Shown here: positions 1 to 64,000 of the stretch, one piece after another
How positions within the stretch are numbered: position 1 is the stretch's first letter
Layout: each line of letters opens with the position of its first letter
Source: an uncultured delta proteobacterium
GTDB taxonomy: Bacteria > Desulfobacterota > Desulfobacteria > Desulfobacterales > JAFDCJ01
Assembly: GCA_963769935.1 (NCBI GenBank)
Contig: CAVYNY010000038.1
Coordinates: 32,001 to 96,000 of the forward strand
Length of the DNA: 64,000 nucleotides
Reading direction: 5' to 3'
Program-made: the position numbers and the translations under genes
Notes under the pieces: generated by a model
What the model saw: the letters and a program-made list of their open reading frames with translations, nothing else
Told to the model about the DNA's origin: nothing
Database searches by the model: none

Positions 1-370
1 TTTGCTCCGCCCTTTGAATCGCTTCCTTGGCGGATTTATTTTTTCCCCCGGCACCATACATGGCGCCCACCGCTGCATTTTCCTTTACCGTCATTCCGGG
101 AAACGGTTTAACAACCTGAAAAGTTCGGCTGATTCCCATACGGCCGATCTGATATGGCTTTTTCCCTGATATTCGCTTGCCTTTGAAAAAAACATCTCCG
201 TCTGAAGGCGCATAAACCCCGGCAATCACATTCACCAGGGTGGTCTTTCCGGCGCCGTTGGGGCCAATAAGCCCCAGGATTTCGCCTTGTTGAAGATAGA
301 AATCAACATAGCCCACCGCAATAAGCCCTGCAAAGCGTTTTGTAATATTTTTGCCTTCCAGAATGACCAT
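1..370 (-). CDS. Branched-chain amino acid-type ABC transporter ATP-binding subunit (LivG-like); runs off the left edge of the window
   Basis: Not in the ORF track. Manual translation from ATG at 370 gives MVILEGKNITKRFAGLIAVGYVDFYLQQGEILGLIGPNGAGKTT, which contains a Walker A motif. It follows the two permeases. Confidence 0.9.
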   Translation of the reverse strand, partial: MVILEGKNITKRFAGLIAVGYVDFYLQQGEILGLIGPNGAGKTTLVNVIAGVYAPSDGDVFFKGKRISGKKPYQIGRMGISRTFQVVKPFPGMTVKENAAVGAMYGAGGKNKSAKEAIQRAEQ

Positions 371-385
371 AAATGCAAACCCTTT

Positions 386-1354
386 TTATATACGATGTTT
401 ACGAATATTTTCCAAAAAATATGAAATTCCGAATTTGCGCTGAGTGATTAGATCAATCAAACCCTTGGGTGTAAAAACAATGGCCAAAATGACCACCGTT
501 CCAAAAAACAGGGTATGCGCCACAAGGAAATAATTCGAAAGTGTCTCTGATATTATTTCTATACTGAAAGCACCGATCAAAGGTCCAAACAACTTTCCCA
601 TTCCGCCGAATACGGCCATCACGATCATTTTTACGGTGGTTTCAACGCTGAATGCCGGACCGGGTTTGAGAAACGCTTGTTGATAGGCATAAATACTGCC
701 GGCAAGCCCTGTGAAGAGACCGCTTAGGGCAAAAGCGATGGTTTTGGACAACGTTGTATTGATTCCCACTGAATTTGCCGCATCTTCGTCTTCCCGGATG
801 GCAATCAGTGCATAACCCAATTTGGCATTCAGGATGAGATGGGTTGCAAGCAGGGTTAGAACAAGGGTACCCAGCATCATATAGAAAAATAAATAATATT
901 GGCCCTGGATGGATAAGTCGAGCATGGGCAGATAGATGCCGGAATTGCCTTCCGTGATTTCAAGATTTTGCACCAGGGCCTTCATGGCCTCGGCCACGCC
1001 TAACGTTGCAATGGCAAAATAGTGGCCCCGCAGACGTAAAACAGGAAGTCCGATGAGAACGGCGAACAATGCCGAACCGCAGCCGGCCGCCAGATAGGCG
1101 ACCGCAAAATGCGTTCCGGCCTTTTCCATCAAAACCGCTGTAATATAACCCCCTATTCCAAAAAAAACGACATTGCCGAACGAGGCGTATCCCGTGTAAC
1201 CGCCGATGATGTTCCAGGCGCTGGCCATAATGGCAAACATCAGGATATCGGTTCCGAATCGGATGATAAAATTATTGCTGACCAGAGGAAACAGAACGAC
1301 GATCAGTAAAATGAAGCCGCAGATTGAAAATTTTTGTAATGTTTTCGTCTTCAT
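386..1354 (-). CDS. Branched-chain amino acid ABC permease (LivM-like)
   Basis: Motifs WNIIGGYTGYASFG, LRLRGHYFAIATL, AIREDEDAANSVGIN and GGMG. Start moved to MKTKT (ATG 1354), just after the upstream permease stop. Confidence 0.9.
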   Translation of the reverse strand: MKTKTLQKFSICGFILLIVVLFPLVSNNFIIRFGTDILMFAIMASAWNIIGGYTGYASFGNVVFFGIGGYITAVLMEKAGTHFAVAYLAAGCGSALFAVLIGLPVLRLRGHYFAIATLGVAEAMKALVQNLEITEGNSGIYLPMLDLSIQGQYYLFFYMMLGTLVLTLLATHLILNAKLGYALIAIREDEDAANSVGINTTLSKTIAFALSGLFTGLAGSIYAYQQAFLKPGPAFSVETTVKMIVMAVFGGMGKLFGPLIGAFSIEIISETLSNYFLVAHTLFFGTVVILAIVFTPKGLIDLITQRKFGISYFLENIRKHRI

Positions 1355-1356
1355 AT

Positions 1357-2217
1357 TCAGTCTGCCCCTCCGAGAATCCCTTTCGGCCGGGTAATCAAGA
1401 CCAGTACCAGAATCGTAAAACTGATCAGATTTCCATAAGTCGATCCAAACCAGTCGGTGCCGAAGGCTTCGGCAAGGCCTAAAGCCAGACCTCCGATGAT
1501 CGGGCCGAGCATGCTGCCCAACCCGCCGATAATAACGACCACAAACGATTTGAGGGTGAGTTCTCCACCCATCATCGGACTGATCGGAAAAAGGATCGAC
1601 CAAAGGGTTCCGGCAGCACCTGCGGCCCCGACGCCCAGCCCGAAGGTTACTGCGTAAGTCTTGGCGACATCCACCCCGACGAGACGTGCGCCATCAAGAT
1701 CCTGAGACGTTGCCCGTATCGAACGGCCCAGATTGGTTCGGTTCAAAATGAGAAAAAACGCCAGACTGATGACAACGACCAGAAGGAAAGCCAGCAGGCG
1801 AATTGTTGGAATTGTAACCCAGTTTCCCAAGGAAAAGTTTGCGGCCCCGTAAGCAACCTTTACTTTGCGAACATCGGCAGTCCAAGAGACCAGGGCCGCA
1901 TTATTGATGAAAATTTCAATGCCAAAAGCAAGAATCAGGGTTATAAATGCGCTGGCCCGAATGACATAATTTATTAAGAATCTTTGCACCCCGTATCCAA
2001 GGACAAAAAGAATCGCCATGGAAAAAACCAGGCTCACAAAAGGGTCCATTCCCAAAAACGAAAAGAGCCAGTAAGTGGTAAAAGCACCGAGCATGATAAA
2101 GGACCCATGGGCGATGTTGATGATGCCCATCACGCCCCATATCAGAGACATTCCCATGGCCATCAAGGCATAGAGACCACCCTTGAGAATACCGTTTACA
2201 AGTATTTGAAGCAGCAT
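1357..2217 (-). CDS. Branched-chain amino acid ABC permease (LivH-like)
   Basis: Motifs GLYALMAMGMSLIWGVMGIINIAHG, GRSIRATSQD and IIGGLGS; hydrophobic. Confidence 0.92.
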   Translation of the reverse strand: MLLQILVNGILKGGLYALMAMGMSLIWGVMGIINIAHGSFIMLGAFTTYWLFSFLGMDPFVSLVFSMAILFVLGYGVQRFLINYVIRASAFITLILAFGIEIFINNAALVSWTADVRKVKVAYGAANFSLGNWVTIPTIRLLAFLLVVVISLAFFLILNRTNLGRSIRATSQDLDGARLVGVDVAKTYAVTFGLGVGAAGAAGTLWSILFPISPMMGGELTLKSFVVVIIGGLGSMLGPIIGGLALGLAEAFGTDWFGSTYGNLISFTILVLVLITRPKGILGGAD

Positions 2218-2348
2218 TGATAAAAATCCTTCAACAGGGTATTTCCAGCTGCAAGAAATCCGGCGGGATCTTCTCTGAACTGTTCATCCCGGCGTTAAAA
2301 CGTGTCGGATATCTCCCTGTAAACCCTAACACGCACGTTTCGTTTGAA

Positions 2349-2379
2349 ATGGGGAGGAATATGGATTCCTCCCCTCCAT
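2349..2379. terminator. Intercistronic stem-loop between the binding-protein gene and the permease gene
   Basis: atggggaggaat-atgg-attcctcccctccat inverted repeat just downstream of the binding-protein gene. Confidence 0.4.
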
Positions 2380-2413
2380 CAACTTGTTTAATCCGCCGGA
2401 CAGGTCCCCGGAC

Positions 2414-3631
2414 TTATTTTCTCATTTTCCAGTTTGGAAAAGGATAAACGGGTTTTTTAACACCATTGGGATAAACCTGGTATACTTCACCGCCTAAAAT
2501 CTGCAATACGACGCTGGTCCCCTTGATCTGACCGTTATCGCTGAATTCCACGCGTCCATAAATCGTTTCTAAATTTGTTGCTGCAACGGCGGCTCTCACT
2601 TTTTCTCTATCCAGTGATCCTGCCTGTTCGATGGCGTTCTTGTAGACGGCAACATCGGCAATACCGGAAGCATTGTGATAATCCGGATCATAATTAAATT
2701 TTGCTTTAAACAGCTTGATAAACTCTTGCGTGTCTGCAAAGAGGTATCCTTTAAAGTTCATTTGGGTGGACCAACTGGCAACGCCATATATAAAGTCCGC
2801 ATCTTTGCCGAGAGATTTTCGAAAATCGGCTTCCGAGGGGCCGACTGTCATGGCGATGAGTTTCGGAGTGACGTCGAGTTCTTTGGCTTGCTGAGTAAAA
2901 TTAAGCGATTCTTCGGTGTGGCCGGCCACCAAGGCAACGTCTGCTTTCAGCGACTTTATTTTGGTAAGGATGGAGTTAAAATCCGTGGCACGTTCGGCAT
3001 ATTTTTCAAATAAAATTATATCAAATCCCATCTCTTTGGCCAATTTGTCGGTCCCCTCGGCAACGCTCACATCAAATTTGTCATCTGAATATAAAATTGC
3101 GATTGTTTTGGGCGCCGGGCTAAATGTTTTCAGCATCTCCAGGGTGGATTTAAAGTACTGGCCGGCCGGCGGAAGGGTCCCGAAAATATATTTGTTTCCC
3201 CGGTTGAATATATTACCGGAAGCGCCGCCGCCTTCAATCATGGGGACTTTGTAGCGCTGGGCAACAAGTCCGTCCGGGATGGTAATACCGCTGGAATAGG
3301 GGCCTAGGAGGAAATCAACCTTATCTTCGGCGATGAGCTTCTCAACAAGTTTGGAGCTTTCGGTTGGATCGCTTTTATCGTCATAGTAAACAATTTGCAA
3401 CTGGTAGGTATCGTTACCGGCCTTGACCCCGCCGTTCTTGTTGATCTGCTCGACCGCCATGTCATAGGAGTCTCGATAAAGCTTTCCGGTCCGACTTTCT
3501 GCGCCTGTAAAGGATATGGCGCATCCCAGCTTTATCACTTTTTCGCCGGCTGCCTGGGCAAAATGTCCGAGACTCAGAACCAGGGCGACCGTCAAAACAC
3601 CATAGAAGAAATTTTTCAGTAATCTGTTCAC
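2414..3631 (-). CDS. ABC transporter periplasmic amino-acid-binding protein (LivK/LivJ family)
   Basis: Signal peptide ending AQA; motifs IKLG, INKNGGV, YYDDKSDP and LLGPYSS. Probable GTG start at 3631 behind a GAAGGGGG RBS. Confidence 0.9.
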   Translation of the reverse strand: MNRLLKNFFYGVLTVALVLSLGHFAQAAGEKVIKLGCAISFTGAESRTGKLYRDSYDMAVEQINKNGGVKAGNDTYQLQIVYYDDKSDPTESSKLVEKLIAEDKVDFLLGPYSSGITIPDGLVAQRYKVPMIEGGGASGNIFNRGNKYIFGTLPPAGQYFKSTLEMLKTFSPAPKTIAILYSDDKFDVSVAEGTDKLAKEMGFDIILFEKYAERATDFNSILTKIKSLKADVALVAGHTEESLNFTQQAKELDVTPKLIAMTVGPSEADFRKSLGKDADFIYGVASWSTQMNFKGYLFADTQEFIKLFKAKFNYDPDYHNASGIADVAVYKNAIEQAGSLDREKVRAAVAATNLETIYGRVEFSDNGQIKGTSVVLQILGGEVYQVYPNGVKKPVYPFPNWKMRK

Positions 3632-3946
3632 AATAGCACCCCCTTCTAATATGAAGTTAGAATATAAGTTTAAGAACATATACCATTCCATGAATTACTA
3701 TTCATGGTATGGCCTGTCAACAGGCAAATTCCGCTTAAAGGTAAATAAAGATGGGACATCGCTTTTTGACTGATTGTTCTCTCAGACACCCTGATAACTG
3801 CAGCGGCCCTCCCCGTCAGCGGCATCATCGATTTTTAAGACTTCTTGAGCAGCTTAGTTTCAGCTCGACCTAACCGGTTAGTTCTGGTAATTTATAGTCC
3901 ATATAAATCTAAAATATATTCATTTGTGCGAAAAATATCCAAAATA

Positions 3947-3968
3947 GCTATATCAAGGTTGACATAAC
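3947..3968. promoter_or_regulatory. ModE-box-like palindrome GCTATATCA-AGGT-TGACATAAC overlapping a TTGACA -35 candidate upstream of porin-modA
   Basis: The same 9-4-9 palindrome recurs at 16314 and 29580, and this copy precedes modA. Confidence 0.65.
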
Positions 3969-4133
3969 TCAAAAGTTATTGTTGTATGCCATTTCAAAAA
4001 AAATTTTCTCCCGTCAGCTTTTTACGTGACCGGTTATTCATAAGAAACCGCCTTTGATTCATCTTTATTTATCTACAAATAGTCAGTGAGCGTTCTAAAA
4101 ACTATTAACGACAAACAGAGGGAGGAGAGCGGC

Positions 4134-5423
4134 ATGAAATGGGGAAAAAATTTTTGGTATCCGGTATTGGCAGTAATGTTGATGGTAACCGTTTACGCCA
4201 CGGCAGTGAGGGCCGATCAGACCGACAAACTGATAAAAATCCTCATTGATAAAGGCATTATTACGAGCGAGGAAGCAAAATCTCTGGAAAAGGAGGTCAA
4301 GGGGGAGGCATCAGAAAAGGAGGCCAAGAAAGAGGCACCCGCCGCTGAGGACTGGACCAAGAAGATCGAGGTCGGCTATAAAAAAGGCGCCTATATCAAA
4401 ACCCCCGATGACCGCTACTCTCTGAAGCTAAACGTTCGAACCCAGGGCCTGTTCAGGTATGAGAACCAGGAAGATGCAAAGGACACGGCAAGCTTTAGTG
4501 TCAAACGCGCCCGGCTTCTGGCAGGGGGCAACATGTTTTACCCCTGGATGCAATATTTCACCCAGGTTACTCTGGAAGGCAGCAGCGCGGCATTGCGGGA
4601 TGCCTACATCGAGGCCGCTTATTATGACTGGGCCAAACCGAGAATCGGGCAGTATAAAGTGCCCTTTGACCGGGAATTCCTCACTTCGGCGTTTAATCTC
4701 GAACTTATCGATCGGTCCATCGCCAGCAGTGCGTTTTCCCTGCAGCGGGACATCGGCGTCCAGGTTTCAGGGAATATCCTGCAAAATCAGTTAGCCTACG
4801 CTGTGGGAATGTTCAACGGCAGTGGGGCGAATCAGGTTAATCAGGATCAGAATTTCATGTATGTAGGGCGCATCGTCTATACCCCTTTTGGTTCTTTTCC
4901 CTATTCGGAGGGGGCGCTGGACACGCCGGCCACCCCGAAGCTGGCCGTCGGTGCGGCCGGCGCGTATCTGCCCGGCCTGGAACCGGGCGAGAGGAAAACA
5001 CTGGCGGGCCCTTTGGGCAATACCAATATAGTCCCCGTGAATAGCGATGTATATGAACTGACGGCGGATCTGACTTTCAAGTATCTAAATTTCTTTTTCG
5101 AAGGCGGCTACTATTTCCGCAATATCGATCCGGAAAAGTCTACTCCTTATGGCAGTGAAAACGCCCAGGGGTTCTTCCTTCAAGGGGGGTATTTTTTGGT
5201 TCCGAAAAAATTTGAACTGGCCGGCCGTTATTCCTGGGTGAACCCGAATAATCCCGACCAGACCAACGACAACGAGCAGCAGGAGTATACGGGCGGGTTA
5301 AGCTACTATATTGACGGGCACAATTTAAAGCTCCAGGCCAACTATTCATATTTCGACAACGAAACCACGACCGGTAATCAAGACGACCAGGTGGTGCAGG
5401 GCATGATGACTTTGGCCTTCTAA
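4134..5423 (+). CDS. OprO/OprP-family anion-selective porin
   Basis: Signal peptide; N-terminal LIKILIDKGIIT segment; motifs FSVKRARL, LRDAYI, IGQYKVPF and RDIG; C-terminal Phe. ATG 4134 behind GGAGG. Confidence 0.8.
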   Translation: MKWGKNFWYPVLAVMLMVTVYATAVRADQTDKLIKILIDKGIITSEEAKSLEKEVKGEASEKEAKKEAPAAEDWTKKIEVGYKKGAYIKTPDDRYSLKLNVRTQGLFRYENQEDAKDTASFSVKRARLLAGGNMFYPWMQYFTQVTLEGSSAALRDAYIEAAYYDWAKPRIGQYKVPFDREFLTSAFNLELIDRSIASSAFSLQRDIGVQVSGNILQNQLAYAVGMFNGSGANQVNQDQNFMYVGRIVYTPFGSFPYSEGALDTPATPKLAVGAAGAYLPGLEPGERKTLAGPLGNTNIVPVNSDVYELTADLTFKYLNFFFEGGYYFRNIDPEKSTPYGSENAQGFFLQGGYFLVPKKFELAGRYSWVNPNNPDQTNDNEQQEYTGGLSYYIDGHNLKLQANYSYFDNETTTGNQDDQVVQGMMTLAF

Positions 5424-5465
5424 AAAGTAACAAAACTTTTTAGCGAAGGTAAAAAGGAGATAATT

Positions 5466-6278
5466 ATGAAAATCTATCGAAACTTAGTGGTCTTGGTTGC
5501 GCTTCTTGCCCTTTCAATGCCTTTGTCCGTATCAGCCGATTCATTAACGCTTTACGCTGCAGGAAGTTTGAAGGCAGCCCTCGGCGATGTGGCGGCTTCC
5601 TATGAAAAAATCTATAAGACGAAAGTGACCACAAAATTCGGCCCGAGCGGCCTTTTGAGAAAGTCCATTGAAGGCGGTGAAAATCCCGATGTTTTTGCTT
5701 CTGCGAATATGGCTCACCCCGAAAAACTCGCATCCGGCGGATGGGGAAGCCCGGTAGTGTTGTTTGCCCGCAATCAGCTTTGTGCATTGGCTCAGCCTGA
5801 TGTTGAGGTAACAGCCGACAATCTTTTAAATTCCCTTATGGATAAGAACGTCCGGCTGGGAACTTCTACACCAAAAGCAGATCCAAGCGGCGACTATGCC
5901 TGGGAACTCTTTCGAAAGGCAGATACGATAAAGAAGGGGAGCTTTGCGACGCTTTCCGGTAAGGCGCTTCAGCTCACTGGTGGACCGGACAGTGAGAAAG
6001 CTCCCGCAGGACGCAACCAATACGGATGGGTAATGGGCGAGAAGAAGGCAGACGTCTTCCTTACCTACTGCACCAATGCCGTATTGGCTCGAAAAGAAGT
6101 GCCAATCCTTAAGATCGTCAGGATACCTGAAGCGCTTTCGGTAGGGGCCGACTACGGCCTTTTAGTAAGGGATAAAGCGCCGAAGGAGGCCTGGCGGCTG
6201 GCGATGTATATTTTGTCACCCGAGGGCCAAAAGATACTCAAAGAATATGGTTTTGAAGCTACCGCAATTCCAAAATAA
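5466..6278 (+). CDS. modA: Molybdate ABC transporter periplasmic binding protein
   Basis: Signal peptide; motifs YAAGSLK, FGPSGLL, DVFASAN, STPKADPSGDYA and GQKILKEYGF. Confidence 0.9.
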   Translation: MKIYRNLVVLVALLALSMPLSVSADSLTLYAAGSLKAALGDVAASYEKIYKTKVTTKFGPSGLLRKSIEGGENPDVFASANMAHPEKLASGGWGSPVVLFARNQLCALAQPDVEVTADNLLNSLMDKNVRLGTSTPKADPSGDYAWELFRKADTIKKGSFATLSGKALQLTGGPDSEKAPAGRNQYGWVMGEKKADVFLTYCTNAVLARKEVPILKIVRIPEALSVGADYGLLVRDKAPKEAWRLAMYILSPEGQKILKEYGFEATAIPK

Positions 6279-7453
6279 TGATGGATCACCCAGTGCAGCT
6301 CACCTATTTAGACAATGCAGCGACGACGTTCCCGAAGCCTCGGGAAGTGTTGCGGCAAATGACGGAAATCTATTCCCGGCTGGGGGTGTCTCCAGGCCGG
6401 GGAGGCTACGATTTGGCGGTGGAGGCATCCGAATTCGTCGAACAAACCAGGCGCAAAGTGGCGAATTTCTTCGGTGCATCCGACCCGCAGCGCGTCATCT
6501 TCACCGCCAATGCCACCGACGCACTGAACCTGGTGATTCAGGGCGTTTTGCAGCCCGGCGACCATGCGATCGCAACCCGGCTGGAACACAACTCCGTATT
6601 GCGCCCGCTGGATCATCTGCGGCAGCGTGGATTGCTCGAATACGATCTCGTGCCATTCAACGCCGGTGGATTCATCGATCCGGACGATGTAATCGCCAGG
6701 GTGCGATCCGACACCCGGCTGGTCATCATCACCCACGCGTCCAATGTTCTCGGCACCGTTCAGCCGGTCGCGGAAACCGCGCGGTTGTGCGCGCAACGCG
6801 GCGTCCCCGTGGTTATTGACGCCGCTCAGAGCGCCGGCAAGATCCCGATCGACATGCAGCGCTGGGGCATCGCGGCCGTGGCCTTTACGGGCCATAAATC
6901 GCTCTGCGGCCCCTCCGGAATCGGGGGGTTAGTTGCGGCGGACGGATTCGACATCCGGACGACCCGGTTCGGCGGCACCGGAATCGAGTCGCGCAGCTTG
7001 ACCCACACGCAAAGCTATCCCCACCGGCTGGAAGCGGGTACCATCAACCTGCTGGGGATTGCCGGTTTGTCAGCCGGGCTGGATTTCATCCTGGCTGAGG
7101 ACCTGGACGCAGTCCACCAAAGGGGGATGGCGCTGTTGACGCGGCTTCGCAACGGTCTGGCGCAACTGCCGGATATGGATCTGTACTGCGCCGAGAATCT
7201 CGATCATCACATGGCGGTCCTGACCGTCAATGTCAAAGGCATGGATCCTGAAGACGTGGGCGCCATTCTGGACGGGGACTTTAATATCGCCGTCCGCACC
7301 GGCCTTCACTGCGCGCCCCTGGTTCACGAAGACTTGAATACCAGCCCCCGCGGGGGCGTCCGCTTCAGCCTCGGCCGCTTCAACACGGATGAGGACATCG
7401 ACTGGGCCCTGGCAGCCATGGGTAAAATCGCCCACCGCCATAGAGGAGCATAA
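6278..7453 (+). CDS. Cysteine desulfurase-family PLP enzyme (class V aminotransferase, SufS/CsdA-like group)
   Basis: Motifs YLDNAATT, EHNSV, DAAQSAG, FTGHK (PLP lysine), EAGT and RTGLHCAP (catalytic Cys). Start overlaps the modA stop. Confidence 0.9.
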   Translation: MMDHPVQLTYLDNAATTFPKPREVLRQMTEIYSRLGVSPGRGGYDLAVEASEFVEQTRRKVANFFGASDPQRVIFTANATDALNLVIQGVLQPGDHAIATRLEHNSVLRPLDHLRQRGLLEYDLVPFNAGGFIDPDDVIARVRSDTRLVIITHASNVLGTVQPVAETARLCAQRGVPVVIDAAQSAGKIPIDMQRWGIAAVAFTGHKSLCGPSGIGGLVAADGFDIRTTRFGGTGIESRSLTHTQSYPHRLEAGTINLLGIAGLSAGLDFILAEDLDAVHQRGMALLTRLRNGLAQLPDMDLYCAENLDHHMAVLTVNVKGMDPEDVGAILDGDFNIAVRTGLHCAPLVHEDLNTSPRGGVRFSLGRFNTDEDIDWALAAMGKIAHRHRGA

Positions 7454-7458
7454 ACTGA

Positions 7459-7815
7459 ATGGACGGCTGCAGATTTTTTATGGATCTGATGTTTTCGCTG
7501 GATGCGGCCTTTCTTGCCGGGCAGAGCTTCGGCGCCCGGCATCCGGATAGTTGGGGGGAGCGGTTTTTTCAGGAACTCTCCTTGAACCACCCGGAATGGG
7601 TGGGCCAAAAGCTCCCGATCTACATGAAGGCCTCCGAGATTATTCACTATTTTGCATTTTTTGAGCGAGCCGATGAAATGGTTCCGGCATTCTATGAAAA
7701 ACCGGAAGCGCTGCTGCAGATGGTGCTGATGCTATTGCGCCATGGCGGGAACAGTCTGTTGGCGGAGGATGCCAGGGAACAGGGCATGGCCGGCAATCAT
7801 GGAAAAGCAGCTTGA
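7459..7815 (+). CDS. Hypothetical protein (118 aa)
   Basis: ATG 5 bp after the desulfurase stop with a GAGGAG RBS; no recognised motif. Confidence 0.6.
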   Translation: MDGCRFFMDLMFSLDAAFLAGQSFGARHPDSWGERFFQELSLNHPEWVGQKLPIYMKASEIIHYFAFFERADEMVPAFYEKPEALLQMVLMLLRHGGNSLLAEDAREQGMAGNHGKAA

Positions 7816-7864
7816 AAGAGTAAAAAATCCTGGCCCGGAGACTCAGGCTTTGACTTCACCCCAG

Positions 7865-7977
7865 CTTCCGGCTCGCAGAGCCTGCAGCTCGGAGAGAGGG
7901 GTGGTGCTTGAAGTCACATAACCCATGGGATATTGGAATAGCGGCCTCCGGCTCGTAGAGCCTACGGATCGGGGAGA
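7865..7977. repeat. Two ~33-bp imperfect direct repeats (c.tccggctcg.agagcct....g.tcgg.gaga) 80 bp apart
   Basis: Copies at 7865-7897 and 7945-7977. Confidence 0.7.
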
Positions 7978-8024
7978 AAAGTGGAATATTGAAGTCGTGG
8001 AGTAATGGAAAAGGAGGAGCGAGC

Positions 8025-10682
8025 ATGAAAAGTGTGAAATTGAAAATTAACGGGCTTCAGCATCAGTTTATCGTCGAGGACGACCGCGTCCTCCTGGATC
8101 TCCTGCGGAAAAATCTGAGGCTTACCGGCGCCAAGCAGTCCTGCGACCGCAAGGGTCAATGCGGCGCATGCACGGTCATCGTAAACGGGAAAGCATCCCG
8201 GTCGTGCCTCCTGAAGGTCGGGAGCCTCGATGGCGCGGAGATCATCACCGTAGAGGGGCTGGGAACCCCTCGGAACCCCCATCTGATCCAGGAAGCCTTT
8301 GTCTTGGCGGGAGCGATTCAATGCGGGTATTGCACCCCGGGGTTCATTATGGCAGCCAAAGCGCTGTTGGACGAAAACCCCGACCCCGGCCGGGACGAGA
8401 TTAAACAGGCTTTACAGCGCAATCTCTGCCGCTGCACCGGCTACACCCGGATCATTGAGGCCGTCGAGCTGGCTGCGCGCTTCCTGCGCGGTGAGGCCCG
8501 CCCGGAAGATCTGAAGCCCGCCACTGCCGAAAGTCAAATCGGCGTATCCCATCCTCGGCCATGGTCTCTGCTCAAGGCCTGCGGGCAGGCCGATTTCACA
8601 GCCGACATCTCCGTCCCGGACGCCCTTGAGCTGGCGGTCGTCCGCAGCCCGCACCACCATGCTAGGATAAAGCATATTGACTTCTCGGAGGCTGAAAAGA
8701 TGCCAGGAGTTGTCGGGATCATTACGGCCAGGGACATCCGCGGCACAAATTCCGTGGGAGTCGCCGTCAAAGACCAGCCGCTTTTGTGCGATGACCTGGC
8801 GCCCGTACTCGGCTCTCCGGTGGCGATCGTGGCCGCTGAAACCAGGAAGCAGGCCCTCGCGGCGGTTCAGGGTGTGCGGGTCGACTACGAGGTGTTGCCG
8901 CGCGTCGCCACCCCGGAGGCCGCGCTGGCCGAAGGCTCCCCGGAAATCCATCCCGGCACGCCCAACCTCTGCCACTCCCGACGCCAGGTCAGAGGCGATG
9001 CCGGGACAGCCCTGAAGGACTCGGCGGCCGTGGTTGCAGCGGAGTTTTATTCGCAGCTCATCCATCAGGCGCCGCTCGAGCCGGAGGCTGCGGTCGCGTA
9101 CCTGGAAGGCCGGGGCGAGGATGCGCAGCTGGTGGTCATTGGCCGGTCCATCTGGATCCACTATCACGTGGAAGTGCTTCAGGACGCCCTCGGGTGGGGG
9201 AACATCCGCTATGAGGAGGCGTTTGCCGGGGGCCAATTCGGCATCAAAGTCGATATTACCTCCGAAGCCATTGCCGGAGCGGCGGCGCTGCACTTTCAAA
9301 GGCCGGTCCGCTACATCCCCAGCCTGACCGAATCGATGTGGATGACGACCAAGCGGCACCCTTTCCGGATGAAAGTGCGGCTGGGCTCCGACGCGGACGG
9401 CCGATTGATGGGGTATGACATTGACCTCGTTGTGGAGAACGGCGCCTATATGTCGATCGGCCCGGAGGTGGTCAGCCGAGCGCTGGGAATGCTCAGCGGC
9501 GGCTACCACATCCCGAACGTGTCCGCCGACGCGAAACTGGTGTATACCAACAATGCCTGGGGTGGAGCCGCCCGCGGCGCCGGACCGCCGCAGGTGAACT
9601 TTGCCCTGGAGTCGGCGATGGATCTGCTGGCCGCTGAACTGAAAATGGATCCTTACGAATTTAGACGGATCAATGCCCTGCAGCCGGGACAGTCCATGTC
9701 CACCGGCCATGTGGCTGAGGAATGGGCATTCGGAAATTGCCTGGCCAAGATCGGACCGATTTATAAGCGCGCCCGCGAGGAAGCCGCAGCCTACAAGTCC
9801 GGACCGGTTCGGCGGGGCGTGGGTCTGGCAGGCTCCAGCTTCGGCGTAGGCGATCCCGGCGACACATCCCATGTCGCCGTTGAGCTCGAGCCGGAAGGTG
9901 TCCTCGCCGTCTACGCCTCGGTGGCGGATCCCGGTGAGGGCAATGACGCCATGCTGACGCAGCTCGCATCGCATGTCATGGGCATCCCCCCCGAAAAAGT
10001 CCGGCTGGTGACCCGCAACACGGAGCAAACCCCCAATTCGGGGATTTCCGCCGGATCGAGGCAGACCTACATGTCCGGCAAGGCAATGGTGAGCGCCATT
10101 GAACTTCTGAAAGACGCTATGCAGGAGTCCGGCGCCAAAACCCGGGAAGATCTTTTGGCGCGGGGGAAGCCGACTCGCTACCTGGCGATGCATGTCCTGC
10201 CGCACACGGGCATGGATATGGAAACCGGCCAGGGCGAAGTCTGGGAGTCCCGCTGCCACGGCGTGCAAATGGCGGAAGTCGAAGTCAACCTGGAAAGCGG
10301 GGCGGTTAAAATCTTGAAGATGACGGCCGTGGTCGACCCGGGAACAATCATCAATCCGCTGGCTGTGATCTGCCAGCTGGAAGGCGGCATGGACATGGGA
10401 GCGGGCATGGCCCTGCGGGAGGAATATGTTCACGGAGAGACCGTCGACTGGGTAACGTATCGGTTTCCCACGATGAAGACCGCTTTCGAAATGGAAACCA
10501 TCCTGCTCGAGTCGCCCAGGAAGGGCGGACCCCTGGGGGCCACCGGGGTGGGTGAATTCACCCTCGTCCCGACCCATCCGGCCATCATCAATGCCATCGC
10601 AGACGCGGCTGGAGTCAGGATCTATGACCTGCCGGCAACCCCCGAGAAGATTCTGGCCGCGCTGAATGGCACCGCCGCTTGA
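8025..10682 (+). CDS. Single-chain molybdopterin aldehyde oxidoreductase-like enzyme with two [2Fe-2S] clusters and a Moco domain (paralog 1)
   Basis: Motifs SCDRKGQCGACTV, QCGYCTPG, NLCRCTGY, GGQFG, TKRHP, ARGAGPPQ, QLEGG and GVGE. ATG 8025 behind AGGAGG. Confidence 0.92.
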   Translation: MKSVKLKINGLQHQFIVEDDRVLLDLLRKNLRLTGAKQSCDRKGQCGACTVIVNGKASRSCLLKVGSLDGAEIITVEGLGTPRNPHLIQEAFVLAGAIQCGYCTPGFIMAAKALLDENPDPGRDEIKQALQRNLCRCTGYTRIIEAVELAARFLRGEARPEDLKPATAESQIGVSHPRPWSLLKACGQADFTADISVPDALELAVVRSPHHHARIKHIDFSEAEKMPGVVGIITARDIRGTNSVGVAVKDQPLLCDDLAPVLGSPVAIVAAETRKQALAAVQGVRVDYEVLPRVATPEAALAEGSPEIHPGTPNLCHSRRQVRGDAGTALKDSAAVVAAEFYSQLIHQAPLEPEAAVAYLEGRGEDAQLVVIGRSIWIHYHVEVLQDALGWGNIRYEEAFAGGQFGIKVDITSEAIAGAAALHFQRPVRYIPSLTESMWMTTKRHPFRMKVRLGSDADGRLMGYDIDLVVENGAYMSIGPEVVSRALGMLSGGYHIPNVSADAKLVYTNNAWGGAARGAGPPQVNFALESAMDLLAAELKMDPYEFRRINALQPGQSMSTGHVAEEWAFGNCLAKIGPIYKRAREEAAAYKSGPVRRGVGLAGSSFGVGDPGDTSHVAVELEPEGVLAVYASVADPGEGNDAMLTQLASHVMGIPPEKVRLVTRNTEQTPNSGISAGSRQTYMSGKAMVSAIELLKDAMQESGAKTREDLLARGKPTRYLAMHVLPHTGMDMETGQGEVWESRCHGVQMAEVEVNLESGAVKILKMTAVVDPGTIINPLAVICQLEGGMDMGAGMALREEYVHGETVDWVTYRFPTMKTAFEMETILLESPRKGGPLGATGVGEFTLVPTHPAIINAIADAAGVRIYDLPATPEKILAALNGTAA

Positions 10683-11062
10683 CCGATGGGATCTTAATTG
10701 TGCGCAAGCAGGACCATGTCACGGATCACGGCGGGACGCCAAGGGCGGACGCCGCCCTAAAGATCGTCCTGGATGGGGAAGGGTTTTTGAAAAACCCTTC
10801 CCTTTGGTCGGAGGATGTAGCAGCGGCTATGGCCGGGGAAGCAGGGATCCAGCTCCTGAGCGCGGCGCAGTGGAAAGTCCTGCGATTCATCCGGGCTTAC
10901 TACACCGAGCAAGGCAAGGCACCGCTTAATTATCACATCAAAGCAGCAACGGGCATGCGCCTTCAGGAAATCGAAGCCCTGTTCCCGGGCGGGATTTCCA
11001 ACGGTGCAAAACGGCTGGCGGGTTTGCCCAGATCCAGGGGATGCACCGCCGGCTCAGGGTGA
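10679..11062 (+). CDS. TusE/DsrC-family sulfur-relay protein (single C-terminal Cys)
   Basis: Motifs LDGEGFL, WSEDVA, QWKVLRFIRAYY, LFPGG and AGLPRSRGC. TTG start overlaps the upstream TGA; the exact start is uncertain. Confidence 0.85.
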   Translation: MTDGILIVRKQDHVTDHGGTPRADAALKIVLDGEGFLKNPSLWSEDVAAAMAGEAGIQLLSAAQWKVLRFIRAYYTEQGKAPLNYHIKAATGMRLQEIEALFPGGISNGAKRLAGLPRSRGCTAGSG

Positions 11063-11128
11063 AAACGTTGCCTAAATCTGTATAACTGTCTAGAAGAAGT
11101 TGGCGCCAGACCGTTGCATTTGCGAAGT

Positions 11129-11234
11129 CGATGCTGGATGCTCGATACTTGAAGTACTTGATACTGGATTTTCAGGCATGCACCGGCAGTGAAATCCACA
11201 AAAATCCAGCATCCAGAAACCAGTATCCAGGATC
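11129..11234. repeat. Inverted heptamer-array palindrome (gatgctg/gatactg ... cagcatc/cagtatc) between convergent genes
   Basis: atgctggatgctcgatact...atactggatttt versus aaaatccagcatccagaaaccagtatccag. Confidence 0.7.
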
Positions 11235-11304
11235 AATCCATAATACCCATGACTTTCTTCGGAACAGCCAGAGTTCGATGCAATACTTTATGCAATTATA
11301 GGGT

Positions 11305-11661
11305 TTAGCTGCAGGTTTTGGGGTTGGGCAGCCCGGCCAGCCGTCTGGCCCCCTTCCTGAGACCCTCCGGAAAAAGGCTCTCCAGTTCCAGCAGGCTCAT
11401 CGCGATTCCCTTCCGAAGCTCGTTGTTCAGGGGCGCCCGGCCGTTGTAAGCATAAAACTCACGCAGGAAACGGACCACCTGTCGCTGCCGGTCGGTTATG
11501 CGCTCAATGCCGCCTTCGCGGGCCAGGGCCTCGAAGATTTCCTCCGACCAATCCTCAAAATGCTCAAAGAATCCCTCATCGTCAAAGGCGATATCGCGGC
11601 CGGCGATAACGCGCAGGCAACGCTTGGCATCTTTTTCCTCTTCCGGTGGTGAAATGCCCAT
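11305..11661 (-). CDS. TusE/DsrC-family sulfur-relay protein (single C-terminal Cys)
   Basis: Motifs FDDEGFF, WSEEI, VVRFLREFY, LFPEG and AGLPNPKTCS. ATG 11661 lies 7 bp after the stop of oxidoreductase paralog 2. Confidence 0.88.
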   Translation of the reverse strand: MGISPPEEEKDAKRCLRVIAGRDIAFDDEGFFEHFEDWSEEIFEALAREGGIERITDRQRQVVRFLREFYAYNGRAPLNNELRKGIAMSLLELESLFPEGLRKGARRLAGLPNPKTCS

Positions 11662-11668
11662 GGTCGAA

Positions 11669-14335
11669 TTATCGAGCGGCTGCCAGCGCGGCCTTGATTT
11701 TTTCAGGGGTGGCCGGCAACTCGCAGATCCACACCCCGGTGGCATTTTTGATGGCATTGATCACGGCCGGCGCAGTAGGCACCATGCACATCTCACCGAC
11801 GCCGGTGGCACCCAGCGGCCCCTTCGGACGCGGCGTTTCCCTGAAGATGACTTCCATATCGAAGGCATCCTGGATTTTCGGGAAACTAAAGGTCCTCCAG
11901 TCCCGGGTCTTGCCGGCCACGTATTCCTCCCGCAGCGCGAAGCCTACCCCCATGTCCATGCCGCCTTCCAACTGGCCGGTCAGGTTCTGGGGATTGATGA
12001 CGGGTCCGGCATCGACCGCCGTGGTCATCTTGAGAACCCTGACGTTGCCGGTTTCGGTATTCACTTCAAGCTCGACCATCTGCACGGCATGCACCTGGGA
12101 CTCGAAAGACGGTCCCTGACCGGTAACGGGGTCCAGGGAACCTTCGTCTTCGTTTCGTTTGCGTCCGACATAGCGTTTGGGCTTTCCCGCCGCATCGAGC
12201 GCGGCCGAAGTTTTAGCCCCGGTTTCCAGCATGGCCGCTTGCAACTGCTCCAGCGCGTTGAGCAGGGCGCCTCCGATCATATAGGTGACCCGGCTGCCGG
12301 CGGCCGGACCGCTGGCGGCGGTGTTGATGGTGTCGCGGGTATGCAGCCGCACCCGGTCCAGGGGAATTTTCATGAACTCGGCCGTGAGCTGGCTCAGCAT
12401 GGCATCGTTGCCCTCGCCGGGGTCGGCCGCCGCAGTGTAGACGCTGATGCCGCCGTCGGGGTCGAGTTCCGCGGCGGCCACGGAGGCATCGCCGGGCATG
12501 GCGATGCCGAAGGCCCCGGTGCCCAGGCCAACGCCGCGCTTCAGCATGCCCGAATGGCCGGCGGCAGCCTCCTTGACAGCCCTCTGGTAGTGGGGCCGCA
12601 GAGCTTCCATCAACTCCGGAAAAGGCCATTCCTGCACCACCCGTCCGGTGGATTTGCTCTGGCCCGGCTTCAAGGAATTGCGCAGCCGGAAATCGAACGG
12701 ATTCATGGCGAGCTGGTCGGCCAGCATGTCCATGGCGCATTCCAGGGCGAAGTTGGCCTGCGGCGGCCCCGCGCCGCGGGCCGCGCTGCCCCAGGGATTG
12801 TTGGTGTAGACCAGCCGGCCCCGCGCCGCGATGTTGGGGATGTTGTAGGAGCCCGAGAGCATGAGCAGGGCGCGAAGGACCACCACGTGGCCGATGGAGT
12901 AGTAGGCGCCGTTGTCCACGACAATGTCGTTGCAGAAGGCCGTCAGGTTGCCCTGGCGGTCCGCCGCCAGCTTGACGCCGCATGTCAAAGGCATGGCGCT
13001 TGGAGGTCATCAGCATGCTTTCGGCCAGGCTGGGGATATACCGAACCGGCCGTTTAAAGTGGATGGCGGCGGCACCGGCGATGCCCTCGGAGATCACATC
13101 GATCTTGATTCCGAACTGGCTGCCGGAGATAGGCCTCGATGTAACGCATATTCTCCCAGCCCAGGGCGGTTTGAAGCATGCCCAGATGAAAGTGAATATT
13201 GATGCTGCGGCCGATGATCACCAGCTGGTCGTCCCCGCCCGTGTCGTCCTTTTCCCAGTAAGCAATCGTGGCTTCGGGCTCGAGCGGGGCCTGGTGATTG
13301 ATCTGGGTCTTGAAGCGGGCCTCGACCACCGCGGCCGAGCCTTGCAGGGCAGCCTCCGCATCCCCTTTGATCTGCGGCTGGTCATAACACAGATTGGCAA
13401 GCTCCGGATGAAGCTGAACCGCCGCGGGGGCCAGCGCCGCTTCCGGATCGCTCAAGGCCGGCAGCGGTTCGAGTTGAACGTTTACCTTTTCCAGCGCGGC
13501 CGCGGCATTCTCACGGGTGTCCGCCGCTACCGCCAGGATGGGGTCTCCGATATAGCGGACCTCGTCCTTGCACAGCACGGGACGGTCCGCCACGATGTAT
13601 TTCAGGATATTGGTGCCCTTGATGTCCGCGGCGGTCAGACACTCCGGCGACGCCCGGCATCTTTTCGGCCTGCGAAGCGTCGATTGAGACAATCCGCGCA
13701 TGGGGGACCTCGCTGCGCAGTACGGCCAGCTCGAGCGCCCCCTTGAGATGGAAGTCCGCCGTAAATTTTGCCGTGCCGCAAGCCTTGGCCATGGCGGACG
13801 GGCGCGGATGGGAGATGCCCATGACGCCGTCCGCCGGCTTGGGCCTTACGGTCTCAGGCGTGGTTTCGCCGCGTAGAAATCGGCCGGCCAGCTGCACGGC
13901 TTCGATGATTTTCTTGTAACCGGTGCAGCGGCACAGGTTCCGGCGCAGGGCCTGTTTGATCTCCTCGACCGTGGGCTTGGGATTTGCATCCAGCAGGGCC
14001 TTGGCGGCCATGATCATCCCGGGGGTGCAGAATCCGCACTGGATCGCACCGGCCAGCACGAAGGCCTCCTGGATAAGATGGGGATTGTCCGGCGTCCCCA
14101 AGCCCTCAACCGTGATAATGTCGGCACCATCCAGTTCGGCCGCCCGGAACAGACAGGAACGCTGCGCCCTGCCGTTTACCACCACCGTGCAGGCGCCGCA
14201 TTGGCCCTTGCGGTCACAGGATTGCTTGGCACCGGTCAGCCGCAGGTCCTCCCGCAGCAGATCCAGGAGTACGGTTTTACGATCGGCGATCAAATCACGC
14301 CATACGCCGTTGACTCGCAGTCGAATCTTACGCAT
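11669..14335 (-). pseudogene. Single-chain aldehyde oxidoreductase-like Mo enzyme (paralog 2), interrupted by three +1 insertions (pseudogene or sequencing error)
   Basis: ORF pieces 13511-14335, 13054-13701, 12213-13097 and 11669-12994 are collinear with paralog 1. Removing single extra bases at ~13639, ~13128 and ~12979 gives an ~887-aa ORF. Confidence 0.85.
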
Positions 14336-14438
14336 CTCTTCTCCTCTTCTACCGGCCTTCGCATGCCAACGAACCGGCCGGCGTTTTCACTTTTGGGTCG
14401 CGAAACGCCCGGAATGCCCGCCGTCGATTTGCCACCGT

Positions 14439-16070
14439 TTATTCGGATTCCATGAACGGGTAGCGATAGTCGGTTGCAGGGGCGAAGGTCTCCTTGATTG
14501 TGCGCGGGCTGACCCAGCGCAGCAGATTGAGCAGCGTGCCGGCCTTGTCGTTGGTTCCCGAAGCCCGGCTGCCGCCGAAAGGCTGCTGGCCGATCATGGC
14601 GCCGGTGGGCTTGTCGTTGATGTAGAAGTTTCCGGCGGCGTTTACCAATACCCGTTTGGCGGTTACGACGGCCTGCCGCTGCACGGCAAATATGGAGCCG
14701 GTCAAGGCGTAGGGCGACGTGCGGTCGCACAGGCGCAGGGTTTCCTCATAGCGGTCGTCCTCGTAAATAAACAGTGTGAGCACCGGCCCGAAGATTTCCT
14801 CCACCATGGTTTTGAAGTCCGGTTTCTTGGCCAGGATAAGCGTGGGTTGGATGAAGTAGCCCGTGCGGTCGTCGCAGGAGCCGCCGGCAATGATCTCGGC
14901 GTCGGGGGATTTCTGCGCAAACTCGATGTAGCCGGCGATCTTGTCGAAGGCGGCCTTGTCGATAACGGCATTGACGAAATTGCTGAAATCTTCCGGTGGG
15001 CCCACCCGGATGCTGCCGACCATCTCCAATAGAATATCTTTCAGCGATTGCCAGAGGGATTGCGGGATGTAGGCGCGGGAGGCCGCCGAACACTTCTGGC
15101 CCTGGTATTCGAAGGCGCCGCGCACCAGCGCCACGGCCAGGGCCTGCGGATCGGCGGAAGCGTGGGCGAATATGAAATCCTTGCCGCCGGTCTCGCCCAC
15201 CAGGCGGGGGTAGCTGCGGTATTGCCCGATATTGGCTCCGACGGTTTGCCAGATCTCCCGGAACACGGCCGTCGAACCCGTGAAATGCACGCCGGCCAGT
15301 TCGGGATGCTTCAGCAGCGCCGGTCCGAGCTGGCTGCCGGGACCCGGTAAAAAATTGATGACGCCGTCCGGCAGCCCGGCTTCATGAAAGATCTGCATCA
15401 GGTGATAGGCAGCATAGACCGCCGTGGATGCCGGCTTCCAGATCACGGTATTGCCGAGCAGGGCCGGCGCGGCCGCCAGGTTGACCCCCAGTGCGGTAAA
15501 ATTGAAGGGCGAAATCGCGAATACGAACCCCTCCAGCGGCCGGTATTCCATCTGGTTCCAGACGCCGGGGGCGGAGAGGGGCTGCAGGCCGAACAGGCGA
15601 GCCGCGTTCCAGCAGTAAAATCGCAGAAAATCGGCGCTTTCGCAGGCAGCCTCGATCTCGGCTTGAAAGATGTTCTTGCCCTGGCCCAGCATGGTGGCGG
15701 CGTTCATCTGCATGCGGTGGGAGCCTGCGATAAGATCGGCCGCTTTCATAAAGACGGCCAGTCGATCCGCCCAGGCCATCGAGGACCATTCCACGGCGGC
15801 CTCACGCGCCGCATCGACGGCCATGGCGATTTCCTGCGGGCCCGCCAGGTGATAGACAGCCAGCCGGTGGCGGTGATCGTGGGGCACGATGCAGGCGGCG
15901 GTCCGCTCGGTTCGCACTTCGCGGCCGCCGATGATCAGCGGGATTTCGATTTCTTTGCCCCTGAGCTCGCCCAGGACCGCGGTTATCCGGCGCCGCTCGG
16001 GGCTGCCCGGCCCATAGGACAAGACCGGTTCATTTTGCGGCGGTTCGATGGTGACAGTGGCATTTATCAT
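14439..16070 (-). CDS. pruA: L-glutamate gamma-semialdehyde (1-pyrroline-5-carboxylate) dehydrogenase
   Basis: Motifs PQNEPVLSYGPGSPER, ISPFNFTA, FTGST, GETGGKDF, FEYQGQKCSAASR, EEIFGP and QQPFGGSRASGTNDKAG. ATG 16070 behind AAGGAG. Confidence 0.92.
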   Translation of the reverse strand: MINATVTIEPPQNEPVLSYGPGSPERRRITAVLGELRGKEIEIPLIIGGREVRTERTAACIVPHDHRHRLAVYHLAGPQEIAMAVDAAREAAVEWSSMAWADRLAVFMKAADLIAGSHRMQMNAATMLGQGKNIFQAEIEAACESADFLRFYCWNAARLFGLQPLSAPGVWNQMEYRPLEGFVFAISPFNFTALGVNLAAAPALLGNTVIWKPASTAVYAAYHLMQIFHEAGLPDGVINFLPGPGSQLGPALLKHPELAGVHFTGSTAVFREIWQTVGANIGQYRSYPRLVGETGGKDFIFAHASADPQALAVALVRGAFEYQGQKCSAASRAYIPQSLWQSLKDILLEMVGSIRVGPPEDFSNFVNAVIDKAAFDKIAGYIEFAQKSPDAEIIAGGSCDDRTGYFIQPTLILAKKPDFKTMVEEIFGPVLTLFIYEDDRYEETLRLCDRTSPYALTGSIFAVQRQAVVTAKRVLVNAAGNFYINDKPTGAMIGQQPFGGSRASGTNDKAGTLLNLLRWVSPRTIKETFAPATDYRYPFMESE

Positions 16071-16313
16071 GGCAGCTTGCTTGCTCCTTTCTATACCTAA
16101 CGACATAAACTCTGGTGCATACGCACACAGTGTTCTGCCTATTTGATCCTGTTCATAAATTAAAGATCAGTATTCAAAAGGCAAGTAAAAAAATTTTATA
16201 ACGCAGTGGCTATCATGTTAAAAATGGCCTAGCCAATGGCCCAAAATCCTAACCGGCAGTAAGGGCACTATCCATATCGGCTTGATGCCCGAAGCGATTA
16301 TCATAGAGCTTTG

Positions 16314-16335
16314 CATATGTCAATTGTGATATAAC
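16314..16335. promoter_or_regulatory. ModE-box-like palindrome CATATGTCA-ATTG-TGATATAAC upstream of the pruA-oxidoreductase-tusE operon
   Basis: Matches the 3947 and 29580 sites (9-4-9 palindrome). Confidence 0.55.
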
Positions 16336-16404
16336 CAGATAGCATTTTTGCAGGAAAAGGTGGGCGGGTGGAGAGGGATTTCTGCCGGGATAAACGCCTT
16401 CGGA

Positions 16405-16758
16405 TCAGCTGTCGAGGTAGGCCGCCATCAGATTGTCGTAAACGTCGTTGGATTCGGCCTCGACGATCTGCGAGATGCGCTTGAACTGTTTCAGGAGGGT
16501 TTCGCCCAGGGGCGTCAGGCGGGAGCCCTGGGGCTGCCGGATCAGCAGTGCTTTGCCCAGTCGCTTCTCGGTGGCGCTGATCCGCGCCCAGATCGCCCGA
16601 TAGCTCATCTTAAGCTCTTTGGCGGCGGCCTGCAGCGAACCAAGGCGCTGCACCGCCTCAAGAATGCGGTACCTGCCTAATCCGAATACCACCTTTCCCC
16701 GGGCGTCTTCCACCCAGATTTTCGACCGGATGCGAAACGGTGATTCTTTGGTTACCAT
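16405..16758 (-). CDS. ModE-like winged-helix regulator (N-terminal DNA-binding domain only)
   Basis: Sequence RSKIWVE..GKVVFGLGRYRILEAVQRLGSLQAAAKELKMSYRAIW..GSRLTP. ATG 16758 behind AGGAGG; no TOBE/mop domains. Confidence 0.85.
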   Translation of the reverse strand: MVTKESPFRIRSKIWVEDARGKVVFGLGRYRILEAVQRLGSLQAAAKELKMSYRAIWARISATEKRLGKALLIRQPQGSRLTPLGETLLKQFKRISQIVEAESNDVYDNLMAAYLDS

Positions 16759-16830
16759 GGGAAGCCTCCTTTTTGGGCTCAGCAACCACCTGCGGATGAT
16801 TTGATCTCGTTGCCGATGAATGATTTTGAA

Positions 16831-16935
16831 TTCCACCGCAAAGAGCGCAAAGGGTACTTTTCTTTTCGTTTGCCTTTGAGAGGAAGGCATATAATAAATA
16901 TTTTATCTCTACGTCCTTCGCGCCTCTGCGGTGAA
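16831..16935. repeat. Palindromic CACCGCA-AGA...TCT-GCGGTG element
   Basis: ttccaccgcaaagagcgcaaag ... cttcgcgcctctgcggtgaa; related elements at 36425-36520 and 53051-53141. Confidence 0.65.
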
Positions 16936-17334
16936 AAAATATTACTGCGAATACGTCACCGTAATTAAGAATTGGTGCACTTAGCACTTATGAGGTGTAT
17001 CTCCGCCCGGACCATGGCGGTTGTTTTCTTCAGGGGTTCGGCAGATTCATCTTCGCCAAATTTTTACCAGATTGCAGGCCCGCTGTCCAGTAAAGATATC
17101 CGCCCAGCCGCCGGCCAAAACAACACAGCCGGTCTGGTTAGAAATGGCGAATGTCGAATGTCGAAGGAAGGTATTCTGTCTTTTTTGTAAAAAAATATTG
17201 CGAGTGAGAAACCATCCTTCGAAATTCGAATCGCAAGGCACATCTTTAGTGTAATTCGCTGCAACGTCCAGGTGAAGTTTCAAAGCAGGCAGGGGTATCG
17301 GAAAAGGTAATTTCCCCCTGAAAAAGAAAGCGGA

Positions 17335-18477
17335 TTAGACCGCGCATAGGGCTGGGCTGCAGCCTCGCAGGCTTGCCGGCGATCGACCGGTGAGGGCTTC
17401 AATCCGTGCGGCTAATTTGCGGGCGGTGGCGAGCCTGCGGCGGGCGCCGTCGCGGGCCTGCGAATCGACGGGAAATGCGTTCAGGCGCCGGTCAAAGCGT
17501 TCGGCGAGCCCCACGAAGCGATCTTCCGCCACCAGTTTGTCGGCCAGGAACACCACCTCGGCCTCCCGGACCGGCTGCTCCTCGCTCCAGGGAATTTCCA
17601 TGTGGGTGGCGACGATTTCGGCCATACGGGGCATGTGCAGCTCCCGCAACAGTTTTGCTCCTCCACGGGCGTGGTCGAGTTCGCCGCGGGCCATGTCATG
17701 CACGAGGGCGGCCGCACAGATCAGATGGAGATCCAGCGCAAGGCCCGCCTGATTGAGGGCCTTTCCAAGGCGCAAGGCCAGGTCGGCGACGGCACGGCCG
17801 TGCGCTGCCACATCCGGCGGAACCTGCAGCCGGTCGTTCAGCAGCGCTTCACACTCCGCCGGGGAAAAGACTTCCCGGCGCTTCAGCCGTTCGACCATGT
17901 GGAGATAATCCGCGGGCCGATCCATGTCATGGTGGATGAACTCATCGACCACCGGTACATCGACGGCGTGCTGCTCCAAGCGGGCCAACAGAGCCCCCAG
18001 ACCGCCGCTCCCGCGCCATTGCAGGAGGCCGCGGCTATGATATCCGCCGATAAGCGGCGGGTGGCCGCGCCGCCCGCCGAAGGTCGGGTGGCAAATGCCA
18101 GCGGTTCCGGCCGGAAATGCCTGCAGGAGGTCGCCGATGGTGGCCGCCCGCACGAAGGGAATGTCCACGGGCAGCACAAAAAAGGACGCGGTATTCTCAG
18201 CCAGACTCGCCACGCCGGCCGCCACCGAGGAGAACATACCCTCGGCATAGCGGGCATTTACGACGCTGCGCGCACCCCAGCGCTCGACGTGGGACATCAA
18301 CTCGTCTGCGCGGTGGCCGACCACGACATGAATGCGGTTGATCCCGCCGGACTGAAACAGACGGATAACCCGCTCCAGAACCGTCATTCCGCCCAATTTC
18401 ATCAGGGGCTTGAAATCGCCCATGCGCTTTGAAAATCCGGCCGCCAATACGAGAGCGGTGGCAGATTCCGGGTTCAT
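17335..18477 (-). CDS. MocA/MobA-like NTP transferase fused to a C-terminal HD domain (DVU_1551-like)
   Basis: N-terminal motifs LVLAAGFSKRMG, GMFSS, LPVDIP, GHPPL and DMD; C-terminal AAH..AVA, AALVHD and FLADK. Confidence 0.85.
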   Translation of the reverse strand: MNPESATALVLAAGFSKRMGDFKPLMKLGGMTVLERVIRLFQSGGINRIHVVVGHRADELMSHVERWGARSVVNARYAEGMFSSVAAGVASLAENTASFFVLPVDIPFVRAATIGDLLQAFPAGTAGICHPTFGGRRGHPPLIGGYHSRGLLQWRGSGGLGALLARLEQHAVDVPVVDEFIHHDMDRPADYLHMVERLKRREVFSPAECEALLNDRLQVPPDVAAHGRAVADLALRLGKALNQAGLALDLHLICAAALVHDMARGELDHARGGAKLLRELHMPRMAEIVATHMEIPWSEEQPVREAEVVFLADKLVAEDRFVGLAERFDRRLNAFPVDSQARDGARRRLATARKLAARIEALTGRSPASLRGCSPALCAV

Positions 18478-19526
18478 GCGCGCCGACCTTTCGCGCGGAC
18501 CTGGACCAGTTCGGCCACGATGCTCAAGGCAATCTCCTCGGGGGTTTCCGCGTTGATGTCCAGACCGATGGGGGAGTGCACGCGTTTCAAATCAGCCGCG
18601 GTAAATCCTTGTCTCAACAGCGCGTTGAAGATATGGTCCCGCTTGCCCCGGCTGCCGATCATGCCGATGTAGGCGGCCTCTGTGCGCAGCGCCTGCATCA
18701 ACACCGTCTGGTCGTGCAGATGGCCGCGGGTCAAAATGACGACAAAGGCGCCGCTGTCGAACGCCATCCCCGGCAGGGTCTCGTCGAAATTCGCAACCAC
18801 ACGGATTTCCTCAGCCTGCGGGAAACGTTCGGCATTGGCGAATTCGGCCCGATCATCCACGACCCGCACCCGGAATCCGACGAAAGCAGCGAGTCGCGCC
18901 GTGGGCTGCGCGACGTGCCCGGCTCCGAAAAGAACCACGGTATCCGCCGGAAGAACCGGGTCGAAGAGAATCAATGTCTCCCCGAGAGCCACCGTGCGCA
19001 GACAACCGGCTGCGCTATGCTCGCGAACGAGCTTCGCGAGGGTCGCGGCGTCGAGCGTCGAATCACCGCAAACCACGCGCTGGTTTTTGAGCAGGCAATG
19101 GCCGATGTCTGCCACCTTTTCACCGGCGAACCGCAGCACGGTCAAGAAGCTGCAGGATTCCGGCGTGTCCTGAACATCCCGCCAGCCTTTGAGCACGACG
19201 GCCGCCGGACTCCCGGGATCGACGAACTCCAGCAGCACCTCCAGACGTCCACCGCAGATCATGTCCATCGCCGCCAGATCGGACGGCTTCATATCGAAGG
19301 GCATCAGCAGCGGACGCCGCGTTGAAAGCACCTTGTCGGCTTTTTGGATCACCCGCGCCTCGAGCATTCCGCCGCCGATGGTGCCTATGGTTTGGCCGGT
19401 TCCGGTTATGATCATGCGGGTGCCCGCCAGGCGGGGGGTGGACCCGCGGCGGCTGACAATCGTCGCCAGGGCGAATTCCAGATGATCGTCCACCAGCCGC
19501 CCGGCCGCTTCTGCAATCAGGTTCAT
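18474..19526 (-). CDS. xdhC: XdhC/CoxI-family Moco chaperone
   Basis: Motifs GSTPR, GTIGGG, MICGG, FGAGHVA, DDRAEFAN, TRGH, YIGMIGS and SPIGLDINAETPEEIA. Confidence 0.9.
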   Translation of the reverse strand: MNLIAEAAGRLVDDHLEFALATIVSRRGSTPRLAGTRMIITGTGQTIGTIGGGMLEARVIQKADKVLSTRRPLLMPFDMKPSDLAAMDMICGGRLEVLLEFVDPGSPAAVVLKGWRDVQDTPESCSFLTVLRFAGEKVADIGHCLLKNQRVVCGDSTLDAATLAKLVREHSAAGCLRTVALGETLILFDPVLPADTVVLFGAGHVAQPTARLAAFVGFRVRVVDDRAEFANAERFPQAEEIRVVANFDETLPGMAFDSGAFVVILTRGHLHDQTVLMQALRTEAAYIGMIGSRGKRDHIFNALLRQGFTAADLKRVHSPIGLDINAETPEEIALSIVAELVQVRAKGRRA

Positions 19527-19573
19527 GATATTTGCTCCACTATTGAAATCCTGGTCCTCTCGGACAGGATCCT

Positions 19574-20917
19574 TTACTTATCCTGTCTGCGGTCGATGAA
19601 GGTTCTTTTGGCCGCTCCGGTAGTAAACCACTTCTCAGAACTGAGCCGGATGGGGCCGATGTCCAGGAGCCCCTGGTCGATGGCCGACCGCACCGCAGGC
19701 ACGCCGGCCAGCCTCTGTCGAACGCGACGCGCAATTTTCGGCAGCCGATCCGCATTGCAGTGCAGCAGCACGTCCAACCGGCTGCGGCCGTCGGCCGCTG
19801 TGATCTCCGCCTGAAAATCGAGAATTTCGGGAATGGCGAACAGCGCTTCATCCAGCATGGACATGTGCAGCCGCGCCTGCGAGGCCAAGACCACTTCATT
19901 GGTTTTTCTGCCCTGAATCTTGCCCAAACGCCGCAGGGTGCTTCCACAGGGGCACATCTCCGGAAGAAACCGTGCGATGTCACCCGTCCGGTAGCGGATC
20001 AACGGCATTGCCCGGCGGTTCAGGGTTGTGAAGACCACCTCGCCGGCCAGGCCTTCCGGCAATTGTCTGCCGCTCAGCGGGTCGACGATCTCCACGAACA
20101 GGTCGGCTTCCCTGAGATGGTATCCTTCATGGGCGTCGCATTCGACCCCGCCGCCGAAGCCCATCTCCGTCATTCCATAGTGCTGGTAGACATGGCAGCC
20201 CCACGATTGTTGGATATCTTCGACGACGCACGCAGGCACATAATCGGTGCTCAACAGCACGCTGCGAATGTCCCCTGCGGGAATGCGGGCGCTTTGCGGG
20301 TGCCGGACCAGGCCGAGAACCTGTATCGGAATCCCCACCAGGCTATCCGGCCGCCGGGCAAGGATTTCAGCGATGGTATCCGCCGGATCCTGCACCGGCC
20401 CGTGAACAATCCCTTCGGCTCCCAGGCGGTCGAGCCCTTTGACGAGCAGATCCCCCACACTGCCCGGCAGTTCCCCGGGCATCAGGATGAGCACCCGCTG
20501 CCCGGCCTGCACCAGGGTGGACATGCCGTGCCGAAAAAAATCGACGGTCAGGTCCAGGTCCGTTTCGGTAAAAAACATCCGCTTCGGCAATCCGGTGGTG
20601 CCGGAGGTCCGGATGGTGACCACCCGGGCCACTTCCCTATGGGAGACACAGAGAAACTCCAGCGGATCCCGGCACAGATCTTCCGGTGTTGTAAACGGCA
20701 GCGATGCAAACGAATCAAAATTCACCTCGGCCAGGTCGCCACGCCCGCCAAGCCGCCGGCGATAAAACGGGCTTTGGCCGGCCGCATATGCCAGGCTCTG
20801 CTGGATGCGCCGCAATTGATACCGCCGCAAGCCCTGCCGGGTGAGACCGGCGCCCGCCCCAAGGCCGGTTTGCTTTCCGATCCAGGCGTCCAAAGGTGTC
20901 CTAAGCATAAGCTTCAT
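19574..20917 (-). CDS. Phenylacetate-CoA-ligase-like AMP-dependent ligase (DVU_1553-like)
   Basis: Motifs LPFTT, TSGTTG.PK, HYGMTE and MPLIRYRTGD. Confidence 0.85.
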   Translation of the reverse strand: MKLMLRTPLDAWIGKQTGLGAGAGLTRQGLRRYQLRRIQQSLAYAAGQSPFYRRRLGGRGDLAEVNFDSFASLPFTTPEDLCRDPLEFLCVSHREVARVVTIRTSGTTGLPKRMFFTETDLDLTVDFFRHGMSTLVQAGQRVLILMPGELPGSVGDLLVKGLDRLGAEGIVHGPVQDPADTIAEILARRPDSLVGIPIQVLGLVRHPQSARIPAGDIRSVLLSTDYVPACVVEDIQQSWGCHVYQHYGMTEMGFGGGVECDAHEGYHLREADLFVEIVDPLSGRQLPEGLAGEVVFTTLNRRAMPLIRYRTGDIARFLPEMCPCGSTLRRLGKIQGRKTNEVVLASQARLHMSMLDEALFAIPEILDFQAEITAADGRSRLDVLLHCNADRLPKIARRVRQRLAGVPAVRSAIDQGLLDIGPIRLSSEKWFTTGAAKRTFIDRRQDK

Positions 20918-22290
20918 TTCCGGTACAAGCCTGTCCCATCAGCGGAGGTGAGGTTGTAGGCGCAAAACGGGACCAATCCGTAACGCGAATCCCAGACGTG
21001 GATGCAGCAATCGCGCAGCCGTTCCAGGTCCAGGGTCCAGGCATCCTGAAAGGCCATGGCCGATACCGTCAGGGTATGGGTGCGCGCCCGGTCCAAAAAA
21101 TCCTCCAACCGCATGGGTCCGTCATCCGGAGCACCTAAACCGCAGGCCGGATCACCGGCCGCCGTCCCGGGGCCGGCGGCTGTACCGTCCCTGGGACCGG
21201 CCCACTGCCGGGAGACTCGCGCCATGGTGCGCAATGCACTTTCCCGGGCCGGTATCGGTTTGCAGCAGTCCGATGGCTGCGCGTGCTGCAGGCGCCGGAC
21301 GCCGCCGCCCGGCAGCGTAAGATAGTCGGCGTGAAACGAGCACCAGGCATTTTCGCAGCCGGGCGGCCGGAAATCCGCCGCCTTGAACATACCCTCGGAC
21401 TGGTGTTCGATGGCCGCCATGAGCTCCGGCAGGGTGATCCGGGAGGCGTCGATCGGCGGCTGCGGGCAGCGCCCAAAATAGCTGACGGGCTGGAAGTGGA
21501 TGCCGCGCACAATCGGCGACCGGCCGGCGGCGAACCGCAGCAGGGCCCCGATTTGCCCGGTATTCACCCCCGGTACCAATGTGGGCACCAATACCACCCC
21601 GATACCGTGTCGGCCGCAGGCTTCGATCGCCCGCCGCTTGACATCCAGCAGCGCCGCGCCGCGCAGCCTCAGGTAAACGTCGTCGTCGGTGCCGTCGAAC
21701 TGCAAAAATACGCTGGCCAGACCCGCGTCCTTGAGCGCTTTCAGATAGCCGCCGTCGCGACCCAGCCGGATGCCGTTGGTGTTCAGCTGGATAAAGACAA
21801 ACCCTGCTTCCCGGCCGGCGGCCACGATTTCGGGCAGGTCGTCGCGCTGGGTCGGCTCGCCCCCGGAAAGCTGAATGTTGCTTCCGGCAGCCATCTGCTG
21901 AACGGTCCGAAACCAGGTCCGAATCTCCTCCGGCACGGGGTCGCCGTCCTGCCCGGGACCCGATGCGGCAAAGCACACCGGACAGCTGAGGTTGCAGCGG
22001 CGCGTCACCTCAAACAGAACCGTACAGGAGCGCTGCCGGTGATCCGGACACAGCCCGCAGTCAAAGGGACAGCCCCGCAGCCGTTCGTGCTGAACGGGAT
22101 GAAGCAGAATAGGCGTCTTGGGGCGCTGCCACTGCTGCATTGCGGGCCGGCCCCGCCAGATGGCGGTCCTGAATTCCCCGTGCGCCGGGCAGCTTTTGAC
22201 CAGCTGCACCTGATCGCCGCAAGTGACCCGCCGGGCTGCAATGCGGTCCAGACAAACCGGGCAGAGGCTTTCGGTGGTGTCGCTTTCCAT
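20914..22290 (-). CDS. Radical SAM protein of mop-associated clusters (TrsS/DVU_1554-like)
   Basis: CNLSCPVC (CxxxCxxC), SGGEPT and QLNTNG; extra Cys clusters SLCPVC, CPAHG, GCPFDCGLCPDH and C-terminal CCIH..PFCAYN. ATG 22290 is the likely start. Confidence 0.88.
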   Translation of the reverse strand: MESDTTESLCPVCLDRIAARRVTCGDQVQLVKSCPAHGEFRTAIWRGRPAMQQWQRPKTPILLHPVQHERLRGCPFDCGLCPDHRQRSCTVLFEVTRRCNLSCPVCFAASGPGQDGDPVPEEIRTWFRTVQQMAAGSNIQLSGGEPTQRDDLPEIVAAGREAGFVFIQLNTNGIRLGRDGGYLKALKDAGLASVFLQFDGTDDDVYLRLRGAALLDVKRRAIEACGRHGIGVVLVPTLVPGVNTGQIGALLRFAAGRSPIVRGIHFQPVSYFGRCPQPPIDASRITLPELMAAIEHQSEGMFKAADFRPPGCENAWCSFHADYLTLPGGGVRRLQHAQPSDCCKPIPARESALRTMARVSRQWAGPRDGTAAGPGTAAGDPACGLGAPDDGPMRLEDFLDRARTHTLTVSAMAFQDAWTLDLERLRDCCIHVWDSRYGLVPFCAYNLTSADGTGLYRK

Positions 22291-22401
22291 GATCACATAT
22301 TCCAACATTTAAAAACTGGTCCCCTGAGGCAACGACCACCCCACCGGGGTAAAATTAAACACGATGTAAGCGGGGCCGCTGAGCCAGAACTCTCTTCTCC
22401 T

Positions 22402-22845
22402 TCATTCGCCGGAAATGTCGAAGCCGTTGACAGTCAGGATTTCCAGCACCTTGTCATAGGTCTGGGCCACAATCGTGCCGCAACGCTGCCGGGCGGCCTG
22501 CGGTCCTTCCTCGCCCACGATGGTCTCGCAGGTGATTCCGCCGAAAGGCCCGCCCACCTGTTCCTCAAACCAGTCGGACAGCTCCTGCAGCATCAGCATC
22601 AACCGGTCCGAGCCCTGCTCGTCATCCCGGCCCTTGCCGGCATAAAGGCCAAGGACGCAACAACCTCCGGTCAGGGTGCCGCAGGTAGAGCGGCCGCCGC
22701 CGCAGCCGTAGGCCAGTCCCGACATAGAGCGGATCAGGGAGGGATTGTCCTCGCCGCGCAGCTCCAAAAAAAGCCGGAGCAGAATCTGGCTGCATCCATA
22801 GCCCTGGCCGGAAAGCTGCAGCAGGCGGATCATGATGTCGTCCAT
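22402..22845 (-). CDS. C-GCAxxG-C-C family Cys-rich protein (DVU_1555-like)
   Basis: Motifs GYGCSQ, GCGG, TCGTLTGG, ITCETI and RCG. Confidence 0.85.
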   Translation of the reverse strand: MDDIMIRLLQLSGQGYGCSQILLRLFLELRGEDNPSLIRSMSGLAYGCGGGRSTCGTLTGGCCVLGLYAGKGRDDEQGSDRLMLMLQELSDWFEEQVGGPFGGITCETIVGEEGPQAARQRCGTIVAQTYDKVLEILTVNGFDISGE

Positions 22846-22847
22846 CG

Positions 22848-23060
22848 TTATTTGTCTTCCAGGAGCTGTTCCACCTCGGCCATTATGCCAAGGGCCAGGT
22901 TCTCCGATATCAGAACAAACCCGCAGACCGGACAGGTCGGAAGCTCGGTCGTAAATTGGTTGCCCATGTATTCAGCAGTCACCGGGCCCACCTGAAGCGG
23001 CTGGTTGCATTTGCGGCACAGCCATTCCAGGTCTTCGGGACGGACGTTTTCGATTTTCAT
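22848..23060 (-). CDS. Small CxxC...CxxC protein (DVU_1557-like)
   Basis: 70 aa from ATG 23060, which overlaps the upstream stop (ATGA): WLCRKC...LPTCPVCG...EVEQLLEDK. The longer ORF-track extension is spurious. Confidence 0.8.
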   Translation of the reverse strand: MKIENVRPEDLEWLCRKCNQPLQVGPVTAEYMGNQFTTELPTCPVCGFVLISENLALGIMAEVEQLLEDK

Positions 23061-25381
23061 GTCGTCAGTCCTCCGGTTACCGTCATGCGATGGCTGTAGG
23101 CATTGTGAATCACGAACCCCTCGGAGGACGCAGAGTACTCGACCCAGATGGTGGCCTGGTAGCGGCGGGAACAGGCTTTCAGATGTCCGCTTTGAGGATG
23201 AACAAGGCTGCCGCCGGAGCTTTCCGCTTCGTGGATCACCTGTTTGAGATCCTCGTCCAGAATTCGCCGCTTTTCCAGGATTTCGCGGACGTCGGGAGCA
23301 ATCACGAGGGTGATGGTTTCGTATGGCTGCATGCTTTTTCCCTCCTCTTGCCAAAAGGTGCTGAGCATCGTTGTGCGCAGCCGCTCCCGGTTTTCCCGCC
23401 GTTCGGACCAGCGCGCCCGCGGTCGCGACGCCGGATCCGGTCCTTCCGCATCCGGGAAGATGAGATCCAGGATATGCAGCGCACGCTTGCCCACAGCAGC
23501 CAGACTGTCCCGGCACATGGCGCAGTATGTGAGGTAGTCGTGCGGACTCAGCCTCGCCCGGCGGGCGGCAACTTCGCGGGACAGATCCGCGTTGGCGTTT
23601 TGCATCAGTCCTCCGAAGCCGCAGCACTCGGTTTTATCCCGGCCGAGGTCCAGTTCCTCCCCGGCCACCGCCAGATGCTCCAAAAGATTGCGCACCGCTC
23701 CCTGGATGGCCGGGTAAGCCCGCGTGGTGCACGGGTCGTGGATCGCCAGCGCACGTTTTGCACCGTCGTCTGAGGGTTGCGACAGACCCGTCTCATCCAG
23801 CAGCTGCCAAAGAGAGATCACCGGGACCTGCGGCAGGTGCTCCGAAAACATCCGGAAACAGGTCGAACAGGCGGCGATCATCCGGGGTCTTCCCAGAAAG
23901 TTCCAGTCTTTCAGAAAGTCATTGCACACGCTGCGAAACTCGTCTTCCCGGCCGGCCCACCAGGCCGGCGCGCCGCAGCAGCCCAGCATCAGGCCTACGC
24001 CTTCGGAAAAATTGGCGGCCAGATGCGTATAGACATTCCGGACGCGGTCAGGAGATGAGGCGCACAGCTGGCAGCCGGGAAAAAAGGCCTGGGTGGTTGC
24101 CTTACCCGCCGGCGCAGGACGTACCAGGTGAAAGCGTTCGCTTTGGCTGAAACGCATGTCCTGGAGGGCGAACTCGTGGGCCGAGGGCGGCATCTTGCCT
24201 CGTTGGACCATGCTGCGCCGCGCCTGCAGACAGAGGTCCTGCATGGCGAAATCTTCGGGACAAACACGCTCGCACAGTCCGCACAGGCTGCAGGAGTTGA
24301 CCAGTTTATTGGCCTGGCGCATCCCCATGACGATGGACTCGTTGTTGTAGATTTCGCGGGCATACCTGCGCGGATAGGCGCCGAAGCCTTCCAGGTAGGC
24401 GCAGACCTTGACGCACTCCAGGCATTCGCACTGCAGGCAGCGGCGGGCCTCCGCCACGGCTTCCTCGAGCGAGTAGCCGGATTCCGGATCAGCCGGCGCC
24501 GATTTAGGCAGCGGCTCGACGCCTGCGAGGCTGGTAAAAAGACGGGTGCGGAAAGGGCCGTCTTTCTCGCGGCCTGCGGTCAGCGAGACCTTCTGGAGAT
24601 AGCGGTCGATGGAAGTCGCGGCCCAGCGGCCTTCGGCTGCCTGAATGACCGGCGATCCCTGCGTGGTTTCAATCAAGCCGCCGGCGAAGACCCCCGACCG
24701 TGAGGTTGACTGGACCATGGGATTGATCAAAATCCGGCCGGCATCGTCCCGGTCGAGGTCCCCCTCGCTGCCCGCAACCGCATCCAGTCCGAGATAGACC
24801 GCGTCGCAATCCGCCAGGCATTGCTCCAGAAAGGCCGGCGGTCTGATATCCGCCTCCAGGTTCACGGCGACGTCGAGGCCGAGCAGTCGATCCAGTTCAT
24901 CTGCTAAAACATCTGCCGGCAGCCGCTGGACATGCATTTCCAGCAGCGGCCCGCCCAGGCTCGATCCGGGCTCGAACAGGCGAATGGAATAGCCCTTGCG
25001 GGCTAAATCCCAGGCAGCAGTCAGTCCGCTTAAACCGCTGCCGATGACGGCGACGGTTTGCCCCCGCCGGGGCAGCGGTTGCACGCGTATGGCAGGCGGC
25101 GGGGTTGCAACGCAGGCGCGCTCCAAATCGCCGATCTGGATCGGGTCTCCGGCTTCCCGGCGCTTGCAGCGCTGCCGGCAGGGGGCATTGCAGATCCGTC
25201 CCAGGATGCCGGCAAAGGGCATGGTTTTGCGCAAAATCTTCCAGGCTTCCACCCACTCGCCCTTGGCCACATGGCCGGCAAAGGCCCGCCCGTCCACGTG
25301 AATCGGGCAGGCCGCCGTGCATTCCGGAGGCTCCTCCTGGATGCAGCGCTGTTCGAGCGCTCTGAGCTCTTTTTGGTCCAT
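23057..25381 (-). CDS. Pyridine nucleotide-disulfide oxidoreductase / 4Fe-4S dicluster / CCG-domain protein
   Basis: N-terminal CTAACP, GRIC..PC...C, GSGLSG (FAD), RCLQCECLECVKVC, CSLCGLCERVCP, and CCG motifs (GCCGAP, ECCGFGG). Confidence 0.88.
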   Translation of the reverse strand: MDQKELRALEQRCIQEEPPECTAACPIHVDGRAFAGHVAKGEWVEAWKILRKTMPFAGILGRICNAPCRQRCKRREAGDPIQIGDLERACVATPPPAIRVQPLPRRGQTVAVIGSGLSGLTAAWDLARKGYSIRLFEPGSSLGGPLLEMHVQRLPADVLADELDRLLGLDVAVNLEADIRPPAFLEQCLADCDAVYLGLDAVAGSEGDLDRDDAGRILINPMVQSTSRSGVFAGGLIETTQGSPVIQAAEGRWAATSIDRYLQKVSLTAGREKDGPFRTRLFTSLAGVEPLPKSAPADPESGYSLEEAVAEARRCLQCECLECVKVCAYLEGFGAYPRRYAREIYNNESIVMGMRQANKLVNSCSLCGLCERVCPEDFAMQDLCLQARRSMVQRGKMPPSAHEFALQDMRFSQSERFHLVRPAPAGKATTQAFFPGCQLCASSPDRVRNVYTHLAANFSEGVGLMLGCCGAPAWWAGREDEFRSVCNDFLKDWNFLGRPRMIAACSTCFRMFSEHLPQVPVISLWQLLDETGLSQPSDDGAKRALAIHDPCTTRAYPAIQGAVRNLLEHLAVAGEELDLGRDKTECCGFGGLMQNANADLSREVAARRARLSPHDYLTYCAMCRDSLAAVGKRALHILDLIFPDAEGPDPASRPRARWSERRENRERLRTTMLSTFWQEEGKSMQPYETITLVIAPDVREILEKRRILDEDLKQVIHEAESSGGSLVHPQSGHLKACSRRYQATIWVEYSASSEGFVIHNAYSHRMTVTGGLTT

Positions 25382-25579
25382 CGAATAATCCTGACACCTG
25401 AAACCCTATTCATGATAGATTTAATTATTTCAATTGTCTTCTTATCTTGCGACCAAGTTGCAATTTGAGGCTATAAAGCCGCGGCGAACCGTGGAATTCG
25501 ATCCACGGCGCGCCGCTTATCACGAATTGATATGCCTCGCCAACTATCACGTAATTGCCCTCGCTAACGGGGCCTTTTT

Positions 25580-28300
25580 CTATTTGGCTTTCAGGCCGGC
25601 CAGCACTTTTTCCGGCAGGGCCGGCAGTTGGGTGATACGCACCCCCGTAGCGTTGTTGATGGCATTGATCACCGCTACGTGGGAGGATGTCAGCGGCAGT
25701 TCACCGACACCGGCCGCACCAAAGGGCCCGTGTTCGCGCGGATTTTCGAAGTAATGAATTTCGATGGCATCCGGAATGGCATTGATGTAAGGGATGCCGC
25801 AGGCCGCCAGGCTGGTGTGCTTTTTGAGGTCTTCGAAATCCTCCGACAGGGCCAGTCCGATACCCTGAGCCACGCCGCCGTAAATCTGCCCGTCCACGAC
25901 CAGTTTGTTGTTGATTTTACCCACATCGGCCATGACCGTGTATTTGTCCACCTGGGTCTTGCCGCTCTGGGTGTCCACGGTGACTTCGGCCATAAAGACC
26001 CCGTACATGTAAACGGCAAAAGGTGAGCCCTGCCCGTTTTCATCGCAGGGCGAACACATGGAGGCCGTCCATTTGCCGGAATACTTCAAGGGGATATTCT
26101 CCGCCTTCATCTCCGCATAGGTGCGGTAAGCGCCGTCTTTCTTGCGCATGGCGTTGAGCAGCATCTCGCAGCCGTTCTTGATGGCGTTGCCGGTCATCAC
26201 CTGTGAGCGGCTGCCGCCGGCCGGACCGCTGTTGGGGGTCACGGCGGTATCGTTCATGAGAAGCCTGATCCGGTCGGGAGCGAGATTCAGCGGGCGCAAC
26301 GCCTCGTGGCAGGTACCGAGGGCGCCCATGTCGGCCCCCTGTCCGTGGTCTTCCCATGAGCAGGCCAGCACAACTCCCTCGGGCGTCAGTTCCACACTCG
26401 CCTCCGAGGCGTCCGGGCCGTCCAAGCCGCAGCCGTAGATTCCAAGCGACAGCCCAACCCCCTTTCTCTGCGCGTCAGTCGATTCAGCCCTGGCATTTTT
26501 GAGGGCGGCCTGGTAGAGGGGCCGCAGTTTATCGAACATTTCCGGGAAGCTGTAAACTTCCGGCGCCTGACCGGTAGGGGCGGTATCGCCGGGACGGTAG
26601 ATGTTTTTGTACCGCAGCTCCAGGGGGTCGATGCCCATCTTTTCAGCAAGTTCGTCCATCAGGCTTTCGGATGCCAGAAAACTCTGCGGAGAGCCATAGG
26701 CGCGGAAGGCAGAGCCCCAGGCATGGTTGGTGCACACGGTCCTGCCCAGGCCGCGGATGTTGGGGATGCCGTAGCCCGAACCGATGAACTGGGCCCCGCG
26801 CACAGTCAGCAGGTCGCCGAACTCCGAATAGGGGCCGTGGTCTACCGCCCAGTCGCTTTCCATGGCGATGATCTTGCCGCTCTCATCCGCACCGTATTTA
26901 AGCTTGATGAAAAACGGCGAACGTTTGCCGGTGTAAGTGATGTGCTGGAAGTAGTCGTATTTCAAGGTTACCGGTTTACCGGTGGCGATGGCCGCCACCC
27001 CGAGGAGGGCCTCCATGGTCGGGCTGAACTTATAGCCGAAGGTTCCGCCCGCGGGATTCTGGACGATCCGCAGCTTTTCAGGCTCGATGCCGAGACCGGG
27101 ACAGATCATCGCGTGATGCAGGTGGATGCCGATGCTTTTCGAATGGATGCACAGCCGGTCTTCATCATCGAAGTAGGCCAGGCCGACGTCCGGCTCCATG
27201 GTGAGGTGCGGCTGGCGCTGCAGGTAGAATTCGTCTTCGACCACGTTAGCGGCCGACTGCATGAGGGGTCCGGTGTCATCGCCCTTGGCGATCTTCTGCT
27301 CGTAGTAGACGTTGGGGGTGCCGGGGTGGATCTCCATGGCATCTTCGGCCATGGCGGCGGGCGCACTCATGTAAGCGGGCAGTTCCTCCAACTCAACCAT
27401 GACCTTTTCAGCCGCAGCCCGGGCATTGGCCTCCGTGTCCGCGGCTACGATGGCGATGGCGTCGCCGAACTGGAAGACTTTTTCGTCGCACAGAATGGGG
27501 CGATCCCAGCCGTCGCCCTTGTTGGAGGCGAACGTGATCAGACCGGTGATGCGGTTTTTGCCTTTAACATCTTTGTGGGTGATGACTTTGGCCACGCCGG
27601 GCATCTTTTCGGCTAGGGAGGTATCAATGGATAAAATCTTGGCATGGGACACCTTGGCCTGGACCAGGGCCAGTCTCAGGGTACCGGGCGGCATTTTAAG
27701 GCCCAGATCGGCCCCGTAGTCGGTGGTTCCGGTGACCTTGGCCACGGCCGAGGGCCGCGGATAGGCCGTGCCCCAGATCCGGCCGTCGGCCGGCAGTTTA
27801 AACGCCAGATCTTTCAAAGTCATCTCGCCCCGCACCACCTTGGCCGCGTCCATGACGGCATCCACCAGCGGCTTGTAGCCGGTGCAGCGGCAGGCGTTGC
27901 GGTGCTTCTGGAACCAATCCCGCACCTGCCGGCGTGTGGGAGCGTTGTTTTCGTCAAGCAGGCCCTTGGCCGAAACAATGAAACCGGGGCTGCAGAACCC
28001 GCACTGGGCGCCGCCGTGTACGGTCCAGGCCAGCTGCAGGGCATGCAGGTTGTCGGGGGTGCCGATGCCCTCGATGGTGGTGACACAGGCGCCGTCCTCC
28101 ACGCGTTTCACTTTGGTAATACAGGAGCGGACAACCTTGCCGTCCAGAATCACCGAACAGCAGCCGCACTGCCCCTGGCCGCACCCCACCTTGGTCCCGG
28201 TGAGTTTCAGCTGCTCCCTCAACACGTCCGCGAGCATGGTGTCGGGCTCCACGATGACGGTCTTGGGCATGCCGTTGATATGAAGCGTCCTTTTGATCAT
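25580..28300 (-). CDS. mop: Molybdopterin-dependent aldehyde oxidoreductase (Desulfovibrio MOP-type)
   Basis: 906 aa; motifs KVGCGQGQCG, QCGFCSPG, RNACRCTGY, GGTFGYKFSPT, AFRAYGSPQ, WEDHGQG, SGPAGGSR and GVGELP. Confidence 0.95.
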   Translation of the reverse strand: MIKRTLHINGMPKTVIVEPDTMLADVLREQLKLTGTKVGCGQGQCGCCSVILDGKVVRSCITKVKRVEDGACVTTIEGIGTPDNLHALQLAWTVHGGAQCGFCSPGFIVSAKGLLDENNAPTRRQVRDWFQKHRNACRCTGYKPLVDAVMDAAKVVRGEMTLKDLAFKLPADGRIWGTAYPRPSAVAKVTGTTDYGADLGLKMPPGTLRLALVQAKVSHAKILSIDTSLAEKMPGVAKVITHKDVKGKNRITGLITFASNKGDGWDRPILCDEKVFQFGDAIAIVAADTEANARAAAEKVMVELEELPAYMSAPAAMAEDAMEIHPGTPNVYYEQKIAKGDDTGPLMQSAANVVEDEFYLQRQPHLTMEPDVGLAYFDDEDRLCIHSKSIGIHLHHAMICPGLGIEPEKLRIVQNPAGGTFGYKFSPTMEALLGVAAIATGKPVTLKYDYFQHITYTGKRSPFFIKLKYGADESGKIIAMESDWAVDHGPYSEFGDLLTVRGAQFIGSGYGIPNIRGLGRTVCTNHAWGSAFRAYGSPQSFLASESLMDELAEKMGIDPLELRYKNIYRPGDTAPTGQAPEVYSFPEMFDKLRPLYQAALKNARAESTDAQRKGVGLSLGIYGCGLDGPDASEASVELTPEGVVLACSWEDHGQGADMGALGTCHEALRPLNLAPDRIRLLMNDTAVTPNSGPAGGSRSQVMTGNAIKNGCEMLLNAMRKKDGAYRTYAEMKAENIPLKYSGKWTASMCSPCDENGQGSPFAVYMYGVFMAEVTVDTQSGKTQVDKYTVMADVGKINNKLVVDGQIYGGVAQGIGLALSEDFEDLKKHTSLAACGIPYINAIPDAIEIHYFENPREHGPFGAAGVGELPLTSSHVAVINAINNATGVRITQLPALPEKVLAGLKAK

Positions 28301-28399
28301 CGCTGACCTCCTTTTTTTATCTGCTTATGGTTCAAAATGCCTATTGCAATTACCAACTTTATTCTGACATTGAAATCCTGGCCCTGGGGACAGGATGAT

Positions 28400-29419
28400 T
28401 CACTTGCCGAATCCGCATTGGGGAAAGTTGCATTGCGCGCAGCCGGAGCAGAAACCACCGTAGCCCAATCCGATGAAATCCGCGCGGGTGAGGGTTTCGC
28501 CCGCCAGGATGCGCGGTACGATCAGATCGAAGATGCTGGTGCGGTAATACATGACGCATCCGGGCAGGCCGATAATCGGTACCGCCCCCAGGTAGGCCAG
28601 CATGAACATGGCTCCGGGAAAGACCGGTGCGCCGTAAGTCACGACATGAGCGCCGGTATCCTGAATAGCCGCCGGCGTGCGGTCGTCCGGGTCAACCGAC
28701 ATACCGCCGGTTACAGCCACCATCCCGGCCCCTTCGTCGAGGAATTTTCGAATGGCGCGTGCCGTCATGGCAGGGTCATCCGAGACGAATACCTGGCCCA
28801 TTACAGGGCAGCCCAGTTCGGCGAATTTGACGTGCAGCACCGGGCCGAACTTGTCTTCGATCCGGCCGTGAAACACTTCGCTGCCCGTGGTGACGATGCC
28901 GACCGGGAGTGCGCGCAGCGCCTTGACCTGAATCACCGGGGAATATTCCCGGCAGATCGATTCGACGCGCCGAACATTCTCTTCACGGGTGACCAGCGGA
29001 ATGATGCGGGTGCCGCCTATCGGCTGGTTGCATTCGACCGGCAGGTTGCCGTGCAGCGTCGCAAAGACGACGTCATCGACGGAATTGATCTGCCTCAGGG
29101 CCTCGGGAGCCACTTTCAGAAGTCCATTCAGGGACGCTGTAAGGTTTACCCGCCCTTCGCTGGGGGATGTCAGCTGCAGGCCGGGCCCGGCGGCCGCCGA
29201 GGCAATGCGCGTGGCTGCATCATCCTCGTGAAGGTACCCTTCAGCAAGATCGTAGACATAGACATTGGCTTTGCCCATGTCCAGAAGCGCCTCGACGTCC
29301 TGGGATCTGATGATGTGACCTTTTTTGAAGGCCGGCCCCTTGTGCCCGCCCTTAACAATACGGGTGGCATCGTGGCACAATACCATGCCGACGGCATCAT
29401 AAACGGAAACGCTTTTCAC
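28400..29419 (-). CDS. MoeA-related molybdopterin-binding protein (MoCF biosynthesis domain)
   Basis: Motifs AVGMVLCHD, FKKGH, HEDDAA, TTGSEV, TGGMSVDPDDRTP and PGAMF; C-terminal CSGCAQCNFPQCGFGK. Confidence 0.85.
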   Translation of the reverse strand: MKSVSVYDAVGMVLCHDATRIVKGGHKGPAFKKGHIIRSQDVEALLDMGKANVYVYDLAEGYLHEDDAATRIASAAAGPGLQLTSPSEGRVNLTASLNGLLKVAPEALRQINSVDDVVFATLHGNLPVECNQPIGGTRIIPLVTREENVRRVESICREYSPVIQVKALRALPVGIVTTGSEVFHGRIEDKFGPVLHVKFAELGCPVMGQVFVSDDPAMTARAIRKFLDEGAGMVAVTGGMSVDPDDRTPAAIQDTGAHVVTYGAPVFPGAMFMLAYLGAVPIIGLPGCVMYYRTSIFDLIVPRILAGETLTRADFIGLGYGGFCSGCAQCNFPQCGFGK

Positions 29420-29579
29420 GGTGAGTCTTCCTTAGTCGGATAATGGGACGCTATCCGGTTGACCCGGCTCAGACGACACCCCACCCCGCATGAGATGTTG
29501 GTTATGGTCAAAAAATATCCTTATTAGTTATTAAATTTTAAGATAGAAGTTTTATTGAAGCCTATTAACAAATAATGCC

Positions 29580-29601
29580 GCTATATCATCATTGACATAG
29601 C
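29580..29601. promoter_or_regulatory. ModE-box-like palindrome GCTATATCA-TCAT-TGACATAGC in the divergent promoter region
   Basis: Near-perfect palindrome, closely matching the 3947 site, in an AT-rich divergent intergenic region. Confidence 0.65.
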
Positions 29602-29830
29602 CTGACTTATATGTTAAACCCCTACCCGCTGTCAAGTCAAAAGGGTATTAATTAAAATATGTATTTATTTCAAATAAATATACTAAATCAGCTTGCCGGC
29701 TTAGCGCTCGCCGACATATACCGAAAATTCAACCATATGGGTTATAAATGGGAATTATTTGTCATAATAAGTGTTAAAATTATAGGGAATAATGACTATA
29801 TTAACTGTAAAATTCAAATAAGATAGATAA

Positions 29831-30637
29831 ATGGATAGTTATATGACTTTTTCGGGCCTCTTACGGCTCGATGCAGGGCAGGCTCTGGAATCCATCGTCC
29901 GACTCAGTACCGAGTTAGAGCACGAGGTTGCTTCGAACCTCATCAATGAAAAGCTGATCGATGATTGGTGGTTGCGAGCCCGTAAATTTGACAGCCACGG
30001 TCCGGGCTACTGGCTGCTGCTGGTTCGCCTGGCCGAGGCGGCCTTGCTGTGCGCCGGAAATTACGCCGACAACTGCGAATACGAGGCTGCGGGTGATTTC
30101 CTGGTGAATCCCCGGCAAATTCTGGTCCGCCGAATGGCCGACGGCCGTGCAACGCCCAAGAACCGGCATGGACGCCTTTCGGATCAGTTCGGCCTTGCAG
30201 GCGTCAAGCGCTGTCATTTGATGAAACGATTCTCAGCCGGCGTGTCCCTGGAGATCACCAAACCTCCGTTGCTTCCGCACATGACCCAAGTTCTCAGACG
30301 GTCCAAGTGCATATCTCCGTCATATCTCGAGCGGCTGGAGGAAAGCCGGCGCCGCATTGCCGACACGTTGGCCTTTCTGGCTGCGTGGCGCATTTTCGAT
30401 TCAGCGGAATTGCGGCGGCGGCTGCAGGCAACTTCAGAGCGGGAAAGAATTTTTGCCGAATCCCATCTGTGCCGGTTCGATACGCAGATCTTCGATCAGA
30501 TTGGCGTGAGTCTAAAGCGAAGTCTGGCGGAGCCGGATTACCGCAGCCCGTTTCTGGCCGAACCCCATTTGAGTGAAAACAAATTGCAGCGAATATCGCC
30601 GGAGACCCTCCGGACGCTCGCCGGTTCGCCGGCCTGA
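29831..30637 (+). CDS. Hypothetical protein (268 aa)
   Basis: Long ORF heading the + strand operon, 15 bp before the next gene; no recognised motif. Confidence 0.7.
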   Translation: MDSYMTFSGLLRLDAGQALESIVRLSTELEHEVASNLINEKLIDDWWLRARKFDSHGPGYWLLLVRLAEAALLCAGNYADNCEYEAAGDFLVNPRQILVRRMADGRATPKNRHGRLSDQFGLAGVKRCHLMKRFSAGVSLEITKPPLLPHMTQVLRRSKCISPSYLERLEESRRRIADTLAFLAAWRIFDSAELRRRLQATSERERIFAESHLCRFDTQIFDQIGVSLKRSLAEPDYRSPFLAEPHLSENKLQRISPETLRTLAGSPA

Positions 30638-30652
30638 ATCATCGGGTAAGCT

Positions 30653-31276
30653 ATGACAATGCTATACCTGTTGCGCCATGGGGCGATCGATTGGCCGGAA
30701 GCCAGGTGCTTCATCGGGCAAACGGATGCCCCGCTCAGCACGGAAGGCCGGTTGCAGGCCAAGTACTGGCGAAAAGAATTACGGAAGCTGGCGTTCACCG
30801 CCGTATGGTCGAGCGATCTGCGGCGTGCGGCCGAAACAGCTGAAATCATTTTTGCCGGCCGCCGGGCAGATCTTCAGACCTGCAGGCAACTGCGGGAAAT
30901 TCAGCTCGGCGAGTGGGAGGGGATGCCCCGGGTCCGCGTGAGGGAGCACCACTCCGACCTCTGGTCCGCCCGCGGCAAAGATATGGCCGGTTTCAGACCC
31001 CCGGGAGGCGAGAGCTTTCGGGATGTGCAGCAGCGTGTGGTCCCGCTGGTTATGCGGATTGCTGCGCAAACACCGGAAAGCGCATGCCTGGTCACGCACG
31101 CCGGGGTTATTCGCGTGCTGATATGCCATTTCCTGCAGATGCCGTTGTCGAATCTTTTTCGAATCCATCTGGATTACGGAAGCCTGAGCATTGTTTCATA
31201 TTCATCTGCGCACTTCCAGGTATGTGTTCTCAACCTTAGACCGGTAGAAAATCCTGGTCCAGCTTCCTGCCCGTAG
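30653..31276 (+). CDS. Histidine phosphatase (PGAM/CobC-like)
   Basis: Motifs LLRHG, SSDLRRA, LREIQLGEWEG, GGES and VTHAGV. Confidence 0.9.
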   Translation: MTMLYLLRHGAIDWPEARCFIGQTDAPLSTEGRLQAKYWRKELRKLAFTAVWSSDLRRAAETAEIIFAGRRADLQTCRQLREIQLGEWEGMPRVRVREHHSDLWSARGKDMAGFRPPGGESFRDVQQRVVPLVMRIAAQTPESACLVTHAGVIRVLICHFLQMPLSNLFRIHLDYGSLSIVSYSSAHFQVCVLNLRPVENPGPASCP

Positions 31277-31359
31277 GCAACAGCCCGGAGGGAGAACCAG
31301 GTTTCCAATTTTAACATAATCCGTTGCTGCTCCCCCAACGGGGGAACTTGGAGGTAAGC

Positions 31360-32241
31360 ATGATCCTGTCAGAGTTTGAGTTTTACGAGCCCACTTCGGT
31401 TGCTGAAGCCTGTGACATGATGGCCGGCCACCCGGGAAAAGCCCGGCCCCTTGCAGGGGGTACCGACCTTCTGGTGAACATGAAAAAGAAGGTCCTGAAT
31501 CCGCAGTACCTGATATCGCTGATGCGCATTGCGGAACTCTCCCGGCTGGAAAGATCCAATGGAACGCTTTGGATCGGAGCCGGTGTTTCAGTGTCCGAGA
31601 TCGCCGCCTCCGAGGCGGTTGCCGGAAACCTCAGTGCCCTGGGCCAGGGCGCCCGCGCATTGGGAACTCCCCTGATCCGAAATCTGGCGACTATCGGCGG
31701 CAACATCGGTTCGGCCCGGCCGGCGGCCGACCTGCCGCCGTCGCTGATGGTTTACGACGCCGAACTGTTGTTGGCCGGCACTTCCGGGGAACGCCGCATG
31801 CCCATCGAGGCCTTTTTCAAAGGCCCCGGCCTGACCGCAACCCGCCAGGATGAAGTCATCACGGCCGTCGTCGTTGAAATACGCGAAGGATATTCCGGCG
31901 CAGGTTACCTGAATCTGGGCGTCCGTAAAGCCCAGGACTGCAACATCGTCAATGTGGCATCCTTCCTGGAGCTGGACGAAAAGGCCGAACGCATTCAGAC
32001 CGCCCGCATTGCTCTGGGTTCCGTCGGCCCCACGCCCTTGCGGGCGTTCAAGGCCGAAAAAGTGCTGGCGGGCCAAAAGCCGGACGCACGACTATTCGAG
32101 CAAGCAGCCGAGGCCGCCTCGCATGACTGTACACCGATTCTGGATTTTCGCGGATCGGCCGAATACCGGCGTTCCATGGTGGCGGTGTTGACCCGCAGGA
32201 CCCTGGCTACGGCCCTGGCCGAAGCCCGAAGCAGAACATAA
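31360..32241 (+). CDS. Xanthine dehydrogenase-family FAD-binding subunit (CoxM-like)
   Basis: Motifs AGGTDL, IRNLATIGGN, AD and DFRGSAEYR; no [4Fe-4S] insertion. ATG 31360 behind GGAGG. Confidence 0.9.
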   Translation: MILSEFEFYEPTSVAEACDMMAGHPGKARPLAGGTDLLVNMKKKVLNPQYLISLMRIAELSRLERSNGTLWIGAGVSVSEIAASEAVAGNLSALGQGARALGTPLIRNLATIGGNIGSARPAADLPPSLMVYDAELLLAGTSGERRMPIEAFFKGPGLTATRQDEVITAVVVEIREGYSGAGYLNLGVRKAQDCNIVNVASFLELDEKAERIQTARIALGSVGPTPLRAFKAEKVLAGQKPDARLFEQAAEAASHDCTPILDFRGSAEYRRSMVAVLTRRTLATALAEARSRT

Positions 32242-32251
32242 GGAGGAAAAC

Positions 32252-32755
32252 ATGAAGCATTTGATCCGTTTGACCGTCAACGACAGGGCCTATGAACTGG
32301 CAGTGGAACCGAACACCACCCTGGTCGATCTGCTGCGCTACCACATCGGATTGACGGGCACCAAAAAAGGATGCGACCTGGGAGACTGCGGCGCCTGCAC
32401 GGTGCTGATGGACGGCAAGGCCGTCAACTCCTGCCTGGTGCTCGCGGTTCAGGCCGGCGGTCGAACGATTCAGACCATTGAAGGATTGGCAACCGCCCAG
32501 GGACCCCACCCTCTGCAGCAGGCTTTCATCGCGCATGGCGCCATTCAGTGCGGTTTCTGTACTTCGGGCATGATTCTATCGGCCAAGTCGCTTTTGGATC
32601 GAACGCCGAATCCGCAGGAGCCGGAGATCCGACGCGCCATTTCGGGCAACCTCTGCCGCTGCACCGGCTACCAGAAAATCATCGAGGCCGTCAAGGAGGT
32701 GGGCGCCGACCAGGGGTTGTCTACCGCCCCGGGCGACGCCGAATCCGACGTCTGA
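32252..32755 (+). CDS. Xanthine dehydrogenase-family (2Fe-2S) subunit (CoxS-like)
   Basis: Motifs GCDLGDCGACTV, QCGFCT and GNLCRCTGY. Confidence 0.93.
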   Translation: MKHLIRLTVNDRAYELAVEPNTTLVDLLRYHIGLTGTKKGCDLGDCGACTVLMDGKAVNSCLVLAVQAGGRTIQTIEGLATAQGPHPLQQAFIAHGAIQCGFCTSGMILSAKSLLDRTPNPQEPEIRRAISGNLCRCTGYQKIIEAVKEVGADQGLSTAPGDAESDV

Positions 32756-32820
32756 CGACAACCATAAAGCGTTGCGTCCTTTTGAATGATGCAACCTGCG
32801 CATATTCCATGGAGGATAAA

Positions 32821-35184
32821 ATGAGCAACTTTCAAGTGATCAACAGCCGGCTTCCCCGTTTGGATGCGCCCGCCAAGGCCAGCGGCCAGGCGGTGTTCAT
32901 CGACGACATGTCCTTCCCGGGCATGCTGCACGCGGCCTTGCTGCATAGTCCGGTGCCGCATGCCCGCCTATTGGGAATCGACACCTCCAGGGCCGAACGT
33001 CTGCCCGGGGTTAAGGCGGTAATAACATCCAAAGATGCCGGTCTGGTGCATTACGGGGTCAGTCCGGCCCGCTATGATGAAACCGTATTCTGCCACGACC
33101 GGGTGCGCTATGTCGGCGATGAGATTGCGGCGGTGGCGGCCGTCGACCGGGAAACGGCCGAGGAGGCGCTAAGCCTGATCAAGGTCGATTACGAGGAGCT
33201 GCCCGCGCTGCTGACCATTGAGGATGCCATGGCCGAGGGGGCCCCGCAGCTGCATGACGAGTTTCCGCGCAACATCTCCGCCGAGGTGCACCAGGAGTTC
33301 GGCAACGTGGCCGAGGCCCTGAAGGCGTGCGATCTCGTTAAAACGATGACCTTCAAGAATAAGCGCCAGGACGGCGCCTTCCTTGAACCACCCGGCTGCA
33401 TCGCCGTCTTTGGCCCGGACGGCCGCCTGACCCTGCACAGCTCGACCCAAACGCCGCACTACGTTCAGCGTACGGTGGCCATGGTCCTGGGCTTGCCGGT
33501 AGGCCGCGTGCGCGTGGTCAAACCCTATGTGGGCGGCGGTTTCGGCATCAAGGCCGCCGCCAACACCGGTGAGCTGGCCGCCTGCCTGCTGGCGCGCAAA
33601 ACCGGCAAGCCCGTCAAGTTCATCTACTCGCGCGAGCAGGTCTTCATGCTGTGCCGCGCCCGGCACCAATTCGTGCACCATATGACCACCGGGGTTAAAA
33701 AAGACGGCACCCTGATGGCGCTGGAGCACGACTGCTATCTGGACGGCGGCGCCTATTCCAGCTTTGGAATTGCAACGGTCTACTACGCCGGCAGCCTGCT
33801 GGGAGGGCCTTACAAGCTGCCCAACATGAAGTACGACGGGTATCGGGTCTATACCAACAAGCCGACCTGCGGGGCGCAGCGCGGCCACGGGGGCGTGGCG
33901 GCACGCGCCGCCTGGGAGCAGCAGCTGGATATGATCGCCGAAGAGCTGGGCCTGGACCCCATCGATTTCAGGCTGAAAAACATGATGCAGGCCGGGGATG
34001 TGACCTGCAATGATCTCAACATGAGCAGCCTCGGAATGAAAGAGTGCATCGAAGCCGTGCGCAATTCCTCGGGCTGGGAGTCCAAGAAGGGCAAGCTTCC
34101 CAAAGGCAAGGGAATCGGCATGTCCTGTGGTTTTTTCGTGTCCGGAGCCGGCTACCCGATCTACCGGTCCGAAACCTACCACTGCACAGCCACGGTCAAA
34201 CTTGCCGAAGACGGCGGAACGGTCCAACTGTACTCCGCCTCGGCCGAGATCGGCCAGGGGTCGGACACGGCCTTCGGCATGATCGCCGCCGAGACGCTCG
34301 GCGTTTCGCTGAACAGCGTGCGGGTGATTTCCGGCGACACGGATTTCGGGGTGGATCTCGGGGCTTATTCCAGCCGGCAGACGCTGATGACGGGTCATGC
34401 CGTCAAAGAGGCGGCGGAAGACGCGAAACGCCAGGTACTGGCGGTGCTGGCGATTGAACTGAACGTGCCGGCGGCGGATATGGACATCAAAGCCGGACGC
34501 ATCGTATTTAAAGGCGAACCGCCGGACTTCAGCGGCCTTCGCAACCGCTACATCAAGGAGCACCGCGGGTGGACCGACAACCCCCGGGAAGATGCCCTGA
34601 CCTTCCGCGAAGCCTCGCGCATCGCCTACCTGGCCAAGGGTACCATCATCGGAACCGGCAAATACAAGCCGCCCGCGTTGGGCGGCAAATTCAAAGGGGC
34701 CGCGGTGGGCACCTCCCCGGCCTACGGGTGCTCGGCCCAGGTGGTGGAGGTGGAGGTGGACCTGGAAACCGGCAAGATCGTCATCGAAAAGATGACCGAC
34801 GCCCACGACTGCGGCCGGGCCATCAACCGCACATCCGTGGAAGGTCAAATGCAAGGCTCACTCGCCATGGGCATTGGTGAAGCGCTTTTCGAAGAAGTAA
34901 AGTTCGACGACCGCGGCCGGGTCATCAACTGCGATCTGGCGGAATACAAGCTGGTCACCGCGCTGGACATGCCGCCGGTGGATGCCATCATCGTCGAAAG
35001 CGATGAGCCCAACGGGCCTTTCGGTGCCAAGGAGGTGGGCGAAGGCGCCATCATGCCGACCATCCCGGCGATTCTAAACGCCGTTTACGACGCGACGGGC
35101 GTACGTATTTTCGAACTGCCGATGACCGGCGAGCGGATGCACGCGGCGCTCAAGGCAGAAAAGGACAAGCAGAAAAAATCCTGA
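32821..35184 (+). CDS. Xanthine dehydrogenase-family molybdopterin subunit, HcrA-like
   Basis: Motifs VGGGFG, GAQRGHGG, EIGQGS, SSRQT, HDCG, EGQMQG and GAKEVGEG. ATG 32821 behind GGAGG. Confidence 0.9.
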   Translation: MSNFQVINSRLPRLDAPAKASGQAVFIDDMSFPGMLHAALLHSPVPHARLLGIDTSRAERLPGVKAVITSKDAGLVHYGVSPARYDETVFCHDRVRYVGDEIAAVAAVDRETAEEALSLIKVDYEELPALLTIEDAMAEGAPQLHDEFPRNISAEVHQEFGNVAEALKACDLVKTMTFKNKRQDGAFLEPPGCIAVFGPDGRLTLHSSTQTPHYVQRTVAMVLGLPVGRVRVVKPYVGGGFGIKAAANTGELAACLLARKTGKPVKFIYSREQVFMLCRARHQFVHHMTTGVKKDGTLMALEHDCYLDGGAYSSFGIATVYYAGSLLGGPYKLPNMKYDGYRVYTNKPTCGAQRGHGGVAARAAWEQQLDMIAEELGLDPIDFRLKNMMQAGDVTCNDLNMSSLGMKECIEAVRNSSGWESKKGKLPKGKGIGMSCGFFVSGAGYPIYRSETYHCTATVKLAEDGGTVQLYSASAEIGQGSDTAFGMIAAETLGVSLNSVRVISGDTDFGVDLGAYSSRQTLMTGHAVKEAAEDAKRQVLAVLAIELNVPAADMDIKAGRIVFKGEPPDFSGLRNRYIKEHRGWTDNPREDALTFREASRIAYLAKGTIIGTGKYKPPALGGKFKGAAVGTSPAYGCSAQVVEVEVDLETGKIVIEKMTDAHDCGRAINRTSVEGQMQGSLAMGIGEALFEEVKFDDRGRVINCDLAEYKLVTALDMPPVDAIIVESDEPNGPFGAKEVGEGAIMPTIPAILNAVYDATGVRIFELPMTGERMHAALKAEKDKQKKS

Positions 35185-35296
35185 TCCGGAGGAGGCGGCT
35201 TTGACTTTACCTTCAAGGAGAACCGTTCACCTTTGGCCTTGAATGGAATAGTGGAATAGTGGATTAATGGAAAATTGGGGTTTGGACGAAGAGTCT

Positions 35297-36043
35297 ATGC
35301 TGAGCGAGGAAGAGCTTCAGCGGTACCGGAGGCAAATGGCGCTGCCGGAAATCGGGGTGGCAGGCCAGCTGCGGCTTAGCGCCGGCCGGGTCATGGTGGC
35401 CGGCCTGGGCGGCTTGGGGTCGATCGCGGCCTACTATCTGACGGCAGCCGGCGTGGGATATCTTAAACTCATCGACCGCGACCGGGTAGCCCTGGATAAT
35501 TTGAACCGCCAGATCCTGCACACCAGCGCCGATATCAATCGTCCCAAGCCGGCGTCGGCGGCCGAAAAGCTGGCTCGCCTCAATCCCCACTGCCGGATTG
35601 AGGCGGTCCATGAGGCGATCATAGATGAAAACGCCGAAGCCCTGCTGGGCGACTGCAGCGTGATCTTCGATGCCACCGACAACCGCGCCACCAGGCAGGT
35701 CCTCAATCGGGTGTCCGTGCGGCGCCGCGTGCCGTTTGTCTACGGGGGGATCAGCGGCTGGGAGGGGATGGCCTCAACGTTCATTCCCGGTCAGAGCGCC
35801 TGCTTCAGCTGCCTGTTTCCGCCGCACAATCAAGCGGCGGAGACCGCGCCTCCCCCCGTACTGGGACCCACCGCCGGCATCGTGGCATCGATCCAATGCC
35901 TGGAGATTCTGCGGCTTTTAACCGGGTCCCCACCGCAGCTGGCGGGACGGCTGCTGCGGTTTTCCGGACTGACCATGGAATTTCGGATGCTGCCGATCGA
36001 GCGCAATCCGCACTGCCCGGTCTGCGGCGGCCTGCAAGGTTAG
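35297..36043 (+). CDS. ThiF/MoeB/HesA-family adenylyltransferase
   Basis: Motifs RYRRQ, GLGGLG, DRDRV..DNLNRQ, DATDN, CFSC and CPVC. Alternative start at 35267. Confidence 0.9.
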   Translation: MLSEEELQRYRRQMALPEIGVAGQLRLSAGRVMVAGLGGLGSIAAYYLTAAGVGYLKLIDRDRVALDNLNRQILHTSADINRPKPASAAEKLARLNPHCRIEAVHEAIIDENAEALLGDCSVIFDATDNRATRQVLNRVSVRRRVPFVYGGISGWEGMASTFIPGQSACFSCLFPPHNQAAETAPPPVLGPTAGIVASIQCLEILRLLTGSPPQLAGRLLRFSGLTMEFRMLPIERNPHCPVCGGLQG

Positions 36044-36052
36044 ATCATCTCC

Positions 36053-36265
36053 ATGAATGCCGTCATTCAAATCACCGTAAACGGATTGCCCGAAAATGTG
36101 CCGGCTGCGGCTACACTCGCCGAGCTGATCATCCGCTTCGACGAGGCGGACCCGGACCTGATCGTCGAGCACAACGGCCGGTTTGTATTCCCCCGGGACT
36201 ATTCCGCGATACGAGTGGCTCCCGACGACCGCATCGAATTTATTCATCCGAATTTCGGAGGATAA
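36053..36265 (+). CDS. thiS: ThiS/MoaD-family ubiquitin-like sulfur carrier
   Basis: 70 aa; ITVNG...VEHNG...DRIEFI and a C-terminal GG. Confidence 0.85.
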   Translation: MNAVIQITVNGLPENVPAAATLAELIIRFDEADPDLIVEHNGRFVFPRDYSAIRVAPDDRIEFIHPNFGG

Positions 36266-36424
36266 CGTGCAGCCCCGGAGTGCTTGAACCGGCTGTCCGC
36301 CGGCCTAAAAGACGGCTGGATTAATCGAGAAAGAAACTTTGGCAATTCGGACACAGTTGGATTTACTATCACGCCCACTTTCAGGCTTCGCTCTTCGAGC
36401 TACGACCCGACAAGCCGTTAGAGC

Positions 36425-36520
36425 TCACAGAGACCGCGGTCCGCCGGAGGCGGATTTCTCTCGCCGCAGGCGGCTGCCAACCCTTACCTTACCTCTGTGA
36501 CCTCTGAGCGCTCTGTGTGA
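36425..36520. repeat. Palindromic TCACAGAG...CTCTGTGA element between convergent operons
   Basis: tcacagagaccgcgg ... ctctgtgacctctgagcgctctgtgtga. Confidence 0.55.
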
Positions 36521-36551
36521 AATATATTTTCATATAAAAGGGTGGTGAATG

Positions 36552-37373
36552 CTATTCGGGTGCGGCCTCATTGTAAATTAAAAATCGGGAGCCCTTGGCG
36601 CGCGCCACCAGGGTAATTCCCAGGTCCTGTGACAATTCCAGGGCCATGCTGGTCGCACCGGATTTGGAGAGCAGTATGGGGATTCTCATGATGGCGGCTT
36701 TAATGACGATTTCAGAAGTGATGCGCCCGGTTGTATATAAAATTTTATCACTGCCGGATATCTCCTCGATCAGCATTTTGCCGGAGATGACGTCAGCTGC
36801 ATTATGCCGCCCGATATCTTCAATGTATATTAGAACGTCGCTTTGCCTGCAAAGCGCACACCCGTGAACGGATCCGGCCTTTCGATAAATCTCATTGTAA
36901 CTATGAAGCTTTTTCAGTAAAGCAAAAACCGTTGACCGGTGAACTCGTCCTCCATTCAGGCGCGATTCATATATTTTATCCAATAGGCAATTGAATAAAT
37001 TGCCTTGGCCGCATCCGCTGGTTACAATCCTGCCAAAGGCGGTCTGTCTCTCGTTAGGCAAGGGTTTATTCGAAGGCGTCGAGACGCTGACAACTTCATT
37101 TTCCCAGTCCACCGTTATGGAATCGATTTCACCTATATCGTTTATCAGGAGCTGATTCCGTAAAAATCCGACCGCCAATTCCTTGGGATGCGTTCCGATC
37201 GTCATCAGTGTTGCGAGATCGCTGTGATTTAACCGGATGGTCAAGGGGTTTTCGACCGGGACAAGCGTCGTGCAGGGATTTCCATCCTGATCTTTTGCTG
37301 CTGCCTGATGAACCTGCTTAAATTCCCCTGGAATCAATCCCGAACTTTGGTTTTTTTTCTCATGCCGGCTCAT
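36552..37373 (-). CDS. fdhD: FdhD/NarQ-family sulfurtransferase
   Basis: Motifs ENPLTI, LAVGFL, TSGCGQG, GSVHGCAL, EDIGRHNAAD and TTGRITSE. ATG 37373 overlaps the hcrA 3' end. Confidence 0.9.
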   Translation of the reverse strand: MSRHEKKNQSSGLIPGEFKQVHQAAAKDQDGNPCTTLVPVENPLTIRLNHSDLATLMTIGTHPKELAVGFLRNQLLINDIGEIDSITVDWENEVVSVSTPSNKPLPNERQTAFGRIVTSGCGQGNLFNCLLDKIYESRLNGGRVHRSTVFALLKKLHSYNEIYRKAGSVHGCALCRQSDVLIYIEDIGRHNAADVISGKMLIEEISGSDKILYTTGRITSEIVIKAAIMRIPILLSKSGATSMALELSQDLGITLVARAKGSRFLIYNEAAPE

Positions 37374-39657
37374 GCTCTTTTCGCTTCTCTTCCAAGGCGG
37401 CCAGAACCTTCTCGGGTGTAATCGGCAGTTCCATGAAGTCAACGCCGATGGCGTCGTAGATGGCATTGACGATGGCGGGCGCCGGCGACAGCTGGGTGCC
37501 CTCCCCGGCTTCTTTGGCGCCGAAGGGTCCGATCGGATCGTCGGTCACCACCTCGATGGCCTCGATCTGCGGCATTTCGAGAAAGGTCGGAAAGCCGTAG
37601 TCGAGAAATGACGGATTCATCACCTGGCCCTTTTCGACAATGACATCTTCATACAAGGCCTGTCCCATGCCGCCCACAACCGATCCTTCCAGCTGACCCT
37701 CCACCAGCATTGGATTGATCGGACGGCCGCAGTCATGGGCCGTCACCATCTTCAACAGCCTGACCCTGCCGGTCTGAAGGTCGACTTCCACCTCCGCGGC
37801 CTGGGTCATGAAGGAATAATTGGGCGCAAAATTGCCGCTTTCTTTAAACAGGGTGGTCGGCTCGGAGGCGGGTGCCATCCAGGATCCCCGGCCCACAATG
37901 GGCATGGGAAGATCCGCGTATTGATAGCCCTTGAGAGCTTCGAGCAGCGTCAAGCCCTTTTCCGGCGATCCTTTAACATAAATTTTGCGGTCCCTGGCCT
38001 CCAGATCGGCCGGATTGGCTTCCAGTTTATCGGCCACGAATTCGAATATCTTGTTTTTGACGGCAATTGCTGCCAACCGCGCGGCATTGCCGGCCCTGAC
38101 CGTCACCCCGCTGCCGAAGGTGCCGGGATCCAGCGGGGTAATCCCGGTGTCGGCCGCCGTTATCCGAATGTCTTCGATCGGCACGCCGAGTTCTTCGGCC
38201 ACAATCTGGCTGATCACGGTTTCGGCGCCCTGCCCGATGTCGGCGGCACCCGACAGTACATTGACGGCCCCGTCCCGGCCCACCTGAACCACCGCGCCGG
38301 AGCTGATATGACTCATATTGCTGACGCCGCTGGGAAAAGAGGCCCCGGCCAGACCGACACCCCTGCCGAATGGCAGCTTACCGCGTTTATCCTGCCACCC
38401 GATGGCAGCGGCGGCTTTGCCGACCGATTCGGCAAATCCGCAGGTATTGATCACAAAACCGCCCGGATGGGGCTCACCGGCATGAATACTGTTTTTGATG
38501 CGGATCTCGGCCGGATCGACGCCGATACGGTCCGCGATCATGTCCAGCTGCCGTTCCACCGCAAAACGGGCTTGCGGAATGCCGTGGCCCCGCATGGCGC
38601 CGCCCACGGGTTTATTGGTATAAATATGCGAGCCTTCATAGTAGAGATTCGGTACGCGATAGGGAATCATGAGGAAAAAACATGACAGGGCCATCATCGT
38701 CGGGGCGGTGCTGTTGTAAGCCCCGCCGTCCGCAAAAGCCTTATAGTCCTGTGCCAGAATCGTCCCATCCTTTTTCACGCCGGTCTTAACGGTAATATAC
38801 ATCGGATGCCTCTGCCGGGTGGCGATAAAGACTTCTTCACGCTCGTACAGAAACTTAACCGGCCGGCCCAGGTGCATCGCAAACCAGGCCGCACAGAAAT
38901 CCTTGGCAAACATATCAATCTTCTGACCGAAACCGCCGCCGACCTTGGGTTTGATGACGCGCACCTTGCTTTCCGGTATTTGAAGGGTATTCGATAAGTT
39001 CCTTCTGAGAAAAAACGGTATCTGGGTCGACGACCAGACCGTGAGTTCGCCGTTGAGCGGGTCAAATTGCGCCAGGGCCGCATGGGGTTCCAGCGGGGCA
39101 TGATTCACCGGCTGGGAGTAAAAGGTGTCCTCAAAAACGGCATCACATTCAGCAAACGCCTTGGCGACGTCGCCGAATTCCTTTTTGATGAAAAAAGAAG
39201 TATTGTTCTTGATCCCGTCATGGATCACGGGCGCACCATCTTTTTTGGCCTCCAGGGGATCGAATACGGCCGGCAGTTCTTCATAGTCCACCACGATTAG
39301 GCTCAGGGCCTCCTCGGCGATCTCGGGATCAACGGCACACACGGCCGCGACGTCGTCGCCGATATAGCGCACCTTGTCTTTGGCCAGCGCGTATTCATCC
39401 TTGGCCATGGGGACAATGCCGTACTTGCGGTCGGGTATTTCCCTGCCGGTCACGATCCCCTTGACGCCGGTCAGTTTCGCGGCCCTGGAAGTGTCGATAC
39501 TGATAATTCTGGCATGCGCCACGGGGCTTCGCAATATCCTCCCGAAGAGCATTCCCGGCAGAACAAGATCATCGGTGAAAAGGGCGGCCCCTTTGACTTT
39601 CTGGGCTGCATCCAACATGGGCACGCGGGTTCCTACAACGTTAAATTCTTTTTCCAT
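37360..39657 (-). CDS. hcrA: 4-hydroxybenzoyl-CoA reductase alpha (molybdopterin) subunit
   Basis: Motifs VGGGFG, GAMRGHG, ADIGQG, HDCG and GAKEAGEG; in an operon with an HcrB-type subunit. Confidence 0.8.
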   Translation of the reverse strand: MEKEFNVVGTRVPMLDAAQKVKGAALFTDDLVLPGMLFGRILRSPVAHARIISIDTSRAAKLTGVKGIVTGREIPDRKYGIVPMAKDEYALAKDKVRYIGDDVAAVCAVDPEIAEEALSLIVVDYEELPAVFDPLEAKKDGAPVIHDGIKNNTSFFIKKEFGDVAKAFAECDAVFEDTFYSQPVNHAPLEPHAALAQFDPLNGELTVWSSTQIPFFLRRNLSNTLQIPESKVRVIKPKVGGGFGQKIDMFAKDFCAAWFAMHLGRPVKFLYEREEVFIATRQRHPMYITVKTGVKKDGTILAQDYKAFADGGAYNSTAPTMMALSCFFLMIPYRVPNLYYEGSHIYTNKPVGGAMRGHGIPQARFAVERQLDMIADRIGVDPAEIRIKNSIHAGEPHPGGFVINTCGFAESVGKAAAAIGWQDKRGKLPFGRGVGLAGASFPSGVSNMSHISSGAVVQVGRDGAVNVLSGAADIGQGAETVISQIVAEELGVPIEDIRITAADTGITPLDPGTFGSGVTVRAGNAARLAAIAVKNKIFEFVADKLEANPADLEARDRKIYVKGSPEKGLTLLEALKGYQYADLPMPIVGRGSWMAPASEPTTLFKESGNFAPNYSFMTQAAEVEVDLQTGRVRLLKMVTAHDCGRPINPMLVEGQLEGSVVGGMGQALYEDVIVEKGQVMNPSFLDYGFPTFLEMPQIEAIEVVTDDPIGPFGAKEAGEGTQLSPAPAIVNAIYDAIGVDFMELPITPEKVLAALEEKRKEHEPA

Positions 39658-39745
39658 CTGAGGCTCCTAGTACGTCCTACAAGGTCATGCTTGCAGGAAA
39701 TTTAGTCATTGGCGCAGCGAATGTGCTGTAAAGTCGTATGGTTGA

Positions 39746-40101
39746 GTTTCAGGTGTCAGGTGTCAGCGTCCCTGCAAGTTGCCGAAACGGCAAAGTTAAA
39801 AGAAGAAAAGACTTTTTCACTACCCAAAAAATTTATAATATTTTCCAATTGCTGAAGCCTTATATGAAACTACACTATAAAAGTTTCTTTCTCGATCAGA
39901 CTGGACGCTGGCGGCCAGAGGCGGTGCTCGTATGAAACTTTGTTTATTCTGACTGCTGACGTAGGGGGGGCCTCCGTGCCCGCCGGAATGGTTCGGCGCG
40001 GAGGCCGACCCTACGTTCGTACATGGTCGGAGTTTCTTTTTCGATCAAACTAGCCAATTCGACGATCTGCGGCTTGGCTGAAACCTGACAGCTGACACCT
40101 G
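39746..40101. repeat. Composite palindromic intergenic element between hcrC and hcrA
   Basis: Outer arms gtttcaggtgtcaggtgtcag and ctgaaacctgacagctgacacctg; two AGTTTCTTT.TCGATCA.ACT units; a GTAG-type REP-like hairpin at 39961-40015. Confidence 0.7.
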
Positions 40102-40161
40102 GAACTTCTAAAAAATCCGATCACTCGGCAACATCTCCCCAAACCTTTCGATATGTCGCCG

Positions 40162-40641
40162 CTAAGCATCCGGCGTGCTTTGCTCGGCGACACTCATCAC
40201 GGCTTCTAAAATTTTCTTGTACCCGGTGCAGCGGCAGAGATTGCCGGCCATCTTTTTCTTGACCACCTCCTCGGTGGGATGCTCGTCTTCGTTTAAAATG
40301 GCCTCGGCCGTCAATATCATCCCCGGTGTGCAGAAACCGCATTGCAGTCCACCATGGTCGATGAAGGCTTTTTGCAGTGGATGCAGATCACCGCCGGCGG
40401 CTAAACCTTCAATGGTGATAATTTCTTTCCCCGCCGCATCGACAGCCAGCATCAAACAGGACAAATAGGCCTCGCCGTCGATCAGGACCGTGCAGGCGCC
40501 GCAGGCTCCCAGATCACATCCCCGTTTGGTTCCCATTAAGCCTAACTTTTCCCGCAGCACCTCCAGCAGGGTGTGGTTGGGAGCAACCAATAATTCATAC
40601 GTATCGCCATTGACATTGAGTTCTATTGCCCGCTTCATCAT
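40162..40641 (-). CDS. hcrC: 4-hydroxybenzoyl-CoA reductase gamma (2Fe-2S) subunit
   Basis: Motifs GCDLGACGACTV, QCGFCTPG and GNLCRCTGY. Confidence 0.8.
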   Translation of the reverse strand: MMKRAIELNVNGDTYELLVAPNHTLLEVLREKLGLMGTKRGCDLGACGACTVLIDGEAYLSCLMLAVDAAGKEIITIEGLAAGGDLHPLQKAFIDHGGLQCGFCTPGMILTAEAILNEDEHPTEEVVKKKMAGNLCRCTGYKKILEAVMSVAEQSTPDA

Positions 40642-40726
40642 TTTTGCCTCCGCAGAGCCTTATTCGTGGTTTTTTTCAATCTAAAAGACAGAATTCTGTA
40701 AATATTCAATCTTCAATATTCAATAT

Positions 40727-41698
40727 TCATTTCAAATCCCGGCTTTTCTCGGCAGCGCCGCGCAGCAGCAATCCCATCATCTTGCGTTTATGGGACGGGG
40801 AATAGAGCGAAGTTTTCACCGGACTGGCCTCCTTGGCGGCAAGGTCGCAGGCGGCCCTGATGTTCTCGTCGGTGAGCTCCCGGCCCTGCAAAAATTCTTC
40901 GATGTTTTTGCCTCGCAAGGGCTTGCGATCAACGGCTGTAAAAGCGACCCGGTATTCTTTTTCCTCCGCGGACGCCCAGAAAGCAGTACCCACAATCGGA
41001 AAATCAATGCTGTCGCGATTGGCAAATTTCATATAACTTAAAACCCCGTTGATTGACGCGCCGGGGATTACGATTTCGGTTAAAATCTCGGTACCTGCCA
41101 GGGTGAGGGGCGCCTTGCCGTTGCCGGTAAAAAGCTTCTGTAATGGTATCTCCCGTTCACCGCCACTGCCGGCCAGTTTGACGCCGGCATTCAAGGCCAG
41201 AAGCGCCGGTGCCAGATCGCCGCAGTAGGTTGAATAGCAGATCTCTTTTTTGTTGACCACGTGGCAGATCTCGCCGCCCGCCTTAAAGCAGGTCGGCCGG
41301 GAACTTCGCCACCATTTGGATTGATTGAAGTACTTGCAGCGGTTCTGCTGGCAGATATTGCCGCCGACGGTTCCCATCACCTGGTGATGATAGGAACCGA
41401 CGCAGGAAGCAGCCCGGGCTAAACCAGGCAGGTTGTCCGCAACCGGGCCGGTCATGTAGAGGCGTTTCAGGGGAGCCAGGGCGCCGACCCGCATATCTCC
41501 GTTATCCTGCCGTATGTAATTCAGATCGGCGATTCGTTTGATATTGACGACAGCCGGCGGGCATTCAACGCGGTATTTCATGTTAACCAGCAGATCGGTT
41601 CCGCCGGCGAGGATTCTGGCATCCGGTTCATTTTGCAGAATAGACACCGCCTCCCGGATGTTCTTGGGCTCAAAATATTCAAATTTAGGTAGTCTCAC
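40727..41698 (-). CDS. hcrB: 4-hydroxybenzoyl-CoA reductase beta (FAD) subunit with [4Fe-4S] insertion
   Basis: AGGTDL plus the Cys-rich insertion NRCKYFNQSKWWRSSRPTCFKAGGEICHVVNKKEIC typical of HcrB, and IDFP. Confidence 0.85.
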   Translation of the reverse strand: MRLPKFEYFEPKNIREAVSILQNEPDARILAGGTDLLVNMKYRVECPPAVVNIKRIADLNYIRQDNGDMRVGALAPLKRLYMTGPVADNLPGLARAASCVGSYHHQVMGTVGGNICQQNRCKYFNQSKWWRSSRPTCFKAGGEICHVVNKKEICYSTYCGDLAPALLALNAGVKLAGSGGEREIPLQKLFTGNGKAPLTLAGTEILTEIVIPGASINGVLSYMKFANRDSIDFPIVGTAFWASAEEKEYRVAFTAVDRKPLRGKNIEEFLQGRELTDENIRAACDLAAKEASPVKTSLYSPSHKRKMMGLLLRGAAEKSRDLK

Positions 41699-41849
41699 AG
41701 CGGGCCCCCTTTTGGGATTGAATATTGAAGATTGAAGATTGATGGTATGCTATCTTATTTTAAATGTATTAATCTAATTTATATGGTAATGCAAATTCAA
41801 AAGTTTGCTAAGTTGAATGCTGATGAAACTTTAAATGGCAGAAAATAAA

Positions 41850-41864
41850 TTTCATATCGTGAAA
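41850..41864. promoter_or_regulatory. Candidate IclR operator TTTCA-N5-TGAAA upstream of hcrB
   Basis: TTTCATATCGTGAAA; a similar ATTCATAATATGAAA overlaps the divergent iclR start (42163-42177). Confidence 0.5.
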
Positions 41865-41930
41865 TATAGTTTCAAGATACCTGTCTCTATTATGATCCCG
41901 ATCTTATTGTCAACAATTAAATTCTTATAA

Positions 41931-42101
41931 GAGTTCAGGGTTCAAACGTTAAAATGTGAAATTATTTTTGAGTGAGCCCTAAGTAGGGGCGGGCTTTACG
42001 CCCGACCGGATTAGGTGCCGTCAACCGAACTCTCTGAACCCTTGAACCTCTGAACGTTTGAACCCTGAACCCTGAAACTCTGAACCCTGTAACTCTGAAC
42101 C
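41931..42101. repeat. Inverted TGAACC(C) arrays enclosing a GTAG REP-like hairpin
   Basis: gagttcagggttcaaacg at 41931; gtaggggcggg at 41983; a run of tgaacc-like units at 42030-42101. Confidence 0.7.
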
Positions 42102-42171
42102 TGCCATTTTCTTCTTGACCTTAAAATAAAACATGATATAGGTTCCACATATTAAACTAGAGATTCATAAT

Positions 42172-42963
42172 ATGAAACTATCGGCTGCGGAAAATTCAAT
42201 CTACCGGGTCCAGGCCCTGGAGCGAGCGCTGGACATTCTGGACTGTTTCAATTTCCAGAACAGGGAACTAAGCCTGGCCGATGTGGTATGCCGCACCGGA
42301 CTCAACAAGACCACCGCCAAGCGGCTGATTTCGAATCTGACAACGCGCGGTTATTTGCAGCAGGACCCCCAAACCAGAAAGTATCAGCTCGGCATGCGTC
42401 TGTTTGAGCTGGGCGGCGTTGTTTTTTCATCCTTTTCCCTGCGCCGGTCAGCCGCCTCTCCCATGACCGGCCTTCAGAATAAAACCGGTGCCACCGTGCT
42501 TCTGGGCGTCAGAATGGAGGATCAGCTGGTTTATGTCGACAAACGCGAGGGCGACGGTATGATCCGTATTTCATCGGATGTCGGCTGGCGCCGGCCGTTG
42601 CACTACGGCATGCTGGGCATGGTGCTGATGGCCAGTCTCGAATCAAAGGAAGTTGATCGGATCCTGAAAAAATATCCCCTTGAAGCCCACACCCCCTTCT
42701 CGATTACCGATATCGATGCATTCAGCCTGCGGTTGGAAGAAATTCGCGTTCAGGGGTATGCCGTTGAGAAAGAAGAAGCCGTTGAAGGTCTGGTTGGTAT
42801 TGCCGCCCCCATAAAGAATTACAGCCGTCAGGTCGTGGCGGCGCTCGGCCTGGCGTTGCCCCTCGGCCGGCGCAATCTGAATGAAGATTTGGCTGGAATT
42901 GTGAAATCGGTGAAATATACTTGCGATTTGATTTCATCCGAATTGGGTTATTTGAAGATATAG
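42172..42963 (+). CDS. IclR-family transcriptional regulator
   Basis: VQALERALDIL, HTH GLNKTTAKRL, GYAVEKEE and GIAAPI. Confidence 0.92.
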   Translation: MKLSAAENSIYRVQALERALDILDCFNFQNRELSLADVVCRTGLNKTTAKRLISNLTTRGYLQQDPQTRKYQLGMRLFELGGVVFSSFSLRRSAASPMTGLQNKTGATVLLGVRMEDQLVYVDKREGDGMIRISSDVGWRRPLHYGMLGMVLMASLESKEVDRILKKYPLEAHTPFSITDIDAFSLRLEEIRVQGYAVEKEEAVEGLVGIAAPIKNYSRQVVAALGLALPLGRRNLNEDLAGIVKSVKYTCDLISSELGYLKI

Positions 42964-42973
42964 AGGTTTAAAT

Positions 42974-44581
42974 ATGAAAATCTACGAATCTTTATCACTG
43001 GGACAAGTCCTGGAAAGAGGTGCCGCTCAAGCGCCTGATAAAGTCGCCGTGGTGGATGGCATTCAACGGAAGACTTACCGCGAATTGAACGCCATGGTCA
43101 ACGCGCTGGCCGTCAGTCTGTCTGAAATCGGATTAAAAAAAGGAGATCGAATCGCCCTTCATATGCCCAATTCCATAGAGTTGCTGACCGCCTTTTATGC
43201 CCTGCAAAAATTAGGCGCCGTCGTCGCCTGGGCCAATCCCATTTATCGCCGGAACGAGGCTCAGTTCATACTTAAAAATTCAGAGGCCCGAGGGGTGTTT
43301 ATTTTCAGCAATTGGGATGGCAGAAATTATCATGATGACATTCTGAATCTGAAAGACGAGCTGCCGGACCTGGAGTTCGTTTTCGCCGTCGGCAGCAATC
43401 AGGGCCAGGGCGTGTATTCCTTCTCTGATTTAGTCGGCAAGGGGATGGAGAAAACTTTTTCTGCTGAGCCTGTCGACCCTTTAACCGATCTGGCCATGCT
43501 GCTTTATACCTCCGGAACCACCGGCCGTCCCAAGGGGGCGATGATCACCCATTATGCTGCGGTCAGGGCGGCCTGGGAATACTCCTTAGGTGTTGAGGCT
43601 TCTTCAGAAGACATTTTTATCGGCTTTTTGCCCATGAGCCATTCCTACGGCTGCGGATCGATTCTGATTCAGCCCCTGCTGCTTCAGGCGACCGTGGTAT
43701 TGATGGACAAATTCGAGGTGGAGAAAGCCTTTCAACTCATCGAGCAGGAAAAGATTACCCTGCAATTGGGCGCACCACCTCACTATATCCTGGAGTTAAG
43801 CCACAAAAGTCGACCCGCTTTTGACCTCAGTTCCGTGCGCGCCGGGATGATTGCCGGCATGATCGCACCCGAGGGCCTGATAACGCGGGTCGATAAAGAG
43901 ATGGGGATATATTTGACCTCTTTCTGGGGGGCTTCCGAAGTCGGGCCGGGACTGGGAACCATGTGCCCCTACCCTTCCCCGCTGGATATCCGGGAAAAAT
44001 ACATCGGCCAACCGGTGGCCGGCACTCAAATGCGAATTGTCGATCCCGTCACCCATGAAGAGCTGCCCGACGGGGAGATTGGAGAGCTGACCCTCAAAGG
44101 CTGGCATGTCATGCAGGGCTATTGGAAAAATCCGGCGGAAACCCAAAGACAGATTATCGATGGATGGCTTCACATGGGAGATCTGGCATCCAAAGAAGCA
44201 AACGGCTACCTGAAAATTTACGGGCGCACCAAGGACCTGATCAACCGCGGCGGCTATAAAATTTATCCCTATGAACTGGAATGCCTGCTGGTCGAACATC
44301 CCAAAGTCGAACAAGTCTGCATCGTCGCAACGCCGAATCCGGTTCTGGGCGAATCCATCTGCGCTTGTGTAGTCCCCAAACCGGGTCAAACAGTTACTCT
44401 GGCAGAAGTCAGGGAGTTACTGCAGGATCGGGTTGCCCCGCATAAACTGCCCGACGAACTTTGTGTCATGGAAGATTTCCCGAAGTTATCCGGCGGTATA
44501 AAAATTAAAAAATTCGGCCAGGGCGGCCTGGCGGAGTTGGCCGATAAGGACGAATCCAGGCAAAAAATTCGAAAGAAATAA
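42974..44581 (+). CDS. Class I adenylate-forming acyl/aryl-CoA ligase
   Basis: Motifs YTSGTTGRPKG, WGASE, GWLHMGD, GRTKDLINRGG and SGGIK. Confidence 0.9.
   Translation: MKIYESLSLGQVLERGAAQAPDKVAVVDGIQRKTYRELNAMVNALAVSLSEIGLKKGDRIALHMPNSIELLTAFYALQKLGAVVAWANPIYRRNEAQFILKNSEARGVFIFSNWDGRNYHDDILNLKDELPDLEFVFAVGSNQGQGVYSFSDLVGKGMEKTFSAEPVDPLTDLAMLLYTSGTTGRPKGAMITHYAAVRAAWEYSLGVEASSEDIFIGFLPMSHSYGCGSILIQPLLLQATVVLMDKFEVEKAFQLIEQEKITLQLGAPPHYILELSHKSRPAFDLSSVRAGMIAGMIAPEGLITRVDKEMGIYLTSFWGASEVGPGLGTMCPYPSPLDIREKYIGQPVAGTQMRIVDPVTHEELPDGEIGELTLKGWHVMQGYWKNPAETQRQIIDGWLHMGDLASKEANGYLKIYGRTKDLINRGGYKIYPYELECLLVEHPKVEQVCIVATPNPVLGESICACVVPKPGQTVTLAEVRELLQDRVAPHKLPDELCVMEDFPKLSGGIKIKKFGQGGLAELADKDESRQKIRKK
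44085..44581 (+). repeat. Direct repeat copy 1 (~497 bp, 3' end of the CoA ligase)
   Basis: Near-identical to 51571-52067 at an offset of 7486; five substitutions seen by eye. Confidence 0.95.
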
Positions 44582-44712
44582 AATCCAAGAAGTTATGCTT
44601 TGCAATGACCGAAATTTAATCTTACATCTAAGAAAATCGAGACAGAACTTGATCTGACAATATGCCTGAAAATGGTATGTTTACAGTACCTGTAATTTTG
44701 AGAGGCCCGATT

Positions 44713-44847
44713 TTATGCAGATACCCCAACTAATTCAAATTCTGCATCCTCAGTAAACATTGTCAATACTTTATCTACGTCTTTTCGATTGACCGCGTCC
44801 TTAAAAGATTCAACCAGACTTTGGAGATTGATAGTTTCTGCCATCAT
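44713..44847 (-). pseudogene. Truncated SnoaL/NTF2-like N-terminal fragment (44 aa)
   Basis: Manual translation MMAETINLQSLVESFKDAVNRKDVDKVLTMFTEDAEFELVGVSA*, with an AGAGGAG RBS. Confidence 0.45.
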
Positions 44848-44916
44848 TCAGTCTCCTCTTTTTGAATATTAAGACGGCAATTTTTGACTTGAGTAACAGA
44901 GAATAAAGTAATATCC

Positions 44917-44945
44917 CCCAACCCCCGGCTCTGCCGGGGGTTGGG
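44917..44945. terminator. Perfect 13-bp GC-rich hairpin (terminator or REP/IS200-type end hairpin)
   Basis: cccaacccccggc-tct-gccgggggttggg. Confidence 0.6.
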
Positions 44946-44964
44946 AGCTACCTAAAGTAAATTA

Positions 44965-45071
44965 TTAATCGGAGCAGGTGAAGTTTGATGCTGAGTCGAC
45001 TACACCGTACCCGTTGTATTTCGGCCATGTCGGATACTCGCACAGCCGCTGGGTGCGGCCCACATGGACGG
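44965..45071 (-). pseudogene. Diverged duplicate of the tannase C-terminus
   Basis: VHVGRTQRLCEYPTWPKYNGYGVVDSASNFTCSD versus VHVGRTRPLCEYPTWPKYKGSGDPNLASSFTCA in the gene. Confidence 0.8.
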
Positions 45072-47134
45072 CTATCGGTTCCAATTTCGGTCCCAGTCTC
45101 GGTTCCAATTTCGGTCCCAGTCTCGGTTCCAATTTCGGTCCCAACCTCGGTCCCAATCCCGGTCATGATCTCGTTCGCGGGCGCAGGTGAAGCTTGATGC
45201 CAAGTTGGGGTCGCCGGATCCCTTGTATTTCGGCCAGGTCGGATACTCGCACAGCGGACGGGTGCGGCCCACATGGACAGCGGTATCGGTCACGATCTGG
45301 TCCGCCGGAGCGTTTCCCTTTTCTACCCAGTTTTCAAGCGCGGTGAGCGAGTCCCAGCCAGGGGTAAACGCGGCACCGAAGGCATGACCGACCCCGGGAC
45401 CTCGTAAAACCTGGCAAACTTTCTGACTCTCGTAGGCCCGAATTGAGCCTGCAATAGTTCCCAGTACATCTCGCTGGCACGGGTGCTGACAAGCACGTCC
45501 TGCAGGCCGTGGGCAAGCAGCAGCTTGCCGCCACGGGCGACGAACGCCGAGATGTCCGTTTTCGTGTCGAGCTCTTTGCTGAGCTCGCTGATGCGATGAG
45601 CATAGGGGCCAGGGTTTTCGGGGTCGATCGAGAGTGTGTCGAAAGTGCCGGTTGGGTCGCCCACCACGGCGTATTTCATGAACTGGTCCATAAACGGACT
45701 GAGATACGGCATGCTTTGGTTCGCGGGGAGCGCCGGCTGTAAATACCCAAGGGTCAGGAAGATTACGTAGGCCTGCAGCGAATATCCTCCGGCGTCCGCT
45801 TGGGTCCTGCCAAGATCCGCGCCCCATACATTGCAGCCGGGGAATGACTGCAATCCGCTCGCCATATAGAAGTGAAAGTTCGCGGGCGTGTTGTAAATGT
45901 TCAAGGCTTCAATTTGCGCATCCGACAGGCATTGTCAGCGGTGTCCTCACTTCCATCGCAGCGCACTACATCCGGATCGAATATCTCATTGCATTCCGTC
46001 TGGTTGCTGATTATGCCATCGGCGACACCATCCAGCTCATCGCAAACCATCATTGCCGCGTCATAGAGCACCTTCCGCTGTGCCTGGTTGGGATAGGCAT
46101 CCGGCTCCGCCATAGCTCTCATAATGCGCTGGCCTTGAAGCAGGGCGCCCATATCGTTCCAGGCCGGATACAAAGCGATGGCGCCGTCCCAGTCCGCGGG
46201 CCAGCGTTGAATGGCGGCCAATGCCTCACGCCCGCCGGTCGAGCCGCCCATAAAATACGATCTTTTTCGGATTCCGGCCATAGTAGTAATTGATGATGTA
46301 GACTGCCGCATCGCGGGTCTTCTTCGGTGCCTCGACGGTGAAGTTGCGCAAAGCCTCGTCGTTGAGGGCGAAAGAGCAGTCCTGCGAACCTAAGGACCCG
46401 GCCTGGTGACCGGAGTCACTGCCGAAGGTGGCATAGCCACGCCCCAACGGCACCAACTGATCCGTTGGACCGAATCCCACATTCCCGGCCACATTCGGGA
46501 TCGAGCCGTCGAAGCCGCCGCCGCCAAACGCCATCGCTTTATGGTTCCAACTTGCAGGCAGGTCGACCTGGAACTTGATATTCGGCGCAGTCGGGTCCAC
46601 CGGACTGATTTCGCCCAGTACCATGCAATATGCTCCGATGGCTGCAGCCCCAGTGCCGGCCGCTGGGACTACTGTTGTGCCGGTGACCACGGCCCCGGTA
46701 GTCGGCAAGTCAATCGATGCCGCGGGAATCACCATACCGTTGATTTCCGCGCAGGCCAACGCCTGAGTCGTATCCTCCAGCGCATCAATTAAATCGGCCC
46801 TTTGAGAGGCGACAATCCATTTGGCAATTTTGTTTTCGATATTCTTCTTCAGTTTGTCCTTGGCACCCGTGTAAGCGCCGGCCTCGAGCTGGTCAAAAGT
46901 TGCATCGATTTTGTTAAGCAGCGCATCCCGATTGTTACGGTTCCGGAAAGCTGAGTCCGGAAGATCATTGATGAGGTCTTCCACATTCGTCAGGGCTTTC
47001 CAAGCGCTGTCAAAAGCGCTCGCAGCCTGAGCCGTTGTTATCTGAGGAGAAGGCACCCAGGTCAATCCCAGACTCACAAGGCAGAACAGAACGGAATACA
47101 GAATCCTAACAGCTCCATTTCCAATCTTCTTCAT
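45072..47134 (-). pseudogene. Secreted tannase/feruloyl-esterase-family hydrolase with three single-base frameshifts
   Basis: Motifs LPASWN, GGGGFDG, DSGH, GGSTGGRE, DWDGAI, CDELDGVADG, GGKLLLAHG..D, GHA and RPLCEYP. Indels at ~46265 (+A in an A run), ~45933 (-1) and ~45393 (-G in a G run). Confidence 0.85.
45075..45170. repeat. Tandem 24-bp (2x12) repeat, four units, encoding an RDWDRNWN tail
   Basis: tcggttccaatttcggtcccagtc twice exactly, plus two degenerate units. Confidence 0.9.
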
Positions 47135-47135
47135 T

Positions 47136-47489
47136 TTAAGACCTCCTTTTCAATAAGGCATGAGTTGCATTTTCATAAATCTTAAATGTTATTTCGAATT
47201 GGGAATTGTTTAATGAAACTAAGGCCTTGCACGCGGATGGTGGACACCAATCATCCTTTTCGCCTGACAAAATCAGCAAATCAGCGTTAAGCTTAAAAAT
47301 ATCAGAACAATATGGATAAAATAAAACTGCACATTGGAATAGTTCTTCCTTAGATTTCGTAAATTCGCGGTGCCCTCCGCATTTTCCCTTAAACAAGCGG
47401 GGAAAATGAGAGGCGCTGTTGAACCCCATAGATAATGCACACAACAACCGCTGATAAAGTACAGAACCCCGGGGGACGGAAATTATCAC
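47136..47489 (-). pseudogene. Chimeric remnant: AraC-like HTH fragment plus dienelactone-hydrolase-like C-terminal fragment
   Basis: GFNSASHFPRLFK, then FYPYC..LLILSGEKDDWCP..YENATHA; AT-rich. Confidence 0.45.
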
Positions 47490-47523
47490 CGCCCCTCTGG
47501 TTTCCGGTTTCGAGCATTAACTG

Positions 47524-49455
47524 CTATGGAATTAGTCCAAAAGCATTAAAAACAGGTCCGGCTGTGGGAAACCTGTCTCTTGCCGCCTGAATATCTTGGG
47601 AATAATGATCCATGGCCGTGGTGCTCTCCACACTGATATCATAGGCGGTGAGATCGGCATCGAAGACGATCACTTTCGGTTCTCCAACCGCATTGGACCA
47701 CTGGGGCCACTCCGGGCGAGGGTAACCCATCAAATTGGGATCTCCCGTCCATACAAACGATCCCAGATAATCCATCATTGCACGCTGGAGAGCTTCGCGA
47801 CCGGGCCGATTGGTCTCCGAGAAACCCCAGCCAAAGAGGTCGTCGTCCCAACCGAAGAAAAAAGGAAGCTCCGCAGCGTGGCAAGGGCCGACAAGCAACC
47901 TGAAAGCTTCTTTCTCCGGATCGCCTCCGCCCCCCCATTGGAAGACATAACTGTAAACCGGATTCTCATCATTTTCGTCCTTGATTGCAGCCGCCGGCTG
48001 GTCTGCGCCTCCGTCCCGCCACTGGCGAGTCCAAAGGTCCCGCTATTGTTTCATAAAGAGCCTTGTCCTCTGGGGAAGGCAATACGTCATCGAGTGTCAG
48101 GTCGCCCGGGTCAAAGACCCTGAATGCATCTCCCCAGGAGTAATCGCCCGATGGAAAACCAAGTAACTTCGGATAGGCACCGTAGTATCGCATATACGCC
48201 TTGTACTCGTAACGGTTGGTTCCGATCAGCAGGGGCACCCGGTTATGTTGTCCACTCTCGATTGTGGGATAAAAGCCTTCAGCCGGGACAACGTTCCCAT
48301 CGAGGAAAGGTTGTACACTCCCTCCCGCCGCGATGTGGGCTGCCATGATTTCTTCAGCAGACTTCCATCTGAGGTAATCCTCGATCTCGTCGTTGGTCAT
48401 GTTTGCCCGATATGCTGCGGGATCCCCCCCACACCGACGGTTCCGTCATCCACGAGGAGCCACTCGATCATCTTATTTGTCTTGGCATCCCCTGTTGCCG
48501 GAGTGTCGAAGGTGGCTGAAGGCGGTGCGCCGCTCTCCACGACAGCAGATCTAAAGAGCCCCGAAGCCTTGGGCGATATGAGCAGGGTAAGCGTATCCAG
48601 CGCCCCTGCCGACTCACCGGCCAAGGTAACACTTAGCGGATTTCCGCCGAATGCACCGATGTTTTCTCTGGTCCACTTAAGCGCTTGGATTTGGTCGAGG
48701 ATACCGAAATTTCCGGATGCGTCCAGTGCATTTTCGTCATCCCGAAAAGCAGGGTGAGAGAGCCAGCCGAAGGGGCCCAGACGGTATTGGACCACCACGA
48801 CAATGATGTTCTCTCTTTTGGCCAGTGCTTTCCCGTCGTAATTCGTGGCGCCACCGAAAACATTGGATCCTCCGTGAAGCCATACGTAGACGGGAAGATG
48901 TTTGTCATCCGTGTCAGGGCGGTAGATATCTACGTAAAGGCAATCCTCACTCCCTACAATTTCCCCCGAGGTAATCCACGTGCGGCTTGTCAATCGTTGC
49001 GTGCACTCGCTGCAAGGTTCCGTAGCATCTCTGACTCCCGCCCAATGCTCAGGGTCTTCGGGAGCAGTCCAGCGAAGCCCTCCCACCGGTGGTTTCGCAA
49101 ATGGGACGCCTTTCCAGACCCAGGTTCCGTTGCTCTCCTGGTAGCCCTTGAGTTTGCCGTATTTCGTCTCTATAATCTCTTTATTCCATCCATCATTCCA
49201 CCTGTATTCAGGAGAACCCCACGACGGTCGTCTCTTAAATGGGACGTTTTTCCAAACCCAGGTTCCGCTGCTCTCCTGGTAGCCCTTGAGTTTGCCGTAT
49301 TCAGTCTCTATAATCTTTGTGTTCCGGTTATCATTGCGCGCGTGATCAGGAGGACCCCACGACGGTTGCTTCCCCTGCCCTTGACCTGCGATCGCAACGC
49401 CACAAGCGAAGAAAAGAAACACTCCGAGAATCATAATAGCAATCGCTTTTTTCAT
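47524..49455 (-). pseudogene. Secreted type-B carboxylesterase (pNB-esterase-like) with two homopolymer frameshifts
   Basis: Motifs GVPFAKPPVG.LRW, SEDCLY, WLHGG, YRLG, GESAG and CHAAELPF. Frameshifts at G7 (48424-48430) and G3 (~48040). Confidence 0.85.
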
Positions 49456-50021
49456 ACCGTTGCCTCCTTTATAGTATAGACTTGATTTGTAATGAGATCT
49501 TTCTTTGCAATACTATCGAGATTACCCATAATTGTTCTTTGAAAAATTTACTTAATTTTAACAGGCTGATATGCGCATTTGAATGCCTTTTGGCATTCGA
49601 AGGTATGGACGAATTATATCAAGCGACATCATTTCGAAACTAAAGGATCAGACAGCACCTGTTCATAAGGGCTCATTATGGTTCATTCAGAAAAACGGTT
49701 GAAACTCAAATATAGATATGGAAAATATATAGAGATGAAAAAAGTGAGCTGAATAATATTCTAATATAAAATCTCTGTCAAGTTCTAATTATAATCTGAT
49801 ATAACATATTAAATATATATGGAATATATTATTTTTTTTAGATAACTCCGAATTTTAGTTTTTCCCCTAATTAATATATATTTTGTCGAATATTGCTCGA
49901 TATTAGTGAATAATATTGCCAAAATCAAATAAAGAGCTATAGGTTTATTGCCGTTTTAAAGACAATCCGTTTGATCCCGCTGCTTTTCAGCAGGGCTTAC
50001 TGATTTTGCAAGGGGTAACTA

Positions 50022-51194
50022 ATGATGAGCGAAAAGAAGCAAAAAATTCTGGATGCGGCCGAGCGTATTATGTCTGCCAAGGGACGAAGCGCTACAATCA
50101 GCGAAATAAGCGCCGCTTCTGGGGTAACGGATTCTGTGCTCTATCATTATTTCGAAAACAAAGAGGACTTACTTTTCTCTGTCGCACAAGAGCACCTCAG
50201 GGATGCACTGGAAAAATTGGATGAACAACTCCAGGGCATCATGGATCCGGTCAATCAGCTTAGTAAGTTAATATGGTTTCAACTGTATTACCATGACACT
50301 CACCCTGACTATGGAAATCTCCTTTTGTTCGAATGTCGCTCAAGCAAGCGGTTTATGAACCATGAGGCTTACGGATTGATTAAGCGTTGGTCCGGCATCG
50401 GAATAGAAATTCTCAACAATGGAATTTCTGACGGCTCTTTCCGCAAAGACCTTGCCCTCCCAATAGTTCGTGATGCAATTTTTGGATTGGTTGATATGGA
50501 AAATATTCAGTTCCTGACTGCACGAGAACAGCTACAGGCACATAAGGACCTGGACGCTATTTTGGACCTCGTGCTGCCGATGATTCGACCCGATACAGAG
50601 GAGTGTGCCCCTAAAAACAACAAGGCCGGCAGAATACTGGCGTCTGCTTTAAGCGTTTTTGCCGCAAAAGGATTTCAGAACGCTACGGTACAGGAGATTT
50701 CAAAATCGGCGAATGTGTCTGAAGGAACTATTTACGAATATTTTAACAACAAGGAAGATTTGCTCTTTTCCATACTTGAGCGGCAATTTCAGAACAATCT
50801 TGATTTGCTTGATGAGTTGTTTGAAGTCAGGACCCCGCTGCGCAAACTAAAACGCTTCATGCGCTATCATTTCACGATCTATCTTACCCAGCCTGTTTTT
50901 GTAAAAGTTTTTTTGTTTGATGCGATTTACAATTCCGGCTTCTACGCCTCAAACGCCTATCAACCCTTTAAGCAATACATCGAAAGCATCTATGCGATTC
51001 TTGACGAGGGTAAAAAAGATGGCAGTATACGGCCGGAAATCAATAATCGTGTATTCAGAAATCTTTTTATGGGAATCTTCAGCCACATGGCCTTGAGGTG
51101 GCTGTTTACGCAAAAAGGCCGCCAGACTGATAAAATCGAAGAGATTAATGCGGCCGTTGCCCTTTTAAGCCGATCCATTGCGTCAAAAAAATAA
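50022..51194 (+). CDS. Tandem double TetR-family regulator
   Basis: Two HTH modules: ATISEIS..SGV..SVLYHYFENKEDLL and ATVQEISK.ANVSEGTIYEYFNNKEDLL. Confidence 0.9.
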   Translation: MMSEKKQKILDAAERIMSAKGRSATISEISAASGVTDSVLYHYFENKEDLLFSVAQEHLRDALEKLDEQLQGIMDPVNQLSKLIWFQLYYHDTHPDYGNLLLFECRSSKRFMNHEAYGLIKRWSGIGIEILNNGISDGSFRKDLALPIVRDAIFGLVDMENIQFLTAREQLQAHKDLDAILDLVLPMIRPDTEECAPKNNKAGRILASALSVFAAKGFQNATVQEISKSANVSEGTIYEYFNNKEDLLFSILERQFQNNLDLLDELFEVRTPLRKLKRFMRYHFTIYLTQPVFVKVFLFDAIYNSGFYASNAYQPFKQYIESIYAILDEGKKDGSIRPEINNRVFRNLFMGIFSHMALRWLFTQKGRQTDKIEEINAAVALLSRSIASKK

Positions 51195-51570
51195 AGTTCA
51201 CGGACCGTGAGGTCTAATCCGGCTAACCGAATATCGGCACAAAAAACTGATGCTAAATTGCCTGTTCGCAGCCGTATCCAAAACCCTGGTGACTTTCGGT
51301 GAAATTTAATCTTAATTTCGGTATACATAAAAGTAGGCGGGAAACTATATGCAACTAAGACGTTGTTGATCTATTAAAATCTCAATTTTATCTTTAATTT
51401 GGGGGTTGTAGGCAAAAAAAGTGCTAAAATTTGCTAATCTTTTAATCCGAATCGAATGATATTAATGAGTTAGGTGGTTTGTACCTTTAGCCGAAGCTCA
51501 AAAACTTGTAGGCACATGTTTTAACAATATTTGAGTGCGAAACAAATTAAAAAGAACCGTTATGTTTAAA

Positions 51571-52067
51571 AGCTGACCCTCAAAGGCTGGCATGTCATGC
51601 AGGGCTATTGGAAAAATCCGGCGGAAACCCAAAGACAGATTATCGATGGATGGCTTCACATGGGAGATCTGGCATCCAAAGAAGCAAACGGCTACCTGAA
51701 AATTTACGGGCGCACCAAGGACCTGATCAACCGCGGCGGCTATAAAATTTATCCCTATGAACTGGAATGCCTGCTGGTCGAACATCCCAAAGTCGAACAA
51801 GTCTGCATCGTCGCAACGCCGAATCCGGTTCTGGGCGAATCCATCTGCGCTTGTGTAGTCCCCAAACCGGGTCAAACAGTTACCCTGGCAGAAGTCAGGG
51901 AGTTACTGCAGGATCGGGTTGCCCCGCATAAACTGCCCGACGAACTTTGTGTCATGGAAGATTTCCCGAAGTTATCCGGCGGTATAAAAATTAAAAAATT
52001 CGGCCAGGGCGGCCTGGCGGAGTTGGCCGAAAAGGACGAATCCAGGCAAAAAATTCGAAGGAAGTGA
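51571..52067 (+). pseudogene. Direct repeat copy 2: orphan 3' fragment of the CoA ligase
   Basis: Near-identical to 44085-44581; no 5' part upstream. Confidence 0.92.
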
Positions 52068-52095
52068 TGGTCGCTCAACAAACCACCGGCAATAC

Positions 52096-52911
52096 CTACC
52101 TTTTCTTGAGACTCAAAATTTCTCGGGCCTCATCGGGAGTCGCAATTTCACGTCCGCACTCCCGGGAAATCCTGACAATACGCTCGACAAACTGGGCATT
52201 GGTTTTAGCCAGAACACCTTTGGCGTAGTATAAGCTGTCTTCCAAACCGACCCGGATGTGACCTCCCATCACGAGCGCCAGCATGGACATCGACAGCTGC
52301 CATCTGCCGGCCCCGATGACGGACCAGGTGGAAGACTGCGGGATATGATCCAGCAAGTGCAGCAGGGATTTCGGCGTTGCGGGAGCACCCCAGGGTGTTC
52401 CCAAAACCAATTGAAAATGAAGCGGTTCATCTACCTTTCCCTGATCTCTCAAATGCAAAGCGGTAATCAGCATGCCGAGGTCGAATGTTTCAAATTCAGG
52501 CTTAACCCCGTTGTCTCTCATTTTTTCGGCTGCCCGATCCAGAAACTCCGGTGAATTCACATAAACAGAACGGCCCCGATTGAAGGAGCCGGCATCAAAA
52601 GAGGCCAGCTCCGGTTTTAAATCAACCGGTGCCAGCCGTTCCTCGGTGGCAAAGTTTCCGCTGGTGGTCAGGCATAAGATCAGATCGGTTCTCTCCCGCA
52701 GCGGTTCCACCACCTGCCTGAAAACCTCCACATCCTGCGTGCCAAGGCCCGTTTGCGGGTCCCGGACATGGATATGAGCGATGGCGGCCCCCGCCTGCCA
52801 GCATTCATAGGCCGACTGGACAATTTCTCCCGGCGTTAAGGGAATATAGGGAGTCATCTCGCGGGTGATCCGGCCGCCGGTAATGGCGGCGGTAATGATG
52901 AGTTTCTCCAC
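52096..52911 (-). CDS. BKACE / 3-keto-5-aminohexanoate cleavage enzyme family (DUF849)
   Basis: Motifs KLIITAAITG, PLTP.EI, AGAAIAHIHVRD, KPEFE, GGHIRVGLED and REIATPDEAR. Confidence 0.9.
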   Translation of the reverse strand: MEKLIITAAITGGRITREMTPYIPLTPGEIVQSAYECWQAGAAIAHIHVRDPQTGLGTQDVEVFRQVVEPLRERTDLILCLTTSGNFATEERLAPVDLKPELASFDAGSFNRGRSVYVNSPEFLDRAAEKMRDNGVKPEFETFDLGMLITALHLRDQGKVDEPLHFQLVLGTPWGAPATPKSLLHLLDHIPQSSTWSVIGAGRWQLSMSMLALVMGGHIRVGLEDSLYYAKGVLAKTNAQFVERIVRISRECGREIATPDEAREILSLKKR

Positions 52912-53050
52912 GTCAGGAACCTCTCGCGCTTGAGTTAAAAACCAGCAGGAAGTATTGGTTACTAGTCGCCTTAGTAGGTTTCAGGTGTTCCGCCTTCGGC
53001 GGACCGATGGCCAAAGCAACGGCCGGTCTGATCGAAAAATAAAACTGAAT

Positions 53051-53141
53051 AATTCACCGCCGAGTTCGCGGAGGAACGCTGAGAAAATTCTCAGACAATT
53101 TTTCTTAACCTCAGCGATCTCAGCGGTCTCTGCGGTGAGTT
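53051..53141. repeat. Palindromic CACCGC-GAG...CTCTGCGGTG element
   Basis: aattcaccgccgagttcgcggag ... ctcagcggtctctgcggtgagtt. Confidence 0.7.
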
Positions 53142-53149
53142 GCATCTAA

Positions 53150-54508
53150 CTATTTATCCCGATGCTGTTTGACCTGCTCCAGGACGCGATCAATAAAGTG
53201 CTGGGTTTGACCGAGATAATTTTCCGGTTTGGCCAGCGTCTCCCAGTCTATTTTATTCTGCGGCGCTGTCGCGCCGAACTTTTGTTTGACAACTTCAATC
53301 AGTGAGCGGTTTTCAGCGGCGGCAACGCCGCAGGCCTGCTTCACCAGGGCCTGGGCCTCGGGACGTGAAATTTCGGCCGACAGCGCCTGAACCGCGGCCT
53401 CCGCCAGCACGAGATCATTCGAACGTGCAATATTTTCCCGCATCGCGTCTTCATTGACCTTGAGATTTTTAGCCAGAAACAAGGCGTTCCTGAGCGCTCC
53501 GCCCGTTAATACGATCATCTGGGAAAGGGTCAGCCACTCAACCTGCCAGCCATGGGTGGCCCGCTCGTGTTCCTGGATCATGGCCTGATGCATGGCCGAC
53601 AAAAGGGATGCATTCGTGCGGGCTGCTGCAATGATGAGTTCGCTGACAATGGGATTGCGCTTCTGCGGCATGGAGCTGCTCCCTCCGCGGTCCGGCTCGC
53701 CCGATTCCGCGACCTCCCCGACTTCATTCTGGGCCAGCAGAATGATGTCCTGGGCCATCTTGGCCAGGCTGGCTGTGAGCATACTCAACCAACCGGCGAA
53801 CTCGGCCAAACTGTCCCGCTGACTGTGCCACGGCATCAGCGGCAGACTCAAATCCAGCTCCCGCGCAAGGGCCTGCATCACAGCCATTCCATTGTCTCCC
53901 AGCGCCGCCAGGGTGCCGGCTGCTCCGCCGAACTGGAGCTGCAGCAGCCCGCTGCGCTGGGCGGCCAGCCGGTTTCGGTGCCGCAGCAGCGGCGCGAGCC
54001 AGCCCGCTGCCTTTAAGCCGAAGCTGACGGGCAGGGCTTGCTGGCCATGGGTTCGTCCGGCCATCACCGTTGCACGATGACGATCGGCCAATTCTGCCAG
54101 GCCACCGATGATCATTGCCAGCCGATTCTCCATGATTCCCAGCGCGGAACGAATCTGAAGCACCGTTGCCGTATCGACAATATCCTGCGTGGTTGCCCCC
54201 CAGTGGACGTAGGGTGCCGCTTCCCGGCCGACGGCTGCCCGCAAAGCCTTTACCAGCCCGATGACGGGGACGCCGTCGCGCAGCATGCCTTGTCCGATCT
54301 GCTGTGGATCCAAGGCGACGCTGCCGGCAATTTTTGAGATCCGTTCGCCCGCCGCGGAAGGGATGATGCCCAGCCTCGCTTCAACCCGGGCCAGGGCGCC
54401 TTCGACCGCGAGCATGGCCCGCAGAAAAGCATCGTCGTCAAAGAGCCCGGCAATTTCCGGATCACTGAAAAGCGGGCCGAATATTTTAGAATCGAGAGGT
54501 AGAGTCAT
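53150..54508 (-). CDS. pcaB: 3-carboxy-cis,cis-muconate cycloisomerase
   Basis: Motifs VHWGATTQD, GRT.GQQA, QFGGAAGT, GGSSSMPQKRNP and EHER; follows pcaHG. Confidence 0.92.
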   Translation of the reverse strand: MTLPLDSKIFGPLFSDPEIAGLFDDDAFLRAMLAVEGALARVEARLGIIPSAAGERISKIAGSVALDPQQIGQGMLRDGVPVIGLVKALRAAVGREAAPYVHWGATTQDIVDTATVLQIRSALGIMENRLAMIIGGLAELADRHRATVMAGRTHGQQALPVSFGLKAAGWLAPLLRHRNRLAAQRSGLLQLQFGGAAGTLAALGDNGMAVMQALARELDLSLPLMPWHSQRDSLAEFAGWLSMLTASLAKMAQDIILLAQNEVGEVAESGEPDRGGSSSMPQKRNPIVSELIIAAARTNASLLSAMHQAMIQEHERATHGWQVEWLTLSQMIVLTGGALRNALFLAKNLKVNEDAMRENIARSNDLVLAEAAVQALSAEISRPEAQALVKQACGVAAAENRSLIEVVKQKFGATAPQNKIDWETLAKPENYLGQTQHFIDRVLEQVKQHRDK

Positions 54509-54511
54509 GCT

Positions 54512-55114
54512 TCACGCATCAAAAAACGCGGTTTCGTTCTCGCCCTGGATGTGAATATCGAAGCGGTAGATTACTTTGCCTTCCGCCTTTTCGCGACCGG
54601 CAATCAGGGTATTTCTCCGGGCTGGGTCGTCAATGCTCACCAGGACGGGATCGTTTTGATTGGCGGCTTCGCCTTCGAAGTAGATCCGGGTGAACGCATG
54701 CGACAGCATGCCACGCGCAAACACGATGACATTGATATGCGGCGCCTGCAGGGTATCATTCGATCCCGGAACCATGCCCGGTTTGATGGTTTCAAACCAG
54801 TAGTTGCCGCTGGTGTCGGTTGCTGTCCGTCCGTGTCCCATGAATTCGGGATCGAGCGGTTTAGCCTGTTCGTCTAAAGGGTGATGGTAGCGTCCATGCC
54901 TGTTTGCCTGCCAGATTTCGATCAAGGCATCTTCAATCGGATGTCCCTCGCCGTCGGTAACACAGCCTTCGATCCGGATTCGCTCACCTTCCGTTTTTTC
55001 TGAGACCAGAACATTGGTAAATATTTTATCACCTGCACGCAGAAGCCCCTGGGAAAAATAGGGGCCGACCGTCTGGGAGGGGCTTTGAGTCATCATCGGA
55101 TTGTAGGGTTTCAT
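54512..55114 (-). CDS. pcaG: Protocatechuate 3,4-dioxygenase alpha subunit
   Basis: Motifs SPSQTVGPYF, IEIWQAN, QAPHI, FARG, TRIYF and YRFDIHIQGENETAFF. Confidence 0.95.
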   Translation of the reverse strand: MKPYNPMMTQSPSQTVGPYFSQGLLRAGDKIFTNVLVSEKTEGERIRIEGCVTDGEGHPIEDALIEIWQANRHGRYHHPLDEQAKPLDPEFMGHGRTATDTSGNYWFETIKPGMVPGSNDTLQAPHINVIVFARGMLSHAFTRIYFEGEAANQNDPVLVSIDDPARRNTLIAGREKAEGKVIYRFDIHIQGENETAFFDA

Positions 55115-55830
55115 TTTCTCCCCTTAAACGGTGTCTCCTCCCGTCCTCTGAGCACAAAATCAAACCGGTAGCCCAGCGCCGAACCGGGTTCGGAAACATC
55201 GTGGGAAAATTTGGCAACCAGCCGCTGCCGGGCTTTCTCATCGGGGATACCGTTGAATATGGGATCCAGTGGAATCAGCGGGTCGCCGGGAAAATACATC
55301 TGAGTTACGAGGCGCGTCACGAATGCCGAACCAAACAGCGAAAAATGGATGTGGGACGGGCGCCAGGCATTATAATGGTTGCCCCATGGATACGGTCCCG
55401 GTTTTATACTGACGAATCGATACTCGCCCTTTTCGTTGGTCATGCAGCGGCCGGCACCCGAAAAGTTGGGATCCAGGGGCGCATCGTGCTGATCACGTTT
55501 ATGCGGGTAGCGGCCGGCGGCATTGGCCTGCCACACTTCGATCAGGGTGTTGGCCACCGGACGTCCATCCTCTTCCAGCACCCGCCCGGTAACGATGATC
55601 CGTTCCCCTATGGCTTCACCCCCCCTGCCCGCGTTGGTGGTCAGATCACTGTCGCCGGGTTGAACGGTGTCATGTCCGTAAACCGGTCCGGTAATTTCCG
55701 ATAAGGTCTGGATCAGCGGTATGAGTGGTTTGCGGGGCGACCGCAGCGGCGTCGACCGGTAGGGTTCATAGAGATACGGCGGATGTACGCTCCAGTCCCG
55801 TGGTCCGTACCGCTTGATTTTTAATTGCAT
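55111..55830 (-). CDS. pcaH: Protocatechuate 3,4-dioxygenase beta subunit
   Basis: Motifs YRSTPLRSP, EVWQANAAGRY.H, KPGPYPW.NH.NAWRPSHIHFS and QMYFPGDP. Confidence 0.95.
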   Translation of the reverse strand: MQLKIKRYGPRDWSVHPPYLYEPYRSTPLRSPRKPLIPLIQTLSEITGPVYGHDTVQPGDSDLTTNAGRGGEAIGERIIVTGRVLEEDGRPVANTLIEVWQANAAGRYPHKRDQHDAPLDPNFSGAGRCMTNEKGEYRFVSIKPGPYPWGNHYNAWRPSHIHFSLFGSAFVTRLVTQMYFPGDPLIPLDPIFNGIPDEKARQRLVAKFSHDVSEPGSALGYRFDFVLRGREETPFKGRK

Positions 55831-55907
55831 GTTTATCCCTCGCAAGATGGCACTTCAGAAACTGCCTAGGATTCCAAAATACTGCATGTGTCTAAAGCTC
55901 AAAAAAA

Positions 55908-56096
55908 TGCCTAAAATGCGCTAAAGTGACTAAAATGCCTAAAATTAATGTATTCTGTCGTTTTATATGAACTATCAACCGGCGCGTCAACGCCATAGCC
56001 TTCTTTCTTTATCTTTTATCCTTTAGCCTTTCACCTTTTTCCTTTATCCAGCAGCCAAGCCAACTCAATAAACTCAACAAACTCAATAAACCCAAT
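55908..56096. repeat. Short tandem arrays (atgcctaaa; ccttt heptamers; aactcaata nonamers) between pcaC and pcaH
   Basis: atgcctaaaatgcgctaaagtgactaaaatgcctaaaat; tatcttttatcctttagcctttcacc; caactcaataaactcaacaaactcaataaacccaat. Confidence 0.7.
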
Positions 56097-56102
56097 CCAC
56101 GC

Positions 56103-56486
56103 TCACCCCTTCCCATCCATCTCGTCATACACGCGCTTGGCAACGGCAAAGGCCGAATTGGCAGCCGGAACGCCCGCATATACAGCGACCTGCATAAAGA
56201 CTTCTTTGACTTCATTGCGCGTAACGCCTGTATTGCGGGTGGCCCGCACATGCAGGGCCAATTCCTCATGCTTGCCCAGCGCCGCCAGCATTGCGATGGT
56301 GAGCAATTGCCGCGTCTTAATTTCAAGACCCGGCCTGACCCAAACGGAACCCCAGGCACATTCTGTAATGTAGCGCTGAAAGTCGTTGTCAAAATCCGAC
56401 TTCTGGGCTTCGGCGCGTGCGACATGATCTTCGCCGAGCACAGATTTACGAATCTGCATACCTTTTTCGAACTTTTCGTCAATCAC
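56103..56486 (-). CDS. pcaC: 4-carboxymuconolactone decarboxylase
   Basis: GMQIRKSVLGEDHV, DFQRYITECAWGSVW.RPGL and VYAGVPAANSAF. Confidence 0.92.
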   Translation of the reverse strand: MIDEKFEKGMQIRKSVLGEDHVARAEAQKSDFDNDFQRYITECAWGSVWVRPGLEIKTRQLLTIAMLAALGKHEELALHVRATRNTGVTRNEVKEVFMQVAVYAGVPAANSAFAVAKRVYDEMDGKG

Positions 56487-56760
56487 TGCGGATGCCCTCC
56501 AGAAAATCGATTACCTGTCGCGAAAATAACTCCGGTTGCTCGACACAGGAAATATGAGAGGCACCTTCAATAAGGGAAAATTCCGCCCCGATCACGGCCC
56601 CGGCGAGTTCCCGCGCAAGTTCAGGCGGCGTGGCCAGGTCCTGGTCGCCGCACAACACCAGCGTCGGCCGCTTGATGGCGGCGGCGACTTCACGCAAGTC
56701 GGCGTCCCGAACTGCGCAGCACGTGCCGATGTACCCCTCGACGGGTGTTCTTTCCAGCAT
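56479..56760 (-). pseudogene. pcaD: C-terminal fragment of 3-oxoadipate enol-lactonase
   Basis: EGYIGTCCAVRDADLR..PTLVLCGDQDLATPP..ASHISCVEQP. Only 93 aa; the nucleophile-bearing N-terminal part is absent. Confidence 0.8.
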
Positions 56761-57041
56761 AATGAACGACTTTATTTACTTCTACAAAAGACATGCCTGA
56801 ACACCCGACCAGGTTAAAAGAAAATCCAACAGGCGGAACCCGAAAATGAAAATAACAAGGAGAAAATCAGCTCTGATTGCCGGAGTCGAATAAGTATACC
56901 TGCAAACTAAACACTGGTGAAGAATTATCAAGTAGTCTGCTTTAAAATATCTCCTTCGCCCTGGTGTTTCTCGGATCGTGGCAAAATCAGAAAGTTGACT
57001 TTCATTGAGTTAATGCTTAAGTAACCGTTCAGGAATATGAG

Positions 57042-57281
57042 GTTCAGGGTTCAGTGTTCAAAGGTTCATGGCTCTATTTCGATTGGAAATGTGACCAATA
57101 ATGTGACCAATAAATATGGAAGTTAATGAACTCTATCGTTATAATTTAGGCTGAAGTTAATGGCGGGAAGACTTCGGCAGGTAGCGACTGGGCTAAACCC
57201 TGCCTGTGCGATCAAAGCGCGCAGCGCGAAGCCCCAAACCACTGAACCTCTGAACCCCCTGAACCCTGCACCTCTGAACCC
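57042..57281. repeat. Inverted TGAACC arrays upstream of pobA
   Basis: gttcagggttcagtgttcaaaggttca versus actgaacctctgaaccccctgaaccctgcacctctgaacc. Confidence 0.65.
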
Positions 57282-57303
57282 TTTCCAAAAAGGAGTTCTT
57301 CCA

Positions 57304-58485
57304 ATGAAGACAGAGACGCAAGTCGGCATCATCGGGGCCGGTCCGTCCGGCCTGCTGCTCTCTCATCTGCTGCACCTGGAGGGCATCGACTCGGTTGTGC
57401 TGGAAGCGCGCAGCCGCCAATATGTCGAGGAACGCGTGCGGGCAGGCGTTCTTGAGCAGGGTACGGTCGACCTGCTGTGCGAGACCGGCCTCGGCGACAG
57501 ACTCCGGCGTGAAGGACTGGTGCACCACGGCATCGAGCTGCGTTTCGACGGCCGCGGTCATCGGATCGCCCTGAGCGATCTTACCGGCGGCCGTGCCATC
57601 TGGATCTACGGCCAGCAGGAGGTCGTCAAAGACCTGAACAATGCCCGGCTGGCAGCGGGCGCAACGATCCACTTCGAAGTAAATGACGTGCGGCTGGCCG
57701 GCATCGAGTCTGCCAGCCCTGTTATTCAATACCGCAAAGATGACCGGGAGCACACTCTGGCCTGTGATTTCATTGCCGGGTGCGACGGATTCCACGGTGT
57801 GTCGCGGGATTCGATTCCGAGCGGCGTCCTGCGGACCTACCAGCACGATTACCCGTTCGGATGGCTGGGGATTCTGGCCGCCGTCGCACCGTCGACCAAA
57901 GAGTTGATTTATGCCTCTCACGACCGGGGGTTCGCCCTGCACAGCCTCAGAACCCCTGAAATCAGCCGCCTATACATTCAGGTGAACCCCGACGCGGACA
58001 TCAATGAATGGCCGGATGAACGCATCTGGGAAGAACTCAGCCTGCGCCTGGCTACCGATGACGGCTGGACGCTGACCGACGGACCGATCCTGGAAAAGGG
58101 CATTACTTCTCTGCGCAGCTTCGTTGTCGAGCCCATGCAGCACGGCCGGCTGTTCCTGGCGGGGGACGCCGCGCACATCGTGCCTGCCACCGGGGCCAAG
58201 GGGTTGAACCTGGCGGTGCATGATGTGCGGATACTCGCGGAAAGCCTCACCGCCTGGTTCCGCACCGGTGCCACCGAGCTCCTTGAGCAATACTCAACCA
58301 AGTGCCTGCGCCGGGTTTGGCGAGTCCAGGATTTCTCGGCATTTATGAGCCTGATGCTGCACCGTTTTCCCGACGACGACGGATTCAGGGGCCGCCTGCA
58401 ACGCGCGCAGCTGGCGTACGTCTGCAGCTCGGAAGCTGCGGCACGCAGCCTGGCGGAGAACTATGTCGGACTGCCGCATGTATAA
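57304..58485 (+). CDS. pobA: 4-hydroxybenzoate 3-monooxygenase
   Basis: Motifs TQVGIIGAGPSGL, RVRAGVLEQG, YGQQE, CDFIAGCDGFHG, YPFGWLG, GDAAHIVP.TGAKGLN and AENYVGLP. ATG 57304 behind AAGGAG. Confidence 0.95.
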   Translation: MKTETQVGIIGAGPSGLLLSHLLHLEGIDSVVLEARSRQYVEERVRAGVLEQGTVDLLCETGLGDRLRREGLVHHGIELRFDGRGHRIALSDLTGGRAIWIYGQQEVVKDLNNARLAAGATIHFEVNDVRLAGIESASPVIQYRKDDREHTLACDFIAGCDGFHGVSRDSIPSGVLRTYQHDYPFGWLGILAAVAPSTKELIYASHDRGFALHSLRTPEISRLYIQVNPDADINEWPDERIWEELSLRLATDDGWTLTDGPILEKGITSLRSFVVEPMQHGRLFLAGDAAHIVPATGAKGLNLAVHDVRILAESLTAWFRTGATELLEQYSTKCLRRVWRVQDFSAFMSLMLHRFPDDDGFRGRLQRAQLAYVCSSEAAARSLAENYVGLPHV

Positions 58486-58764
58486 TTCCGATTGAAGTTA
58501 TTAGTTGATAGTTATTAGTTAATAGCTTTAGAGGAATACTATCCTGCCTTATTGTTTCCTTTACCGATTATTTTGCAGACATGGAATGGATCTCCATTTA
58601 CAACCGCCCAACCAATCAACGATTACCTATATCCTTAAATATGCTTTTTTGACGTGTTCGTTTCCTAGCAGATCCCTGCTCCCGCCGCTCAGTACAATGC
58701 GTCCGTTTTCCAGGACATAGGCTCTATCGGCGACCTCCAGCGCGTGCTGCACATTTTTTTATGC

Positions 58765-58822
58765 TTGACACATTTAAATGAATCGTTTAATATCCAGAAC
58801 AGTCGTTCTACATAGAGAACGA
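58765..58822 (+). promoter_or_regulatory. Sigma70-like promoter (TTGACA-17-TAATAT) followed by the palindrome TCGTTCT-N6-AGAACGA
   Basis: TTGACA 58765-58770, TAATAT 58788-58793 and palindrome 58803-58822, upstream of iclR. Confidence 0.55.
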
Positions 58823-58846
58823 TTTATTAATCAGGGCGGAGTAATT

Positions 58847-59623
58847 ATGCCGAATGAATTCAAAAACGTCCCGGCCATCGAAAAGTGTTTTGCAATCCTG
58901 CAGCTTTTTGCAAAATCAAAACAGGGGCTTGGCATCAGCGAAATTTCCAAACAGCTCAAATTGAACAAGAGCACGGTATTCGGCATCATTTACACCCTGA
59001 AACATCTGCAGGTCCTCGAACAAAATCAGGACGGTAAATTTCACTTCGGCACCCTACTCTATCTGTTGGGCAACGCCAACGGACAAAAATCCGAACTCAT
59101 TCAAACGGTTCACCCCTATTTGGAAAAGATAAACCGGGAGACGAAGCTATCGGCCTTCCTGGGAATTCGATCCGAAAACCAGGCAGTTATCCTCGACAAG
59201 GTCGATACGGCTTATGACATCAAGATCTCATCCGAGATCGGCATGCGCCTGCCTTTAACGGCCGGTGCCGGCGGCAAAGCGCTGCTGAGCCAGCTTGCGA
59301 ACCGTGAGATCGACCGGATTCTGAGCGCCGCCACCTTAAAAAAATTCACCGCCCGAACATGCGTGAACAAAAGCCAAATTAAGATGGATATCATAAATAT
59401 CAGAGAAAAGGGCATTGCTGTCGACGATGAGGAATATATCGACGGCGTCCTCGCTTTGTCGGTGCCGCTTAATGCGTACCGGCCGGATCTTCAGGCCGCC
59501 CTATGGGCCGTGGGATTAAGGCAGCAGATTCGACCGGAAACTATACCCGCAATCAGCGATTATTTAAAAAATACTGCAAATGAGATAAACCAACGGTTCT
59601 ATAAAATGCCGGTCGAGTTTTAA
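58847..59623 (+). CDS. IclR-family transcriptional regulator
   Basis: VPAIEK, LNKSTVFGII, GAGGKALL and AVDDEEY; ATG 58847. Confidence 0.9.
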   Translation: MPNEFKNVPAIEKCFAILQLFAKSKQGLGISEISKQLKLNKSTVFGIIYTLKHLQVLEQNQDGKFHFGTLLYLLGNANGQKSELIQTVHPYLEKINRETKLSAFLGIRSENQAVILDKVDTAYDIKISSEIGMRLPLTAGAGGKALLSQLANREIDRILSAATLKKFTARTCVNKSQIKMDIINIREKGIAVDDEEYIDGVLALSVPLNAYRPDLQAALWAVGLRQQIRPETIPAISDYLKNTANEINQRFYKMPVEF

Positions 59624-59681
59624 AAAAATTTGTCCTTTTTAATTCGAGTTTATCAGTAATTAGAGTCTTAGGAGGTAGAAA

Positions 59682-61766
59682 ATGGGTGATGTCAAAAAAG
59701 TTAGAACGGCCTGCCGCCAGTGTCATGGGGGATGCGGGGTTATCGCTCACGTGCAGGACGGTAAAGTCATCAAGGTCGAAGGGGATCCGAATTCTCCCAT
59801 CAGCCACGGCACGCTGTGCAGCAAAGGGCTCTCGGTGACCCAACTGGCCTATCATCCCGATCGCATACTTCACCCCATGCGCAAAACTGCGCAGGGCTGG
59901 CAGCGGATTACCTGGGACGAAGCCCTGAATACGATCGTCGAAAAGTTCAACGCCGTCATTGCCGAGCACGGACCGGAATCCATCGTTGTCGGGCAGGGTA
60001 CCGGCCGGGATTATGAAAGTCATCTTTACCGGTTTGCCAACCAGCTGGGTACACCCAATGTCCTGACCGCCGGACATATGTGCTACGTCTCGCGCGTTGC
60101 GTCAACCCTGGTTACGGTCGGCAATCTTCCCATCTGTGATTATGCCGGCGGACCCAAATGCATTGTTTTGTGGGGCTGCAACCCGCTGTGGACCAACCCG
60201 GATGAATATAAAGGCGAGGGATTCTGGCGCGCCTACAAGCGGGGGGCCAAACTTATTTGCATCGATCCACGCAAAGGATTCACGGCCCAAAAAGCAGATC
60301 TCTGGCTGCAGCTGCGACCGGGCACCGATGCGGCCCTGGCCATGGGGTTTCATCATGTGATTCTGGAGGAAGAACTTTACGACCGGGAATTCACCGAAAA
60401 CCATATCAACGGCTGGGACGCTTTCAAGGATAGGGTCCAAGCGTATCCGCTGGAAAAGGTGCAGGAAATAACCTGGGTCGATAAGGAACTTATCCGCCGG
60501 GCCGCCAGAATGTATGCCAAAACCAAGCCGGCCTGTATTCATTGGGGCGTTCCCACCGAGCAGACCAACAACTGTGCCGACTGCACCCGCACCCTTACCG
60601 GGCTGATGGCGGCAACCGGCAATCTGGATGCGCCCGGAGGCAACGTTCTCTATGTCAATCCGCCCACGCGGACCGTGGCTGAATTTTCCCGCCACAAAGA
60701 TCTTTCCCGGGAACAGCGGGCCAAACGGCTGGGCGGCGACCGGTACAAGCTCGGCGGCAGGGTGGCTTTTATCACCCCCAAGGTCGCCTGGGAGGCCATT
60801 CTCACCGGTCAACCTTACCCGCTGAAAGCGGGCTTGTTGTGCGGCACCAATCCCGTATCGACGCGGGCCAACGCCGGGGAGGTTTACCGGGCGCTTGATA
60901 AGCTGGAGTTTCTGGCAGTGATTGATTTTTTCATGACCCCCACGGCCGATCTGGCCGACATTTTTCTACCGGCCGGCACCTGGCTGGAGCAGAATCATGT
61001 GGCCGACAACTGGAAGCGGCACGGGTATGTTCTGGCCCGCCAGAAGTGTGTTGAGATCGGTGAGGCCTGGCAGGACCATAAAATCTTTTTAGAGCTCGGC
61101 AAGCGCATGGGTCAGGAATGGTGGGACACCGTGGAAGATTCCCTTGACTACCTGCTCGAACCGGCCGGACTTACCTGGGAAGAGTTTAAAAAGGTCGGAT
61201 ATTTAAAAGGCGAGATGGTCTACCACAAATACAAAGAGCGGGGATTTTCAACCCCCACGGGCAAAGTGGAGCTTTATTCAACCGTGCTGGAAAAATGGGG
61301 CTATGATCCCCTGCCCAAGTATACGGAACTGGCCGAAAGCCCGGTTTCCAAGCCGGAACTGTTGGACCGCTTTCCTTACATTCTCAATGCCGGGCTGCGC
61401 ACCCCGACCTACTTTCACTCCGCGAACCGCAACCTGCCATGGCTGCGGGAAATCCGTCCCGATCCTATCGTGGAGATCCATCCGGACACCGCGCAAAAGC
61501 ATGGCATCAAGGACGGGGATTGGGTCTACATCGAATCGCCGCGTGGCGGCGCCAGGGAGCGGGCCAAGTTGAACGACGGGATCGACCCCCGGGTAATCGT
61601 TGCCGAGCATGGCTGGTGGTACCCGGAAATCAAAGAACACGGTCATGGCTGGGATATATCCAACATCAACATGCTGACGGACAATTCCCACGAAAGCATG
61701 GATCCGGCCATCGGCGCCACCAATCTAAGGACGTGTTTATGCAGGATCGCGCCGGCTGAGGTATAA
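59682..61766 (+). CDS. DMSO-reductase-family (bis-PGD Mo/W) oxidoreductase catalytic subunit, acetylene-hydratase-like clade, cytoplasmic
   Basis: CRQCHGGC...LCSKG [4Fe-4S], ITWDEAL, HMCY, RPGTDAAL, ADIFLP and C-terminal VEIHP..A..GI.DGD; no Tat signal. Confidence 0.88.
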   Translation: MGDVKKVRTACRQCHGGCGVIAHVQDGKVIKVEGDPNSPISHGTLCSKGLSVTQLAYHPDRILHPMRKTAQGWQRITWDEALNTIVEKFNAVIAEHGPESIVVGQGTGRDYESHLYRFANQLGTPNVLTAGHMCYVSRVASTLVTVGNLPICDYAGGPKCIVLWGCNPLWTNPDEYKGEGFWRAYKRGAKLICIDPRKGFTAQKADLWLQLRPGTDAALAMGFHHVILEEELYDREFTENHINGWDAFKDRVQAYPLEKVQEITWVDKELIRRAARMYAKTKPACIHWGVPTEQTNNCADCTRTLTGLMAATGNLDAPGGNVLYVNPPTRTVAEFSRHKDLSREQRAKRLGGDRYKLGGRVAFITPKVAWEAILTGQPYPLKAGLLCGTNPVSTRANAGEVYRALDKLEFLAVIDFFMTPTADLADIFLPAGTWLEQNHVADNWKRHGYVLARQKCVEIGEAWQDHKIFLELGKRMGQEWWDTVEDSLDYLLEPAGLTWEEFKKVGYLKGEMVYHKYKERGFSTPTGKVELYSTVLEKWGYDPLPKYTELAESPVSKPELLDRFPYILNAGLRTPTYFHSANRNLPWLREIRPDPIVEIHPDTAQKHGIKDGDWVYIESPRGGARERAKLNDGIDPRVIVAEHGWWYPEIKEHGHGWDISNINMLTDNSHESMDPAIGATNLRTCLCRIAPAEV

Positions 61767-62005
61767 ATTCCAAATTTCAAATACCAAAATACAAATAAAT
61801 CCCAAATCGCAATACTCAATGACCGAAACATGCCAATCTGAGAAAATTTTGTTGTTCTTTTTCTTTTTTGAATTTTCGTTCTTTCGCGATAAAGGATCGC
61901 TTATTTATCAGAAGCGATATAAAAACAGATGAAGTCCGGTTTGGAATTTTGAATTTTGGTCATTGTAATTTGTTTGGGATTTGTGATTTGAAATTTGAGA
62001 TTTTG
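61767..62005. repeat. Inverted heptamer arrays (caaat../..atttg)
   Basis: attccaaatttcaaataccaaaatacaaataaatcccaaat versus ttggaattttgaattttggtcattgtaatttgtttgggatttgtgatttgaaatttg. Confidence 0.75.
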
Positions 62006-62016
62006 AATAAGCATAC

Positions 62017-62394
62017 ATGACGGACAGAGCTATTAAACAAGGAGCAGCTGATACGTCCACCTGGATCGATCCCGCCACCGGACTGGAATGGCAGTGTGAT
62101 TCTCCGGGCCCGATGAACTGGCACGCCGCGCAATCCTATGCCGGCTGCCTGTCAATAAACGGCAAAGACGATTGGCGCCTGCCGACCGCCAGTGAACTGG
62201 AAACCTTATTGGACCGGACTAAATATCGACCGGTTATGCGTGAAGAGATTCCTTTTCGAGACACCTTGAGCTATTGGTCGTCCACCACCTTTGAACCCGC
62301 TAAAGCCAGCGCCTGGATCGTGATGTTCGACGGCGCCTATGTGCTCAGTTACTATAAGACGAACAAATATCATGTCCGCTGCGTCCGGGGATGA
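62017..62394 (+). CDS. DUF1566 (Lcl C-terminal-like) domain protein
   Basis: DPATGLEWQ, MNW.AA, DWRLPT..EL, YWSST, AWIV.F and VRCVR. Confidence 0.85.
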   Translation: MTDRAIKQGAADTSTWIDPATGLEWQCDSPGPMNWHAAQSYAGCLSINGKDDWRLPTASELETLLDRTKYRPVMREEIPFRDTLSYWSSTTFEPAKASAWIVMFDGAYVLSYYKTNKYHVRCVRG

Positions 62395-62487
62395 AACCTA
62401 ATTCAAAACGATTTAAATTTATTCCGTTAAACCTTATTGTCTTTTGTTTAACCGGGACGATCTCAGCGAACAACAGGAGTAGCAGCA

Positions 62488-62955
62488 ATGCCGAAATTTT
62501 CTTTGATGTTTTACAAGAAAGACTGTATGGGGTGCCATGCCTGTGAGGTGGCCTGCAAACAGGAACACGAACTGGGTGTCGGTCCGCGACTGGTGCGGGT
62601 CATCGAAAAATCACCTGATTTTTTCCCGGTTTACTGTCACCATTGTGCCGACGCACCGTGCCGGGAGGCTTGCCCGGTGGGAGCCATCTCAAGAAATGAA
62701 ATGGGCATCGTCCTCATCGATGAAAAATTGTGCATCGGGTGCAAAGAGTGTTTGGAGGCCTGCCCGTTCGGAGCCATGCAGTATGATGACAATCGGGAAA
62801 CCGCCGTCAAATGCGATCTCTGCCGTGATCGTCTGCAAAACAACCAAGCACCGGCCTGCTATTCGGTGTGCCCCACGCGCTGCATATCCTGGGGAGAAAC
62901 AACCGCACTTTCCGCACGCATCGTCCAGGAGGCCCTGCCTCGAAGGATGAAATAG
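62488..62955 (+). CDS. 4Fe-4S multicluster electron-transfer subunit (DmsB-like)
   Basis: CMGCHACEVAC, CHHCADAPCREACP, CIGCKECLEACP and KCDLC..PAC..CP. Confidence 0.92.
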   Translation: MPKFSLMFYKKDCMGCHACEVACKQEHELGVGPRLVRVIEKSPDFFPVYCHHCADAPCREACPVGAISRNEMGIVLIDEKLCIGCKECLEACPFGAMQYDDNRETAVKCDLCRDRLQNNQAPACYSVCPTRCISWGETTALSARIVQEALPRRMK

Positions 62956-63123
62956 GCACATAGTTCCGGGCGGGCGAGGATAAGCTTCCGCCCCTACCTA
63001 ACCGGTCAACGAGAAGGGTCGACAATTTTCGGAACCTGGCTATTGGGCAACGGCCGCCGGCAGCGGAAGCAATTTTTGCAAAAAAATCTACCGATGACAA
63101 AAGCCGGTGCCCGCAACGGCATA

Positions 63124-63297
63124 ATGGCTTTCTCGCACATTTATTACGGCTGGATCATTGTAGGGATGGCATTGGTCTCTAGGGCCCGCTTCTGCTTTTT
63201 GAAACCAGCGGCGCCAGGCTGTTGACGTAAGGCTTCTTTATTTTTTTCGGAATGGGATGGGGAGTTACGGCCCCGATGTTTATGTCGGTGGCGGCCC
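63124..63297 (+). pseudogene. MFS transporter remnant
   Basis: N-terminal MAFSHIYYGWIIVGMALVS and an out-of-frame FFGMGWGVTAPMFMSVAA fragment. Confidence 0.45.
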
Positions 63298-63336
63298 CCC
63301 CCAAAGTTCGCCGCTGGCAGGACTCATGCGATACTG

Positions 63337-63525
63337 TTAAGATTCACTGTCCAGCTCGACCAGGTCCGCAACATTAATTTCCAGCATCTTGATACTGGCT
63401 AAAATTCGAATGCTGTTTCTGGCCAAGGCCGGAAAATTTTCTCCCATCCGGTTCAATTCCTCAGCAGTGCTCTTCAACTCCCGAATTTTATCATAAATCT
63501 TTTTTATATCGTATTGAGCCTTCAT
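63337..63525 (-). CDS. Small hypothetical protein (62 aa)
   Basis: ATGA overlap with the upstream CoA-ligase stop; helical, FPALARN..RILASIKMLE. Confidence 0.65.
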   Translation of the reverse strand: MKAQYDIKKIYDKIRELKSTAEELNRMGENFPALARNSIRILASIKMLEINVADLVELDSES

Positions 63526-64000
63526 TGATTTTTCTTTCTCAGATCTTTAAAGCGTTTGGCCTTGATCTCATACCGCGGCAGCGTATCACAGCCGCAGATT
63601 TCCAGGTCGTAGCGCAGATTGGTCTTCAATCTGAGCTGATCGGCCAGCTCCTCTTCGATTAATTGACACTGGTCCTGGGCTTCGGGCAACACCTCCACTT
63701 TAAGCTTTATCCGATCCGTATCGCCGACTTTGTCGACAATCACCTCGTACTCGTCGCCCAGTCCGTCCACGCTTCGCACAACTTCTTCAATCGCCGACGG
63801 AGCCAGCAGCACGCCCTTGACCTTGGTGATATCATCGGCCCGGCCGAGGACGCCGCCTTTGATCAGGCGCGCTGTTCGGCCGCAGGAGCAAGGTTCGACC
63901 GACCATTCGATGATATCCTTGGAATCAAAACGCACGCAGGGCTGGGCCTGACGGTCCAGGGCGGTGATGATCATTTTCCCGCGCCGTCCGGGCGCTTCGA
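63522..64000 (-). CDS. Phenylacetate-CoA ligase (PaaK)-family protein, 3' part
   Basis: PCVRFDSKD, CSCGRT, GRADD..KVKGV and LPR.E.KAKR; the 5' part lies beyond the window edge. Confidence 0.85.
   Translation of the reverse strand, partial: EAPGRRGKMIITALDRQAQPCVRFDSKDIIEWSVEPCSCGRTARLIKGGVLGRADDITKVKGVLLAPSAIEEVVRSVDGLGDEYEVIVDKVGDTDRIKLKVEVLPEAQDQCQLIEEELADQLRLKTNLRYDLEICGCDTLPRYEIKAKRFKDLRKKNQ

Follow-up and report, generated by a model that had tools for sequence, protein, structure and literature searches.

A one-cysteine DsrC-family protein encoded with a single-chain molybdenum hydroxylase and a TIGR01977 PLP enzyme: a candidate chalcogen relay

The window analysed here, i.e. the whole 64-kb stretch of DNA, contains modA (5466..6278, forward strand), which encodes a molybdate-binding periplasmic protein (NF002917, 381 bits against a cutoff of 264; PF13531). 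Its stop codon overlaps by 1 nt (TAATG) with the start of a class-V aminotransferase gene (6278..7453, forward strand), and the coupling of these two genes described in the initial annotation was thus recovered. The product is a PLP-dependent enzyme of the cysteine desulfurase/selenocysteine lyase family TIGR01977 (the EF2568 family; 428 bits, cutoff 377), which we refer to as the desulfurase. Its His104-Asn105, PLP Lys207 and catalytic Cys345 are identical in all 23 AOR-linked copies. The next gene, AOR1, starts 571 nt further downstream (spacer 7454-8024), and because of this separation the proposed co-transcription of desulfurase and AOR1 is not supported. The spacer holds two copies of a 41-nt direct repeat, 80 nt apart (7864..7984, forward strand; 78% identity between the copies), which is possibly regulatory. 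Its core motif was absent from all 38 loci of the survey described below and it gave no Rfam match.

AOR1 (8025..10682, forward strand) is a single-chain Mo hydroxylase, identified by its Pfam domains, NCBIfam score, best PDB match and clade-specific active-site changes. The ORF spans 7989-10682 and the likely ATG start at 8025 is preceded by AAGGAGGAG. Pfam reports two [2Fe-2S] domains and the Mo-hydroxylase domains; a FAD domain is absent. The top PDB match is the D. gigas AOR (MOP; 1VLB/1SIJ; E 1e-175), with which AOR1 shares the domain architecture, the catalytic Glu (E856; Glu869 in MOP) and the equivalents of Arg501/Arg533; an alignment of 21 intact AOR1-type enzymes confirmed the Arg and the catalytic Glu as conserved. 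However, AOR1 is only ∼40% identical to AOR3, a MOP-type enzyme, and falls below the NCBIfam equivalog cutoff (NF045668: 785 bits, cutoff 1100). All 21 enzymes carry [AS]-A-R-G-A-G at the Mo site, where MOP has A-F-R-G-Y-G and AOR3 has A-F-R-A-Y-G, so that two aromatic side chains near the Mo site (Phe532 and Tyr535 in MOP) are now Ala; these positions probably correspond to Phe911 and Phe914 of bovine XO. The same 21 enzymes lack a counterpart of MOP Leu626 and have a first Fe-S loop that reads C-x5-C, and AOR1-type enzymes also have two clade-specific cysteines, C198 and C328. Judged from these alignments, the AOR1-type enzymes are a clade distinct from D. gigas MOP.

The TGA stop of AOR1 (10680-10682) is overlapped by TTG 10679, which opens the ORF of TusE1 (10679..11062, forward strand), a DsrC/TusE-family protein with one Cys (PF04358, 78.6 bits; TIGR03342, 63.3 bits; both over cutoff). 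An alternative start, the in-frame GTG 10700, would place it 17 nt after AOR1. A second one-Cys member of the family, TusE2 (11661-11305, reverse strand; PF04358, 85.9 bits, and tree placement), begins with ATG 11661, 7 nt past the TAA stop of AOR2 at 11669. Each of these two oxidoreductase genes is therefore directly followed by a DsrC/TusE gene, as initially annotated. When aligned with solved DsrC proteins, Cys122 of TusE1 falls on CysA and Lys111 on CysB; in TusE2 the CysB position is Arg. This agrees with the reported replacement of CysB by Lys or Arg, but the Cys of TusE1 is not terminal as had been stated: the protein ends in ...RSRGCTAGSG, with five residues (TAGSG) after Cys122. The tail G-C-[TSAG]-[AG]-G is common to TusE1 relatives. 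TusE2 ends in ...NPKTCS, the commoner type in other genomes, and is 50-60% identical to the carriers of loci L005-L024.

AOR2 (14335-11669, reverse strand) is a second AOR1-type gene with three frameshifts, delimited by tblastn with AOR1 and by inspection of the junctions. AOR1 matched it as four segments in frames -2/-3/-1/-2 with 52-66% identity. The frame breaks lie near 13640, 13128 and 12985 and each resembles one extra base; there was no homopolymer at any of the three junctions. AARGAG and GVGE are preserved, and AOR2 is either a pseudogene or the product of sequence errors. Of the two Mo-hydroxylase paralogs annotated initially, both are homologous and have a DsrC-family neighbour, but the second is broken.

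The window encodes five XO-family enzymes, and only the two of AOR1 type have a carrier beside them; none was found beside the true MOP-type AOR3. A gene for an XdhC-family aldehyde oxidoreductase maturation factor (18474-19526, reverse strand; NF045664, 403 bits, cutoff 350) belongs to the neighbouring AOR3 cluster and had been missed before. Two selenoprotein-associated families, TrsS and diclust_near_Sec, are encoded as well. In agreement with the initial annotation we found no tusBCD homolog in the window and no sulfite-reductase domain (dsrAB) among the 55 window ORFs scanned.

To study the distribution of the pairing, 185,579 species (one genome each) were scanned with the carrier clade, which yielded 38 loci. 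As the carrier was the query, the counts describe loci found via the carrier and are not a census of AOR1-type genes. In 24 of the 38 loci we observed a one-Cys carrier with the motif LFPGGI..A-R-R-[LI]-AGLP...C. In 23 of these 24 the gene immediately before the carrier is an AOR1 ortholog (58-78% identity); for the last one (L002) the contig starts 28 nt before the match and the upstream gene cannot be judged. An adjacent TIGR01977-type desulfurase (56-66% identical to that at 6278-7453) is present in 22 loci. The two exceptions are L019, where the contig ends 22 nt past the carrier, and L024, with no desulfurase within 10 kb. The genes are tightly spaced: 21 of 23 loci have a candidate carrier start at -17 to +38 nt relative to the stop of the enzyme gene, and in 16 of the 18 loci with a same-strand desulfurase downstream, this gene begins at -5 to +15 nt relative to the stop of the carrier gene. 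Beyond the triad the flanks are unrelated, and no other flanking gene recurred in more than five loci. The triad occurs in Desulfobacterota (Desulfobacterales, Syntrophobacteraceae) and several Bacillota. The enzyme-carrier pairing is thus more than chance, and it is conserved in other genomes, the point on which the initial annotation had offered it for refutation.

The Moco genes recurring near the triad are MoeA or other MoCF_biosynth-domain genes, MobA-HD, XdhC and FdhD. We also encountered tungsten AFOR (two loci), ALDH (two loci, L021 and L023), class-III aminotransferases (two loci, L001 and L023) and Fe-ADH (one locus). From these neighbours the physiological substrate of AOR1 is probably an aldehyde. 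Neither tusBCD nor DsrMK was found in the 24 triad loci. All 13 two-Cys DsrC loci of the survey have DsrM/DsrK-like genes and the single TusE locus has tusDCB. A TIGR01977 gene is present within the fetched flanks of 8 of the 13 two-Cys loci, which independently connects TIGR01977 with the DsrC family.

In a quick tree search (112 columns) the AOR-linked carriers clustered together, as the phylogeny suggested earlier was meant to examine, and the node uniting all of them has an SH-aLRT of 85. They are nearer to the two-Cys DsrC proteins than to the canonical, tusDCB-linked TusE, and the score against the TusE equivalog model is 48 bits (cutoff 191). The carrier Cys is retained in all 32 sequences of the alignment, within a C-terminal tail that otherwise varies. 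In all 24 one-Cys carrier loci Lys or Arg stands at the CysB position, which precludes an intramolecular trisulfide or disulfide cycle. We considered that the carrier might transfer no sulfur and be a structural or regulatory subunit, comparable to the RspA-like use of the DsrC fold, with the desulfurase serving general Fe-S or Moco needs. Some DsrC/TusE/RspA members are indeed described as thought to be regulatory (PMC8477390), and the two Fe-S clusters of the enzyme also require sulfur. The invariant Cys speaks against such a role, as do the presence of one specific desulfurase family rather than housekeeping IscS/SufS in 22 of 24 loci and the fact that the same TIGR01977 family accompanies two-Cys DsrC. 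We regard it as highly improbable.

The initial annotation had also suggested modelling the pair. We modelled AOR1 residues 13-897 with TusE1 residues 27-127, together with three controls. The three runs gave ipSAE values of 0.78, 0.78 and 0.77, compared to 0.00 for the best control, shared at least 72% of their contacts and had a partner pLDDT of at least 81. Of 157 solved complexes 116 reach the mark of the tool, as do 2 of 215 mismatched pairs, counts that are only a rough guide here because the alignments were self-supplied. The modelled contacts are confined to the Mo domains of AOR1 and on the carrier side include residues 117 and 119-121, next to Cys122. TusE1 is thereby predicted to sit, with its Cys arm, on the Mo domains. 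Conservation of the modelled interface is not above the protein average (AOR1: 0.63 vs 0.77; carrier: 0.64 vs 0.66). To our knowledge, no structure of an XO-family enzyme bound to a DsrC-family protein has been solved.

Such a complex would also be expected if the carrier arm were a co-substrate that enters a widened active site at each turnover, as DsrC does with DsrAB; examples would be persulfide processing, C-S bond formation or oxidation of a thiohemiacetal to an acyl-carrier thioester. The two systems share a small DsrC-fold protein encoded with a large redox enzyme and a flexible C-terminal Cys arm that is predicted to approach the catalytic metal site, whereas the partner here is a Mo hydroxylase instead of a siroheme sulfite reductase and DsrMK are absent. 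The coupling of enzyme and carrier genes in 23 of 24 loci suggests near-stoichiometric production, the loss of two aromatics to Ala together with the shortened channel loop in all 21 enzymes is compatible with a bulkier ligand, for instance a peptide arm, and in the tree the carriers lie with two-Cys DsrC, in which the arm is a genuine substrate, and not with TusE. Against this, the XO-family chemistry known to us is limited to the hydroxylation of carbon centres, one cysteine per turnover would be costly in catabolism, the aldehyde-related neighbours suggest an ordinary aldehyde substrate, and no thioesterase or acyl-transfer partner recurred in the flanks. We therefore consider a co-substrate role unlikely.

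The reading that we favour, to which we assign about an even chance, is a three-gene module in which a chalcogen passes from the TIGR01977 PLP enzyme via the one-Cys DsrC-family carrier to the Mo centre. Its first part is the MOP-like Mo hydroxylase of the AOR1-type clade, with two [2Fe-2S] clusters and a Mo pterin and no FAD domain; the others are the carrier translated right after it and the PLP enzyme. The latter would move the chalcogen from (seleno)cysteine to its Cys345 and hand it on in persulfide form to the lone Cys near the carrier C-terminus. Once docked at the mouth of the substrate channel in the AOR1 Mo domains, the carrier would use its flexible arm to deliver the atom to the Mo centre and so install or restore the terminal Mo=S ligand. 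The gene families, conserved synteny, clade-specific active-site changes and model-level docking are observations; the chemistry is a proposal, in which we infer each of the transfers, the atom on Mo that is targeted and the physiological substrate. Conserved synteny, the grouping of the carriers in the tree and the complex model support a dedicated relay at the genomic and modelling level. Also in its favour are the restriction of carriers in the window to the AOR1-type enzymes, the TIGR01977-DsrC link, the invariant residues of carrier and desulfurase, the altered active site, and the context of modA and recurring Moco genes. The relay proposed initially is consequently supported at this level in its link between desulfurase, carrier and Mo enzyme, but not with two intact paralogs. 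As the D. gigas AOR is described as active with an oxo group in place of the sulfido ligand (PMC3877041), that AOR1-type enzymes require Mo=S is an assumption. In the literature searched we did not find the enzyme-carrier pairing described, and DsrC and TusE go unmentioned in a 2026 review of Mo sulfuration. If true, the module would be a private supply line for Mo-bound sulfur (or selenium) in this and many other anaerobes.

The relay could alternatively end one step earlier, with the carrier shuttling the persulfide from the PLP enzyme to an XdhC-type chaperone and thus to Moco prior to insertion. This matches the established bacterial scheme as outlined in PMC13653126, where Moco is sulfurated on XdhC before insertion and, in R. 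capsulatus, the L-cysteine desulfurase NifS4 acts with XdhC to supply the terminal sulfido ligand of xanthine dehydrogenase. There, too, a NifS/SufS-superfamily desulfurase acts through a dedicated helper encoded near an XO-family enzyme. However, here a one-Cys DsrC-family protein takes the place of XdhC as the conserved helper, the desulfurase belongs to TIGR01977 and the model, with the carrier placed directly on the folded enzyme, suggests that delivery occurs there rather than on a chaperone-bound cofactor. The established scheme and the XdhC-family gene in the window count against the reading that we favour, and homologs flank 3 of the 24 triad loci (L007, L011 and L016); the other 21 have none in the fetched flanks although the enzyme is always adjacent. 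We consider an XdhC endpoint rather improbable, and the XdhC-family factor of the window a possible shared accessory outside the conserved triad. MOP-type genes are accompanied by a DVU_1551-1559-type accessory set and have no carrier.

The atom delivered could be selenium instead of sulfur, as the sole characterised TIGR01977 member, EF2568/SclA, is a selenocysteine-specific lyase (bioRxiv 10.1101/2020.02.07.939272). According to this preprint the founding member cleaves selenocysteine with cysteine as a competitive inhibitor. In this version of the relay the PLP enzyme would act as a selenocysteine lyase, a selenosulfide would form on the carrier Cys and the AOR1-type enzymes would depend on selenium (Mo=Se), with a supply route different from the SelD/YqeB/YqeC trait. 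In E. faecalis, as described in PMC2276186 and PMC2432076, EF2568 adjoins a single-chain 2Fe-2S/Mo hydroxylase, a MobA-like gene and XdhC. This cluster (EF2566-EF2571) resembles the triad in that pairing, in its Moco accessory genes and in a small sulfur-relay-type protein nearby, which is a SirA/TusA-DsrE-like fusion and not DsrC-like as here. The desulfurase exceeds the TIGR01977 cutoff, AOR1 has its second-best NCBIfam score with the model of selenium-dependent xanthine dehydrogenase, TIGR03311, and the TrsS and diclust_near_Sec families of the window point in the same direction. However, the scores are below cutoff for both the SclA model NF040779 (312 bits, cutoff 525) and TIGR03311 (559 bits, cutoff 830), and, unlike in E. 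faecalis, no SelD-, YqeB- or YqeC-type family was found among the 55 window ORFs or 82 triad-flanking ORFs. TIGR01977 also occurs in sulfur contexts, with two-Cys DsrC and DsrMK and, in one locus, beside a cysteine synthase. All 23 desulfurase copies have Asn where SclA has His100, which is uninformative for this question. Overall, selenium delivery seems to us an improbable variant.

Two further systems resemble the proposed sulfur relay. In the Tus relay for tRNA 2-thiouridine (TusA-TusBCD-TusE) a one-Cys member of the same fold likewise carries a persulfide stemming from a cysteine desulfurase, though here tusBCD is absent from the window and the triad loci and the TusE equivalog score is below cutoff. 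In ABA3/MOCOS/HxB the persulfide of a SufS-like PLP domain passes via a second module to the Mo centre, in this case that of aldehyde oxidase or XDH. Both domains of ABA3, the C-terminal one of which binds Moco, belong to a single protein, whereas here the two parts are separate proteins, the second with a DsrC fold; we found no fusion of the two, which is weak evidence. The eukaryotic Moco sulfurase may also act on the assembled enzyme, a likeness to the delivery suggested by our model.

The region may encode a private chalcogen relay that leads from a desulfurase through a one-Cys carrier to the Mo centre of an AOR1-type single-chain hydroxylase, a proposal whose chances we regard as evenly balanced. 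The desulfurase, a member of family TIGR01977, would form a persulfide on Cys345, the persulfide would then be loaded onto the single Cys of the carrier, and the carrier would dock on the Mo domains and hand the atom to Mo, making or restoring Mo=S. The terminal sulfido ligand of XO-family enzymes is described as readily lost.

We derived the gene order in the window from the ORF listing together with Pfam and NCBIfam scans. On the plus strand a phosphate-type porin (4086-5423) is followed by modA (5466-6278), the TIGR01977 class-V aminotransferase (6278-7453), a 571-nt spacer (7454-8024), the hydroxylase AOR1 (8025-10682, longest ORF from 7989) and its DsrC-family carrier TusE1 (10679-11062). 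On the minus strand the second hydroxylase AOR2 (14335-11669) is followed by the second DsrC-family carrier TusE2 (11661-11305). The junctions described in the initial annotation were all recovered: AOR1 and TusE1 overlap by TTGA at 10679-10682, AOR2 ends in a minus-strand TAA that is separated by 7 nt from the ATG of TusE2, and modA is coupled to the aminotransferase by a TAATG overlap. We found no known RNA or riboswitch upstream (Rfam, gathering thresholds on the whole window and E<=1 on 3600-8100), and promoter and terminator scans of 3600-16400 gave no excess over the shuffled expectation. A 118-aa ORF in the spacer (7459-7815) was discarded as a gene as it matches neither a Pfam nor an NCBIfam family and lacks homologs in the surveyed loci; it is probably non-coding. 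A 41-nt direct repeat occurs twice just upstream of AOR1 (7864-7904 and 7944-7984, 78% identical and 80 nt apart), each copy opening with a GGCTC-N3-GAGCC hairpin. The repeat has no Rfam match and is absent from all 38 surveyed loci.

For the locus survey TusE1 was aligned with its closest database relatives and used to scan one genome per species (185,579 species). The 103 pattern matches led to 38 confirmed loci, which we sorted into three groups by C-terminus and neighbours. In the first group (L001-L024) the protein has one Cys and the motif LFPGGI..A-R-R-[LI]-AGLP...C. An AOR1 ortholog (58-78% identity) is located directly upstream of the carrier in 23 of these 24 loci; in the remaining one, L002, the sequence begins 28 nt before the match and the position of the enzyme is not judgeable. 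The neighbourhood survey suggested earlier, here run with the carrier as query, thus finds the pairing conserved and ties the carrier clade to the enzyme clade, not every such enzyme to a carrier. A TIGR01977-type ortholog (56-66% identity) adjoins the carrier in 22 of the 24 loci. In 18 cases it follows the carrier on the same strand, in 3 the two genes converge, and in L004 it precedes the enzyme, the arrangement also present in the window. Of the other two loci, L019 ends 22 nt past the carrier and L024 has no desulfurase within 10 kb. The spacing is tight: relative to the stop of the enzyme, candidate carrier starts fall at -17 to +38 nt in 21/23 loci, and relative to the stop of the carrier the desulfurase begins at about -5 to +15 nt in 16 of the 18 same-strand loci. 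The hosts of this triad belong to the Desulfobacterales, the Syntrophobacteraceae and several Bacillota, and two cultured ones, Desulfocucumis palustris NAW-5 (L006) and Desulfotruncus arcticus DSM 17038 (L021), make experiments possible.

When all flanking ORFs were clustered, no family besides the triad genes occurred in more than 5 loci. Among the 82 nearest flanking ORFs Pfam identified scattered Moco genes, tungsten AFOR, ALDH, class-III aminotransferases and one Fe-ADH. A function at the metal centre is consistent with the coupling to modA and with the Moco genes nearby. Approached from the AOR side, a plasmid sampling matched 317 records, all below 60% identity (33-36% among the 30 matches listed); it contained no AOR1-type gene and was uninformative. 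None of 411 longer candidates carried a carrier domain fused to a larger partner, which is weak evidence.

In the second group (L025-L037, Bacteroidota and relatives) all 13 loci have DsrM-like and DsrK-like genes after a two-Cys DsrC, and a TIGR01977 gene is found inside the fetched flanks of 8 of them. This association also with two-Cys DsrC suggests independently, at the level of gene neighbourhoods, that DsrC-fold proteins are natural acceptors of TIGR01977 desulfurases. The set of two-Cys DsrC, DsrM-like and DsrK-like genes (e.g. L025:9965-13401) is seen in Bacteroidota/Ignavibacteriota-type genomes; a cysteine synthase adjoins the desulfurase in L029 and no dsrAB was seen in the annotated parts of these loci. 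It may be a module that passes cysteine sulfur via DsrC to quinone. The third group consists of L038, a Cellvibrio tusDCB-tusE operon.

Both carriers are assigned to the DsrC/TusE/DsvC superfamily by the profile cutoffs they pass: TusE1 and TusE2 scored 78.6 and 85.9 bits on PF04358 (cutoff 24.9) and 63.3 and 69.3 bits on TIGR03342 (cutoff 53.5). Aligned with solved DsrC proteins, Cys122 of TusE1 falls on CysA and Lys111 on CysB, the second C-terminal cysteine of DsrC, which precedes CysA by 11 residues; the CysB position is Arg in TusE2 and in all 24 AOR-linked loci. No DsrM or DsrK homolog was detected in the 24 triad loci, and in the window there was only a weak CCG-domain match in an unrelated 774-aa protein. 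The absence of dsrAB noted in the initial annotation agrees with our scan, in which 0 of 55 window ORFs had a sulfite-reductase domain. As judged from the missing CysB and the missing dsrAB/dsrMK association, TusE1 and TusE2 are not DsrC sensu stricto. The TusE equivalog NF008562 was not reached either (48.1 and 47.8 bits, cutoff 191). The absence of tusBCD was likewise borne out, the TusD/C/B proteins of L038 giving no tblastn match in the window or in L001-L037.

The C-terminal Cys of the carriers is invariant in the alignment. It had been described as the terminal residue of both proteins; the Cys is indeed present, but TusE1 runs on past it (...RSRGCTAGSG). In TusE2 and 17/24 loci the Cys is penultimate, while TusE1 and its close relatives have 2-5 small residues after it, with a tail G-C-[TSAG]-[AG]-G common to the closest relatives. 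That the small protein has a structural or regulatory role outside sulfur chemistry appears very improbable to us.

A search of 1.84 billion proteins with a profile built from 32 carriers, AOR-linked or related to these, retrieved 2562 representatives at E<=1e-3; at E<=1e-30 there were 22. In a quick maximum-likelihood tree (92 single-domain sequences, 112 columns) all 26 AOR-linked carriers fall into one group of 38 with an SH-aLRT of 85; the other 12 members are one-Cys representatives without known context. A Desulfobacteraceae subgroup (SH-aLRT 96) contains TusE1, and TusE2 is of the commoner type. The AOR-linked group is placed among two-Cys DsrC groups; neither the tusDCB-linked TusE nor a one-Cys group of 13 members falls with it. 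Because of this placement the carriers look like DsrC derivatives that have lost CysB rather than TusE orthologs. The profile also gave high scores for many database proteins of 190-370 aa (P0032, P0034, P0036, P0039 and about 30 others) with two tandem DsrC-like domains, which end in ...LFP-x-GY-x-RGAVKIAGL... without a terminal Cys. Another protein, P0028 (541 aa), has five DsrC-like repeats.

AOR1 comprises two [2Fe-2S] domains and a Mo-hydroxylase part without FAD domain, with Fer2, Fer2_2, a/b hammerhead and MoCoBD_1/2 all five above cutoff. Its E856 aligns with the catalytic Glu869 of the D. gigas aldehyde oxidoreductase (MOP) and is invariant in the clade alignment. By these domains and the catalytic Glu, AOR1 is classed as an XO-family Mo hydroxylase. 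On the MOP-type equivalog NF045668 (cutoff 1100) AOR1 reached only 784.7 bits, and 1697 bits were obtained for AOR3, a further enzyme of the window (25580-28300, minus strand). On this model AOR3 is rated a true D. gigas-type enzyme and AOR1 is not. Alignments of the 21 intact AOR1-type enzymes to AOR3 and to D. gigas AOR showed several features shared by 21/21: a first Fe-S loop C-x5-C (S-C-D-x-x-G-Q-C) instead of C-x4-C, an active-site loop [AS]-A-R-G-A-G, a one-residue deletion at the position of MOP Leu626, and the cysteines C198 and C328 (ORF numbering), which are Thr and Tyr in AOR3 and MOP. The loop reads A-F-R-G-Y-G in MOP and A-F-R-A-Y-G in AOR3, so Phe532 and Tyr535 of MOP are both replaced by Ala; the clade retains counterparts of Arg501, Arg533 and the catalytic Glu869. 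We take MOP 532 and 535 to correspond to Phe911 and Phe914 of bovine XO, beside the Mo site, and Phe425, Phe494, Leu497 and Leu626 of MOP presumably line the substrate channel; the residue letters at these numbers in the D. gigas alignment agree with this. AOR1 passes no NCBIfam model, the general TIGR03342 is the only one that the carriers pass, and neither clade has a curated name. The AOR1-type clade, which annotation pipelines at present leave unseparated, is now defined by its sequence signatures.

The replaced loop residues bear on a different use of the carrier, namely that its arm enters a widened active site in each catalytic cycle as a co-substrate, the part that DsrC plays for DsrAB. 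We consider this unlikely. The specific version, in which a carrier loaded with sulfane sulfur by its own desulfurase inserts its arm into the widened Mo site at every turnover and the enzyme performs a sulfur chemistry not known from the XO family, is in our view slightly less likely still; the candidate chemistry would then be C-H thiolation, persulfide processing or acyl-thioester formation and not plain hydroxylation.

Under the relay the carrier has to meet the enzyme, and the multimer modelling proposed with the initial annotation predicts that it does. We modelled AOR1 residues 13-897 with TusE1 residues 27-127, supplying our own alignments. The ipSAE was 0.78, 0.78 and 0.77, and none of three controls exceeded 0.00; at least 72% of contacts were shared between runs, with a pLDDT of no less than 81 for the partner. 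The mark of the tool is met by 116/157 solved complexes and 2/215 mismatched pairs, rates that apply only roughly here because our own alignments were supplied. As a prediction, the model supports binding of the carrier to AOR1. Confident AOR1 contacts are at 258, 391-406, 624-630, 678-683 and 732-739 (ORF numbering), and those of TusE1 include 32, 38-41, 77-85, 117 and 119-121; the residue next after this stretch is Cys122. Of the four long AOR1 segments, three (391-406, 624-630, 678-683) adjoin in sequence the stretches that we take to line the substrate channel of the XO family, from which we infer that the carrier would dock at the channel mouth. All modelled AOR1 contacts lie in the Mo domains (residues 258-739) and none in the Fe-S domains; a carrier acting as electron acceptor at the Fe-S domains was rejected for this reason. 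The modelled interface is no more conserved than the protein average and conservation thus adds nothing to the model.

Two points count against the proposed relay. D. gigas AOR, the closest enzyme with a solved structure, is reported to be active without a sulfido ligand (PMC3877041), and the textbook bacterial route uses XdhC (PMC13653126), of which the window also holds a family member. This gene, an 'aldehyde oxidoreductase maturation factor' that the initial annotation had missed, is located at 18474-19526, about 7.8 kb away in the AOR3 cluster, and XdhC homologs occur within the fetched flanks of 3/24 triad loci. Delivery to an XdhC-bound cofactor, rather than to the enzyme on which the model places the carrier, seems improbable to us.

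The desulfurase is assigned to TIGR01977 (EF2568-type class-V aminotransferase) by its score of 428 bits against a cutoff of 377, and the PLP Lys K207 and the catalytic C345 are invariant in 23/23 copies. The only characterised member of the family is EF2568/SclA, a selenocysteine lyase inhibited by cysteine (bioRxiv 10.1101/2020.02.07.939272), which adjoins a single-chain Mo hydroxylase in E. faecalis (PMC2276186, PMC2432076). Both points favour a relay that delivers selenium, not sulfur. However, the desulfurase did not reach the SclA model NF040779 (311.9 bits, cutoff 525), AOR1 did not reach TIGR03311 for selenium-dependent xanthine dehydrogenase (559 bits, cutoff 830), and Pfam showed no SelD-type protein and no yqeB or yqeC family among the window ORFs or the 82 flanking ORFs. 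Selenium delivery is in our view also improbable.

In the main texts of the openly searchable literature we found no description of a DsrC/TusE protein paired with a Mo enzyme. There 'DsrC' and 'aldehyde oxidoreductase' co-occurred in one D. vulgaris flux/proteomics study only, as far as its searchable text goes, the Mo-cofactor papers matched by combined terms contained no mention of DsrC/TusE, and an October 2026 review of the sulfido ligand is without 'DsrC', 'TusE' or 'sulfur relay'. The novelty would lie in a Moco-sulfuration system whose carrier and desulfurase family are new, as its delivery point may be too. The conserved three-gene module, with a carrier predicted to dock on the assembled enzyme, is a testable candidate for dedicated sulfuration or repair. 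It would add a further role to the DsrC fold, next to sulfite reduction and tRNA thiolation, and the TIGR01977 family would gain a likely acceptor protein.

Of the two Mo hydroxylase paralogs reported initially, AOR1 has its domains as expected but AOR2 is not intact. Its homology to AOR1 passes through frames -2, -3, -1 and -2 in turn, and the frame is broken near 13640, 13128 and 12985, each break resembling one extra base outside homopolymers; AARGAG and GVGE are still present. We rejected programmed frameshifting, as there are three separate one-base shifts without slippery runs, and prefer to regard AOR2 as either a pseudogene or a sequence error. The AOR1-type gene at L017:7269-9934 is also frameshifted (three frame segments, i.e. 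two breaks), and both broken enzyme genes adjoin an intact carrier gene.

The window further contains a Mo-enzyme island with five XO-family enzymes within about 34 kb (7989-41698). A complete D. vulgaris DVU_1551-1559-type cluster occupies 17335-28300 on the minus strand, with all parts above NCBIfam cutoffs: a MobA-like NTP transferase with HD domain, the XdhC-family AOR maturation factor, a DVU_1553-family AMP ligase, the radical SAM (seleno)protein TrsS, a 'diclust_near_Sec' flavoprotein with CCG domain, and AOR3. The fourth enzyme has an 878-aa Mo subunit (32548-35184) and a FAD subunit (31324-32241), the fifth is three-subunit (37360-41698), and MoeB (35267-36043) and FdhD (36552-37466) lie among them. 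Truncated or split-looking genes were observed at 16405-16890 and 45072-52067. They comprise a LysR fragment with the HTH domain only, a two-piece tannase whose middle is missing, the N-terminal half of a carboxylesterase, an AMP-binding C-terminal domain standing alone, and a protein of 390 aa that carries two TetR N-domains. Around 48-52 kb the GC content falls to 43-50%.
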